Source: Amphiscolops sp. MND2022
Taxonomy: Eukaryota
DNA: 64,000 nt
Direction: 5' to 3'
NCBI GenBank assembly: GCA_964187785.1
Contig: OZ076409.1
Location: 1,240,001 to 1,304,000 of the forward strand
Below the pieces are notes generated by a model. The model was not told the origin of the DNA, ran no database searches, and saw nothing but the letters and a program-made list of their open reading frames with translations. Made by a program: the position numbers and the translations under genes. Below, in pieces: positions 1 to 64,000 of this stretch. Every line of letters starts with the position of its first letter. Positions within the stretch are counted from its first letter, which is position 1.

Positions 1-677
1 ACTGGTACCATGGATATGGTCCGGGACGAACCACCATGACACCAGCTCCTTTTACCTGCTAGGGGTTGCCCGTCCCGAGGACGCGAACCGTCTTAGAGGA
101 TGCTCTCTGGCCTGATACCAGTCTGTTACTGCTAAGAATCAGAGGAATTGAACTGGGATTTGCAACCACCGTGTAGATAGCTCATATAAACTGCTTGTTT
201 TGTTGATAACTGAGTTTCGTCCAGTGGGAATCTCTTCATCGGTAAATGCAAAGCACGATTAATTGACAATAGCCCTCGAGCATATTTTTATCTTAATACA
301 AAATTCCACATACAAATTAAGATAATAGAGTCCAGTTCGGCAAAAACTGTGAAAATTGGGCCGTCGGGAACCAGCGCTTGAGCTGGGCACAGCCCCTGGG
401 CACGGGCAGACTCTTTAGCCTGTCATCAGTACTCTGGGTTCAGCACCGTAAAATGCAAGATTCTGCGGACAAACACCGTGGTTTGGCACGTTTGAGCTCT
501 TTTTCTACCGTCTGCTCTCTCGGTCGTCTCGCTCTATCTCCCGGGGCGGTTTCCTTGACCGCTTTTCTTCACTTTCTGACAGGTACTTCGTCAAAAATAT
601 GATCAGGAAGTCACGTCAGATTGGACGAATATTTCAAAAATTGTCAAAATTTCGTCTTGTTACAGGATGCCGTTACA
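1..677 (-). mobile_element. Partial LTR of an LTR retrotransposon (runs off the window start); related to the LTR at 8044-8772
   Basis: Minus strand begins TGTAACGGCATCCTGTAAC. Shares diverged blocks with 8097-8772 (e.g. ccgtcttagaggatgc / ccgtctctaaggatgc; gtctgttactgcta; terminal tgccgttaca). Confidence 0.65.
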
Positions 678-3388
678 AATTGTGCTGCGAATTCTTGGAC
701 GTCTCCTTGAAAGATAGAGAGTCCTAGACACTCATTTCTGCTCGTTATGTACCTCGTCCGAGTTTGGTTCGCACCGATATCACCACTCGCTCATACGGCC
801 AGAAATGCTGAAAAAGGCTGTAAAACATCTTTCAACATTATTTACGGCCCAATAACGGCACGGTAGACTAATAACGAGTGACCCATTGACGGTACTATGA
901 AAAGTTTTGCAAGTATCTTTCAACGAAAATATCAAACAATCATATTTTCACAAATATTTTTAGAAATTTATTGTTGAACACAATTCATTAAGTCTCAAAC
1001 AACATACAAGCTCGCTAAAAAGAAGGATGAAAGCTCTGGTTTTTCCTTCCCCGTCGGGTCGGTCTTGGTGTTAATAACCAGAGGTCCAGCTCTTTTAATA
1101 GCCAATAAGGAGAGTACTCTAATGCGATCTGTGGTCGCCAATAAATGGTATTCTCCATGTTACGGGAAGCATCCTCCGTCTTTGCCTCCGTCCACGAAGA
1201 AGGAGGAACCTGTGATATGCCTATGTGGATTACGCTTTTTCCTCAAAACTACCGTCCAAACAGCTTTTAAAAACTATGCAAGTGAAATTGTGCTAAAAAT
1301 GCATTTCTCTAAATTACAATTACAGGAGATTGCAAAACAGTAGCTCACGAGCTAAAAAATAAAACAATAGTGCAAATTGCGGCATTATTGATTTCAAATG
1401 GCAACTTGTTGGGGTGCACAAGCACCGTGGGCATGTTCATGCAAAAAAACTCATTTTAGGTAATTACATCAAATAATAGCATCTTGCTGAGGAAAGCACG
1501 AGTTTTGCTATGGTGGAAAAAGAAATTTGCTTAATGCGTTCTTCAATTCTGCTTAGTTTTGGGTCTCGGGTTTGACAATTGTTCTTCTGGGCCTTTTTAA
1601 AGGGCTTGGTAGGTCTTTTTATTTGACACGGACACGATTTGCGTAAACTTTCAGTACATTGAATTCAATCTTCTTCGTTCAATGATTTTTTTCGAATTAT
1701 TTCACTGAAATGTATATCAGTGGACACTTCTGTTAAAAAAGAGTCTGAAAGACTAAAAACGAAATTTTATCATCACTCTAGACGTTGGAAAAGTGAACCT
1801 GAAAAGTTGGAGGTGAAATCAGTAGTAAAATAAATTTCATGTTACTGAGCTGTTGTATTTTGATCTCAGAATTTTCGGATAAAATGTGTGTAATAAACTT
1901 TGAAATTTGAGATACTTTTTGGTTCGGATGATTTTGGTCGCCTATAAATAATTCCAAGTCGAAATGCATAAACATGTAAATACAAGCAGTGATGGGTTGC
2001 TTAAAATGTTTTACAGGAATGACGTAATGACGTTAATGACTTCTTTGTCCGGGACTGACAGTCATACGCCACCTGCCCATTTTACCACTCTGTGGGCGCG
2101 TCCCGACAAAGGAGGTGTCCTCTTTAGCGGAGGCCCTCAAATAGGTTTTGATCTGCTCAGGACAAGCACTCAGGACCAAGAAACTTGTTCAAAAAGGTGC
2201 ATGGGCTACGAAAGAATTAAATTCACATCAAGGCTAAAGCATAAGGTCTTGCAGCTACGTCAAACAAAAGTCTTCTAACCAGAGAACACAAAAACGAACG
2301 AAAACTTTTAAAAATCTTTCGAAAAAATTTGGCAGAAGAGAACTGAAGAGAAAAAATTTATTTGTGTTTGCTAGCAATTTCGTTTCCGTTTCGAAATGAC
2401 CAGCTGACCAATCTCAATGATCATATCAAGACTTGAGAGAAGCATGCAGATGAACACATTAGCTAGGAGCAATAGAAACTGCGTGTGAACTACTCTTTAA
2501 TTAAATCACATCACATTTTTATTTGAAAAGACGACTTTTTTCGTGTCTCCCAACGTTTCCTAACAGAAATCTTGCAGTATCATTGCGCGTATTGTCCATT
2601 TGATAATTCGACGTACAATTGTGATTTGAATCCGGTAAAAAATCGCACGAAAAAGTCGACGAATTCATTTCTTTCACCAACTCAAATTAAACTGTTTACA
2701 GATATTTCTTTGATGACACCGGTTTTTGAGGTATTTACAGGCGCAGGTATTTTTTTCACTTTTCTGCGCGTTCTCAAATCACAGTATATCTAAGAATAGA
2801 TTTCCCCTACTAACAACCCATGGTCCCCACCACCGGTGAGGGAAAATTAGATTACATGGAGGCTATCCAACCATCGGTGGAAAATTCGAAAATATCGAAA
2901 ATAAAACTTTCGTTCAAATTTTTCAGCAACTGAGCTGATTCACTACACGAAATACCTTTAGACGTTATTCGCGCCCATGACGCATCAAAGCCGAACAAAA
3001 TGGGAAAATTTTCAGGACCAATTCGGAAGGTTCTGTAAATCCTGTTTGCAGTTTCAGATCATGTCCGAAAAGCATTTTCAGTTATCCAGTGAGTTTAGAT
3101 CCAACTCCAGTGATTTTTAGGGGAGATTTTAGATCTCATCACAGTGGTTTTAATCTGTTAATAATTATCTCCAATTAAAAACGTTCCGAAAAAAAATTCG
3201 ATGGTTAACATCTTCATGGGTTTGTTTTGCCATATGTGATTTCATACGGGAAACAGTATTCCCAGAAAGTAAAGGAAATTTGAACCGGCAAGCTGTGATC
3301 AATCGTAGTTGACTTTTGTCCTACCTTGAGTGTTTTCACTGTAAAATCACTGTGACTCCACTCTTTTTGTCTTCGTAGGCTTGTCATT

Positions 3389-3688
3389 TTACATCATTAG
3401 CGTTCGACCAACCTTCAAGTATAAATAGCCGTCTTGATAATACGTAGTTGCGCTGGCCCCAGGAATGTACTTGACTTCATTGAATGCCTGAATTGGCGGT
3501 CCTCCAATTGGAATATTATATAAATAGCCAACCCACAAAGCATCTAGCGGATTTCCTCCTCCATAAGCGTACCCAAACATCGTGTAGCGGTACATGACCC
3601 GACACCCTTCTTTCAGAGGTGTCTTGATTCTGTAGTAACGAGGATCATGCCGCTGTTCTGTGACGTCATTCTTTTGCTTGCCCCACAT
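3389..3688 (-). CDS. Candidate host exon or pseudo-exon; aromatic/Gly-rich beta-type domain (YYRIKTP...MYRY..GYAYG..PLD..WVGYLY)
   Basis: 99-aa ORF with protein-like composition and a possible donor AAG|GTTGGT after YLYLK. The frame is closed by a TAA just upstream of the ATG; no partner exons were identified. Confidence 0.45.
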   Translation of the reverse strand: MWGKQKNDVTEQRHDPRYYRIKTPLKEGCRVMYRYTMFGYAYGGGNPLDALWVGYLYNIPIGGPPIQAFNEVKYIPGASATTYYQDGYLYLKVGRTLMM

Positions 3689-3797
3689 GTTAGGTAATTA
3701 ACAAGACGCCCGCAAAGCACCGCGATATTTTCCGCCTTCTAAGTTGACTATTTTAGTTGCTTGACTATTTTAGTAGAAGAAGATTCGTTCTCTTTGA

Positions 3798-3831
3798 ATT
3801 CTTCTTCTTCTTCTTCTACTTCTTCTTCTTC
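3798..3831 (+). repeat. (TTC)n microsatellite
   Basis: ttcttcttcttcttcttctacttcttcttcttct. Confidence 0.9.
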
Positions 3832-4949
3832 TATATTTGTGACTAAATGCGTCACTATGCGGAATTTACTAGAATGAGATTCTGAGCATACGTCATACTG
3901 CAGCGAGTATGCGTCGGCAATAGTCAAGCAACTATAAAAGTAGTCAAGTAGTTTATGGAGATTGCGGAGATTCGGCAAAACTTTGATAAACAAACGCAAC
4001 ACAGATTATGATTTTCCTCCTCCGTCATATATGGGCGGAAAATAATAGTTAATTATCACAGAAAATCTGCAGTTTGACAGTGAACATCAAATCAACGTTC
4101 AAAGAAGGTGAACGATGTTATATGAAAGGTTTGGGAAGTCTCCAATTTAGTAATCTGTTATTTTGATAAGTTCACTCCCGCCAAAATGACATTAAGAAGT
4201 TCTAAAAAATTCCAAAATGACACAACCATTCAATTGGTCATCACTTCCATTCTAAACATAGTTGATGGGGTTTCAAGTCACGTGTGGGCTCATTTCCGGC
4301 ATTGTGAGACCTTGTGAGATATCAATATCATAAAATTAGAATTGTTGGATCTTTTTATATGCGAGAAACCGTTTTTGAACGTAAAGATTGTTACGGCAAT
4401 GTGGGAGTTCGAAACCTATAAAAAAATAGAGTAGTATTAGAATTCTCAATCAGGAACAGGGCACGTTAAAATGAGCATAAATTTGAGGTAAATCGTCAAA
4501 AATCAGCTTTTTGAAAATTAATAAAAAGTTAACAATAAAAAAATCAAAGAAAAAGTTTTACCTTTGGAAAATTCAATAAACAAGACATAATCATGAAACA
4601 ATAACTGATAATTAACTGTTATTATCGTTCAAAGAATTTGTTCAATAAAAAGGATTGAAAGTTGAATCAACTTCTAGTGTAAAAATGAAAAAAAACCCCT
4701 ATTTTACACGTATTATGCGCTTAAAAAATGCAGTTTTATATAAATACTATAAAGTTTTGCCAATTTTGAATAATAAATTTGAAAACTGTTCAACTCAATT
4801 TGAAAATATATCTCACGAAGAAAAAGAACCGCGTCTCAAACAAAATCCAACACCAACAAAAAATGAAAAAAATTAACAAAAACCTAGACATAAGTTTATA
4901 GATAAAATTCAAATGTTTTTTATTATCAAAATTACATTGGACATAGTTG

Positions 4950-5640
4950 AAAAAACTCATTCTAAACCACAAGAAACTTTATAATATAACGGAACAAACA
5001 AAAACAGTCTTTTTCATCGAATCCTCTATAGGAGTTTTCTGAATAATGGATGATGAGAATTACAAGTTTAGAAGTATAAAATACCGTTTATAATATAACA
5101 CCCAACAACAAACTTACAAATCGTCTAAAAGACCAACAACTTAAATAAATTGGAATTAACACTGAATTAATATTAAATAATGAAATCGATTCCAATAATT
5201 TGTAAAAAAAAAGCTAACGAATTTATTGTTGATACTTTTTTTAAAGTAACTTACTGAAAATTTATTCTTCAAATAATTGAAAAAGCTTTCGTTGAACTAG
5301 AGTTATTATCAGGAGTATATGAATCAGTTGATATAAACAAAACAGAAGAACAATTATGAACTTTTGAATTAGGCGCAGATAGATATTAATTCAGTTTAAC
5401 AATCTCAATCCCCATTCACTTTAGATCAGAACTTAACAGAGTCCTAGAATTTACAAACACACAAAACTGAAGGAGTTCATAAATCAGAAAAACCAGTTCT
5501 TAATACATCAAAAGTTCATCGAAAGTGTGATTGTGTAGATACGCAGTGTTCCGAAATGTAGAGAGATAATAATCAACCTTTAAAAAAACAGGAGGCAGTG
5601 TAAAATTTTTAGAAGCTGTTTGCATTCGTGTATATAAGTT
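4950..5640 (+). pseudogene. Degenerate Polinton/adintovirus-like minor capsid (penton) gene relic
   Basis: Very AT-rich block with fragmentary translations THSKPQETL, TSLEV*NTVYNITPNN, ELLSGVYE..DIN and KSEKPVL..KVHRKCDCVD. These resemble motifs I recall from Polinton-like virus penton proteins; many stops and frameshifts. Confidence 0.5.
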
Positions 5641-5869
5641 GAATGCAATATATATTCAAATATATATATACTAAATACTGAGCGCTCTAGTTCCGGTGTC
5701 CGCACAAATGATCTTGCTTATAGCCTTAATGTGCTGTAACTTTTCATATTGGTTTGTCACGACAACGGAGAGAAGTTTTACGGTCAGACTGGACCGAGAG
5801 ATATGAAGGTGATGAACTAAGTTTTTTCTACATGCTCCTCGCCTCAGAGCCATAGTGGTGACAATCCCT

Positions 5870-6510
5870 TCTCTGAAATTCATTGCTAATCCATCAGCGG
5901 ATTGGACAGTGAACCTACGAATTGATTATGGTATTTTACTTGAATCCATCAGCGGGTTCACTGATACTATTTAACTATAATTCATCGCAATTTCATCCCC
6001 AAAATTGCGAGTGAATTTGAATTGGGACTTCAGACTATTTTCATCACTAATCCATCAGCGGATTTTATGGGACTTGATTTTAGTAAATTCATTTTAAATT
6101 CATCGCCGTCTTACATTTAGTAACTCCAAATGTGCTTCTCAGTTTTTAAAGACGGTAACTCATCTCTATTTCATCGCATGGACAGTAGACAGAAAGAAAT
6201 GAGAAAACCATCTCTAATTCATCTTAAAAAGAGTGAATGTGCTGGATTATCTGTTTTGTTGAGTAAATTCATCCCTGACCCATCCTGATTTTGAATCGTA
6301 CTAAAATTGTCTGATTTATCGAGCAGATGCATCCCTATTTCATCGTTGAACTAATTTGTGTTAGAATTAGCTGTTTATTGAGTGAATTCATTCTAAACTC
6401 GTCGCCAATCTAATTTGTGCTGGAAATTAGCTAATAATGAAGGAAGTTCATCTCTTCATCATCGTAATTTTAGACCTTGTTGATTTTCATCGCATTTTCA
6501 TCCTGAACTA
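5870..6510 (+). repeat. Degenerate tandem repeat of roughly 55-60 bp built around an (aa)ttcatc core
   Basis: Recurrent attcatc/ttcatcg/ccatc motifs at near-regular spacing. Similar motifs in both orientations occur near 44440-44630. Confidence 0.5.
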
Positions 6511-6780
6511 AACTGGGCTTGAAAAATCAGCAAATATTCTCATGTTCTCATCACATATCCATCCTCAATTGCAAAATATCGATTTTTAGTGCTACAATCA
6601 GCTGGAAAACATCGTTTTCCCATCGCGCAATGTACCTTATCCTGATTTGGCTTGAAATTAGTGCGGTATCGAATACTTTCAGCTTATTTTCATCTCTATT
6701 GGTAACCACTGTCATATGTGCAGGCAATTGCGACATTGTAAATTGATGATTCACTGCCATTTACATAATATGTAGATTCA

Positions 6781-7600
6781 TCATGATGCGTGGCCACCCT
6801 GCGGCAGTTCACAACACCGGTCACGTGACTTACCAATTAACACCAACTGGCAGTAACCAATGAGAGAAGGCTGGTAAGAGATTTAGCGTCTTACCAGCCT
6901 GAAAAGACACGTGAACTGCTGTAGTTTAAGCTGCCATTAGAGATTACTCAGACCGAAATTGCGACTAGCTACCGCCCAGTTGGATAATTCACGTCAAACT
7001 TCACCAGAAAATACATCTACAATTCACCTCCAATAACGATAACTTGACTTTCTGAATAATCTTCCGATGAATCTACCTTGCGATGAAACTTGGATGAATT
7101 TTCTCAATTTGACTTTCTGATTCACGCTTATTATTAGATACTCAATTTCCTTTGTATACTTCATCTCCTAATAATCTCAGTTCAAAATTAGTGAATTCGA
7201 GATATTACGTTCAGCAATAAAGTAACAAAACACATCCGTAAAACATCTAACAAATCCAGTCCTTACTCACAAACTTTTTCACTTGTTTATATGAGTCAGA
7301 ATCAATGGACAGTGCTCAGAAACGGTAAAATCATTGATTCCTCGTTAGAAACAGCTCCTCCTGAAGACTTGAACATAGCACAGACGAACTCTCATGTTTC
7401 TGACACCAATGACAGTTCTGATATCTCTTCTCAGCTTTCTGAAATAAAAGAGAGTTACGAACGAAAGATTAGCGAGTTACATCAGGAATTTAGTCAACTG
7501 AAGGACTTAATGATGGCAATTGTGAATAAGAACAGTAGTGAAACTCAGCCATCTAGTTCAAAAGGTCCTTCAAAGCCGCCCCAACAGCAGGGGTTCGACA
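6781..7600 (+). mobile_element. Solo or orphan Gypsy LTR carrying the 5' part of gag (MSQNQWTVLRNGK...QQQGFD)
   Basis: ORF 7291-7710 looks like a coiled-coil gag N-terminus up to gggttcGACA (7600), the same GACA LTR terminus as the large element, then runs into unrelated sequence. Left boundary approximate; no TSD found. Confidence 0.55.
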
Positions 7601-8020
7601 CTGACACTCCATTTTGCATCCCCTTCGCTTTGGTGGAGTATGGAGTACTCCCCAGCAGTACCTGTCATACATGGCTCAAAAAGCTGAAAATAGCTGAAAA
7701 TACCGGTTAACACACGTAGCCAGCCACGTGATACGAAGGCCATTACCTGTAAAACAAATACCCGCTGATGGGCTGACATAACATGACATTCCAACACATG
7801 CATTTACGGGTTTTTCAACCTCAAAATGCCATTTTCGCACCTGAAAACGCATTTTTTCCCGGTTTTTCTGGGTTTCTTTCGTTCCAGCAGCCAAGAATAC
7901 ATACAGTAGTTAAAATAAAGCAAAACTCTGGCTTCTTCCACAGAGTCGAAACGGTCTTGGCGCTAAACACCGGAGGGTCAGATTTTTAATAACCATTCAG
8001 GAAGGCTTCCCAAAGACGAT

Positions 8021-8036
8021 CCCTCTGTGGTCGCCA
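8021..8036 (-). other. Primer-binding site, probably tRNA-Arg
   Basis: TGGCGACCACAGAGGG is close to the complement of tRNA-Arg 3' ends (...CCCTTCGTGGTCGCCA). A second TGGCGACCACAGA copy lies at 1128-1140. Confidence 0.6.
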
Positions 8037-8043
8037 AAAAATA

Positions 8044-8772
8044 TGTTCCATGTAATGAGAAGCGCTGAGCGTTTATTCGCTACAAGTGATGGAGGAACTG
8101 GTGCCATGGGTCGAGATTCGGGACTAATCACCACGACTCCAGTCCATTTTGTCCTCCTAAGGAATGCCGGTCCCGAGAAGGGAGAACCGTCTCTAAGGAT
8201 GCCTTCTGACCTGTTCCGGTCTGTTACTGCTACTAGTCACATGAAATACGCTTTTTCTTCATATCCACTGCGTAAATAGCCTGTAAAAAAGGGGCTGAGT
8301 TGCATAGAACTAATTTAAACAATCCAGATGGGAATCTAACGTAAATGACATCAACATTACAAGGTAGCTTTCGGATCAAGAATTCATCAAACAAATCAGT
8401 AAATACATCAAAGAAGAGTTAAAATCCAGTTTGGCGAATTGGGTTAGGTGGCATGGCACTGGTTCTCGGGTTTGGCACAACCCTGGGTCCGGATAATGCG
8501 ATTACTCCGACATATTGGTTCTGCGCGAACTTTGAAGGGCACCGTGGAAATTAGCGTATAGGCTACAGTTTTTCGGTTCCGTGACGTTTCACACACCTTT
8601 TCGACATTTCGCTTCTTTTTTCAGCCTCGCGGGGTCTGCTTGCTGTCTCTTTATGATTTTGGCGGGACTGATACCTCGTGAACTCATGTTTGAGGGCCAC
8701 GTCACTTTTGAAAGAATTTTTCAGAAAATTTTCAAACTTCGAAAATTTTGTTGATCACAGGGTGCCGTTACA
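8044..8772 (-). mobile_element. 5' LTR of a truncated LTR retrotransposon
   Basis: TG...CA ends on the minus strand (TGTAACGGCACC...GGAACA), followed after a short T-rich spacer by a PBS. Homologous to 1-677. Confidence 0.65.
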
Positions 8773-8799
8773 TATCAGACATAAATTAGTTTTCGCAAG

Positions 8800-11700
8800 T
8801 AGTCTGATTAGCTCCATAATTGGATGTTTGAAGATTCCACTTGGTGTTTTGATTAGAACTACTAATGGAACGCCTCCATTGCCATACGGGTTGAATTTGA
8901 AGACGGGGTTCTGCTCTGCTCAACTTTTCTCAGTACTCTTTGAAGGAGGAAGTGGGCGAAGTCATGAACTATGTGGAAAATCCTTTACGTCATTTGCATC
9001 AGATGACATGGGTGACAATGGACGGGAAAAGATGCTTGCTTCCTGAAGCGTGGAGCACTGTTAAGAGTTTCTTGAATGTGAGAAGCTGTTCACAGCTTCC
9101 TCGTCGTTGTAATGTTTTTAAATTTTTTGAGGGCAGTCTCCCATAGACAGCCTACGTGACGTGAGATGCTTTCGCAGGATACGTGAACTTTTTGTCACGT
9201 CTTGCAGCATAAGACGTCAGAGAAGAATTGCTGTCAACTCCGAGAAGTCGCTTCGAGCTGCCAATTCGTTTTCAGCATCTATGAAATTCGTATTATTATC
9301 TGTGTAGATAGTATCATAGGTGAATGGATGATTTGGTGTACCCATGTGTAGGCAGGTGAATCATCCGGCCGGGGACCTCAACTATAGCTATGAAGGAGAC
9401 GGCGACAGGTATTGCAGTGTCGTCTGATTTTGAGATATGAAGGAGATTTCGCTGGGACTTCCGAATGAGTAAACTTTAAATATGAGAACTTTTAGAGCTG
9501 CCAGTGACTCTGGAGCGTCGGAACAAAGACATTTCGCCGTCGGTCGTAGAAAAGTAGCCGACCAGTGTCCCTTTAATTGCACGTTTGGGGTACATTGACA
9601 TTGTGTCCAAAACACTCATTTGTTGAAACGCAAAGAATTTGAGTTGTGTCGCGAAGAGATCCGACTGTTGAGTTGGGTCTTTTCATTTTCGAAACACAGA
9701 ACTTGTAGACCTTGTAGCACACTTTGTTGTTACAACAGTCTTTTTGATTCTTGCACAAGTTGGAGAAACCAACGACTCAATTGTTGGCGCATGGCGCTGT
9801 CTTTGTAGATGGAATGCGCCAGTTATAGGTTTGCGTCACTTCGGAAGAACATCAGCTGGGATCAAAGACTGTTTTAGTTTCTTTGACTCATCGCAGCTAA
9901 GCCATTTTGTTCTTTTTCGCCACATGTTGAAATCCTCTAGAAGCACAATGCGCGGGGCTTTGATCAGAAGAAACAATCTGATGTTTTCTGTGCTCCAAAT
10001 AAGAGACAGGAGAAAAGCTACGAAACAATACCAAAAGTTTATATATCTCGTTATCAGTGACAACACAATTGTAGAGGCCGTCCGTCTCGCGAGAAGTTAG
10101 AACGTTGATCTTCGGCCCAGCTAAAGTTGTGGACTGAACGTAATTTGCAACTACAACTGCAGCAGAAAACCTGGTACGCGGAAGCCTGAGCGTCTTCACA
10201 CGACGACCCACTAGTGACTTGGCAGTCGTTAGAGTGACACGTAAGAGTCATCAGTAGATAGATCACGGAAGGAGATCACCGCTCTGTCGAACGTCTATTA
10301 AGCATCGCAGAACATGTGATTTTCAATCGTTGGGCATAAAGTGGTGGAGGAGAGCACATCTGGGTACTGATGGATTTTTAAGCTGAGTCCCACGTCTCAA
10401 GGATTGCACTGGGAACATGAAAACATGAACATCCCAATGCACACCAGCTATATAGGTGGGTTTACTAGAACCTTCAAAACAATAAAAATGCCAAAAGCTT
10501 TTCCACAAGATAGAAGGAAGCCATTTCCAAGAGGAACCCATTGAAAACGCATAATTTTCGATTTGTAATGTTCGTCGTGGAATTAGTAAGCGGGTTATTT
10601 CTGGCGTTGAAGACGATGATATGGAACTGATGCTGGGAAATTTGAAGATCTTCGTTGGAGAAAGAAGCCAGGATTCAGATGTAAGGCGTCCTGAAGAGGA
10701 ACTGCTTCTTCGGCTGAGGAACTGCCAGAATCATCTACTACAAAGTCACGCAGGATCATCGAGTTTGCTCGCGGGTATTGATGACCGTCGGCGATAGAGC
10801 GAAGAGCCTTAAATTGGATGGAGCAGAAGATCTAAAGCCAAAAAAGACAGGGGTCAGGCGCGGAACGTCAATCAGATGTCCTAGATGCCGTCTTCGCAAA
10901 TACGTCTCCACATTGCTGCTCTTCTACAGTGAACTGCTTACAACCAGCACCAGGAACGTCCTCTCTCTCCCAAAGCGTGTCAGAAGCTGGTCGAAGAATG
11001 ATTATAGGTTATCGTTTTGAGAACCACAGCAAGTGCAGTGAGTTAGTGTTCCTTTTAAAACAGCAGAGGTCTAAGGTTAGAATCTGCTGAGAGACGAGGT
11101 ATGATCGTGGCACTATCACGGTGTAGGTCATGGCTGTCCACATGTGCGGTGGACCGAGTCGCTGGGCTCCGTCGATGGCAATTACATTCACCGTTTTGCC
11201 AGTATCAAGAGATTGACCTAAATTGTTGTACTTTTTGTGAGCCATTATTCGAATGGTGCCGAGGACACCTTGAGTGAAAACAGGTAAAAAAAGCATTATC
11301 GACATTCACACTGCTTCTCATCGGACCTATTGTTTCGTGGAGCAAACTGTGGCACTTCAGATACCTTGCATAGCGACCGGTGTTGCAGTTTGGACTGGAT
11401 TTCGGATCATGGTCAGAAGAGAGTCGGTTGAAGCACAAACCCAGACCACGAAGAAAAGGAAGCCAATGGCTCAGTTTCTGGAAACCAGAGATACTCGCCT
11501 CATCTAATTCAAGCATTTCCTGAAGTCCGACTCCAATCGGCAGCAGTCACAAAGACCGGAAGATCATCCCCATTGACTTCAAAACTTCGCATAGCATGAA
11601 TATGCTTTGTCAACATCGTTTGCATATTTGTCTCGCTAAACCAGCAGCCGTCGCCACCCTGAGAGCAGGTAGCTGTAGAAGTACTGAAAGCGGCTCGCAT

Positions 11701-12300
11701 GATGCATCATTTGTTCTCGAAGCGAGCTCAAAGGAGTGCATGAGCAGAAGCATTGTTGTCAACGGTGATTGAGATCTTTTAGATCAGCGTGATAGTCCTA
11801 ATTTTCGAACATTGGTTAAGATAGGGCAATTTCAAACGAGAACATGAGCCAGAGACAGTAGGAGACTTGGTAGTGTGATCGACTACATAATTCTCTCCTA
11901 GCTTGTCGTATAGTTGTTACATGAGACCCAAGCAAGAAATTACTCGGTCTGTGGCTTCGTCATTGGACCACAGTTAAATCAATTGGTCAACGATGCTGGA
12001 CAAAATAAAAGAGCAAGGTTGTCAGCTAACCTCTCGTAGCAACAACAGAGTTGTTGAATTGGAGTGAAATTGTTGGTAGCAGCATGGGCCAGTTGAAGCA
12101 AATCGTCTATACCTTTCATGAGCTTATTAGTTGAAACTCGTTGAGCCCAGCGAGATTGTTTTAATTTGACGAGATCATCGCCAGAAGAAGGGTTCTCGGA
12201 TCTTGAAATGTTGTCACTTCCTATCTCACAATGCTTTTATCTGCAGACACTGTTGAATAGGAGTTAAATAAAGTGAATCAGTTAATCGTTCAACAGATGT
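8800..12300 (-). pseudogene. Heavily decayed BEL/Pao retrotransposon pol (RT/RNase H region)
   Basis: Minus-strand fragments resemble BEL/Pao motifs: RLP..F..A..VANY; LIKA.RI.LL...MWRKRTKW..DE; TFL...AKC...AP; Q.TLQYL. Boundaries approximate. Confidence 0.55.
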
Positions 12301-12993
12301 CAAAGAATTCATTTACAACCAGAAGAGATACTCATACCTTGCAAATATTGTGGTCGCATCACATATTGTTATGAGGTGAAATAATTTTTTTAATCCTCAT
12401 GTTTTGAAGAAAGAAATTCAACATATGAACTGAAACGGTAGTTGGCAAAGAGACACGTTTGAATCAAAAGTGACTGCGAAATAGACAAAATGTTCTAGAA
12501 TATTCCTAAAGTTTACAAAAGTGGCCAAAAATCGTCGCACAAATACCTACCTTGAGACTGGATGTAACGACAAGCTGCTTCCCAGAACGTTTTCGGAAAA
12601 AAGCAAAACGCTTGCAGCTGCTGATAACTAAATCTGCAAAAAGAAATTTCTTTGTTTTCGGAAATTGGAAATAACTGCACGCTAATTCAAACGAATTTAA
12701 AACTTTCACAGCAAATAAAAAGATTAGTATAAACAGAGACAAAATGAGAAATTTCCAATGATAAATTGGATTTTTCACGTATTGACAAGAAAAACTCCTG
12801 TATGTGCTTTCTGTATGAATCTCAGATGTTATAAACTGAGTATTATTGGATTGTTATCACCACTTCCGCGAATAATATCAGGATAAGTGACATCATTTTT
12901 TAATTTGTCTTTTTTTCTTAGATAGTTCTTCGCAGTATTAACTATCAAGAACTTGGAAGCAATAATCCCCCACTTGCTCGCAAATGCTACTAC

Positions 12994-13260
12994 CTAAACA
13001 TAAAACTTGATGGGGGAAGCAATGCAGAACTTTCCATAGACTTCGGGATCTCCCAATTCGGCGGCTTGCAAGGCATGTTGGAGTGTTAAAACCAGAGTGT
13101 TGGGTACAAACCAGTCACTTCCTATCTGCATAACTTTCGACTCTGACAAGGTTCGCCCTTCAGTCAAAGAAGGATTGATGGTATCCGAATGAATCGGTGG
13201 AAATATATTGCTAATGATAACAATGACAAAACAATATCGAAGGTGGGTAAAATTGTCCAT
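12994..13260 (-). CDS. Possible host exon encoding a signal-peptide-like N-terminus
   Basis: ATG preceded by ttgcag; hydrophobic stretch YCFVIVIISNIF. No other exons or homology recognised. Confidence 0.25.
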   Translation of the reverse strand: MDNFTHLRYCFVIVIISNIFPPIHSDTINPSLTEGRTLSESKVMQIGSDWFVPNTLVLTLQHALQAAELGDPEVYGKFCIASPIKFYV

Positions 13261-13899
13261 TTCTGCAAGTCAGTTCTGCTCTTTCTGTGTAATCGTCTAT
13301 AGTTAACATGGGTGACTGGTTTAAACTGGTTCAAAGTATATGAATGACCAGAGTTTCAATTTAAAAATGTTTTGATAAAAATGGTTTAGGAGAATCAAGA
13401 CTTGTCGTATTTCGAAACTTTTCAATACGCTATACTTCGTGGAGACGGGTGATCCATTTTTCAAAATAAACTTTGAAAGATATGAGATTTTGGGAAATTT
13501 CCGTAAAATGCCGTTTTCCCGATAAACAGGCTCGTTTCATAACCAATTTTATGTTTAGATGCAAGGTGGTTTTCGACGTTAGTTTTGCTATAATAGTGCC
13601 GAGGTATACTTCTGAAGTTGCTATAACTTCCAGAAACTGCCATTTTCGGACGTGATCACTTTTTCCGAATTCTACGATAGTTGCGACAATTGTCCTTTAC
13701 TTAAAATGGATACAGGGAGACAAACAAAAAACGTATTCAATCGAAAACCAACAATGACAGGTCATGTGTTCAATTAAATAAATGAATAATTGGTTGTTTC
13801 CTAAAACCAAAAACCAAACCTTCCAAAAATGGTAATGTAGCTGGCGGTGTGAATAGTCGAAAAGTGACTGTAAACAATGATATAAAATTGTTTCCCAAC

Positions 13900-16200
13900 T
13901 CCCAAAGTTGAGCCAATATGTCGTTTTTTACGGTTTTGGCTACCGGGGAAACAAAATAATCTTCATCGGCATGTTTCACTTTCTCCAAGTGTCCGCAATT
14001 GAACAGTTTTACCGTTCTTTTCCAAATGCTCCTTGAGGTGTAGTTGTATTGGTTTTGCTTTTTGTTTCTCTTGGATAATGTCTCAGTTTTAATTGTATGC
14101 TTTATCGGCGCCCGTTGTTAATATATTGATTTCGAACAAGTCCGGAGTATTGTTCACTTGTCTTTTTGGTTGTTTTCACTCAGGTGTTCGCCATAATTAA
14201 TCAAAAATTCTTCAGCAAGTCCAATCCAAGTAGCAGTGTAATGTCACGTCACTTCTTCGGTAATTAGTCTCTGCATCTTTTGCTCATTGTTCTCCTAGTG
14301 TAACGGGACCCTCTGGTACAGCAAAATCAGCCAATTTCGCAACTTTGACATGTTCAGAAATTTTGTCAAAAATTCATTTTCGATGTGTGACGTGGCACTG
14401 AGCATGTGATTGCTCTTTTCGCTGTTTTTACCAGTTTCAATGCAAACTGAGGACTGAGCAAGACCGAGCGAGAACGAAACAGCTTGAGAGCTTAGAAAAC
14501 TGTGAAAAAAAAAGACTTTTTTAGGTGCTAACCCTAGTTTTCTTTGATTTTGGCTTTATGCTACTTTAAGTAGCGGAAACCAGTGAAATGAGTCCTGTAG
14601 CCTAATTATTCTTGTTTGGTGGTTGCAGCCCCTGCGCCCCAGCTTGTATCTGTGTGGTTTGCCATATTCGTGCCTGTTTTCTTGTATTTTTTCGGCTGTT
14701 TTTACTAGCTCGAGCGCTAGTTTAGATACTACTCCGCATGTTAGAACTTACTCCCATGTCACCCTGGAATCAGAAATTTACCTTATTCTTTGCATTGTTT
14801 TTATGTGTAGTGATCTTTTATTCTTGGCATATTTTATGTTAAGCGGTGGTCTTTAGAGAGTCAGGAAGATGCCCATTGCTTCTAGCAACCAAAGACTAGG
14901 ACCGGTTGGACAGTATTCGTTGAAGCACCCACGGCCTCAGGACGTATTCCACCCCTGAAGGCAAAATGGATCTGTGGCGATGAGCGCCTGACCCGAGCGA
15001 TTTACCCATTTCTGCAGGTTTATCCACCTTGCTTGCCGTTACATATTCTATATCTACCGGTATTTGTTATTGTCAGTTGTTCTGCTGATTCTTTCACTTC
15101 TATGATGCTTGATTGTAATTCATCCGCTTTTTTTCCAATTGTATTAGTTTAAAGTTAGTTTAGTTTTTTTTACATCCATTTGATGCTTGTAATTTTCTCT
15201 GTTTTAATGTTTTTGAGAAGTGGACCTTCTTTTCGAAGTTATTGAATGTGTGGTATAGTTTCGGGCATTTATGTGTTCAGTTCCCATTCTGTGTATTGTA
15301 AATTTTGCAAAATTTGCTGTTGGTAAATCTTTTATTTGATTTTATTCTAAAAATTTCGATTTTCTGCTCGGTTTGATTTTTGTGCTTCTTGTATTGGTTT
15401 TTAGTAGTTCATTCTTTCGTAGGTGTTCTATTTGATCATCTCGGTGGCTATCTTCATCCCGAGTATTTTCGGTTCCATTAGTATATTCTCTTCTTCTCCG
15501 TAATTGCAGTCATGAATTTTGATCTTTTCGACATTCCTTTTTCTATATTCTATGAATCTCCGTCATGAACTTTCCGGTGTTTCAGTTTCAGTTTGTTTTG
15601 TCCAGAGGAAATCTCCTCGGTTGTGATGGATTTCAGTGTGGTAGAGAGTATCCGTTGAACAGTTGTATCTGGCCTGTGATTGCTATTATGTCCGGTTCGG
15701 CCTTGAATTCTGCCCGTGTAATTTGATATAATGCTCCTGGGCCGGTGCCCCGCGTGAAGTCTTCTTGGGATTCCGTTTCTTTTCCGCACCAATCGTTTTG
15801 TGACATTTCGACTCCCCGTAATATTTCAACAGTAACAGTTTGTGTACCGCTGGAATCTTTCGAACCATCATTTTGCGAAAAACAACTACTTTTGGCCTCA
15901 AAAGTTTTTTTTGGCCTCGAAGTTCGGAACTTCGGTCTGGGTTACTTCTTATTATGTCAGTTTTATTTCGATACAAACGTTCTGTTGGTAAAAAGATTGC
16001 TGAATGCGCTGTGTACTATCCCGAATTTTGTCTGGTAAGAAGGATAAAGTTTTATCTTCGATCTGAGTTACGGCAAAAACTTGTCACCGTAAAAACGTGA
16101 GAAAAGGCAGTTCACGCAAAACGAGTCAGTCAATTGCAATATGCCAATTCAGGTCTTCTCGACATTCTTTCTTCACTTGACATCTTCACTGACACATCAA
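13900..16200 (-). pseudogene. Decayed Gypsy gag-pol remnant, interrupted by an LTR at 14299-15043
   Basis: RT N-terminal-like EKVKHADEDYFVSPVAKTVKND and AKPIQLHLKEHLEK; gag-like fragments at 15550-16100; numerous stops. Confidence 0.55.
14299..15043 (+). mobile_element. Solo LTR
   Basis: 8-bp terminal inverted repeat TGTAACGG...CCGTTACA, the same terminus as the LTRs at 1-677 and 8044-8772. Flanks (cctag/tattc) give no TSD. Confidence 0.6.
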
Positions 16201-16255
16201 TTTAAAAGGAATAATTTGCAATTTTATTTGAATGAAAAGAATAGTTGAATCATTG

Positions 16256-16852
16256 TCAAAAACAGACATTGAGATAAAAGTGAATGTCATGAACATTACG
16301 TTGTGTTTTATCACCATGTTCATTATTGAGAGTAGTTCTAGTTTTCGCGTTGTGTTGAACTTCGGAATAACTTTCCGGTCTCTCGTCAGATCTCTCCCAT
16401 CCCCTTCTAGTCTCCTGTCCTGAACCGGCCATAATAACGTTTTGAATTTGTGGCAAAACTTGGTTATTGATGGCATCACTTATGGCTCTCTGGATTTGAG
16501 AACTAACACTGTTCATCATCTCATCCATCTCTCTAGATATTCTAGAGTTTAGTTCACACGATAACTTATTGATCTCAGCTTGAGAATCTATACTTGCTGT
16601 GATTCGGTCGTAACCGGCACTAGTCCCAGTTTCGGGATTTCTATGATCAGAATGGAGATTCATTTCCTCATTTTCTAAGTTATTGCTTGTAACACTTTCC
16701 TGTCTTCTAATGGAAGTTCCATCGAGACTTTCGTCTCTCCCCATGTCATTGAAGTGATTTTCACCTAACATTATGTCAAGGTTTTCAATGTCAGAGAGAA
16801 TCTCTAATCCTCTAGATTTCCTTGTTTTCTTTTGCTTTCTTGTAGTAGGCAT
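16256..16852 (-). CDS. Truncated duplicate of the gag N-terminus inside the 3' LTR, reading out into flanking DNA
   Basis: First 189 aa identical to gag 29385-31079, then IHFYLNVCF from the flank. Confidence 0.85.
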   Translation of the reverse strand: MPTTRKQKKTRKSRGLEILSDIENLDIMLGENHFNDMGRDESLDGTSIRRQESVTSNNLENEEMNLHSDHRNPETGTSAGYDRITASIDSQAEINKLSCELNSRISREMDEMMNSVSSQIQRAISDAINNQVLPQIQNVIMAGSGQETRRGWERSDERPESYSEVQHNAKTRTTLNNEHGDKTQRNVHDIHFYLNVCF

Positions 16853-18016
16853 TAAGACCGAACCGGATTGAATACTTGAATTATCAATTCCGAAATGTTA
16901 ACAGTGAAACCGTTTGTATTATGAACGTCTTTATCAAATGAAGAGAAATACAAAGTATGAGTCTTCCTGCAGGGGTACGGGTATTTATACCCCTAAAGGG
17001 ATGACACACACATTTTTTACATAGTTTGATCACGACAAATCATAGGATTTTACAATCATCATAAGAAAATCCCCGACAACTACATATTTCCGGGGGACAT
17101 TTAAGGAATGGAATTCAGAGTCATCATCTTAAGTAGCAACTTCAAACAATTTATCGGTTAAGACCGCTTAATGTGTGATGTAAACAAATACCACAATTTG
17201 CATATTTTATAGTAACGTAAAATGAAGGCACGTGCCGGCACAAGTTTACTGCATGTTAAGCTAAAAACGGAATGTATTACTATGTATGGAATCCTAATAT
17301 TGCATTGATATTCACAAAAATACACTCGCATATCAAAGCCAGAATAGGCCCAAATTCATAACATGTATTGCACATATGAAGAACATGGTAAAAGGCCATA
17401 ATCGTCCCTTTATCCAAATCAAAGGTATACAAACATCAAAACGTCACAACCGTATTCATTTAGTCTAAAAACATGATTCTAATAGCTCCGCGTAAGTACT
17501 GATCCAATTATGTAACAAAAGCATCATTAAGCTCGAATTGGCCAGAGCCGTCCATTTGACTGTGGGACTGATTCAAATTAGCGCCGCTTAGTCAATTGGC
17601 CATATCCGGCCACCATAAATAAAGCACTCATAATTAGTAAAAAGGGGAGCTCTGATTGGCTAATAACCGTGCTGAAAGTTACATCGCCGAGAAGGGACGT
17701 TTTCTTACTTGAACACGTTTCCTTCTCGCGATTAACTTGCTTATTGTACGTTACCGCTTTGATTAATTTCAACAACTACCTTTTACAATTTCAATCACAA
17801 CTTGATTTGGATAGCTCCAAATCGTAATTTTAACAGACTAATATCATGAACAATTATGTGAAAATGCACTTGAATAAGTAAAATGAATGTGATCAACTAG
17901 TAAATATAAGTTTCAGTAAGGGAAAGTTTAAAACGTGGGTAGGGTACCTGGGACGATTTCCTGATTTTCCGCTGACGTCGTTATTAATGTACCGTCACAG
18001 GCGGCAGCCTGCGACA
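16285..18016 (-). repeat. 3' LTR (1732 bp)
   Basis: Matches 30512-32243; visible differences only at about 17316, 17568, 17646, 17767 and 17815. Confidence 0.97.
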
Positions 18017-18713
18017 CTGCGGGTGTTATGAAGAGGAATGCCCCGGCGTTGAGGCCGTTCTCATATGCCTCCCTTCTGATTTTCGTGATGTACTCGGGCT
18101 CTCCTCGCGGCTTGGACCTTGCAACATACCATTCTACTTTCTCTTTCTTTATTGCTTCTGAGGATCTGCCACACACCATACAACCAGAGTACAGTTTATT
18201 GCTCACGTCTTCGTACGGCCTTGTGTTCTGTACATGAAACGACGCGTGAAAACCACCCATTGTAGGCTGCATCAGGGGGGTGTCCAAACTTGGTCCTCTC
18301 TCATGGTCAGGCGGTGACATGGGTGACTCAGGCACTGGTAATAGAGTCTTGCAAATTTCTATCCTTGACTTTCCCAACTTCTTTGGGGGAGCATAACACA
18401 TCTCCTGGTCAAAGTACCTGTGGTCAAATTTTGGAGTTACATCTGTTTGCGTCTGGGAAGAGCTGGGGCCAGCTTCTGGTTCATCTTCTGAGGGTTCCTC
18501 CACAGTCATTATGCGGCCCCCGATTAACATGGGGCTGGAGGTGACTTCCCTTTCGATTCTTGCAATAAGTTGCTCCGTGTCCGTGGAGCAGTCGGTTTCC
18601 CAGTCCGAAGACTCTCCCTCGCTGCTGGAAATGTATATTACTGATTTTTCAGACTCATCTGAGTCGTATTCCTCCAGATCGAACAATCTTCTAGCTAAGT
18701 TGTATTTGCTCAT
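17928..18713 (-). CDS. Accessory ORF of the Gypsy element (261 aa; acidic/Ser-rich N-terminus, CxxC motif), unknown function
   Basis: Intact ATG-to-TAA ORF in element-sense orientation downstream of integrase; the last 89 nt lie inside the 3' LTR. No signal peptide or TM anchor, so not env-like. Confidence 0.75.
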   Translation of the reverse strand: MSKYNLARRLFDLEEYDSDESEKSVIYISSSEGESSDWETDCSTDTEQLIARIEREVTSSPMLIGGRIMTVEEPSEDEPEAGPSSSQTQTDVTPKFDHRYFDQEMCYAPPKKLGKSRIEICKTLLPVPESPMSPPDHERGPSLDTPLMQPTMGGFHASFHVQNTRPYEDVSNKLYSGCMVCGRSSEAIKKEKVEWYVARSKPRGEPEYITKIRREAYENGLNAGAFLFITPAVSQAAACDGTLITTSAENQEIVPGTLPTF

Positions 18714-19586
18714 GATTATCTTTTTTGCTATTTTTGAAGCTGCTCGTAGCGACTGTATTGAAGAGAAGTTTGTAGTAGAATGAATTTATCAGTTTCAAGA
18801 ATTTAGTCGAATCGGGCCTTTTCCCGAGCTTCCCAGTTCGGCGGGAGAGTCTTAGGTTAATCGTCCCGATTCGTCGTAAACTTTTCTGAATGGAATTCCT
18901 TAATTGGTCGGTTCCCTTTGATAGCCTGATGATTACCCCTCATCAGTGTCATCACTAGAAGAGGTGTGAATGGCGCTCGACTTATGAATATCAACTACAT
19001 CCGTCTCAAGTGGGTAATTAACAGGTCGGGTCGCTTGTAAACAATTAGCGGCACGCGTCACCAAAACTTCTCGTAATGGCTTCATCCAATCAGCGTTAAG
19101 CTTCGATAAATTGTAAAATTAAATAATAAAAATGGCGAAAATAATAAGTCTAAGTACTTCAAGATGGCGAAAATTCTAACTAAGGGTAACTGGACGAAAC
19201 GGTAAAACAAAACAGGGCAAACGGCCATAACCGGTCTCTAACTAAATAAGCTGTAAATAACAAAGTCCTTTGTACACTTCGCTGGCAGACTCCGTGTACA
19301 TTTTAAATATGTAAATAATCAAATAATATTAGTCTGGTAATTTCTTCAGCCACGAACTCCAACTTTTCAATTGCTTTATCCAATTCCAATTCTATTTAAT
19401 TCCGATCACCTTACATTTGTTTTCTTTATCTGCAATCTCCCAATTGCCATCTATTTGTCTACGTCCAACGCATTCTCTTCGGAGTATCCTTATTCCCCTT
19501 CATCCTCGACCGTGAGTGGCCACCATCCACATCTCACATCCGTCAGTTCAAAACAACTCTTTTTGGAGCAACAACCCGGGAAAGAC
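18714..19586. promoter_or_regulatory. Putative internal bidirectional promoter between the two divergent accessory genes
   Basis: 873-bp non-coding gap between divergent start codons; two YY1-like AANATGGCG motifs at about 19129-19170. Confidence 0.4.
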
Positions 19587-22500
19587 ATGTCTTCAAGCAC
19601 AGGTTGGTCTGGTTTTCGTATATTGAACTAGCTTAGCTTGATCAGGGCTAAATTTGTTCACAATAAGCTTCCTGTTTCCACTAATAAGCGCGTGACAGCA
19701 CATTTTGTTCAAATTCTCAAGTACTTCCGGAAGGTTTCTAATGCGGTAGAATGGATTCTTTTCGAGGAAGCATACCGCCAAACTTTATCTCTTTTTATTT
19801 AGAGAATCAAACAACTGAAGTTACCGATGTACCAGTCAGACCTGCTACCACTACTTCAGCGGCTAATCCACCGACCGAAGCTGGACCACAAATCCAAAAT
19901 CCGAGTGTGTCCCAAGAGTTGTCTCGAAGCCGTACTGATGATATCACCTCTACTCACAGTGCTGACAGTGACCCAGATGTAACATCATATGCTGAATCTA
20001 TGCTCCAACGGATGCAACAGACACAACGCATCGTTACACACGAAGAGAAACATCCTGCGGCTGCCCTGCTGCAGAGCCAAGAACAAGCCAATGACCCTCC
20101 TGAATTAGTATTGACGACTGCTGAGAACCGAAGGTCGAGTACGCCCATCCAGTCTGTTGAGGAGGAAGTCCAAGAAGCTGACTTGTCAGCTTTAGAGTCT
20201 GCCTTGAAGGTCATCGAGGCCTCTGAGTCTCAGCTACCTGAATTGAGAAACAAGAACAATTCAGACCAAGTGGATGCAAGTGGTATCCAATCCAGGACTG
20301 ACGAAGATAACGCCTCGTCAATTTGTGATGTACCCGCTCTCCCAGGAGGTGACCCCAAAGTACGATTCGCCGTGGGATTGGGTGATGAAGAAGAGTCTAC
20401 CGGAGAGTCAAGTCGACTGGTCCCGGTAGAGTTGTATGGACGTCCTCCTTTCGGTCCTGAGTCTGGAACTGAATGTGAAGGGGATACCGGTTCCGAAGGG
20501 CAGCTTTTGGAATCAGGCAAAACATGGACTGCTGGCGGGAGTTCACATCCAGACAAACTCCCAGATCTCTCGGGTCGTAGTAGAGCCATTCTAAAGGAGT
20601 ACTTCGAGGAGGCTTCTCCTATTAGACTTCCCGTTGGGCATACTACCGTAGCCTTCACAGAGCCTCAGGTTTATCACCTCCTGCGTACCCTCACGGATGA
20701 GACTCTTCGCAAGTCCTTCAGTACTATGGAAAGAATGGTACTCGATGCTGTCCGAGGTTCCCCGACCGCTCTCCCGTCACGTACTTCTCACTTTCAACTA
20801 AAGAGGAGAGCACAAACCCCTGGACCTGGGACCCAGAGTGACTCTGAGACGGAGAGTGACCCACAAGGAACAGTTTCAGATCAGCTTGGGTCGAGTAGCG
20901 ACGACACTGGCAATGCTTCCCTCTATGAGGAAACCGATAGCGCCACAGAGATGGACCTGATAACGAAGTCCTTTAAGCAGACTCCAGCGCAACCTCTAGA
21001 CAGGGAGATTCAAACGGGCGCGCCAGATAATCAGCAGCAAACAGGACTAGAGATGGAAGGGCCCAGTAGTCAAGATACCACCTTACACGAGATGCGTGAG
21101 CAGGCTCAGAAGGACCTAGGAGAGGGACATTCTAAATTGAAGAAGAAAAAGGGCAACAAGAAACTTTCCAGGAGAGGGGTGCCAATGAGGGAAGAGTTCT
21201 TCTGTAAAATAGGGTGGACGAGATCGTTCATTTCCGGGCCGGCTGATCCTTTGCATAATCCACATATGGTCTGGTGCCATATTTGCAAAAAGAACTTCTC
21301 TATCAAATCAAAGGGGCCCTATGAGATCTTGAGGCATCATCGGACAGATCGCCACTTAAGACGTGACCAAAGGTGGCGTTACGAACACTTGCGTAGTGTC
21401 GACCCCGTTAGTGGCAAAGTGCAACATCGAGTCAGAGGTGCTAACGGCAAAATCTTGACGAAAATTGAACTGGCCAATCAACTACCCAAGTTCATCAATG
21501 CTGAATTAGTGGACATCGGGGAGAGGTTCCCCTTTTACGAGGATTTCATACGAGGGACTACCACAGCCTTGGTCACACAGGAAGCAAGGGTCAAGACCCA
21601 ACTTTGCCTGGTTGGGGATTTCATGAAGACTCTGGGTGACTTGTCTGTCTTGAGGAACCTGTGGGCCAGAATGGGGGCCTTCACCAACCATCAAGCTACT
21701 GTGTGTGATTTTGACTGGGGCGAAGAACGTATAAGTGTAAGTATATTTTCGGTGACCTGTCCACTAGGCCGTGTATTTCCTTTCTAGAATTTCTGTTTTT
21801 CTTACAGGCAATCTTCCAGCATTTCTTCATGAGTGCCCTGAGCAACCTCGCTGAGCACGTCGCCGCCGAACAATGCTTCGCCATTGAATTCGAGGCTGCT
21901 GGAGTTTACCGCTATATGACAGTCAGGTTCTGGAAGGGTCACGAGCTCTGCCGGGTCTTCATTTGCAGAAGTTCTCTTCCCGCAACTGACATAACAGGCG
22001 AACTAGGCTCCCTGGCTCGATTCTTGTCTGCGGTTTCAACCCAACCAGATGTAGTGGCATGTTCCGGATGTCACGTTGACTTTGCCAAGACGATTGATCA
22101 ATCAGATTACTTCCCACAAGGGGTCCAGAGTTGTTTCCGTTTTGAGCAGTTGTCCTTACCCACCTTAATGCACAAATCCAAATATTCCGTCTTTGGTCAA
22201 ATAGACTTCTTCTCCGTGCTCCAGGCCCTGATGGTGTCCTTAGGCGGCTCTCTTACTGAAGAATGGGCAATGCGGAGTCCAGAGCTCACAAAAGTAAGTA
22301 CTTCACTTCATCTTTCATTTGATGGTCGGGGGTCGTTTAACTTAGGTATGGTAAGGAACAATTCCCAACAGCAAGATTGGTTTTAACAGGCGGTGACTAA
22401 TTGCAAACTTGACATCCTGACGCTCCCAGTCCTCTGTACAGAACTGGCCAAGGAGTGGAAACTCATACTCCGCTATTTGACTGAACATGCACCTATACAA

Positions 22501-23957
22501 GGAGGTCAAGGAGTCCGCAGCAGGGTTAGGTTTGATTTCATTCCTTTACTTGTATAATCAAATAGTACCACAGGGAGGTTCTTGGGCTCCCCCCCTTTCA
22601 TTTACCGGGCGTTTGGCGAAAACTAACGTATGCATCTTGTTTAAGGTACAGAGCTTCGAGTGGTCCCTGATCTGTGATGAGTTTTTCGTGGTCAAGTTGG
22701 AGTTCTTCAACAGGCTCGTGAGCGATTGTAAGTTGTTTACTTTTAGGGTAGTTGTTCAGGGATCTACCCTACTTTAGGCTTTGATTTGTGTTTCCAGACG
22801 TAGCTAGTTTTCCGGTGAACCTCCAACACAGGCGTGATTCCTCTTTCTATTTATGCGGGGAAGTCTGCCAGTTCTTAAGCCTACTTTGTTCTCGTGCCTA
22901 TACACCTGACACTGTCCCCCTTGCGAATGCCTGGTTCCTGTTGTTACGATTCCAGACCAGTGAGGCTACCTTCCTGGATGGGGAAGAGTATCTGGTTCGT
23001 CTGAGGCTCTCTCACAAGGTATCAGCGGCCAGCAAAGCCAAAGCGGAAGGGATGCATTTCGGCAAAAAATCAGAGCGCCCAGCAATCCTAGCAACCACAG
23101 AGACTGTAAAATCCGATTTCGTTAAAGACAGCCAGCAATACATCCAGTATCTGGTCAATGAGGTTCTTCGACAAACTGGGCTGACTACCAACATCGTGAA
23201 GGGAATGGCCGCCTTTGACCCTTTTATTTTGTTCAAGCGGCCTATGGATGTAGCTCTGCGGCACTTCGACATCCTGTACAGTACTTTCTCCCTTCACTCT
23301 TGGGTGTCTAATGCCAACGAGTCCTTGTGTCGGGATCAGTATATGCAATTACTTGACCACCTGCGTACAGCCTATGACCCTAATTTCGACATATCTAGCG
23401 TCTCTGCTGACCTAATTGAGTTCCTGTCCGAGCTGGAATTCCTCCGTAATTGTAGCTGCTTATTCTATTTGTTCAAGTTGTGTTGCTTGTGTGCTACGTC
23501 TGTTAGCCCCACGTATCCTGATGTCATTTTCGGGACAGTTTCCACTTCTGGACGTCATAGATTGACAGACGTCATTCTTCCCAGTCAAAGTTACGTAGCT
23601 AACGTGCGTGACGCAGTTGCTTTCTGTAGTGATGATGGGAATCTGGCCAAGTTCATTGACTTCTCTTCTTCTTTCGGGCGTTCTGCATTTGCTCCCGATT
23701 ATGATCCTTGGACGTACGCGGACAATTTCGGGCGTTCGAAGATTTATAAGTCATTGTTGGCTTCCTACCGGGCAGCTCTTTCCACCCCTCAAAAATCTCT
23801 GGTCCGTGGTGCGCCAGAAGATCAATGTTCCGTAGCTGATATGTCTGCTGTGAAAGCCCCTACTAGCACTAAGCGAAGGAAAATGGAACGTCGCGCTTCT
23901 CGCGCCTCTTCGTCATCCACTGCTGGAGTCAGTGAGCCTGGTTCATCTAAAGACTAA
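19587..23957 (+). CDS. Antisense six-exon accessory gene, 1270 aa: disordered N-terminus, basic NLS-like patch, BED/C2H2-like zinc finger, degenerate hAT-transposase-like C-terminal half
   Basis: Exons 19587-19602, 19803-21736, 21808-22293, 22390-22524, 22646-22727, 22798-23957 (3813 nt = 1271 codons). Introns 19603-19802, 21737-21807, 22294-22389, 22525-22645 and 22728-22797 are all GT..AG with matching phases (1,0,0,0,1). Zn finger WCHICKKNF..RHHRTDRH; KLKKKKGNKK. Confidence 0.85.
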
Positions 23958-24192
23958 CTGTACATATGTATGTATGTACTTTGAACTGTAAACTTTGTTG
24001 ATTTTCTGTTTTGTTGCCTTTATTTATATACTTTCCTTCTTTTGATTTCTTGATCCCGTATTGTTACCTCTGTAAGGGATCTTTCATACGTCCCATTATT
24101 TATTCAAAAGATACTGACTCTCAAGGGACTAAAGGATAAAAGAAAAGAAAATCCAATTCGGGACTCATCTCCTGAACTGAATTCAGTCTTCC

Positions 24193-25590
24193 CTAGTATC
24201 TGAAGTCTTCTGAGTAGTTTGGGTTAGGGTTAGGTCTGAGGTTATATTTCCCTCCTCTAGGGCTCAGACTCTCATTTCTAGCATCGTTTTCGGATATTTC
24301 GGGCACGATAATGTCATCCCCCCTGTTTGGAGATTTTTGTGTATCGTTTTCATTCGTCAAGTTTCTTTCTGTAAAATTTCCATCGTTTTCCGGTCTATCT
24401 GCCGTATTCGGCAATGATTTTTCTTGGTTTTTTGGGGAAACGGCCGGATTCGTCCAATCAGATTTGTCATTGGTAGCCGCTTCACTAGTTTCATTCCTTT
24501 TTGTGACGTCATGATTTAATCTTTCATTCCGGTTCCGCGCCGCGTGGTCAGCGTAACTTGTTTCGTCACTCGTGATTATGTAATCCGGTTCATTCTCGGC
24601 TACGTCATTTGTATTCGCTTCTGGCACGTTCGGCCGTTCGCCATTCGGCATGCTGGTCGGAATAGTCTCGTTGCCTCGTGTAACTAGTTGCTCGCCAAAG
24701 TCGGTTTCCCACGTTATGACGTATAAATCATCTTGCGGAATGACAATTTCTTCATCTGTCTGCAACTGTTGTTCTCGGGAATTGTCCTCAAGCGGTTGAT
24801 TGGGGACAAACCTTCTAAGACGAATGCGATGCAAAATTTGAGTTTTGTTCGTATTGATTCGTCGTACTATATAGTTTTCATTTGGCGAAACCTTTTGGAC
24901 TACAAATGGTCCAACCCAACGATAATCGCGGAATGGAATTTTCGATCCTTGATTGTCCGCTTTCGGCTGTAAGACAAAACAGTATTTGTTCTCCTTTAGT
25001 GGAGCGGCTTTTGCTTTGCGGTCGTAATATTCTTTGTACTTGATATACGATTGCATAATGTTCTGCTTCGTTTTGTCAATCAGGATTCTTGTCCGGTTTT
25101 GGATTTCTTCAGCAAATTCGGTTGTGGGGTTAATTTGCTCGTTTGGATTATTTCCAAGCTTGTGATTTAAAATATTAAATGGAATTCTTCCATGAAATAC
25201 CCTCGTTGGCTCGCAACCGATGCTGGCGTGGTAGGTAGTATTATGATTTAGTACTGCTAATGGCAAGTATTTGTGCCATTGTCGGCGATATTCTCCACAT
25301 GCCAATTTGAGATTTGTTTTCAATGAGGCATGAGTTCGCTCCAATTTCCCAATTGTCTGCGGGTGTTTTGTTGTTGCACTTTTGAGTGTGATGCCCAAAA
25401 TCTGCGTAACCTCCGCAATAATTGTAGAAGTAAATGCAGTACCTTTATCAGTGATAAGAGTCGTTGGTAGATATGAGTGTTTAGTCATGATGTCAATGAT
25501 CGCTTCTGCTACATTGATCGCTGATGCGTCCGTAAGGGGATAGGCGAACAAATATCTGGAGAATACATCAATTGCTGTTAAGACGTTTTC
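24193..25590 (-). CDS. pol: Pol integrase catalytic core and C-terminal domain (separated from RT by a frameshift lesion)
   Basis: ITDKGTAF, HPQTIGKLERTH and WVGPF (GPY/F) motifs; acidic tail ending GGKYNLRPNPNPNYS. Confidence 0.92.
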   Translation of the reverse strand, partial: ENVLTAIDVFSRYLFAYPLTDASAINVAEAIIDIMTKHSYLPTTLITDKGTAFTSTIIAEVTQILGITLKSATTKHPQTIGKLERTHASLKTNLKLACGEYRRQWHKYLPLAVLNHNTTYHASIGCEPTRVFHGRIPFNILNHKLGNNPNEQINPTTEFAEEIQNRTRILIDKTKQNIMQSYIKYKEYYDRKAKAAPLKENKYCFVLQPKADNQGSKIPFRDYRWVGPFVVQKVSPNENYIVRRINTNKTQILHRIRLRRFVPNQPLEDNSREQQLQTDEEIVIPQDDLYVITWETDFGEQLVTRGNETIPTSMPNGERPNVPEANTNDVAENEPDYIITSDETSYADHAARNRNERLNHDVTKRNETSEAATNDKSDWTNPAVSPKNQEKSLPNTADRPENDGNFTERNLTNENDTQKSPNRGDDIIVPEISENDARNESLSPRGGKYNLRPNPNPNYSEDFRY

Positions 25591-27949
25591 ATACCCAACA
25601 CAATAGGTCTATTTGCATGGCGTCTTCAGGTCCGAGGTCCCATTCGGGCAAGTTAAGCAGCTCAGGTGTGATCGTTGCGTTAGGGACTCTTTTGTCTCTG
25701 GCACATTGTTCGCACCCTTCTACCCACTTTTTGACGTGTTTAGCCATGCTAGGGTAGTAATACCTCTGTCGAATTTCCTGCAGCATTTTTGAAATCCCAG
25801 GATGTTTATGCGCTGTCCCGTGAAGAGATTGGAGCAATTCCTGGAGTAAATGTTGCGGGAGTAAAATTTGATGGTATTTAACATTCCCTGTTTCATCGAA
25901 ATATTGCCTTGTCAGGATTTCGTCCTTTAGTACAATTCGTTCCAGATTGTTTGCGTAATGTCTATATCGGGCATCCTGGTGCAGTAGATTTTCTGAATAC
26001 TCTTCATGAAGCAGTTTTGCTTTCAATTGTTGTAGTACCGCATCTTTGGATTGCTCGATAATGATCTGGTTCGTTTTCCTCAATAGGACTTGTATATCGG
26101 GGTGTTGCTTGACTAGATTTGTTGACAGAGTTTGTATAGTAACAGTGGGTTCATCAGTTGCTGGATTTTTCTTGATTGCTTCTTTTCTTGCCCACAACTG
26201 TTCTTCTGTCTCATCGTCGTCATTGGTGTAGAAGATTTGTTCTTCTTGCGATACCCCTGCGGATTGGACATTGATTTCGATGGGTAGTGTTTGTACATCT
26301 TCACGAATTTTCATCACCAATTTGTCCTTTGGATCTGCTTCCAATCGGGACAAATAGTCGGCAGCTGTATTTTGTGCTCCTGGGATGTGTGCTATGACAA
26401 AGTTGAACTGAATGACATAATCACACGCGTTCCACAGGGCTGGGGGTATTATTTTTGTTTGGAAAAATCTCGTGACAGCTTTATTGTCTGTAAGGATGAT
26501 GCCCGGTTTCGGCGCACCCCAAAATATATGTCCGAATTCTTTGAATGCAAAATAAATTGCAAGGAATTCTTTGGCATAAATTGACATCTTTATCTGCGCT
26601 GGGGTGAAAGTTTTTGATCCATATGCGACTGGTGCATACGATTTTCTGTGTGACGTAAATTTCTGGCTTGGGTCGTCTTCGATTAGGACCGCGTATCCGG
26701 CTGCACCAAAACTTGCATCAGTCATTAGTGCTATTTGTTTGTTCGGAATGGGTTGTTGTAGGGCCAAGTCGCAACATTTGTCTAGCGCCCTATTGATTTC
26801 TTCAAATTGCTGGACTAATTCCTTCGATACTAGGACCTTTTCGTCACTCTTCAGCATCTTGTAGAATGGAGCAAGGCGTTCTGAAAGTCTTGGGACATAA
26901 TTCCTGTAGTAGTTTAGGAATCCCAAATAGCGCTGTAAAGCCTTTTTCGACTTCGGGAATTTGGTCTTTTCCAGAAAGTTTTGCACATTCTGTTTCTGGG
27001 GTTTGACGCCTTGTGGGGTAATAGTCCGTCCGAGAAAATCGATTTCTTTTGCACCGAAATGACATTTGTGCATTGTTAACTTAAGGCCTGCTTCCTGAAT
27101 GCATTTGAATGTAGCTCTCAGGTTCGTCATGAGGTGGTCAACATCATTGGCTGCGATGCCGGTATCGTCCACATACTGGGCACACTGATCCGCTTTGATG
27201 ACTTTGTCGAGGTATTCCCTCATGAAACTCGAGAATGCGGATAGTGACCGACTAAGGCCTTGTGCCAAACGTCTGTAGGCGAATGTGCGACTGGCAAAAT
27301 TGAAAGCCAACATTTCGATTGAACGTTGGTCAGCCATTGGTAGGCAGTGGTATGCCTGCGAACAGTCTAATTTACAGAACAGTTTTTTGCCTGCCAAGTG
27401 TTGGGCGGCATCAACTAGCGTACTGACGGGATGATTGTTGTTGATATAATCATCCGAGATGAGGTTGTTGATTTTTCTCAAGTCAACCACGAGTCGGAGT
27501 TTTCCGTTCGGTTTCTTTTGTGCGAATATTGGGCTCGCATATTTCGAGAACGGTAGGGTGGTGATGATGCCATATTTGTGTAACATGGCTAATTCGACTA
27601 GGATGTCCTCCTTCAGATTGATAGGAGCTGGAAGGCTTTGGCTATAGGCTGGGGAATCGTCTTTAGGCGTCAGTTTCACCTTGAAGTCCTCGTTCATGCC
27701 TATATCAAATCGGTGTCGTGCAAAGATGTCATGGAATTCCACTAACAATTCCTCTATTTTCTCCTTCTCTTCAGGAGTAAGGGTGGAATCTTTCCAATCG
27801 AAGTTTTCTAAGAATTTTGCACGTGAGTCTTCATCTTTGGTGGGGTCAAGTGTCTCTAGGTCTTGTAAGGCCTGTAATTCTCGAAGGATTCGTTTTTGTA
27901 TAGGTGTGTGTTCCTCCGGATTTCCAGGATTTTCTGGAGTTGAGAACCA
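25589..27949 (-). CDS. pol: Pol reverse transcriptase, RNase H and integrase Zn finger
   Basis: LRLVVDLRKIN, KLDCSQAYH, YVDD, TDAS, TDNK, ADYLSR, and HHCC (HGTAHKH...CEQC). Confidence 0.95.
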   Translation of the reverse strand, partial: WFSTPENPGNPEEHTPIQKRILRELQALQDLETLDPTKDEDSRAKFLENFDWKDSTLTPEEKEKIEELLVEFHDIFARHRFDIGMNEDFKVKLTPKDDSPAYSQSLPAPINLKEDILVELAMLHKYGIITTLPFSKYASPIFAQKKPNGKLRLVVDLRKINNLISDDYINNNHPVSTLVDAAQHLAGKKLFCKLDCSQAYHCLPMADQRSIEMLAFNFASRTFAYRRLAQGLSRSLSAFSSFMREYLDKVIKADQCAQYVDDTGIAANDVDHLMTNLRATFKCIQEAGLKLTMHKCHFGAKEIDFLGRTITPQGVKPQKQNVQNFLEKTKFPKSKKALQRYLGFLNYYRNYVPRLSERLAPFYKMLKSDEKVLVSKELVQQFEEINRALDKCCDLALQQPIPNKQIALMTDASFGAAGYAVLIEDDPSQKFTSHRKSYAPVAYGSKTFTPAQIKMSIYAKEFLAIYFAFKEFGHIFWGAPKPGIILTDNKAVTRFFQTKIIPPALWNACDYVIQFNFVIAHIPGAQNTAADYLSRLEADPKDKLVMKIREDVQTLPIEINVQSAGVSQEEQIFYTNDDDETEEQLWARKEAIKKNPATDEPTVTIQTLSTNLVKQHPDIQVLLRKTNQIIIEQSKDAVLQQLKAKLLHEEYSENLLHQDARYRHYANNLERIVLKDEILTRQYFDETGNVKYHQILLPQHLLQELLQSLHGTAHKHPGISKMLQEIRQRYYYPSMAKHVKKWVEGCEQCARDKRVPNATITPELLNLPEWDLGPEDAMQIDLLCWV

Positions 27950-29388
27950 ATAATATAAGTTTCAGAGTTTTGCGGATTTCTATTGGTCTTGATGAGACTG
28001 CTGACATAGTGGGCTGCCTGCTCCTGGTCATTCTGTAGAAGGTGCCAGGTTGATGCCGGATCTATCGGTTTGACGTACTTCATCTGTTCTGGCGTCATGA
28101 CAGAGAAATTGGCAATATGAAGTCCCTTTTTGAGTTTATAAGGGTGGTCTGTGAAGTTGTTCACTGGTATCAGTATATTGCCGTCATTCAGAGTGACCAA
28201 AGCTGGGCAAAATGTGATGTCGCCTTCTTCATGTAAAAGGTCGCTCGGTTGCAAAATTCCAGTGACAGCATTCTCAGGGTAGAGTAGGGAATTGGTCCTA
28301 ATTAGGACTTTATCATTTGGTGGAATGGTTATCTCAATAGGGTTGAGAATTGGCTCTAATACATTTGAATACTTGTGATCAGCTGTTTTGAGCTGCATGG
28401 AAAAGAACGGGAAATTCAGTATCCCTTGTCTCATGTCCAGCACTGTATGGTTTCTTTGAAGGAACGTTAGTCCAATGATCGGACCTGTCAGATGTTCCAT
28501 CACTATGAAGATTTCATGGAACTCAATGTCACCAACTTCGAATTTGAGCTCTATTGTACTCTTAGGAGTTTCCAATTGCCCATTAGCGACCATTATTTGG
28601 AACTTCGGAGGCGGACCTTCCCGGATAACAGATTGTGGAGATAAAAGTCGAATTTTCCGGAGGTCCATTCCGGGAATTGCACTGGACAGCGCTCCAGTGT
28701 CAATAAGTCCATCTATGGTCAATTCCCCAAAGTCCATTGGGAAGTACAACATGCGTTTCTTGCATTTGAGATTGATGTTAGTCGACAGGGGTATACAGTC
28801 TGGTTCACCGTCTCTAGTGATTAAGACATTCTGGAACTGTTTCTCGTCTAGCAATGATTGTGGTATGGGTTCAACATTGCTGTCATGGGTCTCGGTCCCC
28901 AATGGGTTTGGGAACACTGGATGGTTTGTGCCATCATTCATTTACCAGTTTTCAATTAGCGCTCTTGTTTTCTTGTTATGGGTAATTGGAGGGTTCTCGT
29001 GGGCTGTTCTATTATAATGTTCAATATCGTCTAGGACATATTGGAATTGCAGTAAATCTTGGTTGTAAAGCTCGGTGTCCCAGTAGGGATCTCTGCCATA
29101 GTCTGGGTCGATGTATGTCGGGTTGTAATCATCGATTAGTGGAATGGGCCTGAATCGGGTAGTGAAGGTGGTGGTGTGATCAGGGTCCCAAACAGGAATT
29201 GGTTTCTGGAACAAATGGGTGTTATTGTAGGTGATGATGGTGGCTTTTTCCATCTGCTGCTGCCAGACAACAGAGGGATAGCCCATCAATTGTTGATTGT
29301 ATTGGTGGAAAGTTTGTGTTGGAGGGTCCGATCTGATGTATTGTCGGACAGATATTAATTCGTTATATTGGAGTCGTGGCGAAGTTAG
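27950..29388 (-). CDS. pol: Pol N-terminus: aspartic protease and dUTPase-like insert; in-frame TAA at 28942-28944
   Basis: LIDTGA protease motif and IIGLTFL. The -1 frame from the gag slippery site is open to 28945, and the same frame resumes at 28941. Confidence 0.88.
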
Positions 29389-31079
29389 TTTTTTGACTCG
29401 TCATTAGAATATGAGGATTGGGAGCCCGATGATGTCGGTTTGGTCTGAGGTTTCTGAGCCTTGGGATTGGGCTTGTTGTCAGTTGAGTCCTCAGGTCTAG
29501 TGCGTTTGGGTTTAAGATGTGCACCAGCGCCTTGCCAACATCTCTCCTCCGGGTGGTTCTTTTTCCCACAAGTGCCACACTCCGGATATGTTTTCTTCTG
29601 CGTCGACTTGCCTTGTTGGGCATCCTTTTCTTTTTTCTTTTTCAGTTTTTCGCAGTCCTTGACCATGTGGCCCTTTTCCTTGCAATAATTGCAAGTGATA
29701 TGGGACAGTTGCCCTGTGGACAGAGGGGTTTTAGGTTTCGTAGTCGAGGAGGTCATTGTGGCCATCGGTAGGTCATCTGACTCCTCGAGGGCGTTAAGCT
29801 CTAATTTTCTCTCCAAATGAGCAACTATCTCATCGTATGAGCCATTTTCTAATCTGGCCATGTTGACGGACCGCTTCAGTTTTGGTGGCAGTTTTGCGTA
29901 AAGCAAGCTGTCAATCAATTTCTGCGCAAGATCACCAAACGCCTTCTCGGCTCCTTGGTTTAATTCTTCGAGAAAGTCAGGCAGTTTCATCGTGTTGGGA
30001 TCGAAGACCAGACGGTGCCATTTATGTTTGGCAGTCGCCTGTGACTCGGGCTTGACGTATTTCCGTCTAAAGATGACTAACACGTCCTCTAGAGTTTGTC
30101 GGTTGCTTGAGCTGATATTTCTGAACGTTTGAAGAGCATTCTTCCTCAATAAAGAGTGGAAGTGATTGATCTTCATTGGCTCAGTCATTTCTGGCTGCAT
30201 CTTGATCATAGTGTGAAATAGGTCTTCGAACAGTTCGAAATTCTCACTTTTGCCATCGAATGTCATGGTATTTGAGTTGACTGGGCGTATGGTAAGTTGT
30301 TGGGCTGTCGGTCTATTCTGCATTGTAGTCAAGACGTCTGCCAGTCGAGTGATAGGCTCGGAGTCAATAGCCGTAGCGATTCTCTGTTGTGCTGGGATCG
30401 TCGTGTCGAGGTTGACGTCCTCGAAGGACCTGTCGAGATAATTTCGGGATGAGATGCGTCCTGTGAGAAACTCAGGAACTGGATTTGGAGATTCGTTGTC
30501 TCCTGTCACCATGTCATGAACATTACGTTGTGTTTTATCACCATGTTCATTATTGAGAGTAGTTCTAGTTTTCGCGTTGTGTTGAACTTCGGAATAACTT
30601 TCCGGTCTCTCGTCAGATCTCTCCCATCCCCTTCTAGTCTCCTGTCCTGAACCGGCCATAATAACGTTTTGAATTTGTGGCAAAACTTGGTTATTGATGG
30701 CATCACTTATGGCTCTCTGGATTTGAGAACTAACACTGTTCATCATCTCATCCATCTCTCTAGATATTCTAGAGTTTAGTTCACACGATAACTTATTGAT
30801 CTCAGCTTGAGAATCTATACTTGCTGTGATTCGGTCGTAACCGGCACTAGTCCCAGTTTCGGGATTTCTATGATCAGAATGGAGATTCATTTCCTCATTT
30901 TCTAAGTTATTGCTTGTAACACTTTCCTGTCTTCTAATGGAAGTTCCATCGAGACTTTCGTCTCTCCCCATGTCATTGAAGTGATTTTCACCTAACATTA
31001 TGTCAAGGTTTTCAATGTCAGAGAGAATCTCTAATCCTCTAGATTTCCTTGTTTTCTTTTGCTTTCTTGTAGTAGGCAT
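29385..31079 (-). CDS. gag: Gag (564 aa) with two CCHC zinc knuckles; starts inside the 5' LTR
   Basis: CNYCKEKGHMVKDC and CGTCGKKNHPEERC; capsid-like FDGKSENFELFEDLF region; intact ORF. Confidence 0.93.
   Translation of the reverse strand: MPTTRKQKKTRKSRGLEILSDIENLDIMLGENHFNDMGRDESLDGTSIRRQESVTSNNLENEEMNLHSDHRNPETGTSAGYDRITASIDSQAEINKLSCELNSRISREMDEMMNSVSSQIQRAISDAINNQVLPQIQNVIMAGSGQETRRGWERSDERPESYSEVQHNAKTRTTLNNEHGDKTQRNVHDMVTGDNESPNPVPEFLTGRISSRNYLDRSFEDVNLDTTIPAQQRIATAIDSEPITRLADVLTTMQNRPTAQQLTIRPVNSNTMTFDGKSENFELFEDLFHTMIKMQPEMTEPMKINHFHSLLRKNALQTFRNISSSNRQTLEDVLVIFRRKYVKPESQATAKHKWHRLVFDPNTMKLPDFLEELNQGAEKAFGDLAQKLIDSLLYAKLPPKLKRSVNMARLENGSYDEIVAHLERKLELNALEESDDLPMATMTSSTTKPKTPLSTGQLSHITCNYCKEKGHMVKDCEKLKKKKEKDAQQGKSTQKKTYPECGTCGKKNHPEERCWQGAGAHLKPKRTRPEDSTDNKPNPKAQKPQTKPTSSGSQSSYSNDESKN
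29388..29394 (-). other. -1 ribosomal frameshift slippery heptamer A_AAA_AAC
   Basis: TCA AAA AAC TAA at the gag end; the -1 frame (LTSPRLQYNELISVRQY...LMGYP) is open and joins ORF 28942-29289. Confidence 0.8.
30494..30511 (-). other. Primer-binding site (TGGTGACAGGAG...), lying inside the gag coding sequence
   Basis: TGG starts immediately after the LTR terminal CA. Cognate tRNA not identified with certainty (possibly Leu). Confidence 0.8.
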
Positions 31080-32243
31080 TAAGACCGAACCGGATTGAAT
31101 ACTTGAATTATCAATTCCGAAATGTTAACAGTGAAACCGTTTGTATTATGAACGTCTTTATCAAATGAAGAGAAATACAAAGTATGAGTCTTCCTGCAGG
31201 GGTACGGGTATTTATACCCCTAAAGGGATGACACACACATTTTTTACATAGTTTGATCACGACAAATCATAGGATTTTACAATCATCATAAGAAAATCCC
31301 CGACAACTACATATTTCCGGGGGACATTTAAGGAATGGAATTCAGAGTCATCATCTTAAGTAGCAACTTCAAACAATTTATCGGTTAAGACCGCTTAATG
31401 TGTGATGTAAACAAATACCACAATTTGCATATTTTATAGTAACGTAAAATGAAGGCACGTGCCGGCACAAGTTTACTGCATGTTAAGCTAAAAACGGAAT
31501 GTATTACTATGTATGGAATCCTAATATTGCATTGATATTCACGAAAATACACTCGCATATCAAAGCCAGAATAGGCCCAAATTCATAACATGTATTGCAC
31601 ATATGAAGAACATGGTAAAAGGCCATAATCGTCCCTTTATCCAAATCAAAGGTATACAAACATCAAAACGTCACAACCGTATTCATTTAGTCTAAAAACA
31701 TGATTCTAATAGCTCCGCGTAAGTACTGATCCAATTATGTAACAAAAGCATCATTAAGCTCGAATTGGCCAGAGCCGTCCATTTGACTGTGGGAGTGATT
31801 CAAATTAGCGCCGCTTAGTCAATTGGCCATATCCGGCCACCATAAATAAAGCACTCATAATTAGTAAAAAGGAGAGCTCTGATTGGCTAATAACCGTGCT
31901 GAAAGTTACATCGCCGAGAAGGGACGTTTTCTTACTTGAACACGTTTCCTTCTCGCGATTAACTTGCTTATTGTACGTTACCGCTTTGATTAACTTCAAC
32001 AACTACCTTTTACAATTTCAATCACAACTTGATTTGGATAGGTCCAAATCGTAATTTTAACAGACTAATATCATGAACAATTATGTGAAAATGCACTTGA
32101 ATAAGTAAAATGAATGTGATCAACTAGTAAATATAAGTTTCAGTAAGGGAAAGTTTAAAACGTGGGTAGGGTACCTGGGACGATTTCCTGATTTTCCGCT
32201 GACGTCGTTATTAATGTACCGTCACAGGCGGCAGCCTGCGACA
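30512..32243 (-). repeat. 5' LTR (1732 bp)
   Basis: TGTCGCAGG...TTCATGACA on the minus strand; followed by the PBS. Confidence 0.97.
31209..31216 (-). promoter_or_regulatory. Candidate LTR TATA box
   Basis: TATAAATA about 130 bp upstream of the gag ATG (copy at 16982-16989). Confidence 0.45.
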
Positions 32244-32254
32244 GTGAAGAAACA

Positions 32255-32772
32255 ACAAGCCGGGAACGACCCAAGTTGGCGTCATATCTAAAACTCAAAA
32301 AAAGCAAAAGTACTTCAAAGTGTCAAGTATTCTTTTCTGTGGTACCTGAAAATTCGAAAAGTGCAACCGAATTGGCGCACCCTTCCCGGTTTTTTAACAT
32401 TCATTCAGTTGCAAAATATCAAAATTTTGAAACAGGACTCTTTGAAGATATAAAAAACATTTTGAAAAAGTCTCACAATGCCGAAAAATACGAAAAGGGA
32501 ACCCTTCTTAATTTTTTTTAACATTCGAACTTTGAAACCGTTACATCCGAACTTTGAAAACGTTACATTCGAACTTTGAAACGTTATATCCGAACTTTGA
32601 AAACGTTACATCTGAACTTTGAAACGTTATACTCGAACTAACATCCACGTTAACCTCGGCAAAGATGTTGCACAAATGAACAAAAAAGTGGACCGATCGC
32701 GTTGAACTGACGAAAAAAACTAGCCACTGTAAGTAAGAGTCGTGCTTTTTCTTCGAAGGCGCCGACTGAAAA
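32255..32772 (-). mobile_element. Non-autonomous Helentron/HINE (DINE-1-like) element, family A, with an internal ~21-bp tandem repeat
   Basis: Subterminal inverted repeats agt(c/t)ggcg / gcgccgact, degenerate terminal GC hairpin; repeats of acattcgaactttgaaacgtt at 32521-32640. Confidence 0.7.
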
Positions 32773-33152
32773 CATAAAAGAAAAATCAAACCTACTTCTG
32801 TATAACGCCCCCTGATGGAAATGGCCGTATAAATACACTGAACCATAATAACGTAAAGATACCAGTTACCGACGAAACAACAAGAATAAAAGAAACAGAA
32901 TGTTTAGCAAATTTTTCTCGGATCGAAACTTGATTGAATCTTTTTTTTTGTTTTCCTTTTGTACCTGAAATCAGTTTTTTTCTTTCTGCCATACTGAAGT
33001 GTGAAGTGTTTATTTGGGCAACAAAAACAAAATTCACCATGTGTTAACTATGGTTTGTCATATTATTCCACACTATCCGGGATGAACTACTTGAATATTT
33101 TTAAAGTTCTACTTAGAATTTTTCCTACATTCAAAACAAACTGATCCATCAG

Positions 33153-33598
33153 TCCAGAACAAATTTGAAAATAAAGTAATGAACAAAACAGAACAAAATA
33201 AAAGCAACATTGTGTCAATGATTGACAAAGCGGGTTTCTAGAAGCACACTGCCATAAGGCGCCTACGACGGATGAGTAAGTATGTTTTGACTTTTCAGAC
33301 ATCTTGAAGCACCCCAATTTATTTTTTCAGACTACCAGTCAGCACCGCTTTCTTCCATTGAGGATGCTTGGGATTAATCCCAAGCATCCTCAATGGAAGA
33401 AAGCGGTGCTGACTGGTAGTCTGAAAAAATAAATTGGGGTGCTTCAAGATGTCTGAAAAGTCAAAACATACTTACTCATCCGTCGTAGGCGCCTTATGGC
33501 AGTGTGCTTCTAGAAACCCGCTTTGTCAATCATTGACACAATGTTGCTTTTATTTTGTTCTGTTTTGTTCATTACTTTATTTTCAAATTTGTTCTGGA
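33153..33598. repeat. Spacer-less palindrome, 446 bp, apparently perfect
   Basis: Centre ...cttgggatt|aatcccaag... (33375/33376); arms are reverse complements out to tccagaac / gttctgga. Confidence 0.95.
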
Positions 33599-33661
33599 AT
33601 TTAAAAGGGTTGTTGAAACTTTGACAGAATTCTGTCAAAGTTTCAACAACCCTTTTAAATT
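33598..33661. repeat. Perfect spacer-less palindrome, 64 bp, abutting the 446-bp one
   Basis: aatttaaaagggttgttgaaactttgacagaa|ttctgtcaaagtttcaacaacccttttaaatt. Confidence 0.95.
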
Positions 33662-36059
33662 ATGTCAACGGTAATTCTATCGCGAAAAACAAAAAAGAAA
33701 ACTTTTGACGTTAAATAGCATAAATATTTTTGCCGCTTCAAGTTTCATCGAACAATGGATGAAAAGACACGTTTGAGAATTTTTTGTTCAGGAGCATAAA
33801 AATTGGATTCGACATCACAAGTTTCCGTAATAGTGATCAAGAAATGCAAAAAATTCCAGAACAAACCATCACAGATATAACTTTTGTCGCTGTTTTCCCG
33901 TGTGATTTTTTTCGTTTTGCCTCCAATTTCAGACAGTTTCCGTTCAAAATTTCCGACTCATTTAAACTACTATTCCTAATTTTTCCTTTTTTTTTCAAAT
34001 TGTCAGTATTTTGGTTGGTTCCTCAGCGTCGCATTGTATTTCTCTTCTACTATCTCCACATTTTGGAGTGCTCATTTTTTCCCAAACTTTTGCCGTTTTG
34101 TCTGTTCAGTTTTTTCGAGGGTTCTAAAAGAGATTCTTCTGAGAGCTGTTTTTGCCGCTAAGTTTTTTTGTTGAATTTGATTGGTTAAAGACAAAACTAG
34201 TAAGTAAGATAAAGCTAAATATTTAGTTTCAGAATGATTTGAACTGAAAACCAGTTGTATCGAAGGTTAGTTATTTTCTTTTTGTAAAACCGGTGAATCT
34301 GTTTTTTTTTTAATTATTGTTATTAATTTTAAATTATCTAGAGCAAATAAAATGAAGGTTTCAAATTAAAAGCATAGAAGTTTTGCAACTATCATTTGCC
34401 AACTATCATTTTCAAAACTGATATTTCAGAAGTACTTGAATAGATTGGACTTTTCTTTTCAAAAAATTCGAATCTTCTTCAAAAAAAATTCAAAAAAATG
34501 AATTTTTAAAGAGATGAGAAATATTCTGAGAAGGAACGTTTAATGTAAAACTGATAGTTGTAAAATATCAAACGTTTTCGAAAGTACTTTTTTGAAACAA
34601 AAATTGCAGCTCCTTTGATTCTTATCACACCTCTTCTATCGAAATTATAAGTTTAATATCAGCAGTAAACTATTTGCAAAGAAGCAGAAATTTCTTTTGC
34701 ACCAAATTTATCTCATTGATGCTTCAAAAAAAACATTTTTAACCTAACATATGGAGGGTAGTTCTTGTTTCTGAAAAACTTTTTCTTGAGGTAATGAAAA
34801 AGTTGATCCAGAGAAAAAAAAGCACCTGAAATTTTTGAGATGATCAAAAACTGATTTTCACAAGTTTAAGGCTAAAAACCTTTGCTAAACGTTGAGTCAT
34901 TTTGAGCTGGGTCGGCAACTTTTGAAAAACTGACGCTCCTCTCGAGGCTGAAAAGTGCATGTCCACCAAACATGCTAGAGTTCAGTTTTAGCAATCACGT
35001 TAGGGCTTTTATAAGGCTCTTAAAAGTATTTTTCTAACTGGAAACATTACAAAGACCAAAGGGACCCTCTGTGGGGAATAAACTTTGCAGAAAATATCGT
35101 GCAGTGCTCAAAACCCCTCAAAAAAGCTAATTACAATCAATTCAAAAACATTCGAAACAATTGACGAAGTCGATATTCAGTGACAGTGTGTCTAATCCTC
35201 AAGGGGATATCTTGCATCGATCTGTCACATACCAATTTGTATCTTGTAAAATGTTCCAAATTGCAGACGAATTGTAAATTTCATATAGCGCAAGAAATTG
35301 AGCAAAAAGCAGTACACGTAATGACAAGAAACATCCACAACATACTAATTCTGGATCGGATGTAAAAACAACTTCTCAAAAACCACTTCGGACAAAAAAT
35401 ACTTTGAATTTTTTACATGAGACAAAGTTAACTCCAGTTAACCATTCGATGCTTTAAATCACCTTTCTTCTCTAAACATCAAAGTCATTTTTCCAGTAAC
35501 ACATACTCTCTAGCAATTTATAGTTCACCTTCTGTTGATGCGGTGCTTCGTTTGAACAGCACAAGAAATGAAAAAGCATATTTCTCGACAATTTTTTCGA
35601 AACTTTTTGGTGCTTAGAAAGCAGCAAAAATCTATACTCTCACACAACAAGCGCCTGTAGCAAGAACCTCAGCGCCTACAAACGATTGAATGGAAAAGTC
35701 ACATATTTTTGAATAACGTCAAAATGGGACTATTTGATGCCGCCTATGTTTGCGAAAGTTGCAAAAGGGAAACACAAAAGTTAAACGCAAAACAGGCATG
35801 CCAACCATTAGACCAATTGGTAAAACGATGACTTGACGCGAAAGTCTTTTAAACTGGAAAAGTCAGTTTGAGGTCTATAATTTGACAAAAAACGTTCTTT
35901 GACAAGAATCGTGCACCTCTTGTTCGAAAAGCGCCATTTAACATTCGGAAAAGGCAGCAAAAATGATCGTCTCAATAGACAAAGCAATGAAACAGTATCA
36001 AATTGACTTTGAATTTTAGGCCAATTTGTCAATACTGCTAAACAACGACTTAAAAAAAT

Positions 36060-39000
36060 ATTGCCAATTTAGTTGAATATTTCGAAAGTCATAGACGAAA
36101 TTTCAATGAAGATAAAACCGAATTCATTGTCTTCTGCAAAAATTCCCAGAACAAATAAACAAAAAATCTCAAATTACAAGTGAAAAATCATTCCACAAGT
36201 CTAAGTTCTTTTTGTTAAGTATCTTGAAGTTTACTTAGACCAAAGTATAACTTACGAAAAATAAGTAAAACATGTCTCAAAGAAAATGGCCTGTGGTAAT
36301 AAAAAACAATCTATGCATAGCAACGATTCTTGCCGGGAAAAAATTACTTCGGAATGCTCTAGTTCTTAGTCATCTTCATTATCCAGCAGTATTGCTTCAC
36401 GCATTTCACAAAAACTCTTAACAACACTCAAAAAACTATTGAGTTGCAGTGTAAAAGCCTGTTTTAATTGTCAGAAACAGGAATCAGCTAGTGATTTGAA
36501 AATTAAACAAATTATAATTCCAATAGGAATTTTTCTTGACTATAAATCATGTTTTTACTTCTTGAAATATCAAAATATCCTACTACCAGCCTTCAGTGGT
36601 ACTAATACAAAACCAACAGCTAGATGGAAGTATCACAGTCGAACTAAGAAACTTGTATGCAATACAAAAATTTCCAAAGAATTCATGAGAAAAAGTTTCT
36701 CATAAGCATTCTACCCCCGTCGAATAGCCTACCTTCTTGTCTTGTCAAAAAGAAATTTTCCTCTGGAACAACTAAAAGCAAATATAAAGTTCTTTTCTCA
36801 AATAAAATAGTGAAACAAATGGAACAACCGGAAGATAGAAAAAATGCTGAAGAGATTACCGCATTAGTTTTGTTTTTCAATAATAATCACACTGCCTTTT
36901 TTAAGGAAACAAAATGATGTCTCTTTTAATAAAGGAATTCAGTGTTTTTTCCATTGCAGGAAAGAATAAACAACCATCCAATAGAAGCCACTGAGTTATG
37001 AAAATCATTTATTACGCCAAATTAGTTGAATACTTCGAAAGTCATAGACATAATCTCAATGGAGATAAATCCGAATTCAATGTCTTCTGAAAAAATTCCC
37101 AGAACAAATTAACAAAAAATCTCAAATTACAAGTGAAAAATCATTCCACAAGTCTTAGTTCTTTTTGTTAAGTATCTTGGAGTTTACTTAGACCAAAATC
37201 TAACTTACGAATAGGAAGTAAAATATGTCTTAAAGAAAATGGCCTGTGGTATTAAAAAACAATCTATGCATTGAAACGATTCTTGCCGGGAAAAATTTGC
37301 CGGGAAAAATTACTTCGGAATGCTCTAGTTCTTAGTCATCTTCTTTATCCCGCAATATTGATTCAAGCATTTCACAAAAACTCCTAACAACACTCAAAAA
37401 ACTATTGAGTTGCAGTGTAAAAGCCTGTTTTAATTGTCAGAAACAGGACTCAGGTAGTGATTTGAAAATTAGACAAATTATAATTCCAATAAGAGTGTTT
37501 CTTGACTATAAATCATGTTTTTATTTCTTGAAATATCAAAATATCTTACTACCAGCCTTCAGTGGTACTAATACAATACCAACAGCTAGAATGAAGTATC
37601 ACAGTCGAACTAAGAAACTTGTATGCAATACAAAATTTTCCAAAGAATTCATGAGAAAAAGTTTCTTCATAAGCATTCTACCCCCGTCGAACAGCCTACC
37701 TTCTTGTCTTGTCAAAAAGAAATTTTCCTCTGTAACAACTAAAAGCAAATATGAAGTTCTTTTCTCAAATAAAATAGTGAAACAAATGGAACAACCGGAA
37801 CATAGAAAAATTGCTGGAGAGATTATCGCATTAGTTTTGTTTTTCAATAATATTCACACTGCCTTTTTAAGGAAACAAAATGATGTCTCTTTTAATAAAA
37901 GAATTCAGTGTTTTTTCCCTTGCAGGAAAGAATAGACAACCATCCAATAGAAGCCACTGAGTTAAGAAAATCATTTATTACGCCAAATTAGTTGAAGACT
38001 TCGAAAGTCATAGACATAATCTCAATGGAGATAAAACCGAACTCATTGTCTTTTGCAAAAATTCCCAGAACAAACTAACAAAAAATCTCAAATTACAAGT
38101 GAACAATCATTTCACAAGTCTTAGTTCTGTTTGTTAAGTATCTTGGAGTTTACTTAGACCAAAATCTAACTTACGAAAAGGAAGTAAAACATGTCTTAAA
38201 GAAAATGGCCTGTGGTATTAAAAAACAATCTATGCATTGAAACGATTCTTGCCAGGAAAACTTTGTCTGTTACTTCTGAATGCTCTAGTTCTTAGTCATC
38301 TTCATTATCTAGCAATATTGCTTCAAGGCATTTCACAAAAACTCTTAACAACACTCAAAAAACTATTGAGTTGCAGTGTAAAAGCCTGTTTTAATCGTCA
38401 GAAACAGGACTCAGCTAGTGATTTGAAAATTAAACTAATTATAATTCCAATAGGAAATTTTTTTTGACTATTAATCATGTTTTTATTTCTTGAAATATCA
38501 AAATATCCTACTACCAGCCTTCAGTGGCACTAATACAATACCAACACCTAGAATGAAGTATCACAGTCGAACTAAGAAACTTGTATGCAATACAAAAATT
38601 TCCAAAGAATTCATGAGAAAAAGTTTCTTCATAAGCATTCTACCGCCGTCGAATGGCCTACCTTCTTGTCTTGTCAAAAAGAAATTTTCATTTGGAACAA
38701 CTAAAAGCAATTATAAAGTTCTTTTCTCAAATAAAATAGCGAAACAAATGGAACAACCGGAACATAGAAAAAAATGCTGGAGAGATTACTGCATTAGTTT
38801 TGTTTTTCATTAATAATCACACTGCCTTTTTTAAGGAAACAAAATGATGTCTCTTTTAATAAAGGAATTCAGTGTTTTTTTCCATTGCAGGAAAGAATAG
38901 ACAACCATCCAATAGAAGCCACTGAGTTATGAAAATCATATATTACGCCAAGTTAGTTGAATAATTCGAAAGTCATAGACTTAATCACAATGAAGACAAA

Positions 39001-39700
39001 ACCGAATTCATTGTCTTCTGCAGAAAAGAAAATCATTTATAACGCCAAACTAGTTGATTATTTCGAAAGTCATAGACTTAATCTCAATGAAGATAAAACT
39101 GATTTCATTGTCTTCTGCAGAAATTCCCAGAACAAATTAACTAAAAATCTCAAATTGCAAGTGAAAAATCACTTCACAAGTCTTAGTTCTTTTGTTAGGT
39201 ATCTTGGAGTTTACTTAGACCAAAATCTAAATTACGAAAAGAAACTAAAACATGTCTTGAAGAAAATGGCCTGTGGTATTAAAAACAATCTATGCAGTGA
39301 AACGATTCTTGCCGGGAAAAATTTGTCTATTACTTCTGAATGCTCTAGTTCTTAGTCATCTTCATTATCCAGCAATATTGCTTCAAGGCATTTCACAAAA
39401 ACTCTTAGCAACACTGGAAAAACTATTGAGTTGCGGGTAAAAGCCTGTTTTAATCGTCAGAAACAGGACTCAGCTAGTGATTTGAAAATTAAACAAATTA
39501 TAATTCCAATAAGAATTTTTCTTGACTATAAATCATGTTTTTACTTCTTGAAATATCAAAATATCCTACTACCAGCCTTCAGTGGTACTGATACAATACC
39601 AACAGCTAGAATGAAGTATCACTGTCGAACTAAAAAACTTGTATGCAATACAAAAATTTCCAAAGAATTAATGAGAAAAGGTTTCTTCATAAGGATTCTA
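36060..39700 (+). mobile_element. Tandem array (about 3.8 units of ~960 bp) of a non-LTR retrotransposon RT C-terminus plus 3' end
   Basis: Units start at about 36062, 37016, 37982, 38947 (97-bp partial) and 39044. LNLNEDKTDFIVF and VRYLGVYLDQNL are typical LINE RT thumb motifs; frameshifted. Confidence 0.85.
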
Positions 39701-39749
39701 AGTTTTATGTTTTGTTCGGGATATTGCTATTTATGAAAGTTTATCATAC

Positions 39750-42100
39750 ATACTGTCGCAATTATCACGGTTTTGAGTTTTTCTAAGAAAAGGCATGGGA
39801 AGTTATTACTAACGTCGTCTTTCAATTTTCTCGATGTCTTTATTACAAATTATTCGTAATGGCCGTTTCCATATATAGTCAGATATGTTCCACTCCTCAT
39901 ACTACTGCCAGTTGTTTTAGTTAGTTTAACGCCTAAGTCTTTTCTATATCCGATAGAAACCTACTTGCGAACCTGGCTGGTTTTGAATTTCCGTCTTCTT
40001 ATTTTCGCCAAAGTGTAGCTCCGAGTCGTTCAATGCTTGAATACGTTCAAAATTTCTTTGCGATTTTGTGGATAATGATTTTTGTAATTGCTTCTTATTC
40101 GTCTTTTAGCTGTCTTACTCGTTAATGATATAAATTGTGTCCCACCATTTTAATTTTTTATCAAGAAAGTCGCACTGCTTTGTATATAGACTGCAGCCAA
40201 CTTTTTCCAGTTTTGTCTTTGTTTCTCGTATTTCTGCTCAGTGTTTTTCCATAATTCCTTTGGTCACAGTTATGAGGTTGTCTGATCATGGCGGGTATTC
40301 GTGTTCTAGTGTTTTTTGTATCTATCCACTTTCCAAAAAGGTAGGATTATCTTCCAGTCAGTAGAAACCTTTCTAAAAACAGTAGTAGCCTGTGAAGTCC
40401 CCCAGTAACGAGGAATATGCATGGGCTTTTGTTCTTTTTGCCTAATTTGATCTTTCCATCTGTCCATATGCCTAGTCAATGTCCTGTTGTGTGACCAGAA
40501 GCTCACTTTCTCTTCCTTCTGATGTTTTTTAGGACACTGGTGCAATTATTCCCTCCATGTTTGGGATCAGTGCTTCTCTCTTTGTTCTCATCTCGTTTAA
40601 CTTTATGGAATCAAGTGCAATTTTTACTTAATTGTCTTTTTTCGCGGTTTTCACAGCGGGGCTCTAAAAACAATCTGTAGTTGCTGTCGTTCGTTCCAAA
40701 TATCCAGGTTTTATTGATTGTTTGAGTTCTTCAACTACTTGGTGATGGAGGTGTATTGTGAGTGGTCGGCCTTTTCGTTGTGTTAATTGCCCCTCTTTCT
40801 GTCAGATTTGTTTTTGAGGATAAGTTCCTGATCTCCTTGTTGTTGTAAATAAAATCTTTGAAGTCGTTTCGGAGGTTCATAATTTGTTTCCGTATTGTTC
40901 AGTATCATGTTGTGAATATTTATTGCGACCTTGTTTGATTTTGGGCGGATTTTTATTCGTTGCATTCAGGATAATTCTTTTAACAGGAAAGTTTGTGCTT
41001 CTGTTTTTAGCAGTGGTGGTTCAATTGTTTTCGTTTTTCCAGTATATTTAATGATGTGATTGTTCACATCTTTGTAAATTGTCTTGAGTGGCTTCTGCTT
41101 GGTCATTTCGTTGGATAAACATTCCGCAACAAGTGTGACCGGCGAGCAACTGTCTAGAATGCATTTTATTGATACGTTGTTACTAATTGCGTTGGGTTGT
41201 AAAATCTTTTCTTTTTCTTGGTGTTGTTATTTTCTGGTTTTTGTGTTCTTTTGTGTTCCTTGTTGTCGTCTTTTCTGTATGGACTTTTTTCATTATTCTG
41301 CACATCTTTTCGTTTTGCCTTCTTCTTTCATTTTCTGCATTCCGCTGTTATTGCTGGACATATAGTCGTTTTTTCCAAGTTCGTGCACCGCATTGTCCAC
41401 ATCGGCTGTCCACCTCTTTGTACTTTTGTTTTTTTTTCCTGTCTTTTTCTTGATCTATCTTGTTCTATCCATTTTCGTTTTCGCACGTGTTTTATTTTTT
41501 TTGCAACCATTTGACTTATTTGAGTAGTTTAACAGGTCATACCTGTGTTCATGTATTAACCTGGTTCTGGTTTCGATTGTCATGTCTCTAGTTCGACCAC
41601 TGTTTTTGATTCATATTCACTGATCGGTTATCCGATTGCTGACAAGGCTCTCAATTTGAGGCTATCATTTCAGCTGGTGTAACGTTTTCGAATTGTCCAC
41701 ACATCTTCTGCTGTTTCATGTTTTTCTCTTGTTATGCCGAAAAATTCGTCTATGTGGATTTGGTTCCGTTCCGGTATCAAATGTAACAGGAAAGTTAGTA
41801 TAATTGGTTTATGTCCATTCTGTTTGAATCATTGTCTCTGACAGTGCTTGTCATTTCCGTTATTGCTGACTTACCCAATTCCTGTATTAATAGGTCCTTG
41901 TTCCAGATCATCTCTGTAGTCCGGTATTATCTCCCGGTCTGTCGTAATCTCGTTGAGGTCTAAACTTTGGGTCATTTTATTGTAATGTGTGAATTGTCTC
42001 CACCACAGTTTCGCTTCCTGAATACCACGTTTTTCAAATGTTGGTAATGGAATTGTTTTGTTTTTCCTTCGTTTCGTGTACTTGCTCTTTCTGGGATTTT
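39750..42100 (-). pseudogene. Decayed Gypsy gag-pol remnant
   Basis: SPAVKTAKKDN*VKIALDSIKLNE (RT N-terminus) at about 40590-40665; many stops. Boundaries approximate. Confidence 0.6.
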
Positions 42101-42742
42101 CACAATTGAAGAGCTTGTTCTCCTAGATGACTTTAATTTGTCAATCTTCCTGACTCCGCGATGTTGTATTTCTTGACTTGCGCTATAAGAAAGTGCGATA
42201 CGCTGAATAATCTACTCTGAATGCTGTAATTTAATTTTATAATGAATAGGTCCGCGATGTAGAATATGTAATAAAGTGTTGAAAGGTACTAAATTGTCAA
42301 TACACATGTTCTGCAAGTGAGAGAATGGTTGATATCATGGCAAAAAATGATTGAAACTTCTTTGATCTTTCAATAGAACTGTGGTTCTGATAAGCAAAAG
42401 CTTTGTTTCATTTCGCCATAATGCTGACCTTTAGAGGTCAGTTTGCTCGAATTAAATTTTGTTGTTTTTGTCGTCCAGATCAATCTCAGCTCATTTTCCT
42501 TCAACAACTTGTTTAGCTGGAAAAATAAAGACGTTTTGGGCAGTTTTTTCGTCTTCCAGTTATTGATCCAGAAATTGTTTGAATTTTTCCGGTTTCAGCT
42601 GCTTTCTGTGACGTTTATTTGTTTCTGCTTTTCCCGTTTTTCCTAGCTCATTTTTTGATATTACGACTTCCTTCGTGTTGTTGGGCTGTACAATTTTTCG
42701 GGTGTGGCTTCTTTGGTCCATTATGGATCCGTTTTGTTTTTT

Positions 42743-43236
42743 TTTTAGTCGGCGCTTTTCGAAGAAAAACGCAGACTATAGTAGTGACTTTTTTTAAGAC
42801 CAACGAACTGACAGATTTTATAAATTTTATAAGTTGGCACTAAACCGGCACTATTACTAAACTGTGTCACACTACTTCACTGCCACTTGGCCACTACGGC
42901 TTTTTCGAGGTGTGACAAGCAGAAGAATGACATGGGTTCGAGTCCCGCCATGGCCAAAATTTTTTTTTGGAAATTTTTTCGGCTTTGTGAGACTTTTTCG
43001 CAAATATCTTTCAAGAATGGATTTTAAAAAACTTCCAAAGGGCCCCATTTTACATGTTTCGGCACTATGCGACTTACGGAAGACCAAAAAAATTTAAAAA
43101 ATTCAAAAAAAATCGGATTTTTTTTCAATTTTTCCTCAAACGGGTACTGTAGAAGAGAATACTTGACACTTTGAAGTCCTCTTGTTATTTTTGAGCCTTA
43201 GATATGGCGCCGACTTGGGCCGTTCTCGGCTTGTTT
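42743..43236 (+). mobile_element. HINE-like element, family A
   Basis: ttttagtcggcgc...gcgccgacttgggccgttctcggcttgtt; internal B-box-like ggttcgagtccc. Confidence 0.75.
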
Positions 43237-43735
43237 AAAAAAGCCCGACAATTCGCCTTGGTTCTGCCTCTCTCTGACGTATATTGTACTGTCTACGTCT
43301 CGACGAAAGTTTTCTCCTTATCCACCATACGATCGAAACCTAAGTACTTGAATTTTTTGTAAGAGTGTAACAATAATTGAGGCTACAGTGTTCAGTCTAT
43401 TGCCTGTATGTTCCTGGAAAGTGATTTGCTATCCTTATTTTTATTTCAATTCGCTAAGACAATTAACGTTGTTATCATAGGGTCGTCCACTGAAAAAGTT
43501 GTTCAAACAACATGTCGTTCAGACTAATCTTCTTCGCAGCAAGATGTCTTTTTCCAAATTTTAGTCAATCCAATTTCTTCTTGTTGGTCCACAATCTCTG
43601 AGGTTTGCAATTATTTATTTGACACTTGTTTGATCTTTGAAAACTTTGAGATCAAATATCAAACAAGTTAGAATTCTAACAAGTATTTACCTGACTAAGC
43701 TAAATGGGAATCATAAAGCTTACGACAATGGAACC

Positions 43736-44100
43736 TGTCGACACGCTCCCGGGTGCGCGAGCTAGACGCTCGCAGAGCGTTTCCTTCCTCTGGTCGAATG
43801 ATAACTTGTTGTGTCAATGTCGCTGATAGCGTTTTAATCTCATTCATTTCAACTTGAAATTGTAATTTTACAATTTGATTGTTCATTTCGACATGTGAAG
43901 ACAAGTTGCTTTCATCACAATGAGTTCCAGATGAATATGAGTCTGAATCTACGTTTGCAGTGTTAATTTGGTCATAATCCATATTCGGATGGTTTTTAGA
44001 TGAATTTTGAGTGAGTTAAATATTATAGATAATTTTTTCACGTCTGAGTTTTTGAGAAGAAACTGCACTCATAGGCTTATGAAGAACTTGTTTTGGCTAT
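43736..44100 (-). mobile_element. LTR 3' part carrying a gag-like N-terminal ORF
   Basis: Coiled-coil ORF ...RASSSRTRERVD runs to cgtgtcGACA, the same LTR-end architecture as the large element. Upstream boundary not defined. Confidence 0.45.
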
Positions 44101-45458
44101 AAGAGGTGAACTTAATTTTTTAAGAGCGTAAACAAGAGCCAATTTTAGTTTATGAACTACTGGTTAGTACCGAAGCAAATCAAGTAAATGAGAACTTTCA
44201 AAACTGCTCGTGTTGCGTCCAATTCCTTATATTGTCACTTTCAGGTGACAAGACTACTTATTGCACTTCACACATCAGCATTGACTGAGGTGATAATTAT
44301 CACCTTGTTTCAATTCGCCGACTTAAATAGCAAAGTATCATACTACACCGGCTTTGCATATTAAGTGGCATTATAATCCTTATACTTCACTAAGTACGAA
44401 ATGACGAAAGCGTAAGCTACTTTAATAATTCCTGATGGGTCGTTGATGCTTAAAAACATTGTGATGAAGTAAAGATGAATGGTATAAGCTAAATTTTGGA
44501 TGAATCAATGAAGTGATACGTTTTGGATGAAAACTGACAGAGTCTTGTTTAGTGTAAGATGCATTGACATTAGTACCCTGAATTCCATCCATTTTTCATC
44601 AAGGGATTTTCATCTATTTCTCGTCACGGACTGCATGTATTTGAACACTAGCCTTTTTACCGTTTACTGGGTTAAATTACGCTTGTTCAGGGGCTCAAGC
44701 TTATAATAATTATAAATATGTAATTAAGCTCAACACTCAGGGAAGGAGTGAATATATGAACATTGTAGGGTTGCCTACAACCATGTAACCTTATATATGG
44801 CTTCATATTGCCCATAAATATGTATATATGACATAAATGTACATCAAAAATGTTTCATAAATATATATTTCCTTCATACTGGCATGACAGGACCTGATTA
44901 TTAGGAACAACTACTAAGCCATGTTTCATCTGCTTATTAAGAACTAAAATGACAATTGGAGGTAAACGAGAGTTTGAATGTTTTTCACTATTTCCTTTTT
45001 TCTGACTCGTTACATATTGGCCCTTCGCTGTATTCGTTATCATTTGCAAATCTCCACTCGGTCAATCAGAAGCGTTGATACTTCATATATGTATATAAAT
45101 GTGTTTCACTTTGTCCTCCCTCTTTGGAATGTATTTTAGAGCGTTTCATAGTGAAAGAGATCCGAAAATTTTGACTGGTATTTGCTATCGGTTCTTCATT
45201 TTCACTCATTCTGTTCACTCATACATTTTACTATATACAGCAAGAATATATCACCATCGTTCCTAGGTCCGTTTTCATTGCGCCAGTCTACATCCTAAAA
45301 TTATTTTCAAATTCTAGATTGCAAGAAGATGTCTTTGTTTCCATGATTTTTTAGCAGCGAGTCTACTGAAAAGAGTCTACTGCTCGTTTAGTTTATCGTA
45401 AAAGAACAAATCCGGCTTATTTTCAGATAACGTAAGAATCGAAGAAGTAGGCTTGAGC

Positions 45459-48400
45459 ATGGTTGATATCGGAGACTTGAGGCTGAAACATGCATGGATG
45501 CTTTGTGGACCAATCATCACTGGATTGGTGCTGCGGAAAGCTCACAAAAAATACTACATGGCCAATACAATTCTGCGAAGGTATGAAAGCAATGACGTCT
45601 GCATCTTCTACCAACTTTGGGTCCAGTTGATTGCTACTGTCACATTCACAGTGTTGAATATCCCGATGGTTGAAAACCACACTTCGTGCAATTTTCGCAA
45701 ATGGATTCTTCTATGGACCACTTCGCTGATTTTTTTCAGTCACATGCCAAATATGCTTGACTTCTGCATGCGAACAAACAACACTCCTTTCTACCAGATG
45801 TTTCATTCGAGGTTATTTTGGCCATTTGCTTAGAAAATACCAAGAATTTCTCACGCCTTCCGAATCAGGCTTGTGCATTACTGCATTGTCAAAATTGTTC
45901 GTTTAAAAACAACTATTGTCACTGCTTTAAAAAAGACAAGCGTTGCAAAAGTTACTGCGAACTCTACACACCCTAGGCGGCGGTTTTTTTATTTCACTCA
46001 GCTTTCGGTCTTTTTATTTTCGCTCTCAAATATCCCGCCACGAAGGGCAATCAATTACTGTTATTTTTTTTCATTCATTTATAATTTTTAATTTTGGTGT
46101 CGATATATGTGACAGAGGCCATTGCCTTGAAACATAAAACTGTTAAATGATGCTTACATTGAATTGGAAATAGTTGCAAACAAAAATTAAAATACCTGCT
46201 ATTATGCTTTTTGTCGAATCGACTCAAAAGTCAAACATTTGCATCAAGTTGTCTTTACACTATACTGTCGTTAACAATTCAATTCTTGTAAGTTAATTCG
46301 TTTTCGATATACCATGGCGCTGCGAAACAATGTTCCTGAGGACGGGGAGCAGAAAGAAGGGAGCTCAGCAGTGGCCGGCCTGGTCCATTACTGGAACGAC
46401 CCTAAGAAAACCAAGCATAGATTGGAAGAAGTGATGTGACCGCTGTGGCTATGACAGCCAAATAATCAATTTCCATTGCGGAAGTGTTGAGAACAGTAGC
46501 AAACGAGGCCGATCGGAACAAAGCTTTGCTAGACAATTTGAAGCATCCAGTAGCCAAAAGAAATGCGTTAGTGTCTGGTATTTATCCTTCGGAGCTGCGG
46601 CGAGGAAGACATTCACCGACAAAAACCCAACAACGAAAATTGAGGAGATGACTCGAGAACTTCTACTAAAAAATGCAGACACATTTGATACGAACATTGA
46701 ATGGTTTCAGATTCCTTCCAAGAAAACAAATGCCGTCAGAAACACAAGAACAATTCTGGCACTCTCTGAATAGTACGGCATCTGAATGCGATTTCGTGGC
46801 GCATATGCAGAGTCTTTTCCACGATATTTTTCTTTCGAATGTGAAAAGTTTAATAGTGCAGCAGAAATTGAGCACGGAACCAAAAACAAACCCGAAAGAT
46901 GCATCGGATTTTGCAAGAGCCTAGGCAGAGGGCACGTTACAACAGAAATCATATGGAGAGAGCAAAATCGCAATACAAAAAGAAAAGAACTAATTTGTGT
47001 GGTATCCAAAAAGGACGATTGTTTACGCTGTGAAATGAAGAATGTTTACTTGAAATTTTGAAGGTGTCCCCCGCAAAGTAAAAAAATGCAACTGGTGCGG
47101 AGTTATGGGTGTGTGCAGAAACTTTGGAACAGTGTGTTGAAAACTTCAAAAAACACAGAGTGCGCAGCACAAGCAACCGCCGCGACGGGTGAATTGGGTA
47201 GACGAGCAATCAAATAACGAAAATGAGAAAGAACGGGGAAGAACAATACGTGTTGGGTTATGACTGCAGTGGTTCACCTCCATTTATGACGAAGGTGACA
47301 ATAAATCGGAAAAAGTTCTGTCTGATGATAGACTCGGGCGCCCCTGTGGTGTTAATCAACTATGAATTTACCAAGCCGGGACCGGCCCAAGTCGGCGCCA
47401 TATCCAAGGCTCAAAAATAGCAAAAAGACTTCCAAGTGTCAAGTATTCGTTTACAGTAGTCGAAAATCGAAAATTTTTAGAAAATTTTTTTTGAAAAAAT
47501 TACATACTAAAAAATGGACCGAGTGGCGCGTCGGGGCTCGCTACCGTAAGCCCCTGGCGCGCTAACGTCTCACAATGCCGAAAATAACTGAAAGGAGGAA
47601 CCCTTTGGGATTTTCCAACATCCATTCTGTCGCAAAACATAAAAAAAATGCAGGGGGGACCCTTTGAGAAAAAAAATTTCGAAAAAAAATCCGAAAAAAA
47701 ATGTCTCGCAGTGCCGAAAAAAATTGAAAGGGGGGACTCTTTGGTCTCGCCCGGTATGATATGTTACGCGGAAAAACAGGTAAAACCATTTTGGTCCAGT
47801 TCGCTAGGCCAAATGGTGCTATGTGACACCATAATATTTTGTAGAACTTTTAAGAACTATTTTGGTCAGTTCGTGTGGATAGAAAAAAAAAGAGTCACTA
47901 TAATAGTCGCGTTTCACTTCATGAAGCGCCGACTAAAAATACATTACAAAACGAAGTAACCTTTGTACAGCCACTACCAAAAAACGAGATATTTGTGGAC
48001 TACAACAAAAGACCTGTCAATTTGATGGGATATACCTTCTGTGAACTGGAAGTAGATGGAAAATATATTCGGAAAGCGAAGATACTCGTAGCAAGACCAG
48101 GTGCAAAATCCATAGTTGACAGCCATTGGCTGAATTACTTACATTACCCTATTGAACCCAAAGAAAAAGATAAGTTATTCAATTCAACAAATTTTGTAAA
48201 TAACAAGCCAAACGAACTGGTACGTAAATGGACTGAAGAGATGCAAATGGAAATATCCAGATCTTTTCGAACGAAGTGGCAGGAGAAAACACCACAAGAA
48301 ATACGCAAGGCTTTGTGGAGGTACAGTGAAACAACAGAAAGGCTGCCGCGTAACATTCCCCTGCAAGAATCAGTAAACAAAGAAGTAGATAGACTGATAC

Positions 48401-49794
48401 CAGAGGGCCACATTGTAAATGTCCAAGAAATCAGGGAAGACGTTTTTATCCAACCTATGGTAATTACCGTCAGAAAAGACCGCAGTGTAAAAACAATACT
48501 AGTTGCAAGAAAAACAAAAACGTTGTAAACGATAAGTACTCGATGCCAAACTTGGATAACTTCGTGGAAATGATCGCGGAACATGTAGAAACAGAATCAT
48601 GTAAATCATGCTTCACCACATTAGACATGACGTATGCGTATGGACATGTAGAACTGAGTGAACAGACGTCGAAGCACTGTAACGTCCAAATATTCGGAGG
48701 CAAGGTGAGGGGATTTACAGATTTGTAACCGAATATTACAGCCTCACCACCATGCCATTCGGATTTCAATGAATCATGGACCTTACCCTGGCAAGTATTT
48801 CAAACACTTTTGCATTCATAGGCGATATTTTAATTTTCACCAATGGAACCGAAGAAGATTGTATCACAAAGGGGAAAGAAGTATTGGAAAGACTGGACGA
48901 AACGAACATTAATCTAAAATTGGACAAATGTACGTTGACGGTGAATAGCATCGAGCGGCGAATAGCATCGAGCGGCGAATAGCATCGTCCTTTCGAATAC
49001 GCACCGATCTGGAAACAATCTTGACTTGTGTTTTGTCAGAATTTTTGCTGTATCTTTCTCCTTGCATTCCATCTACTATTCTCACCATGTTTGTACGTGT
49101 TTCATATTTGATAAATTCAAACATTTCAGTGTGTAGATTCCAGTTTAAGTTTTGGAACTTTCCTTTTCTTAAAAGTAATATGAACCTGTACAGATTTTCT
49201 GGAATATCAAAACAAGTCGAGAACTTGGGAAAAAACTTCCTGTTGAAAAAACGAAAAAGATATTTGTTTTTACACAACAAAATGGTCACTGTTGGTTGAA
49301 GGAGCCCCTACACTCATCTGTTGATCATCGTGTTGTGCACCTGGGTGCCACTGCTATCCACTTGGTTGATGAGCAAGTCGTTCCCTCAAAACGAGTCTCA
49401 GTCAACCCTCTGTGATTCAATTGGGGTTGATGATGCAATGTTCAAACAGTTTAGTCGACTCATTTTCCTGCTTTTCGTGCTCACACCGAGACTGTATATA
49501 ATAATACTGATGCCCTTGAAGAACAAACGTATCAATGACAGGGTGATCCAACGCTTCAATCAAATTGCTTGGGTCGAACAAAGCATCTGCTTTTTCCCAG
49601 CGATTGCCATTGTAATAATTCACGGCTTTTTGGGCCCTGACAATGAAGATGCGTGGCAAAAACTCAATTCCAGACACCTCTTCACTTCAATTCTTGGGAC
49701 AACGAGCAGTGCGCTGAGCGTGGCTTTGATATCACCTACTGCTGCAAAACTTGATGGCTTCTTCCAAAAAATCATGGCTGCTATAGAAGCCTAG
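45459..49794 (+). CDS. Probable two-exon host gene, 281-aa multi-pass membrane (7TM receptor-like) protein
   Basis: Exons 45459-45811 and 49302-49794; intron 45812-49301 GT..AG with matching phase 2. About 7 hydrophobic segments, with Cys before putative TM3 (CNFRKW) and in the loop after TM4. Confidence 0.55.
46314..48945 (+). pseudogene. Decayed Gypsy gag-pol remnant inside the host-gene intron
   Basis: MIDSGAPV (protease), FIQPMVITVRKDRSVK, TTLDMTYAYG, AFIGDILI (RT); stops and frameshifts. Confidence 0.8.
47370..47939 (-). mobile_element. HINE-like element, family A, inserted in the Gypsy protease region
   Basis: caagccgggaccggcccaagtcggcgcc...gcgccgactaaaa; perfect hairpin gccgg-ga-ccggc. 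Confidence 0.8.
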
Positions 49795-50859
49795 GTTATT
49801 TTTTTCTCAATTTTGAACGAAAGTTCACCAGCTAGCTATAGACGTTTTATTCAAAAACCACTCAATAGTCATTGGAACTCAACATTCGCAAAAAACAGCA
49901 TTTGAAAAAAGCGTTCAAAAAAGGCTTATAAGTAGCCTTTTAGTAGTAACTATAGTGAAAACGTGTACTTTTCAGAGTTACAAAGACTATTGTCGGTCAG
50001 ATGTTTATCTTCTATTTTTTTTTACGAATTCTTGGCTTGGCTTTTCATTTCGGCTCGAGAAAACCACGTAATTGATTGATTAAACTTCTAAGTAGTAGTT
50101 AGAGTTCGGATGGCATCTTATAACAGGGTTCTTACCAGGGACAGCAATTCACAGCTATGGCAGTAAAAAGCAGTGAACAGCGGCGGAATTGTTGGCTAAC
50201 AGTAGCGATAATTTTAACAGGGCAGTGGTTGACATCAATGGGAAAACGAGTTTTATTCAGGGATCAAACTGAAAATATTGTTTCCTGCTCAAGTGTGTCG
50301 AATCAAAATTCGGCAAAATGCATCGAAAGTTTTCATTCCAGCTATAAACGAATTTGTGAAATTTTGAGAAACATCTCCAAATCTTTGAAAAAAAACAACT
50401 ATTTCACTATTTAAATTTGATGAATAATTAAATTTGATTCAAATAAATGATCCAAATTGAATAAAAAAGTGAATCAAAGTAAGTTTCACCCTAAAATTTA
50501 GAGATGCGCAGTGAAAAGCAAATTTTTCAGAAGAGAGCCGCAGTGAATTGCGGTCCCTGGTTCTTACCGAAATGGTCTGTTGTCTCATTGGCGGCTAAGA
50601 GCTCTGTTGCTCTTACATAACATGTTCTCAATTAGCCATTTGACAGCTCAGCAAAAGCTAGTTGAAACGCTGCAGTCGTGAAATTTTCGGAGAAAAATTA
50701 AAACTACCCAGGATACGAAAAAACTATTGTTGGGAAGAAATGTTTTTCAATTTTATTCAATAATTGTTGTCGCAACTCTCTTACAGTGATAGATATGGAC
50801 TCGCAATGGAATCGACAATTCGAGAGGGCATGAAAGGGAAAGTAGCACCGTACATTCTA

Positions 50860-51395
50860 TTTTTGGTCGGCGCCTTTTCCCTTAAGGAAAAAGCCCGACT
50901 ATTACAGTGGGTAGTTTTTTTCTTTTTCAGTTGACAATCTTTTCTTACAACCTTTGTTCATTTGTTCACATTTGTTCAACTAATTGTCTGAGAAGCAGGA
51001 GATCGTGGGTTCGATTCTTGCACTAAACCACAATTTTTTTATGCTTCCAAAAGTAGATGCGAGACCAAAGGTATTTTTGGTTTCGTTTTTTTTGTTTGGT
51101 TTTTTTTCGGCACTATGCGACTTTTTTTCGAAAATTTTCGGGTTCTATCAAAGGGTACCCCCTTGCATTTTTTTGAAGTTTTCGGTTTGTAAAAACGTTT
51201 AATGAGCCTGAATGGCCTCTTTTTGAGTTTTTCGGCATTGTGCGACTTAAAAAATTACTTTTTTCGAAAAAATTTTTTTCAAAAATAATTTTTTTGAAAA
51301 AAAAATTAATTTTTTGCAAATGTTTCCAATAGTTGTTCCTTGAATATTTTTGAGCCTAAGATATGGCGCCGACTTGGGACGTTCTCGTCTTGTTT
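50860..51395 (+). mobile_element. HINE-like element, family A
   Basis: ttttggtcggcgcc...gcgccgacttgggacgttctcgtcttgtt; internal ggttcgattc. Confidence 0.75.
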
Positions 51396-54378
51396 CGAAT
51401 AACAGCAGTGAGTTTTTCTATTTCTTTAATTCAAGAGGGCTGAATCGTAGTTATAAGAAGCCATATGGGCTTTAAGTAAGATAGAGAATGAAAGTGGGAT
51501 GGCTACAAATGCCCTCGGAGGAGCGGGCTCATACTACCTCGGGTATCTTACTACCATGCTGTAAGTACTACTTATTTGAACTAAACGCCAAGATGGTTTT
51601 TGAGCAAAGTAGATAACTTTTGACGATTCTGATTTGTTCCTCTACTGTGTTGAGCCACAAAAGGCTTCAGCCAGACTGTGGGCCCAGAAAAAAAAATGTT
51701 GTTTCAGAAACAAGAGCCGGTGACGCTGACAAAAAAACATCTTCAACCTTTAGCTGTGATATCGTGGATTGGATCTCTGACCAAAAATGCTTCAATATTA
51801 CCCCCTACTGGTCATTTCCAACCTGAACAATGGTTCTCTTCAATCATAAGATTGTCTTAAAAAGTTTAAGTGTTGTTCTAGGCCTAATTTTTTCAAAGCG
51901 TTTACAAAATTGAATTCATAATAACGTTTATTGAAGTGCCAAACCTTTTTTTCTCAACTCAAACTGCGTCATTCATTCAATCAAAATTTTCGTAGCTGCT
52001 GTATAGCAGCAAAAAATTATCGATCATGTTAAAAGCCGAAATTGTTGATTGGGAACAGAATTAAAAGTTTTGCAAAACTGTTTTCGACAGATATTTTTTG
52101 GATCATATTTCGATTCGCTAGAGAAGAATCCGTGATCCCAATATAACTGAATGCTGTGGCTCAAAACTCCAGAGTTCTTTGAAACACAGAAACAATTTTC
52201 TTGTGCTTTTTTCTATTCAAAAATCAACAGAATTGAAATCCAAGTTGAATACAGACTTTTCCGCTGACTGTATGAAGTCTTAAAATATTGCAAAATATTG
52301 AAATTCCGTAACAACGGATTCTGAAAGAAACATTGGAATCATACGCTTCAGTTTTCATGAAAGGCATCAAAATGAATTTTTTGAGATATTTTTCATCACA
52401 GGGACGTTGAAATTAAAAGTGATAGCAGCTGTTTAGTTACAATAGCTTCGCTATGGAGATTGCATATGTTCCGAATGCACTTTCAATACTTGAATACACT
52501 TTCAATACTTTGAATTGAGTATTTTTTACTCGGAACTAATTTTCCGCCAAATTTTGTTGACTATTTTTTTAAGATTGTTTTCCATACCAGGACTAATGTT
52601 TTGAAATAGAATTTTGTATTTGTAGTTGTCGGAAATGTAGTTTTCGATTAATGATGAAATTGTGTTTTTCAATCAAAACAAATTTGCTGGAGTTCCACTA
52701 ATCACACCTGGTCCATTGTTCGTTCCATTTTATGTGTACCAGCGACTGATTCGCGACAATCATCTACTTTTATAGCGTTCCCCTCTTTGTGTCATTGGAA
52801 ATAACTGTTTCTACCCCTAAGTACGCCTATTAGTAAAATGAACAGTGAACCTCATTAGATATTTCGACAAACTTCACTTTCAAAAACTCAGAGTCAAAAG
52901 CAGTAGTAAATGGTGTAAAACAGTCAAATTTATTAAAGTGGAGTTTCTCTAATTGCGTAATGGGTGAATTAGTCAATGTTTGAATAAATTTCACGTTTTA
53001 TGACTATTCATATTGAAAACTACCGAAAAGTGTAAATTCGAAAGTGTCAAAATTTGACTGTTTACGCTAAATTAATAGCTACTTCAAACACATGAATCTA
53101 TTTTGAATAGTTGCTTGAAGTTTATTTACTTTGACTAAATTACACCTTAACTTTGACTCAACACTCACACATACAGACATACAGTAAACTTTACATTGGA
53201 AAACACTTGCAAACACATTCAATTATACCTTTAATGATTTGAACTAGTGAACATTTGGTGGAATTTTTACTCCGGGAAACAGTGTGAACCAGTCAATTAG
53301 TGAATTCTAGTCATTCAGTGTAACTATCATTTGGTGTAATATGAGAAAAGGTGTAAACCTGTGTTCATCATAATAACTCACTGTGATTGGTTATTAATGC
53401 AATTGGTTATTAATGCAAGATCTGGGAGGTTGCTTGCGGGGCTATGTATCGTAATGTAATTGACTTTTGATTGATCTCAGATCGTAGGTACGCTTAGCCA
53501 AGCTAGACCGTAAACCCTCGGAACTGCTGACATTGTAATTGCTTGAATAGCAATGGTTTTCGATGTTTCTTGATTCCTAATGTCTCTGTTTACACCAAGT
53601 TCTTCTCAGGTCTAAAAAACACGCCTGGTACGACTCTTAGAATCAAGGGCGCAAAATTAGAAGAGTAGAAATACTCATTTCGCTTCCTAATTGGATATAT
53701 TTATTTGATGGATGTTTTTTGAAGTACCTGGATGAGTCCAAAAGAAAAAAGTGCACCCGATCTGTATCAATCGTATCCCGGCTAACGCAGGAAAATTAAT
53801 TTCATTCCGAAAACACTGGGAATGAGATGAAGCAAGGTTCAAATCTGCCTGATTCTGAGGAACTGAACAAATTGGTAATGGAGGTAAAGTCACTGTACCA
53901 ATTTATACCGCCTTTAAATCTCGGACGAAAGCAAAATAACTACTAAGCGTAGACGAAGTTTCGCATTCGCATTTGAATGCAGGCGAAGCTCTCGGCGATC
54001 AACTAATTAACACTCATTCGCTACATATCATGAACTCGACGTACGAACAATTAACACTCGTTCGCTTGATCTTAATAACTTGGCGTACGAAAACATAAAA
54101 ACCACTCGCTTGCTTCATCGCAGGAAATTTAAATTGCCGTCGGCAGCTGGGGAATTTTACTTCTCACGCGTAACACTCACTGCCGAACAAATTATTTGAA
54201 TTTTCAATGTCACAAAACTTGTAATGAAAGAAAAGCTGAATTATTGAGATTTCAAGAAAATTCCTGCTATCACAGAAATGATAATAAAGTAGCAATAGAA
54301 TTCGAAAAACAAACAGCCAGAATGTAAAATCAATGTGTTCATTGTTTCTCGAAGTTGTTTTGATTATATCACTAATAC

Positions 54379-54660
54379 GAGAGCCGCATGTGCAGAAGAG
54401 GAGTCGGCTTAGGTCTTTTTACTTCTGACTCGCTCAAATCCCAGTCTTACGATGTTGACGCTTTTGCACAAATATGACTATAATATGGTGTTGAATGACT
54501 GTGCAAAACTTCGTTCGAATCGTATGGAGAGATTTTGAGAATATTGAAAAAAGTCGAGAAATGGCTGTTTTTTTAACTTTGGGTTAATTTTAACTATGTT
54601 TCTCGCATCCCAGTCATACAATTTTGAGTCAATTATAAGGCTCTTTTATGGTGTAGAACG
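54379..54660. mobile_element. Partial dispersed repeat, family B (HINE-like)
   Basis: agagccgcat.tgc..aag.ggagtcggcttaggtcttt shared with 56042 onward. Confidence 0.6.
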
Positions 54661-56041
54661 TTGGTTCATAACTCATTGAAAACTTAGTTTGATCTTATGT
54701 CTTCAGCCTTCAAATGTTTTTCATACTAAACTCAAGCTCAAGTACTCCGTAAAAAAACCTTTTATGCCGACGAAAGAACATTTAAAAGTTGAATACTCAG
54801 AAGGAAATAAATAGTAAACGTTGTTAAACAATAACTAGATCGAAACTGTCGGTCAAAAATTACCCTGACTTTTTAAACATTGCACCAATGTGAACCGAAC
54901 TTGAGCAGTTGACTGAACCGATTTAGGTCGTTCTCCTCCTTGAGTTCAACAGGCTCCTCAAAAAGTAAGTACAGCTTCTAGAACAAAACACTTCAGAACA
55001 AACCCTCACTTCTCAGATATACAGATATATAATTTTTTCAAAAAATCGGTTGATTGTAATGCCATGATACGTTACTTCAAATATTTCATAGACTTGACAT
55101 TTATGTAAAATAACATCTTGACAACTGACATCTTATTCACGAAGTTGATGTGTTGTTAGTTTGTAATCCACTAATCTACCTAGCGATGCTTCTATTATCC
55201 AAGTAGTCTAAAATAGCCTATTTAGTGATGATTCTATTATTCTAGTAATCTGATTTTGTAATTTCTTGATGATTATTCAATCTGAATAGTGACAGTTCAA
55301 TTATTCATGTATACTCTATAATTATATAATCGGAAATAACTGCGAATGTTTAATCGATTGCTTTTTTCTCGAACTGAGCGAAGACAAGAAAGACTAGTTC
55401 CATCTCAAAATCTTAGCTGAGTATTCAGATGATCGATCCTATCTTAGACAACGGGTCTCGCTTAAAACTGAATAGTTTCTGATGTACATTCTAGACCTAG
55501 TAAGATCGACAATACCAAGACTTTTAAGCAGTACAGCAGTTTCTCATCCACTTCCCGGCATCTGAATCCGGATTTTCTCCAACTCCTGTTTGAATTCCTT
55601 CCTCATTGGCCGCTAATAATCAATGAAGTTCAAATTAACACCGTTCTCAAGAGTACAGCCTTGATTTAAAAGACGTCAGTTTGAAGGCATGATAAAATGG
55701 GACTTAGAATATTCAACGACTATATTATCGTGGAATTCATGTGTTTTTTATTAGTTAACTTAAAAAGCATCTATTTTTTCTCACGTCTCCCAGTTTTGAT
55801 TCATGGCACAACTAACAATTTGAAGTCACATCAGAATAACCGCCATTTTTTGGGTTCGCGAACTGATCAAAAAATACCACAAATTATGAGTTTTGTTAAT
55901 GAGAGAGTAAAAGTGAATCGTCTCTCGAAAAAAAATTGATACGAGGTGGAAAATTACATACAAATGTTTCACATCAAGACAACAAAAGCAGTTCATCAAT
56001 CTTGTTTGACGCAGAATAGCTTTGTATAGAGTAGAAGAACC

Positions 56042-56795
56042 AGAGCCGCATATGCGGTAAAAGAGTCGGCTTAGGTCTTTTTCCTTCTGCCTCGCTCGAA
56101 TCCCAGTCATACGAAGTTATTGAAATTGTACACACAGGACCATATTATGGTGTAGAAAATGACTGTAGAAAATTTCGTTCGAATCGTATGGACAGTTTCT
56201 GCGAAAATTTAAAAAAAAATCGAACAATGACTGTTTTTGGGTTAATTTTGGCTGTTTCTCACGTCCCAGCCATACGAATTTGATGAAATTGCACACAAAT
56301 GACCACAATATGTAAAATGACTGTAGAAAGTTTCGTTTGAATCCTATGGAGTTTTTGAGAACATCGAAAAAAGTCAAATGTTTTGGCTAATTCTGGCTAT
56401 TTCCCTCACATTTCAGTCATACGATTTTCACGCCTTTGCGCATACAGGGTGTAATGAGTGTAATGAGTAATCATGCGAGGAGAAATGAATTTGTAATCAC
56501 GGTTCAAATCAACATTCTATGAGTAACGTCATTAAGTCATAGACTTCTGTTTTGCTGAGTTTGAAGGTTGCGAATAAAATCGGGAGTGGTGAGCATTCAA
56601 CATCAACTCCATCACAATTGAGCCATCCGATCAGGACGGGGGTAGCACCAATCGCTTTGGGTGTAGAATGACTGTGCAAAATTTTACGAAAATCGTATGG
56701 ACAGTTTTTGAGAAATTGGATAATTTCATGAAAGGTCGGGAGAAAAAAAGACACGATTGCATAAGTAGCCGAAAAGTTTTTGCGACTCCTAAAAA
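56042..56795. mobile_element. Dispersed repeat, family B (HINE-like), with internal sub-repeats and a ~200-bp foreign insert
   Basis: Terminal hairpin ccgcatatgcgg, subterminal gagtcg / cgactc..aaaa, repeated cccagtcatacg...gaatcgtatgga units. Confidence 0.6.
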
Positions 56796-59700
56796 CGTTT
56801 GTTTTGTCGTCATTTTTCAGGTTCACATAAATTTTTAGTCAGGTGTTTACTTTTGAAATCAAATGTAGTTATAAATGGTCATTACTCAAGTCATATGATA
56901 CTCCAACTCACAACTGAAAAACAAAAGCGCAAATACTTTGAACGATAGTGTTTTGGAAACAGAAATTTTACACTCAGTTGCCAACACCAAACAGCTCAAA
57001 ATATGCTCTAAAGATCTTATTGTAGTATTTTTTTCTTTCCAATATCATGCTAAGTAGCTTCATGAAAGGAAACCTCGAACATTTATCTGAAAATGATCGT
57101 AACAATTACAAAATGAATGGCAAATATTATAAACGAAGCTCGATCAGAAAATATCATTTTCTAATTTTTTCAATTTAGCAAATTAATTGCGGCACAGTTT
57201 GATCGACTGTAATTGATTTCCTTGTGACTTCTACTCTTATATCTTCAGAAAAGAGACTTTCAAAATTCAGAGTACCTTTAAAGGTAGTTGTTCGCAGTTG
57301 CAACTAGCTACTGCTAATTGAAATTCGCGGAGAGCTTTTATAAACGAAGATTGAATTGAATATTGTGAAAACAGTCAGTCTTCACTTGAATTGAGTAAAA
57401 AAGTCATGAAATATAACTCAGAAGTGTGACAAGATTAGTCAGCATGTTTAGTAATTATTTGTCCAAATTTGATTGGCTATATGACTTTTTTCGTCGTTAA
57501 ATACATGAATAAACGAATTGATCAGCTTCAACTTTCCGCTCCCCTTGAAGCACTAGAGCTTCCATGTTTTCTGGATGCAATGAAGTATAGTCCTTTCAAC
57601 CATTAATAAGAATATCGAATCGATTATTAAATGGAACTGCAAAGAGTGAGACACTGATAAAATGAGTCATATCAAAATGTTTTCAACTTGAGAATAAAGT
57701 CGAAGAGAGAGAGAGATGTAATGTAATGAGTAATCATGCGAAGAGAAATGAATTTGTAATCACGCTTCCAATCAACCTTCTATGAGTAACGTCATTAAGT
57801 CATTGACTTGTTTTGCTGAAAGTTTGAAGGTTGCGGATAAAATCGAGTGGTGAGCATTCAACATCAACTCCATCAGAATTGAGCCATCCGATCAGGACGG
57901 GGGTAGCACCAATCGCTTCAGCTGATCAGTGCCGAGACTTGTACATACCGGATTTTTGATATCGATTCTAGAAAAACTTTTATGGACTGTCGAAGTTTGA
58001 AAAACGAGGGAAAACACTTTTTTTTATAAAATTGTATTAATATGTTCAATTTCGCTTGGAGAAGTTGAAGTCGACATTGTTGTCTAAACAGAAACTGAAG
58101 CAGGCACAGGCGTATCAATGGGCAGTTTGACAATTTAGGTACAGGCCTGTTAAATGTCCCAGATGTTTTAACATTTGCAGCTCTGCAAATCTTGTCGTTT
58201 CCGTAGTATAATTTTTCAATTCGTGCCATCTGCCATCTCAAGGGTGGTAACTTGTCTTCAGCGATTAGAGCCAGATCACCTTCCGCGAAGTTGGGTCCCG
58301 AGACAAACCATCATTTTCTAAGTTGCAGTTTACTAAGCAATCTCTATACCATGCTTTCCAGAAATCGTTTCTGATTCGTTCGAGCAACTTGAATCGTTGT
58401 GGTAATGATATTGATTTTTTTCGATATATCTATACTGGGAAGGTAAAATGTAGGTCTGCCAAGTAAGAAATGAGCTGGCGTTATCGGTTGCAAGTCATTT
58501 GGGTCGTTCGTTATAGCTGAAAGGGGTCTTGAATTCAACATTGATTCAATTTCTATGAACAATGTGTTCAATTCTCCAAATGAAAGAATGCGTAGTCCAA
58601 CTATTCGTCTCAGATGGCGCTTCATGCTCTTCAAAGATTTCCACAGCCCCCGAAATGAGGAGAGCGCAGTGGTATGGTTTCCCATTCGATTCCTTGATGA
58701 GCCATGAAGTTACCTACTGATCTGTCATTAGTTTCCTTCGCGAGAAGTTGCTGGACCTTGATCATGTCGTTTCTGGCCCCGATTAAGTTACGTCCATTGT
58801 CAGTCACAACCTTTTTGGGCCATCCGCGACGCGAAATGAACTGTCTAAATACTGAAATACAGATCTTCGACTAATTCAATATGGACTACTTTTATTACAA
58901 AACAGACGAAAACTGCGATATGTTTTCTGATTGGACTTCGTGAAGATTGGACCTGCTAGATCAAGTCCCCAGGTTTGAAAAGGTTTGGCTGCAGTGATTG
59001 GTTCTGCTGGAAGGTCTGCCATCAACTGATTTGGTACCTGTTTCAAATCGGCTGCAAGTGACGCACTGTTTGATGAACTTTCTCGCTAAATTTTTTCCAT
59101 TTGGTAACTACTCTTCTCAGCTTGAATTTAAGGCCAGCCTCCCCCACCATAAAGGGTAGCTTCATGAAAATGCTGCAAGATCAATAATGATGCTTGTTCA
59201 GAATCTATTTCGAGCAAGAAAGGAAAATTCTTGCTTTCTCTGAAGTTTCCTTGAGACAATCTGCCTTCAACTCGTAGCTTTTTGGTTTCTTCATCGGAAA
59301 ATGGTGAAAGATCCAGCAGTTTGTTGGTTCAGGGTAACGCCGATGCATGTCGCAAAAAGCTTATTTCGTTCTTAAACGAGTCTTCCTGATGCTGTCTAGC
59401 TATTTCAATTTTGACTTGAATAAGCTCGTGAGCCTTAATGTTTCGGATTCGATTGCTTCATGAAGGTTCCTATTGCCATCTTCACTGTTGCAACCACACG
59501 ACTTAGTTTGATAAAAGAAAAATATCGACTGCAGTCGAACAGTGGAGGTTTTTGAATACCGATTGCACTTGTTATTTTATGGTTTGATCGTGAAGGTTTG
59601 TGCGTTTTTGACTGTCTTTTCTCGGTTACTTCTACAGCTGGTGGGTTTATTTGAGGCCATTCGTTTTCAAGTTTCGACAACCAAATTGGTCCATGCTACC

Positions 59701-60928
59701 AAAATCCTGATTGTTTGAGACTCTCCATGGTCGTTCCACGAGATGAATAATCAGCTGGGTTGCTCGCGGATGTGACATGACGCCTTTGTGATTTCGGAAG
59801 AACCTGCTGAACCTCGCACACTCTGTTCGCGACAAAGGTAGTCCAAGTTCTCGGCAACTATGCAAGCCATTGTAAAACGATGGTAGAATCGGTCCATGCA
59901 GTGGCTTCAACGTTGGTATAACTGGTGAGTTAGAAAACATCACGAATTTTGGTGAGTAATTTGGTTCCCAAGTGAGCTGCACATAGCTCAAGTCGTGGAA
60001 GTGAAAGTTTTGATAGGCGCGACTCTGTTTTTTCCTGCTACAACATTGACAGCAATGAATCCAATGGAATTGACGAATCTGGCATATAAAACGGCTGCTT
60101 ACGCCAATTCGGATGCATATGTGAACAAATGGAATTGAATTGATTTCATTGCGTTAGGCGGTAGAATACATCTTGGGTGATTGATTCCCCAGCTTGAGAT
60201 TGAATCAGCTTTGATTGCTATCCATCCCTCCAACTGTCTTGCGACAACTGTTCATCCTAGTCTACGCGTCTCGTCCGAGTTTTTGTAGCAGTATTCCGAA
60301 TTTGATGATAATCGGACCAAAACATCCAACAGGATCGAACAGTTTGGCTGTATCTGACAGTTGGTTTTTTGTGAATGATCCACTGTTGTCAAAAGTGGAG
60401 AAAAACTGGAAATGATCACCATTGGGCTTCCAAGCTAATCCAAAAGTCTTTATTTTGTAGACTTGGTCCAAAAAATTGGCTTCTGAACTTTTTCGCTATT
60501 TTTCAGGAAGCGATGAGATCAACTCACTGTGACTTGAAGCCCATTTCCTCAGTTCGAATCCAAAGTTGCTAACTTCTTGGCAAAGGAGTACAATTCGTTC
60601 TTTTGCCGCTCCTATTGAGTCCATTCCTGGCAGATAATCGTCCACGTAGAAGTCGTTTTTCATTGTAAATGCTAGTTCCTCGACGGAGCATCGATTACTA
60701 ACTTCCACAGAGGCCAGTACTGAATGGTAAGCTGCTGAAACGATGCCGTAGATGACTCTCGTCATAGGAAATGGCTGAATGGGTGATGTGTTCAGTGATG
60801 TGCCGTTGTCTGATTTTAAGGAACCGTCGAAAACAACTAGCAATTTGGTTGTGGTTGATTCAACTTTCTGAACGCAGTGTTGTGGAAGAAGGTTGATTTC
60901 TTCGTTAGGTTTGTGAATGTCATCAATG

Positions 60929-61415
60929 AAGTTCGAACGCATATGTTCGAATTTTAATTTCGAATGGACTAAGTTCGAAATTTCCAAAAACCGGAACAAG
61001 TTCGAATCACTGTGTTCTAATTTTGAACAAACCGCCGTAAGTATAAAACGTGCCTCTGATATTTCCCCATTTCATCTAGTGCCCCGCTGCCCCTTGGGAC
61101 CGCTTATGATCTCATCTTGCTAAGAGGTCGAACAGGAGCAAAGATCTAGCGGGAACGGAGATGGCGAAGCGATCGTAGTGGGAGCTGGTCCTCGTGATGG
61201 TAAGGGCGAGCGTGCATGCACCGGATTTGCCCCACATAAGAAAAAGAAAGTACTGAAAATTTTCTGAGACATTTACGAAAGGTAATAATTTGTTCTTGAC
61301 ACACCGGAAATGCCCGATATGAAAAATTTGAACTTGGTGTCTCGGAACTATTCCATTCCAACTTATTCCACTAGTTCAAATTCGAACTAAGTAAATCGAA
61401 CTTCTTGCCCGAAGC
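60929..61415. mobile_element. MITE-like DNA element inserted into BEL pol
   Basis: Interrupts EPVPID|DIHKPNEE; CATCAATG duplicated at 60921-60928 and 61416-61423; partial TIR aagttcga / tcgaactt with gttcgaa sub-repeats. Confidence 0.75.
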
Positions 61416-63412
61416 CATCAATGGGCACTGGTTCAAAGTGTTTTAATTCGGCAAATTCGTGAATGAAATTGCAATAGCCTTGTTTCAGTTGCGGATCGGA
61501 TTGTAGGCGTTTTTCCAATGACAGAAATAGTCTCTTGGCTTCCAAATAGGTGTCACCTAATGGTTTGACATTTGCTTTCAACGGCATTTGAACAACAAAA
61601 CGATTGACTTCGTCTCTGGTTGTGTCCTGGAAGTGTTGCTCAATGCTATCTCCTCTGCTGTTTGTGGAAGAAGCGTTGTTTTGATTGGGGTTATCTCCTC
61701 CAGCTCCCAAAATTTCCTTAAATCGAGGTGCTATTGATGCAAACTGGAGATGTTATCTTTGAGTGCATCTGGTGTAATTCAGGATGTTTTCCCGATGCAA
61801 GCAAACCAAAAACTGTTTCTGAAGTGATATCCATTTTCTTCAGTGAATTTGCCGTCCAAGACAAATTCTTCGAAGATATCAGAACCAAGAATAATCTCAA
61901 TTCTGCCGGGTCTATTGAAACTAGGATCTGCTAATTTGACTGAGCGAAGATGACTTATCCAGGATAATAAGATTTGGTTACATTGCCAATTCGGTTTATT
62001 GTGATTGACTGCTTCAGACGTTTCAATCCCAATCTTTGGACCGTGTCTTCTGTGACAAAAGTGAGTTGCCACCCACTGTCCAGCAACGCACGACACAAGC
62101 TGTTTGTTGAGGATGAGTTTGCAATGGGCACCATTGCTGTAGGAAGGAGTCCAACTGTGAAATGGAATCCGGAATGACCTGTCACCACAGATCCAGTTGA
62201 GTTCGAGCTGACTGCATTTGATAAAACATGAAGAGAGTTGTGTCGGCGTTTGCTCGTTCTACATGACAATTTAGATTTGCAATCTTTCGTTGTATGGCCT
62301 GAATTCAAGCAGTTGAAACAATTTAGCTGAAGAAGCAGGACATCTTTCTGTGGATATTTCGTAGTTTTGGTACACAAGATTGGAATCTCGGGACTTCATG
62401 TGCTCCTGACAAGACTTGAAACTGTCGAAACTGCTTTGAGGAGTCCTTGATTCGGAAACTTCTTATCACCTGAACCCTCCGGTTGATGAGTTGTCTCAAT
62501 TGATCCAAAGTTTGCAAGTGTTTCTCTGGAGCGTCAAGCTCAAATTGTCTTCTTGATTCAGCCTCAAGCTTTTCTGACAAAAGATCCACCCAGAAAAATC
62601 CACAAGGAACGGTAACAACCTTGAGAGCTTGTATTGCCATCAAATTTTCCTCGAAAGCTACAATTGCTTCCTAAGCTCGCTTGCAGATTCTTTTTGAAGT
62701 GGCTTAAGCTGAAAAATAGCTCTTATGTGAGTCTTGACAATCAATCGTGGATTATTGTATCCATCAGTGAGGCTGTTGAGGGTGATTTGATAGTTCGTAT
62801 TTGACAGTGGAAGATGGCAAATCTGGCAGACTTGCGTTACTGTCAACTGATGCCATGAATTGTTCGTGAAAAGATGTCCAATTTTCATACTTTCCATCAT
62901 ATTTTGGCAGATCGAACTTTGGCATTTTCAAAACGTTTGAGACGGTTCCGGAAGCATCATCGAGTGTTCCAACAGTACGTGAGTTGTGCTGAACCAAGAA
63001 TCGTTTGATTCTATTGATCTGTGTCAAAATTTTCATGTGAAATTCTTCTGCAGCCATCATTTCGTCTTCCATTTCTTGATGTGCTTGGCGTTTGATCCCA
63101 AATTGCATTCAGTGTCGTACATTCATTTCGAGAGTTGTCTGTCGAGCCTCGAGTTGACTCATGTGTTCAGCTGTTATTTCCGCTTGCTTCCTGTCCAGAA
63201 TTGCTTGAATGACTAGCCCACTTGGTTATAACACCAGTTGATGCTGATCGGGAACGTTTCAATTCTTCCATTGTCTTTCCTTGATTCATGGACATCGTTC
63301 TTCTATATTAGACTTGTTTGTTGTTCCCGGTTTGCGGCACTAAAAAATTATAGCTACTGCTAATTGAAATTCGCGGGAGCTTTGATGAACGAAGATTGAA
63401 TTGAATATTGTG

Positions 63413-63703
63413 ACAGAGGTGAAGCGGTGCTTCGCAACACATGACGAAGACAACGATTATTTTAATATGCGTATATATATTATTTTAATAGCATGCGTAT
63501 ATATTCAACAGTTCAACTTTATTCAATAACGTCCTTATGGCACAGTGGTTAACACTTATGCCGCGCAATCGGGAGGCTGCAGGTTCGAATCTCTCTGGGG
63601 TTTTGGCTTTTCTCTAAAAGGGGCTTATTATGAAGTTGGCTACTGTGGAAAAAAAAAACTTTCTTAGCTGGACTGCAATGCACATTGACTTCGTCATGTG
63701 CAA
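63413..63703. mobile_element. HINE-like insertion in the BEL 5' LTR containing a tRNA-derived segment
   Basis: Absent from the 3' LTR; hairpin gaagc-ggt-gcttc; subTIR cacatgacgaag / cttcgtcatgtg; A box TGGCACAGTGG and B box GGTTCGAATC at about 63538-63591. Confidence 0.65.
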
Positions 63704-64000
63704 AAAGTCAGTCTTTACTTGAAATGAGTAAAAAATACATGAAATCTAAGTCAGAAGTTTGAAAATATTAGTCAGCATGTTTAGTAATTATCTGTCCAAA
63801 TTTGATTGGCCAAATGAGTTTTTCCGTCGTTAAATACATGGCTCAATGAATTGTTCAGCTTCAACAGAAACTATAAAAATTGCTACTGGACTAAAGCATT
63901 CTCGTCTCTAAATCAGAGTTCAAACTACACAAAAGAGGGTTTGTCAATGCTGTTTTTAAGGCTCTAGCAACTGCTAGTTCATTCGGTGTTCATTCGATTC

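Follow-up and report, generated by a model that had tools for sequence, protein, structure and literature searches.

A Ty3/gypsy element from Amphiscolops sp. MND2022 with a gag frame that begins far inside its long terminal repeat

The long terminal repeat (LTR) of a retrotransposon from Amphiscolops sp. MND2022 carries the first 189 codons of its gag gene. The element, a young Ty3/gypsy-type copy of 15,959 bp, lies on the minus strand of the 64,000-nt stretch of DNA analyzed here (the window, whose numbering is used throughout), and its gag open reading frame (ORF) opens with an ATG at 31079, 568 nt before the point where the 5′ LTR ends. A sequence-only reading had proposed this arrangement, and LTR trimming and the ORF coordinates confirmed it; the anatomy of frame and LTR is near certain. 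The same reading had claimed that the LTR end and the adjoining primer-binding site (PBS) are translated through an in-frame junction ATG. This was borne out in the sequence: codon 190 consists of the terminal A of the LTR and the TG of the PBS, giving HD-MVTG in the gag frame (hyphen at the LTR end), and the frame is kept across copies and families. These features fit a Ty3/gypsy lineage in which U5 would have become the 5′ third of gag, an explanation that, taken as a whole, we consider likely.

Element anatomy and classification

Comparison of the window with itself returned one direct repeat at 99.7% identity, the LTR pair of the element (Table 1). The two LTRs differ at 5 of 1732 sites, all upstream of the gag ATG; five non-coding differences against no coding ones are too few, and postdate insertion, and were not used as evidence of constraint. 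The LTR pair, its TG...CA ends, the target-site duplication and the order of pol place the element in Ty3/gypsy (Metaviridae). Pfam domains in pol follow the order gag-asp_proteas, RVT_1, RT_RNaseH and Integrase_H2C2, and Ty3 is among the closest solved enzymes; we take the best solved relatives to be foamy virus, caulimovirus-type and Ty3 enzymes. In gag, two Pfam models matched without reaching the cut-off, zf-CCHC (E = 0.003) and DUF1759 (at E = 2.5e-5), and there were also retroviral NC matches (E = 0.002). Assignment to BEL/Pao (Belpaoviridae) was considered and rejected: Peptidase_A17 was not found, DUF1759 appeared only below threshold, the RNase H fits RT_RNaseH and gag is terminated by a stop.

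Table 1. Coordinates of features in the window (strand relative to the window).
Feature	Position	Strand	Remarks
5′ LTR	30512..32243	−	1732 bp, TGT...ACA; runs 32243 to 30512
3′ LTR	16285..18016	−	1732 bp; runs 18016 to 16285
Target-site duplication TTCAC, upstream copy	32244..32248	−	
Target-site duplication TTCAC, downstream copy	16280..16284	−	
TATA box candidate TATAAATA	31209..31216	−	only such 8-mer in the LTR; function inferred
Initiator-like TCATA	31183..31187	−	~30 nt below the TATA candidate; putative transcription start site (TSS) near 31186
Candidate variant poly(A) signal AATACA	31142..31147	−	68 nt above the gag ATG
gag ORF, 564 aa	29385..31079	−	basic N-terminus, helix 83–142, capsid-like region, two CCHC-type knuckles
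LTR-encoded part of gag	30512..31079	−	189 codons plus the first base of codon 190
Conserved amphipathic helix, codons 83–142	30654..30833	−	modeled as homotrimer
PBS position	30494..30511	−	starts TGG, adjoins the 5′ LTR end; read as MVTGDN
pol region	24193..29400	−	order protease, RT, RNase H, integrase
Antisense ORFs in the element (678, 185 and 301 aa)	19751..23957	+	
Extra sense ORF, 261 aa	17928..18713	−	overlaps the 3′ LTR by 89 nt
3′ LTR copy of the gag frame	16256..16852	−	198 aa: 189 LTR codons and 9 flank-derived residues, then stop
Family-2 candidate LTR	5755..7600	+	ORF begins at 7291; 103 of its codons lie within the LTR; phase as in the element

Several features depart from an intact element. 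The pol region is broken by a stop near 28943 and by frame changes near 27900 and 25600; despite only five LTR differences, these may mark either a non-autonomous copy or sequencing errors. No polypurine tract adjoins the 3′ LTR, the nearest purine runs of at least 9 being 51, 120 and 277 nt upstream of it. Such an end is unusual for the superfamily, but pol keeps the placement standing. The PBS candidate begins with TGG directly after the LTR and is kept as MVTG across families, and a tRNA gene search within the window found none, hence no host tRNA to pair with it.

Beyond gag and pol, the element carries an extra acidic sense ORF with a Cys-rich C-terminal part and its own ATG behind an AT-rich spacer. 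Its overlap with the 3′ LTR means that both LTR ends are coding. The three antisense ORFs are probably exons of one accessory gene, which splicing would join. None matched Pfam; residues 470–678 of the 678-aa ORF gave zf-BED/ZBED1-type Atlas matches (best 0.82–0.84), a lead only. The antisense ORFs and the extra sense ORF diverge across an AT-rich spacer of ~1 kb, which may be a two-way promoter.

Other repeats share the window. A tandem array at ~35900–39800 consists of about four ~965-bp units, 91–93% alike, with a short ORF presumably resembling the tail of a LINE-type RT. Decayed ORFs at ~57300–63900, with copies of a 169-nt repeat on either side (57364 and 63697), resemble what we take to be a BEL/Pao element. 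A dispersed ~90-nt repeat occurs in both orientations (32256–32346, 43143–43236, 47372–47458 and 51345–51395), and the LTR element is inserted directly beside one of its copies.

The gag frame inside the LTR

At the base composition here, 189 stop-free codons would arise by chance with a probability of ~1e-6, and the longest open runs in the other five LTR frames measure 33–81 codons. Base bias by codon position is present in the LTR-coded part of gag and absent upstream in the same frame. Past the junction, the capsid-like region spans about residues 261–435. At the end of gag (about 29394–29385, minus strand), an A-rich heptamer of the usual −1 frameshift form stands just before the stop; 108 of the best 120 listed homologues end in KN, and no strong RNA structure was found downstream of the heptamer (−7.0 kcal/mol).

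A homologue search scored 8000 candidates, of which 1594 matched, and the best 120 (76–96% identity) were analyzed; the listed homologues share one source type and may derive from a single assembly. Among these best 120 of 1594, 105 start at or before the query Met1, a biased rate, given that the list was picked for likeness to the full-length query. The residue pair at the junction is D-M in 119 of the same 120 and D-I in one. The LTR part measures 189, 195 or 197 aa in the 102 rows with an M1-type start, which indicates that subfamily indels keep the frame.

Constraint is uneven along the protein. Variants were classed as shared (by at least 5 rows) or singleton, and the shared/singleton counts were 56/83 in residues 1–30 and 83–142 against 218/128 in the two linkers (Fisher p = 7e-6). 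The capsid-like region had 6/131, and the LTR part is far less constrained than this (p = 1e-13). As judged from these predicted proteins, the LTR-coded part holds two blocks under protein-level constraint, 1–30 and 83–142, weaker than the capsid. The frame upstream of the junction ATG is thus conserved across copies and families, with protein-level constraint. Helical periodicity within the family was not significant, whether measured on conservation (309 of 5000 shuffles) or hydrophobicity (284 of 5000). Scans for the DNA of other copies returned one short zinc-knuckle match in metagenomes and none in viral sequences.

Sister families

A profile search gave 2351 matches, the best 150 of which were examined, with Gags taken from clusters of <50% identity. 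In these distant families the LTR end is placed by a protein motif and not by DNA. In 35 distant representatives the capsid motif lies at a sufficient distance from the start; an MVTG-type motif is internal in 17 of them, forms the very start of 6 and is missing from 12. The preceding residue in those 17 is always D, H or N, and the first internal MVTG is preceded by D, H, N or Y in 200 of 203 cases (among 465 proteins). Codons for these residues can end in AC, as expected if the LTR ends in ACA.

Ahead of the motif, seven long representatives carry 114–194 residues. Aligned to the query LTR part against 200 shuffles, P0242, P0251 and P0246 reached z = 19, 13 and 7, and P0278 aligned weakly (z = 5.8); no significant alignment to that LTR part was found for P0262, P0294, P0329 or P0456, the last from a second family (z < 2). 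Four to seven basic residues stand within the first 14 in 7 of these 8 N-termini. Core positions in P0242, P0251 and P0246 swap among hydrophobic residues, exchanges that argue for constraint on the protein, since constraint on the DNA would not produce them. One of the two other phases, that with a codon boundary at the LTR end, hits a stop in the PBS. With this alternative closed, the shared junction phase is best read as descent plus limited choice, not as a needed Met. The LTR-encoded gag start is, on the evidence of these predicted Gags, a trait of the lineage.

The second family has a candidate LTR in the window itself, with no target duplication in its flanks. By manual reading, 67 of its 78 longer homologues go on in D-MVT-like fashion to a Gag of ~500 aa, and the other 11 change there to tails of no common origin with it. 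In P0246 and P0345, the junction motif stands in tandem, two or three times, which suggests in-frame duplications of a unit formed by the LTR end and the PBS.

The protein domain encoded by the LTR

Pfam and Atlas searches with the LTR-coded part returned nothing named, and nothing scored above 0.77 in Atlas for residues 1–189. AlphaFold predicted helix 83–142 as the one confident element of full-length Gag (mean pLDDT 39.6), with the capsid-like region at pLDDT <50. The strongest amphipathic window lay above 95% of shuffles in 7 of 10 N-termini tested. Modeled as a trimer, three copies of residues 80–146 scored 0.75, against 0.00 for the best of 3 controls, with contact agreement of at least 83% and pLDDT 84; this job falls outside the two-copy calibration of the score. 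In that calibration 21 of 30 microbial solved homo-pairs passed the oligomer mark, as did 17 of 29 eukaryotic ones, whereas no single chain did (0 of 23 and 0 of 30, respectively). Where a eukaryotic pair had no older solved relative, just 1 of 7 passed. Amphipathic helices may also pass it through likeness to solved coiled coils. The LTR therefore probably encodes a basic tract and an oligomerization helix; the basic N-terminal tract is possibly a nuclear or nucleic-acid signal.

LTR-only reading frames in host DNA

The sequence-only reading had held that every 3′ or solo LTR carries the open gag frame into host DNA. As DNA anatomy this stands, and "every" does not: among 120 listed short homologues, 20 stop short of the junction, whereas 15 read on through it as Gag and 85 acquire an unrelated tail there. 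These came from a search with the 198-aa ORF of the 3′ LTR, which matched 945 of 997 short candidates. In 81 of the 85 tails the first residue is one that an A-initial codon can encode, which indicates an LTR end fixed across many insertions. Tails have a median length of 17 aa (mean 24.5, maximum 81), in a set where clustering at 90% favors long tails; random stop spacing in the host DNA of the window has a median of 13 and a mean of 19.

A domain scan of 59 chosen ORFs, mostly long-tailed, found a host domain in the tail of one and none in the other 58. In that one, P0429 of the second family, the LTR ORF is joined in frame to a Dpy19 domain of the host (E = 5.9e-10), apparently reaching the Dpy19 exon through intron-like sequence. 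A suspected likeness of the P0219 tail to the last helix of a ligand-gated channel found no support. In-frame joins to host domains thus appear to occur at the DNA level, and rarely. The suggestion that LTR copies could give fusion proteins survives to the extent of P0429, with the short tails and the single domain in 59 marking such joins as rare.

A second suggestion, that the copies yield dominant-negative truncated Gag, is plausible only through the predicted oligomerization helix. The LTR-only product ends at residue 189 and the conserved capsid-like region starts near 261, so interference by this capsid-less fragment would have to act through the helix. In the available extracts on Ty1, truncated Gag restricts the element, and the restriction factors use the capsid C-terminal domain (PMC7175516; PMC10951436). 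The factors p22/p18 and DRT2 resemble the LTR-only product as Gag fragments that could disturb particle assembly; they differ in that they comprise the C-terminal part of the capsid and stem from internal transcripts or from a domesticated relic, whereas the putative fragment here is N-terminal, capsid-free and LTR-borne.

Functional LTR-only ORFs are the alternative that fares best, and we regard them as unlikely. Under this proposal a capsid-less protein of ~190–250 aa would co-assemble with Gag and damp the family as copies rise, or lend an oligomerization module to host exons. The LTR contains the helix in full, a homotrimer is predicted for it, most short candidates match, the LTR-plus-tail form predominates among those listed, P0429 shows one in-frame join, and Ty1 offers a precedent for restriction by truncated Gag. 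Against this, tail lengths lie near random stop spacing, nearly all scanned tails are without a host domain, the capsid domain through which the Ty1 factors act is absent, and full-length Gag alone explains selection on the helix. Promoter occlusion, nonsense-mediated decay and silencing would also oppose expression of such ORFs. Any function for LTR-only products is accordingly given a low probability. The most elaborate version is quite doubtful: the LTR as a mobile mini-gene with promoter, start codon, basic tract and trimer-forming helix. Its numerous solo and 3′ copies would yield a Gag fragment devoid of capsid that enters and spoils assembling particles, providing copy-number control in proportion to the LTRs that remain in the genome, and occasionally an oligomerization module on host exons. 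In the explanation that we favor, U5 as part of gag, the 3′ and solo LTR ORFs would mostly be by-products, closed by whichever stop the host DNA happens to supply first.

Start codon and proposed mechanism

The upstream ATG at 31079 is very likely the real start because of the positions of the TATA and initiator candidates, its position as first ATG, the conservation of the frame and the protein-level constraint; gag translation would then in all likelihood start inside the LTR. The TATA candidate begins 137 nt upstream of this ATG, which is the first of 18 (8 in frame) between the putative TSS and the junction ATG; scanning ribosomes would hardly reach Met190 past these. Position −3 is a pyrimidine at Met1 and a purine at Met28. 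By the vertebrate start-context rule, the context of Met1 is weaker than that of Met28, and a shorter isoform from Met28 is therefore possible.

Gag synthesis from the junction Met190, alone or as a second isoform, would make the upstream frame a secondary extension or a by-product of an A-rich LTR. We think this improbable. Met190 is nearly invariant among the best listed homologues (119 of 120), 6 of the 35 distant representatives are called from it, and the capsid and knuckles all lie downstream of it. The Met is, however, forced by the LTR A and the PBS TG, and the phase with a codon boundary at the LTR end runs into the PBS stop, so its invariance carries little weight; the 18 ATGs ahead of it, the improbably long open run of 189 codons (p ~1e-6) and the conserved blocks that the upstream frame keeps across families all weigh against such a start.

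We also give little credence to the idea that the LTR-coded exon is additionally spliced to the extra 3′ ORF (18713–17928), yielding an accessory protein like CERV of Cer1. CERV has N-terminal peptides, a leucine-zipper motif and a nuclear localization signal in common with Gag, according to the available portion of PMC10309623. In the present element, only one weak donor-like site was found in 31240–30301, near 30991 and before the helix, and the extra ORF has an ATG of its own. A duplication that extended past the LTR into gag, as an assembly artefact or local event, is largely refuted and almost certainly wrong: the long repeat (1732 bp), the broken pol at 99.7% LTR identity and the missing polypurine tract would suit it, but the TG...CA ends, the 5-bp target duplication, the TGG that adjoins the 5′ repeat and a break point shared by 85 independent predicted proteins, 81 of them with an A-initial codon next to it, speak for a true LTR.

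We therefore return to initiation at 31079 within a coding U5. RNA would start near 31186, below the TATA candidate, and a ~107-nt leader without ATG would precede the start codon. Ribosomes would translate the 189 codons of the LTR, which specify a basic N-terminal tract, a disordered linker, a self-associating helix of ~60 residues and a second linker. They would then read in frame through the integrase attachment end and the PBS before reaching the capsid and nucleocapsid parts. Strong-stop DNA would comprise ~675 nt of R-U5, the 5′ region of gag included, so every new insertion would carry these codons once more in its 3′ LTR. The poly(A) signal probably lies just above the ATG, which would leave the 3′ LTR copy of gag outside the element's own RNA. 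AATAAA is absent from the element's LTR; the second family has one 75 nt above its ORF ATG. With AATACA similarly placed just above the gag ATG, we infer a short R and a U5 of ~610 nt, nearly all coding. R/U5 borders need RNA data, according to an account of LTR models (PMC3601003).

Comparison with known elements

A gag start inside the LTR is already known. The sequence-only reading had cited Ty1 as starting gag in its LTR with a brief overlap, and this holds: extracts of PMC10512236 have GAG begin 40 bp upstream of where the 5′ LTR ends (~13 residues), and those of PMC4974528 place the PBS within the GAG ORF. Ty1 of Saccharomyces cerevisiae (Ty1/copia, Pseudoviridae) thus resembles the present element in both respects. 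The element differs in the extent of the overlap (568 nt against 40 bp, 14 times more), in the whole conserved helical domain that this covers, in its gypsy order and in a PBS at the LTR end. Cer1 of Caenorhabditis elegans, also Ty3/gypsy, has ~491-bp LTRs and 5′ UTR positions of 957 and 1175 in the available portion of PMC10309623, from which its Gag would start well outside the LTR. The plant gypsy elements Diaspora and Ogre share very long LTRs, and Ogre has an extra ORF ahead of gag; in the extracts of PMC1142308 the LTR and the beginning of gag are separated by hundreds of bases, with gag downstream, which is opposite to the arrangement here. For one fish family, the available text of PMC11117352 describes only an overlap between pol and LTR.

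A phrase search of open-access papers, with Repbase and older subscription papers outside its scope, found no report of a gag–LTR overlap of this length. What appears to be new is the scale (103–197 codons, in LTRs of 1.7–1.8 kb), a conserved domain wholly inside the LTR and the spread of the trait over a lineage of gypsy families. Long LTRs as such are also found in insects, in Ulysses, Woot and Osvaldo.

Implications

A whole protein domain under selection can reside in an LTR, and families <50% identical can keep translating the integrase attachment site and the PBS in one phase. The arrangement predicts that strong-stop DNA is long (~675 nt) and that translation competes with primer binding for one RNA. 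Such Gags would come out truncated wherever LTRs are annotated as non-coding, and solo LTRs would be mis-called as hundreds of orphan genes. If LTR-only products are made, this family could be used to test directly if solo LTRs are able to restrict the element that they stem from or to give rise to fusion genes.
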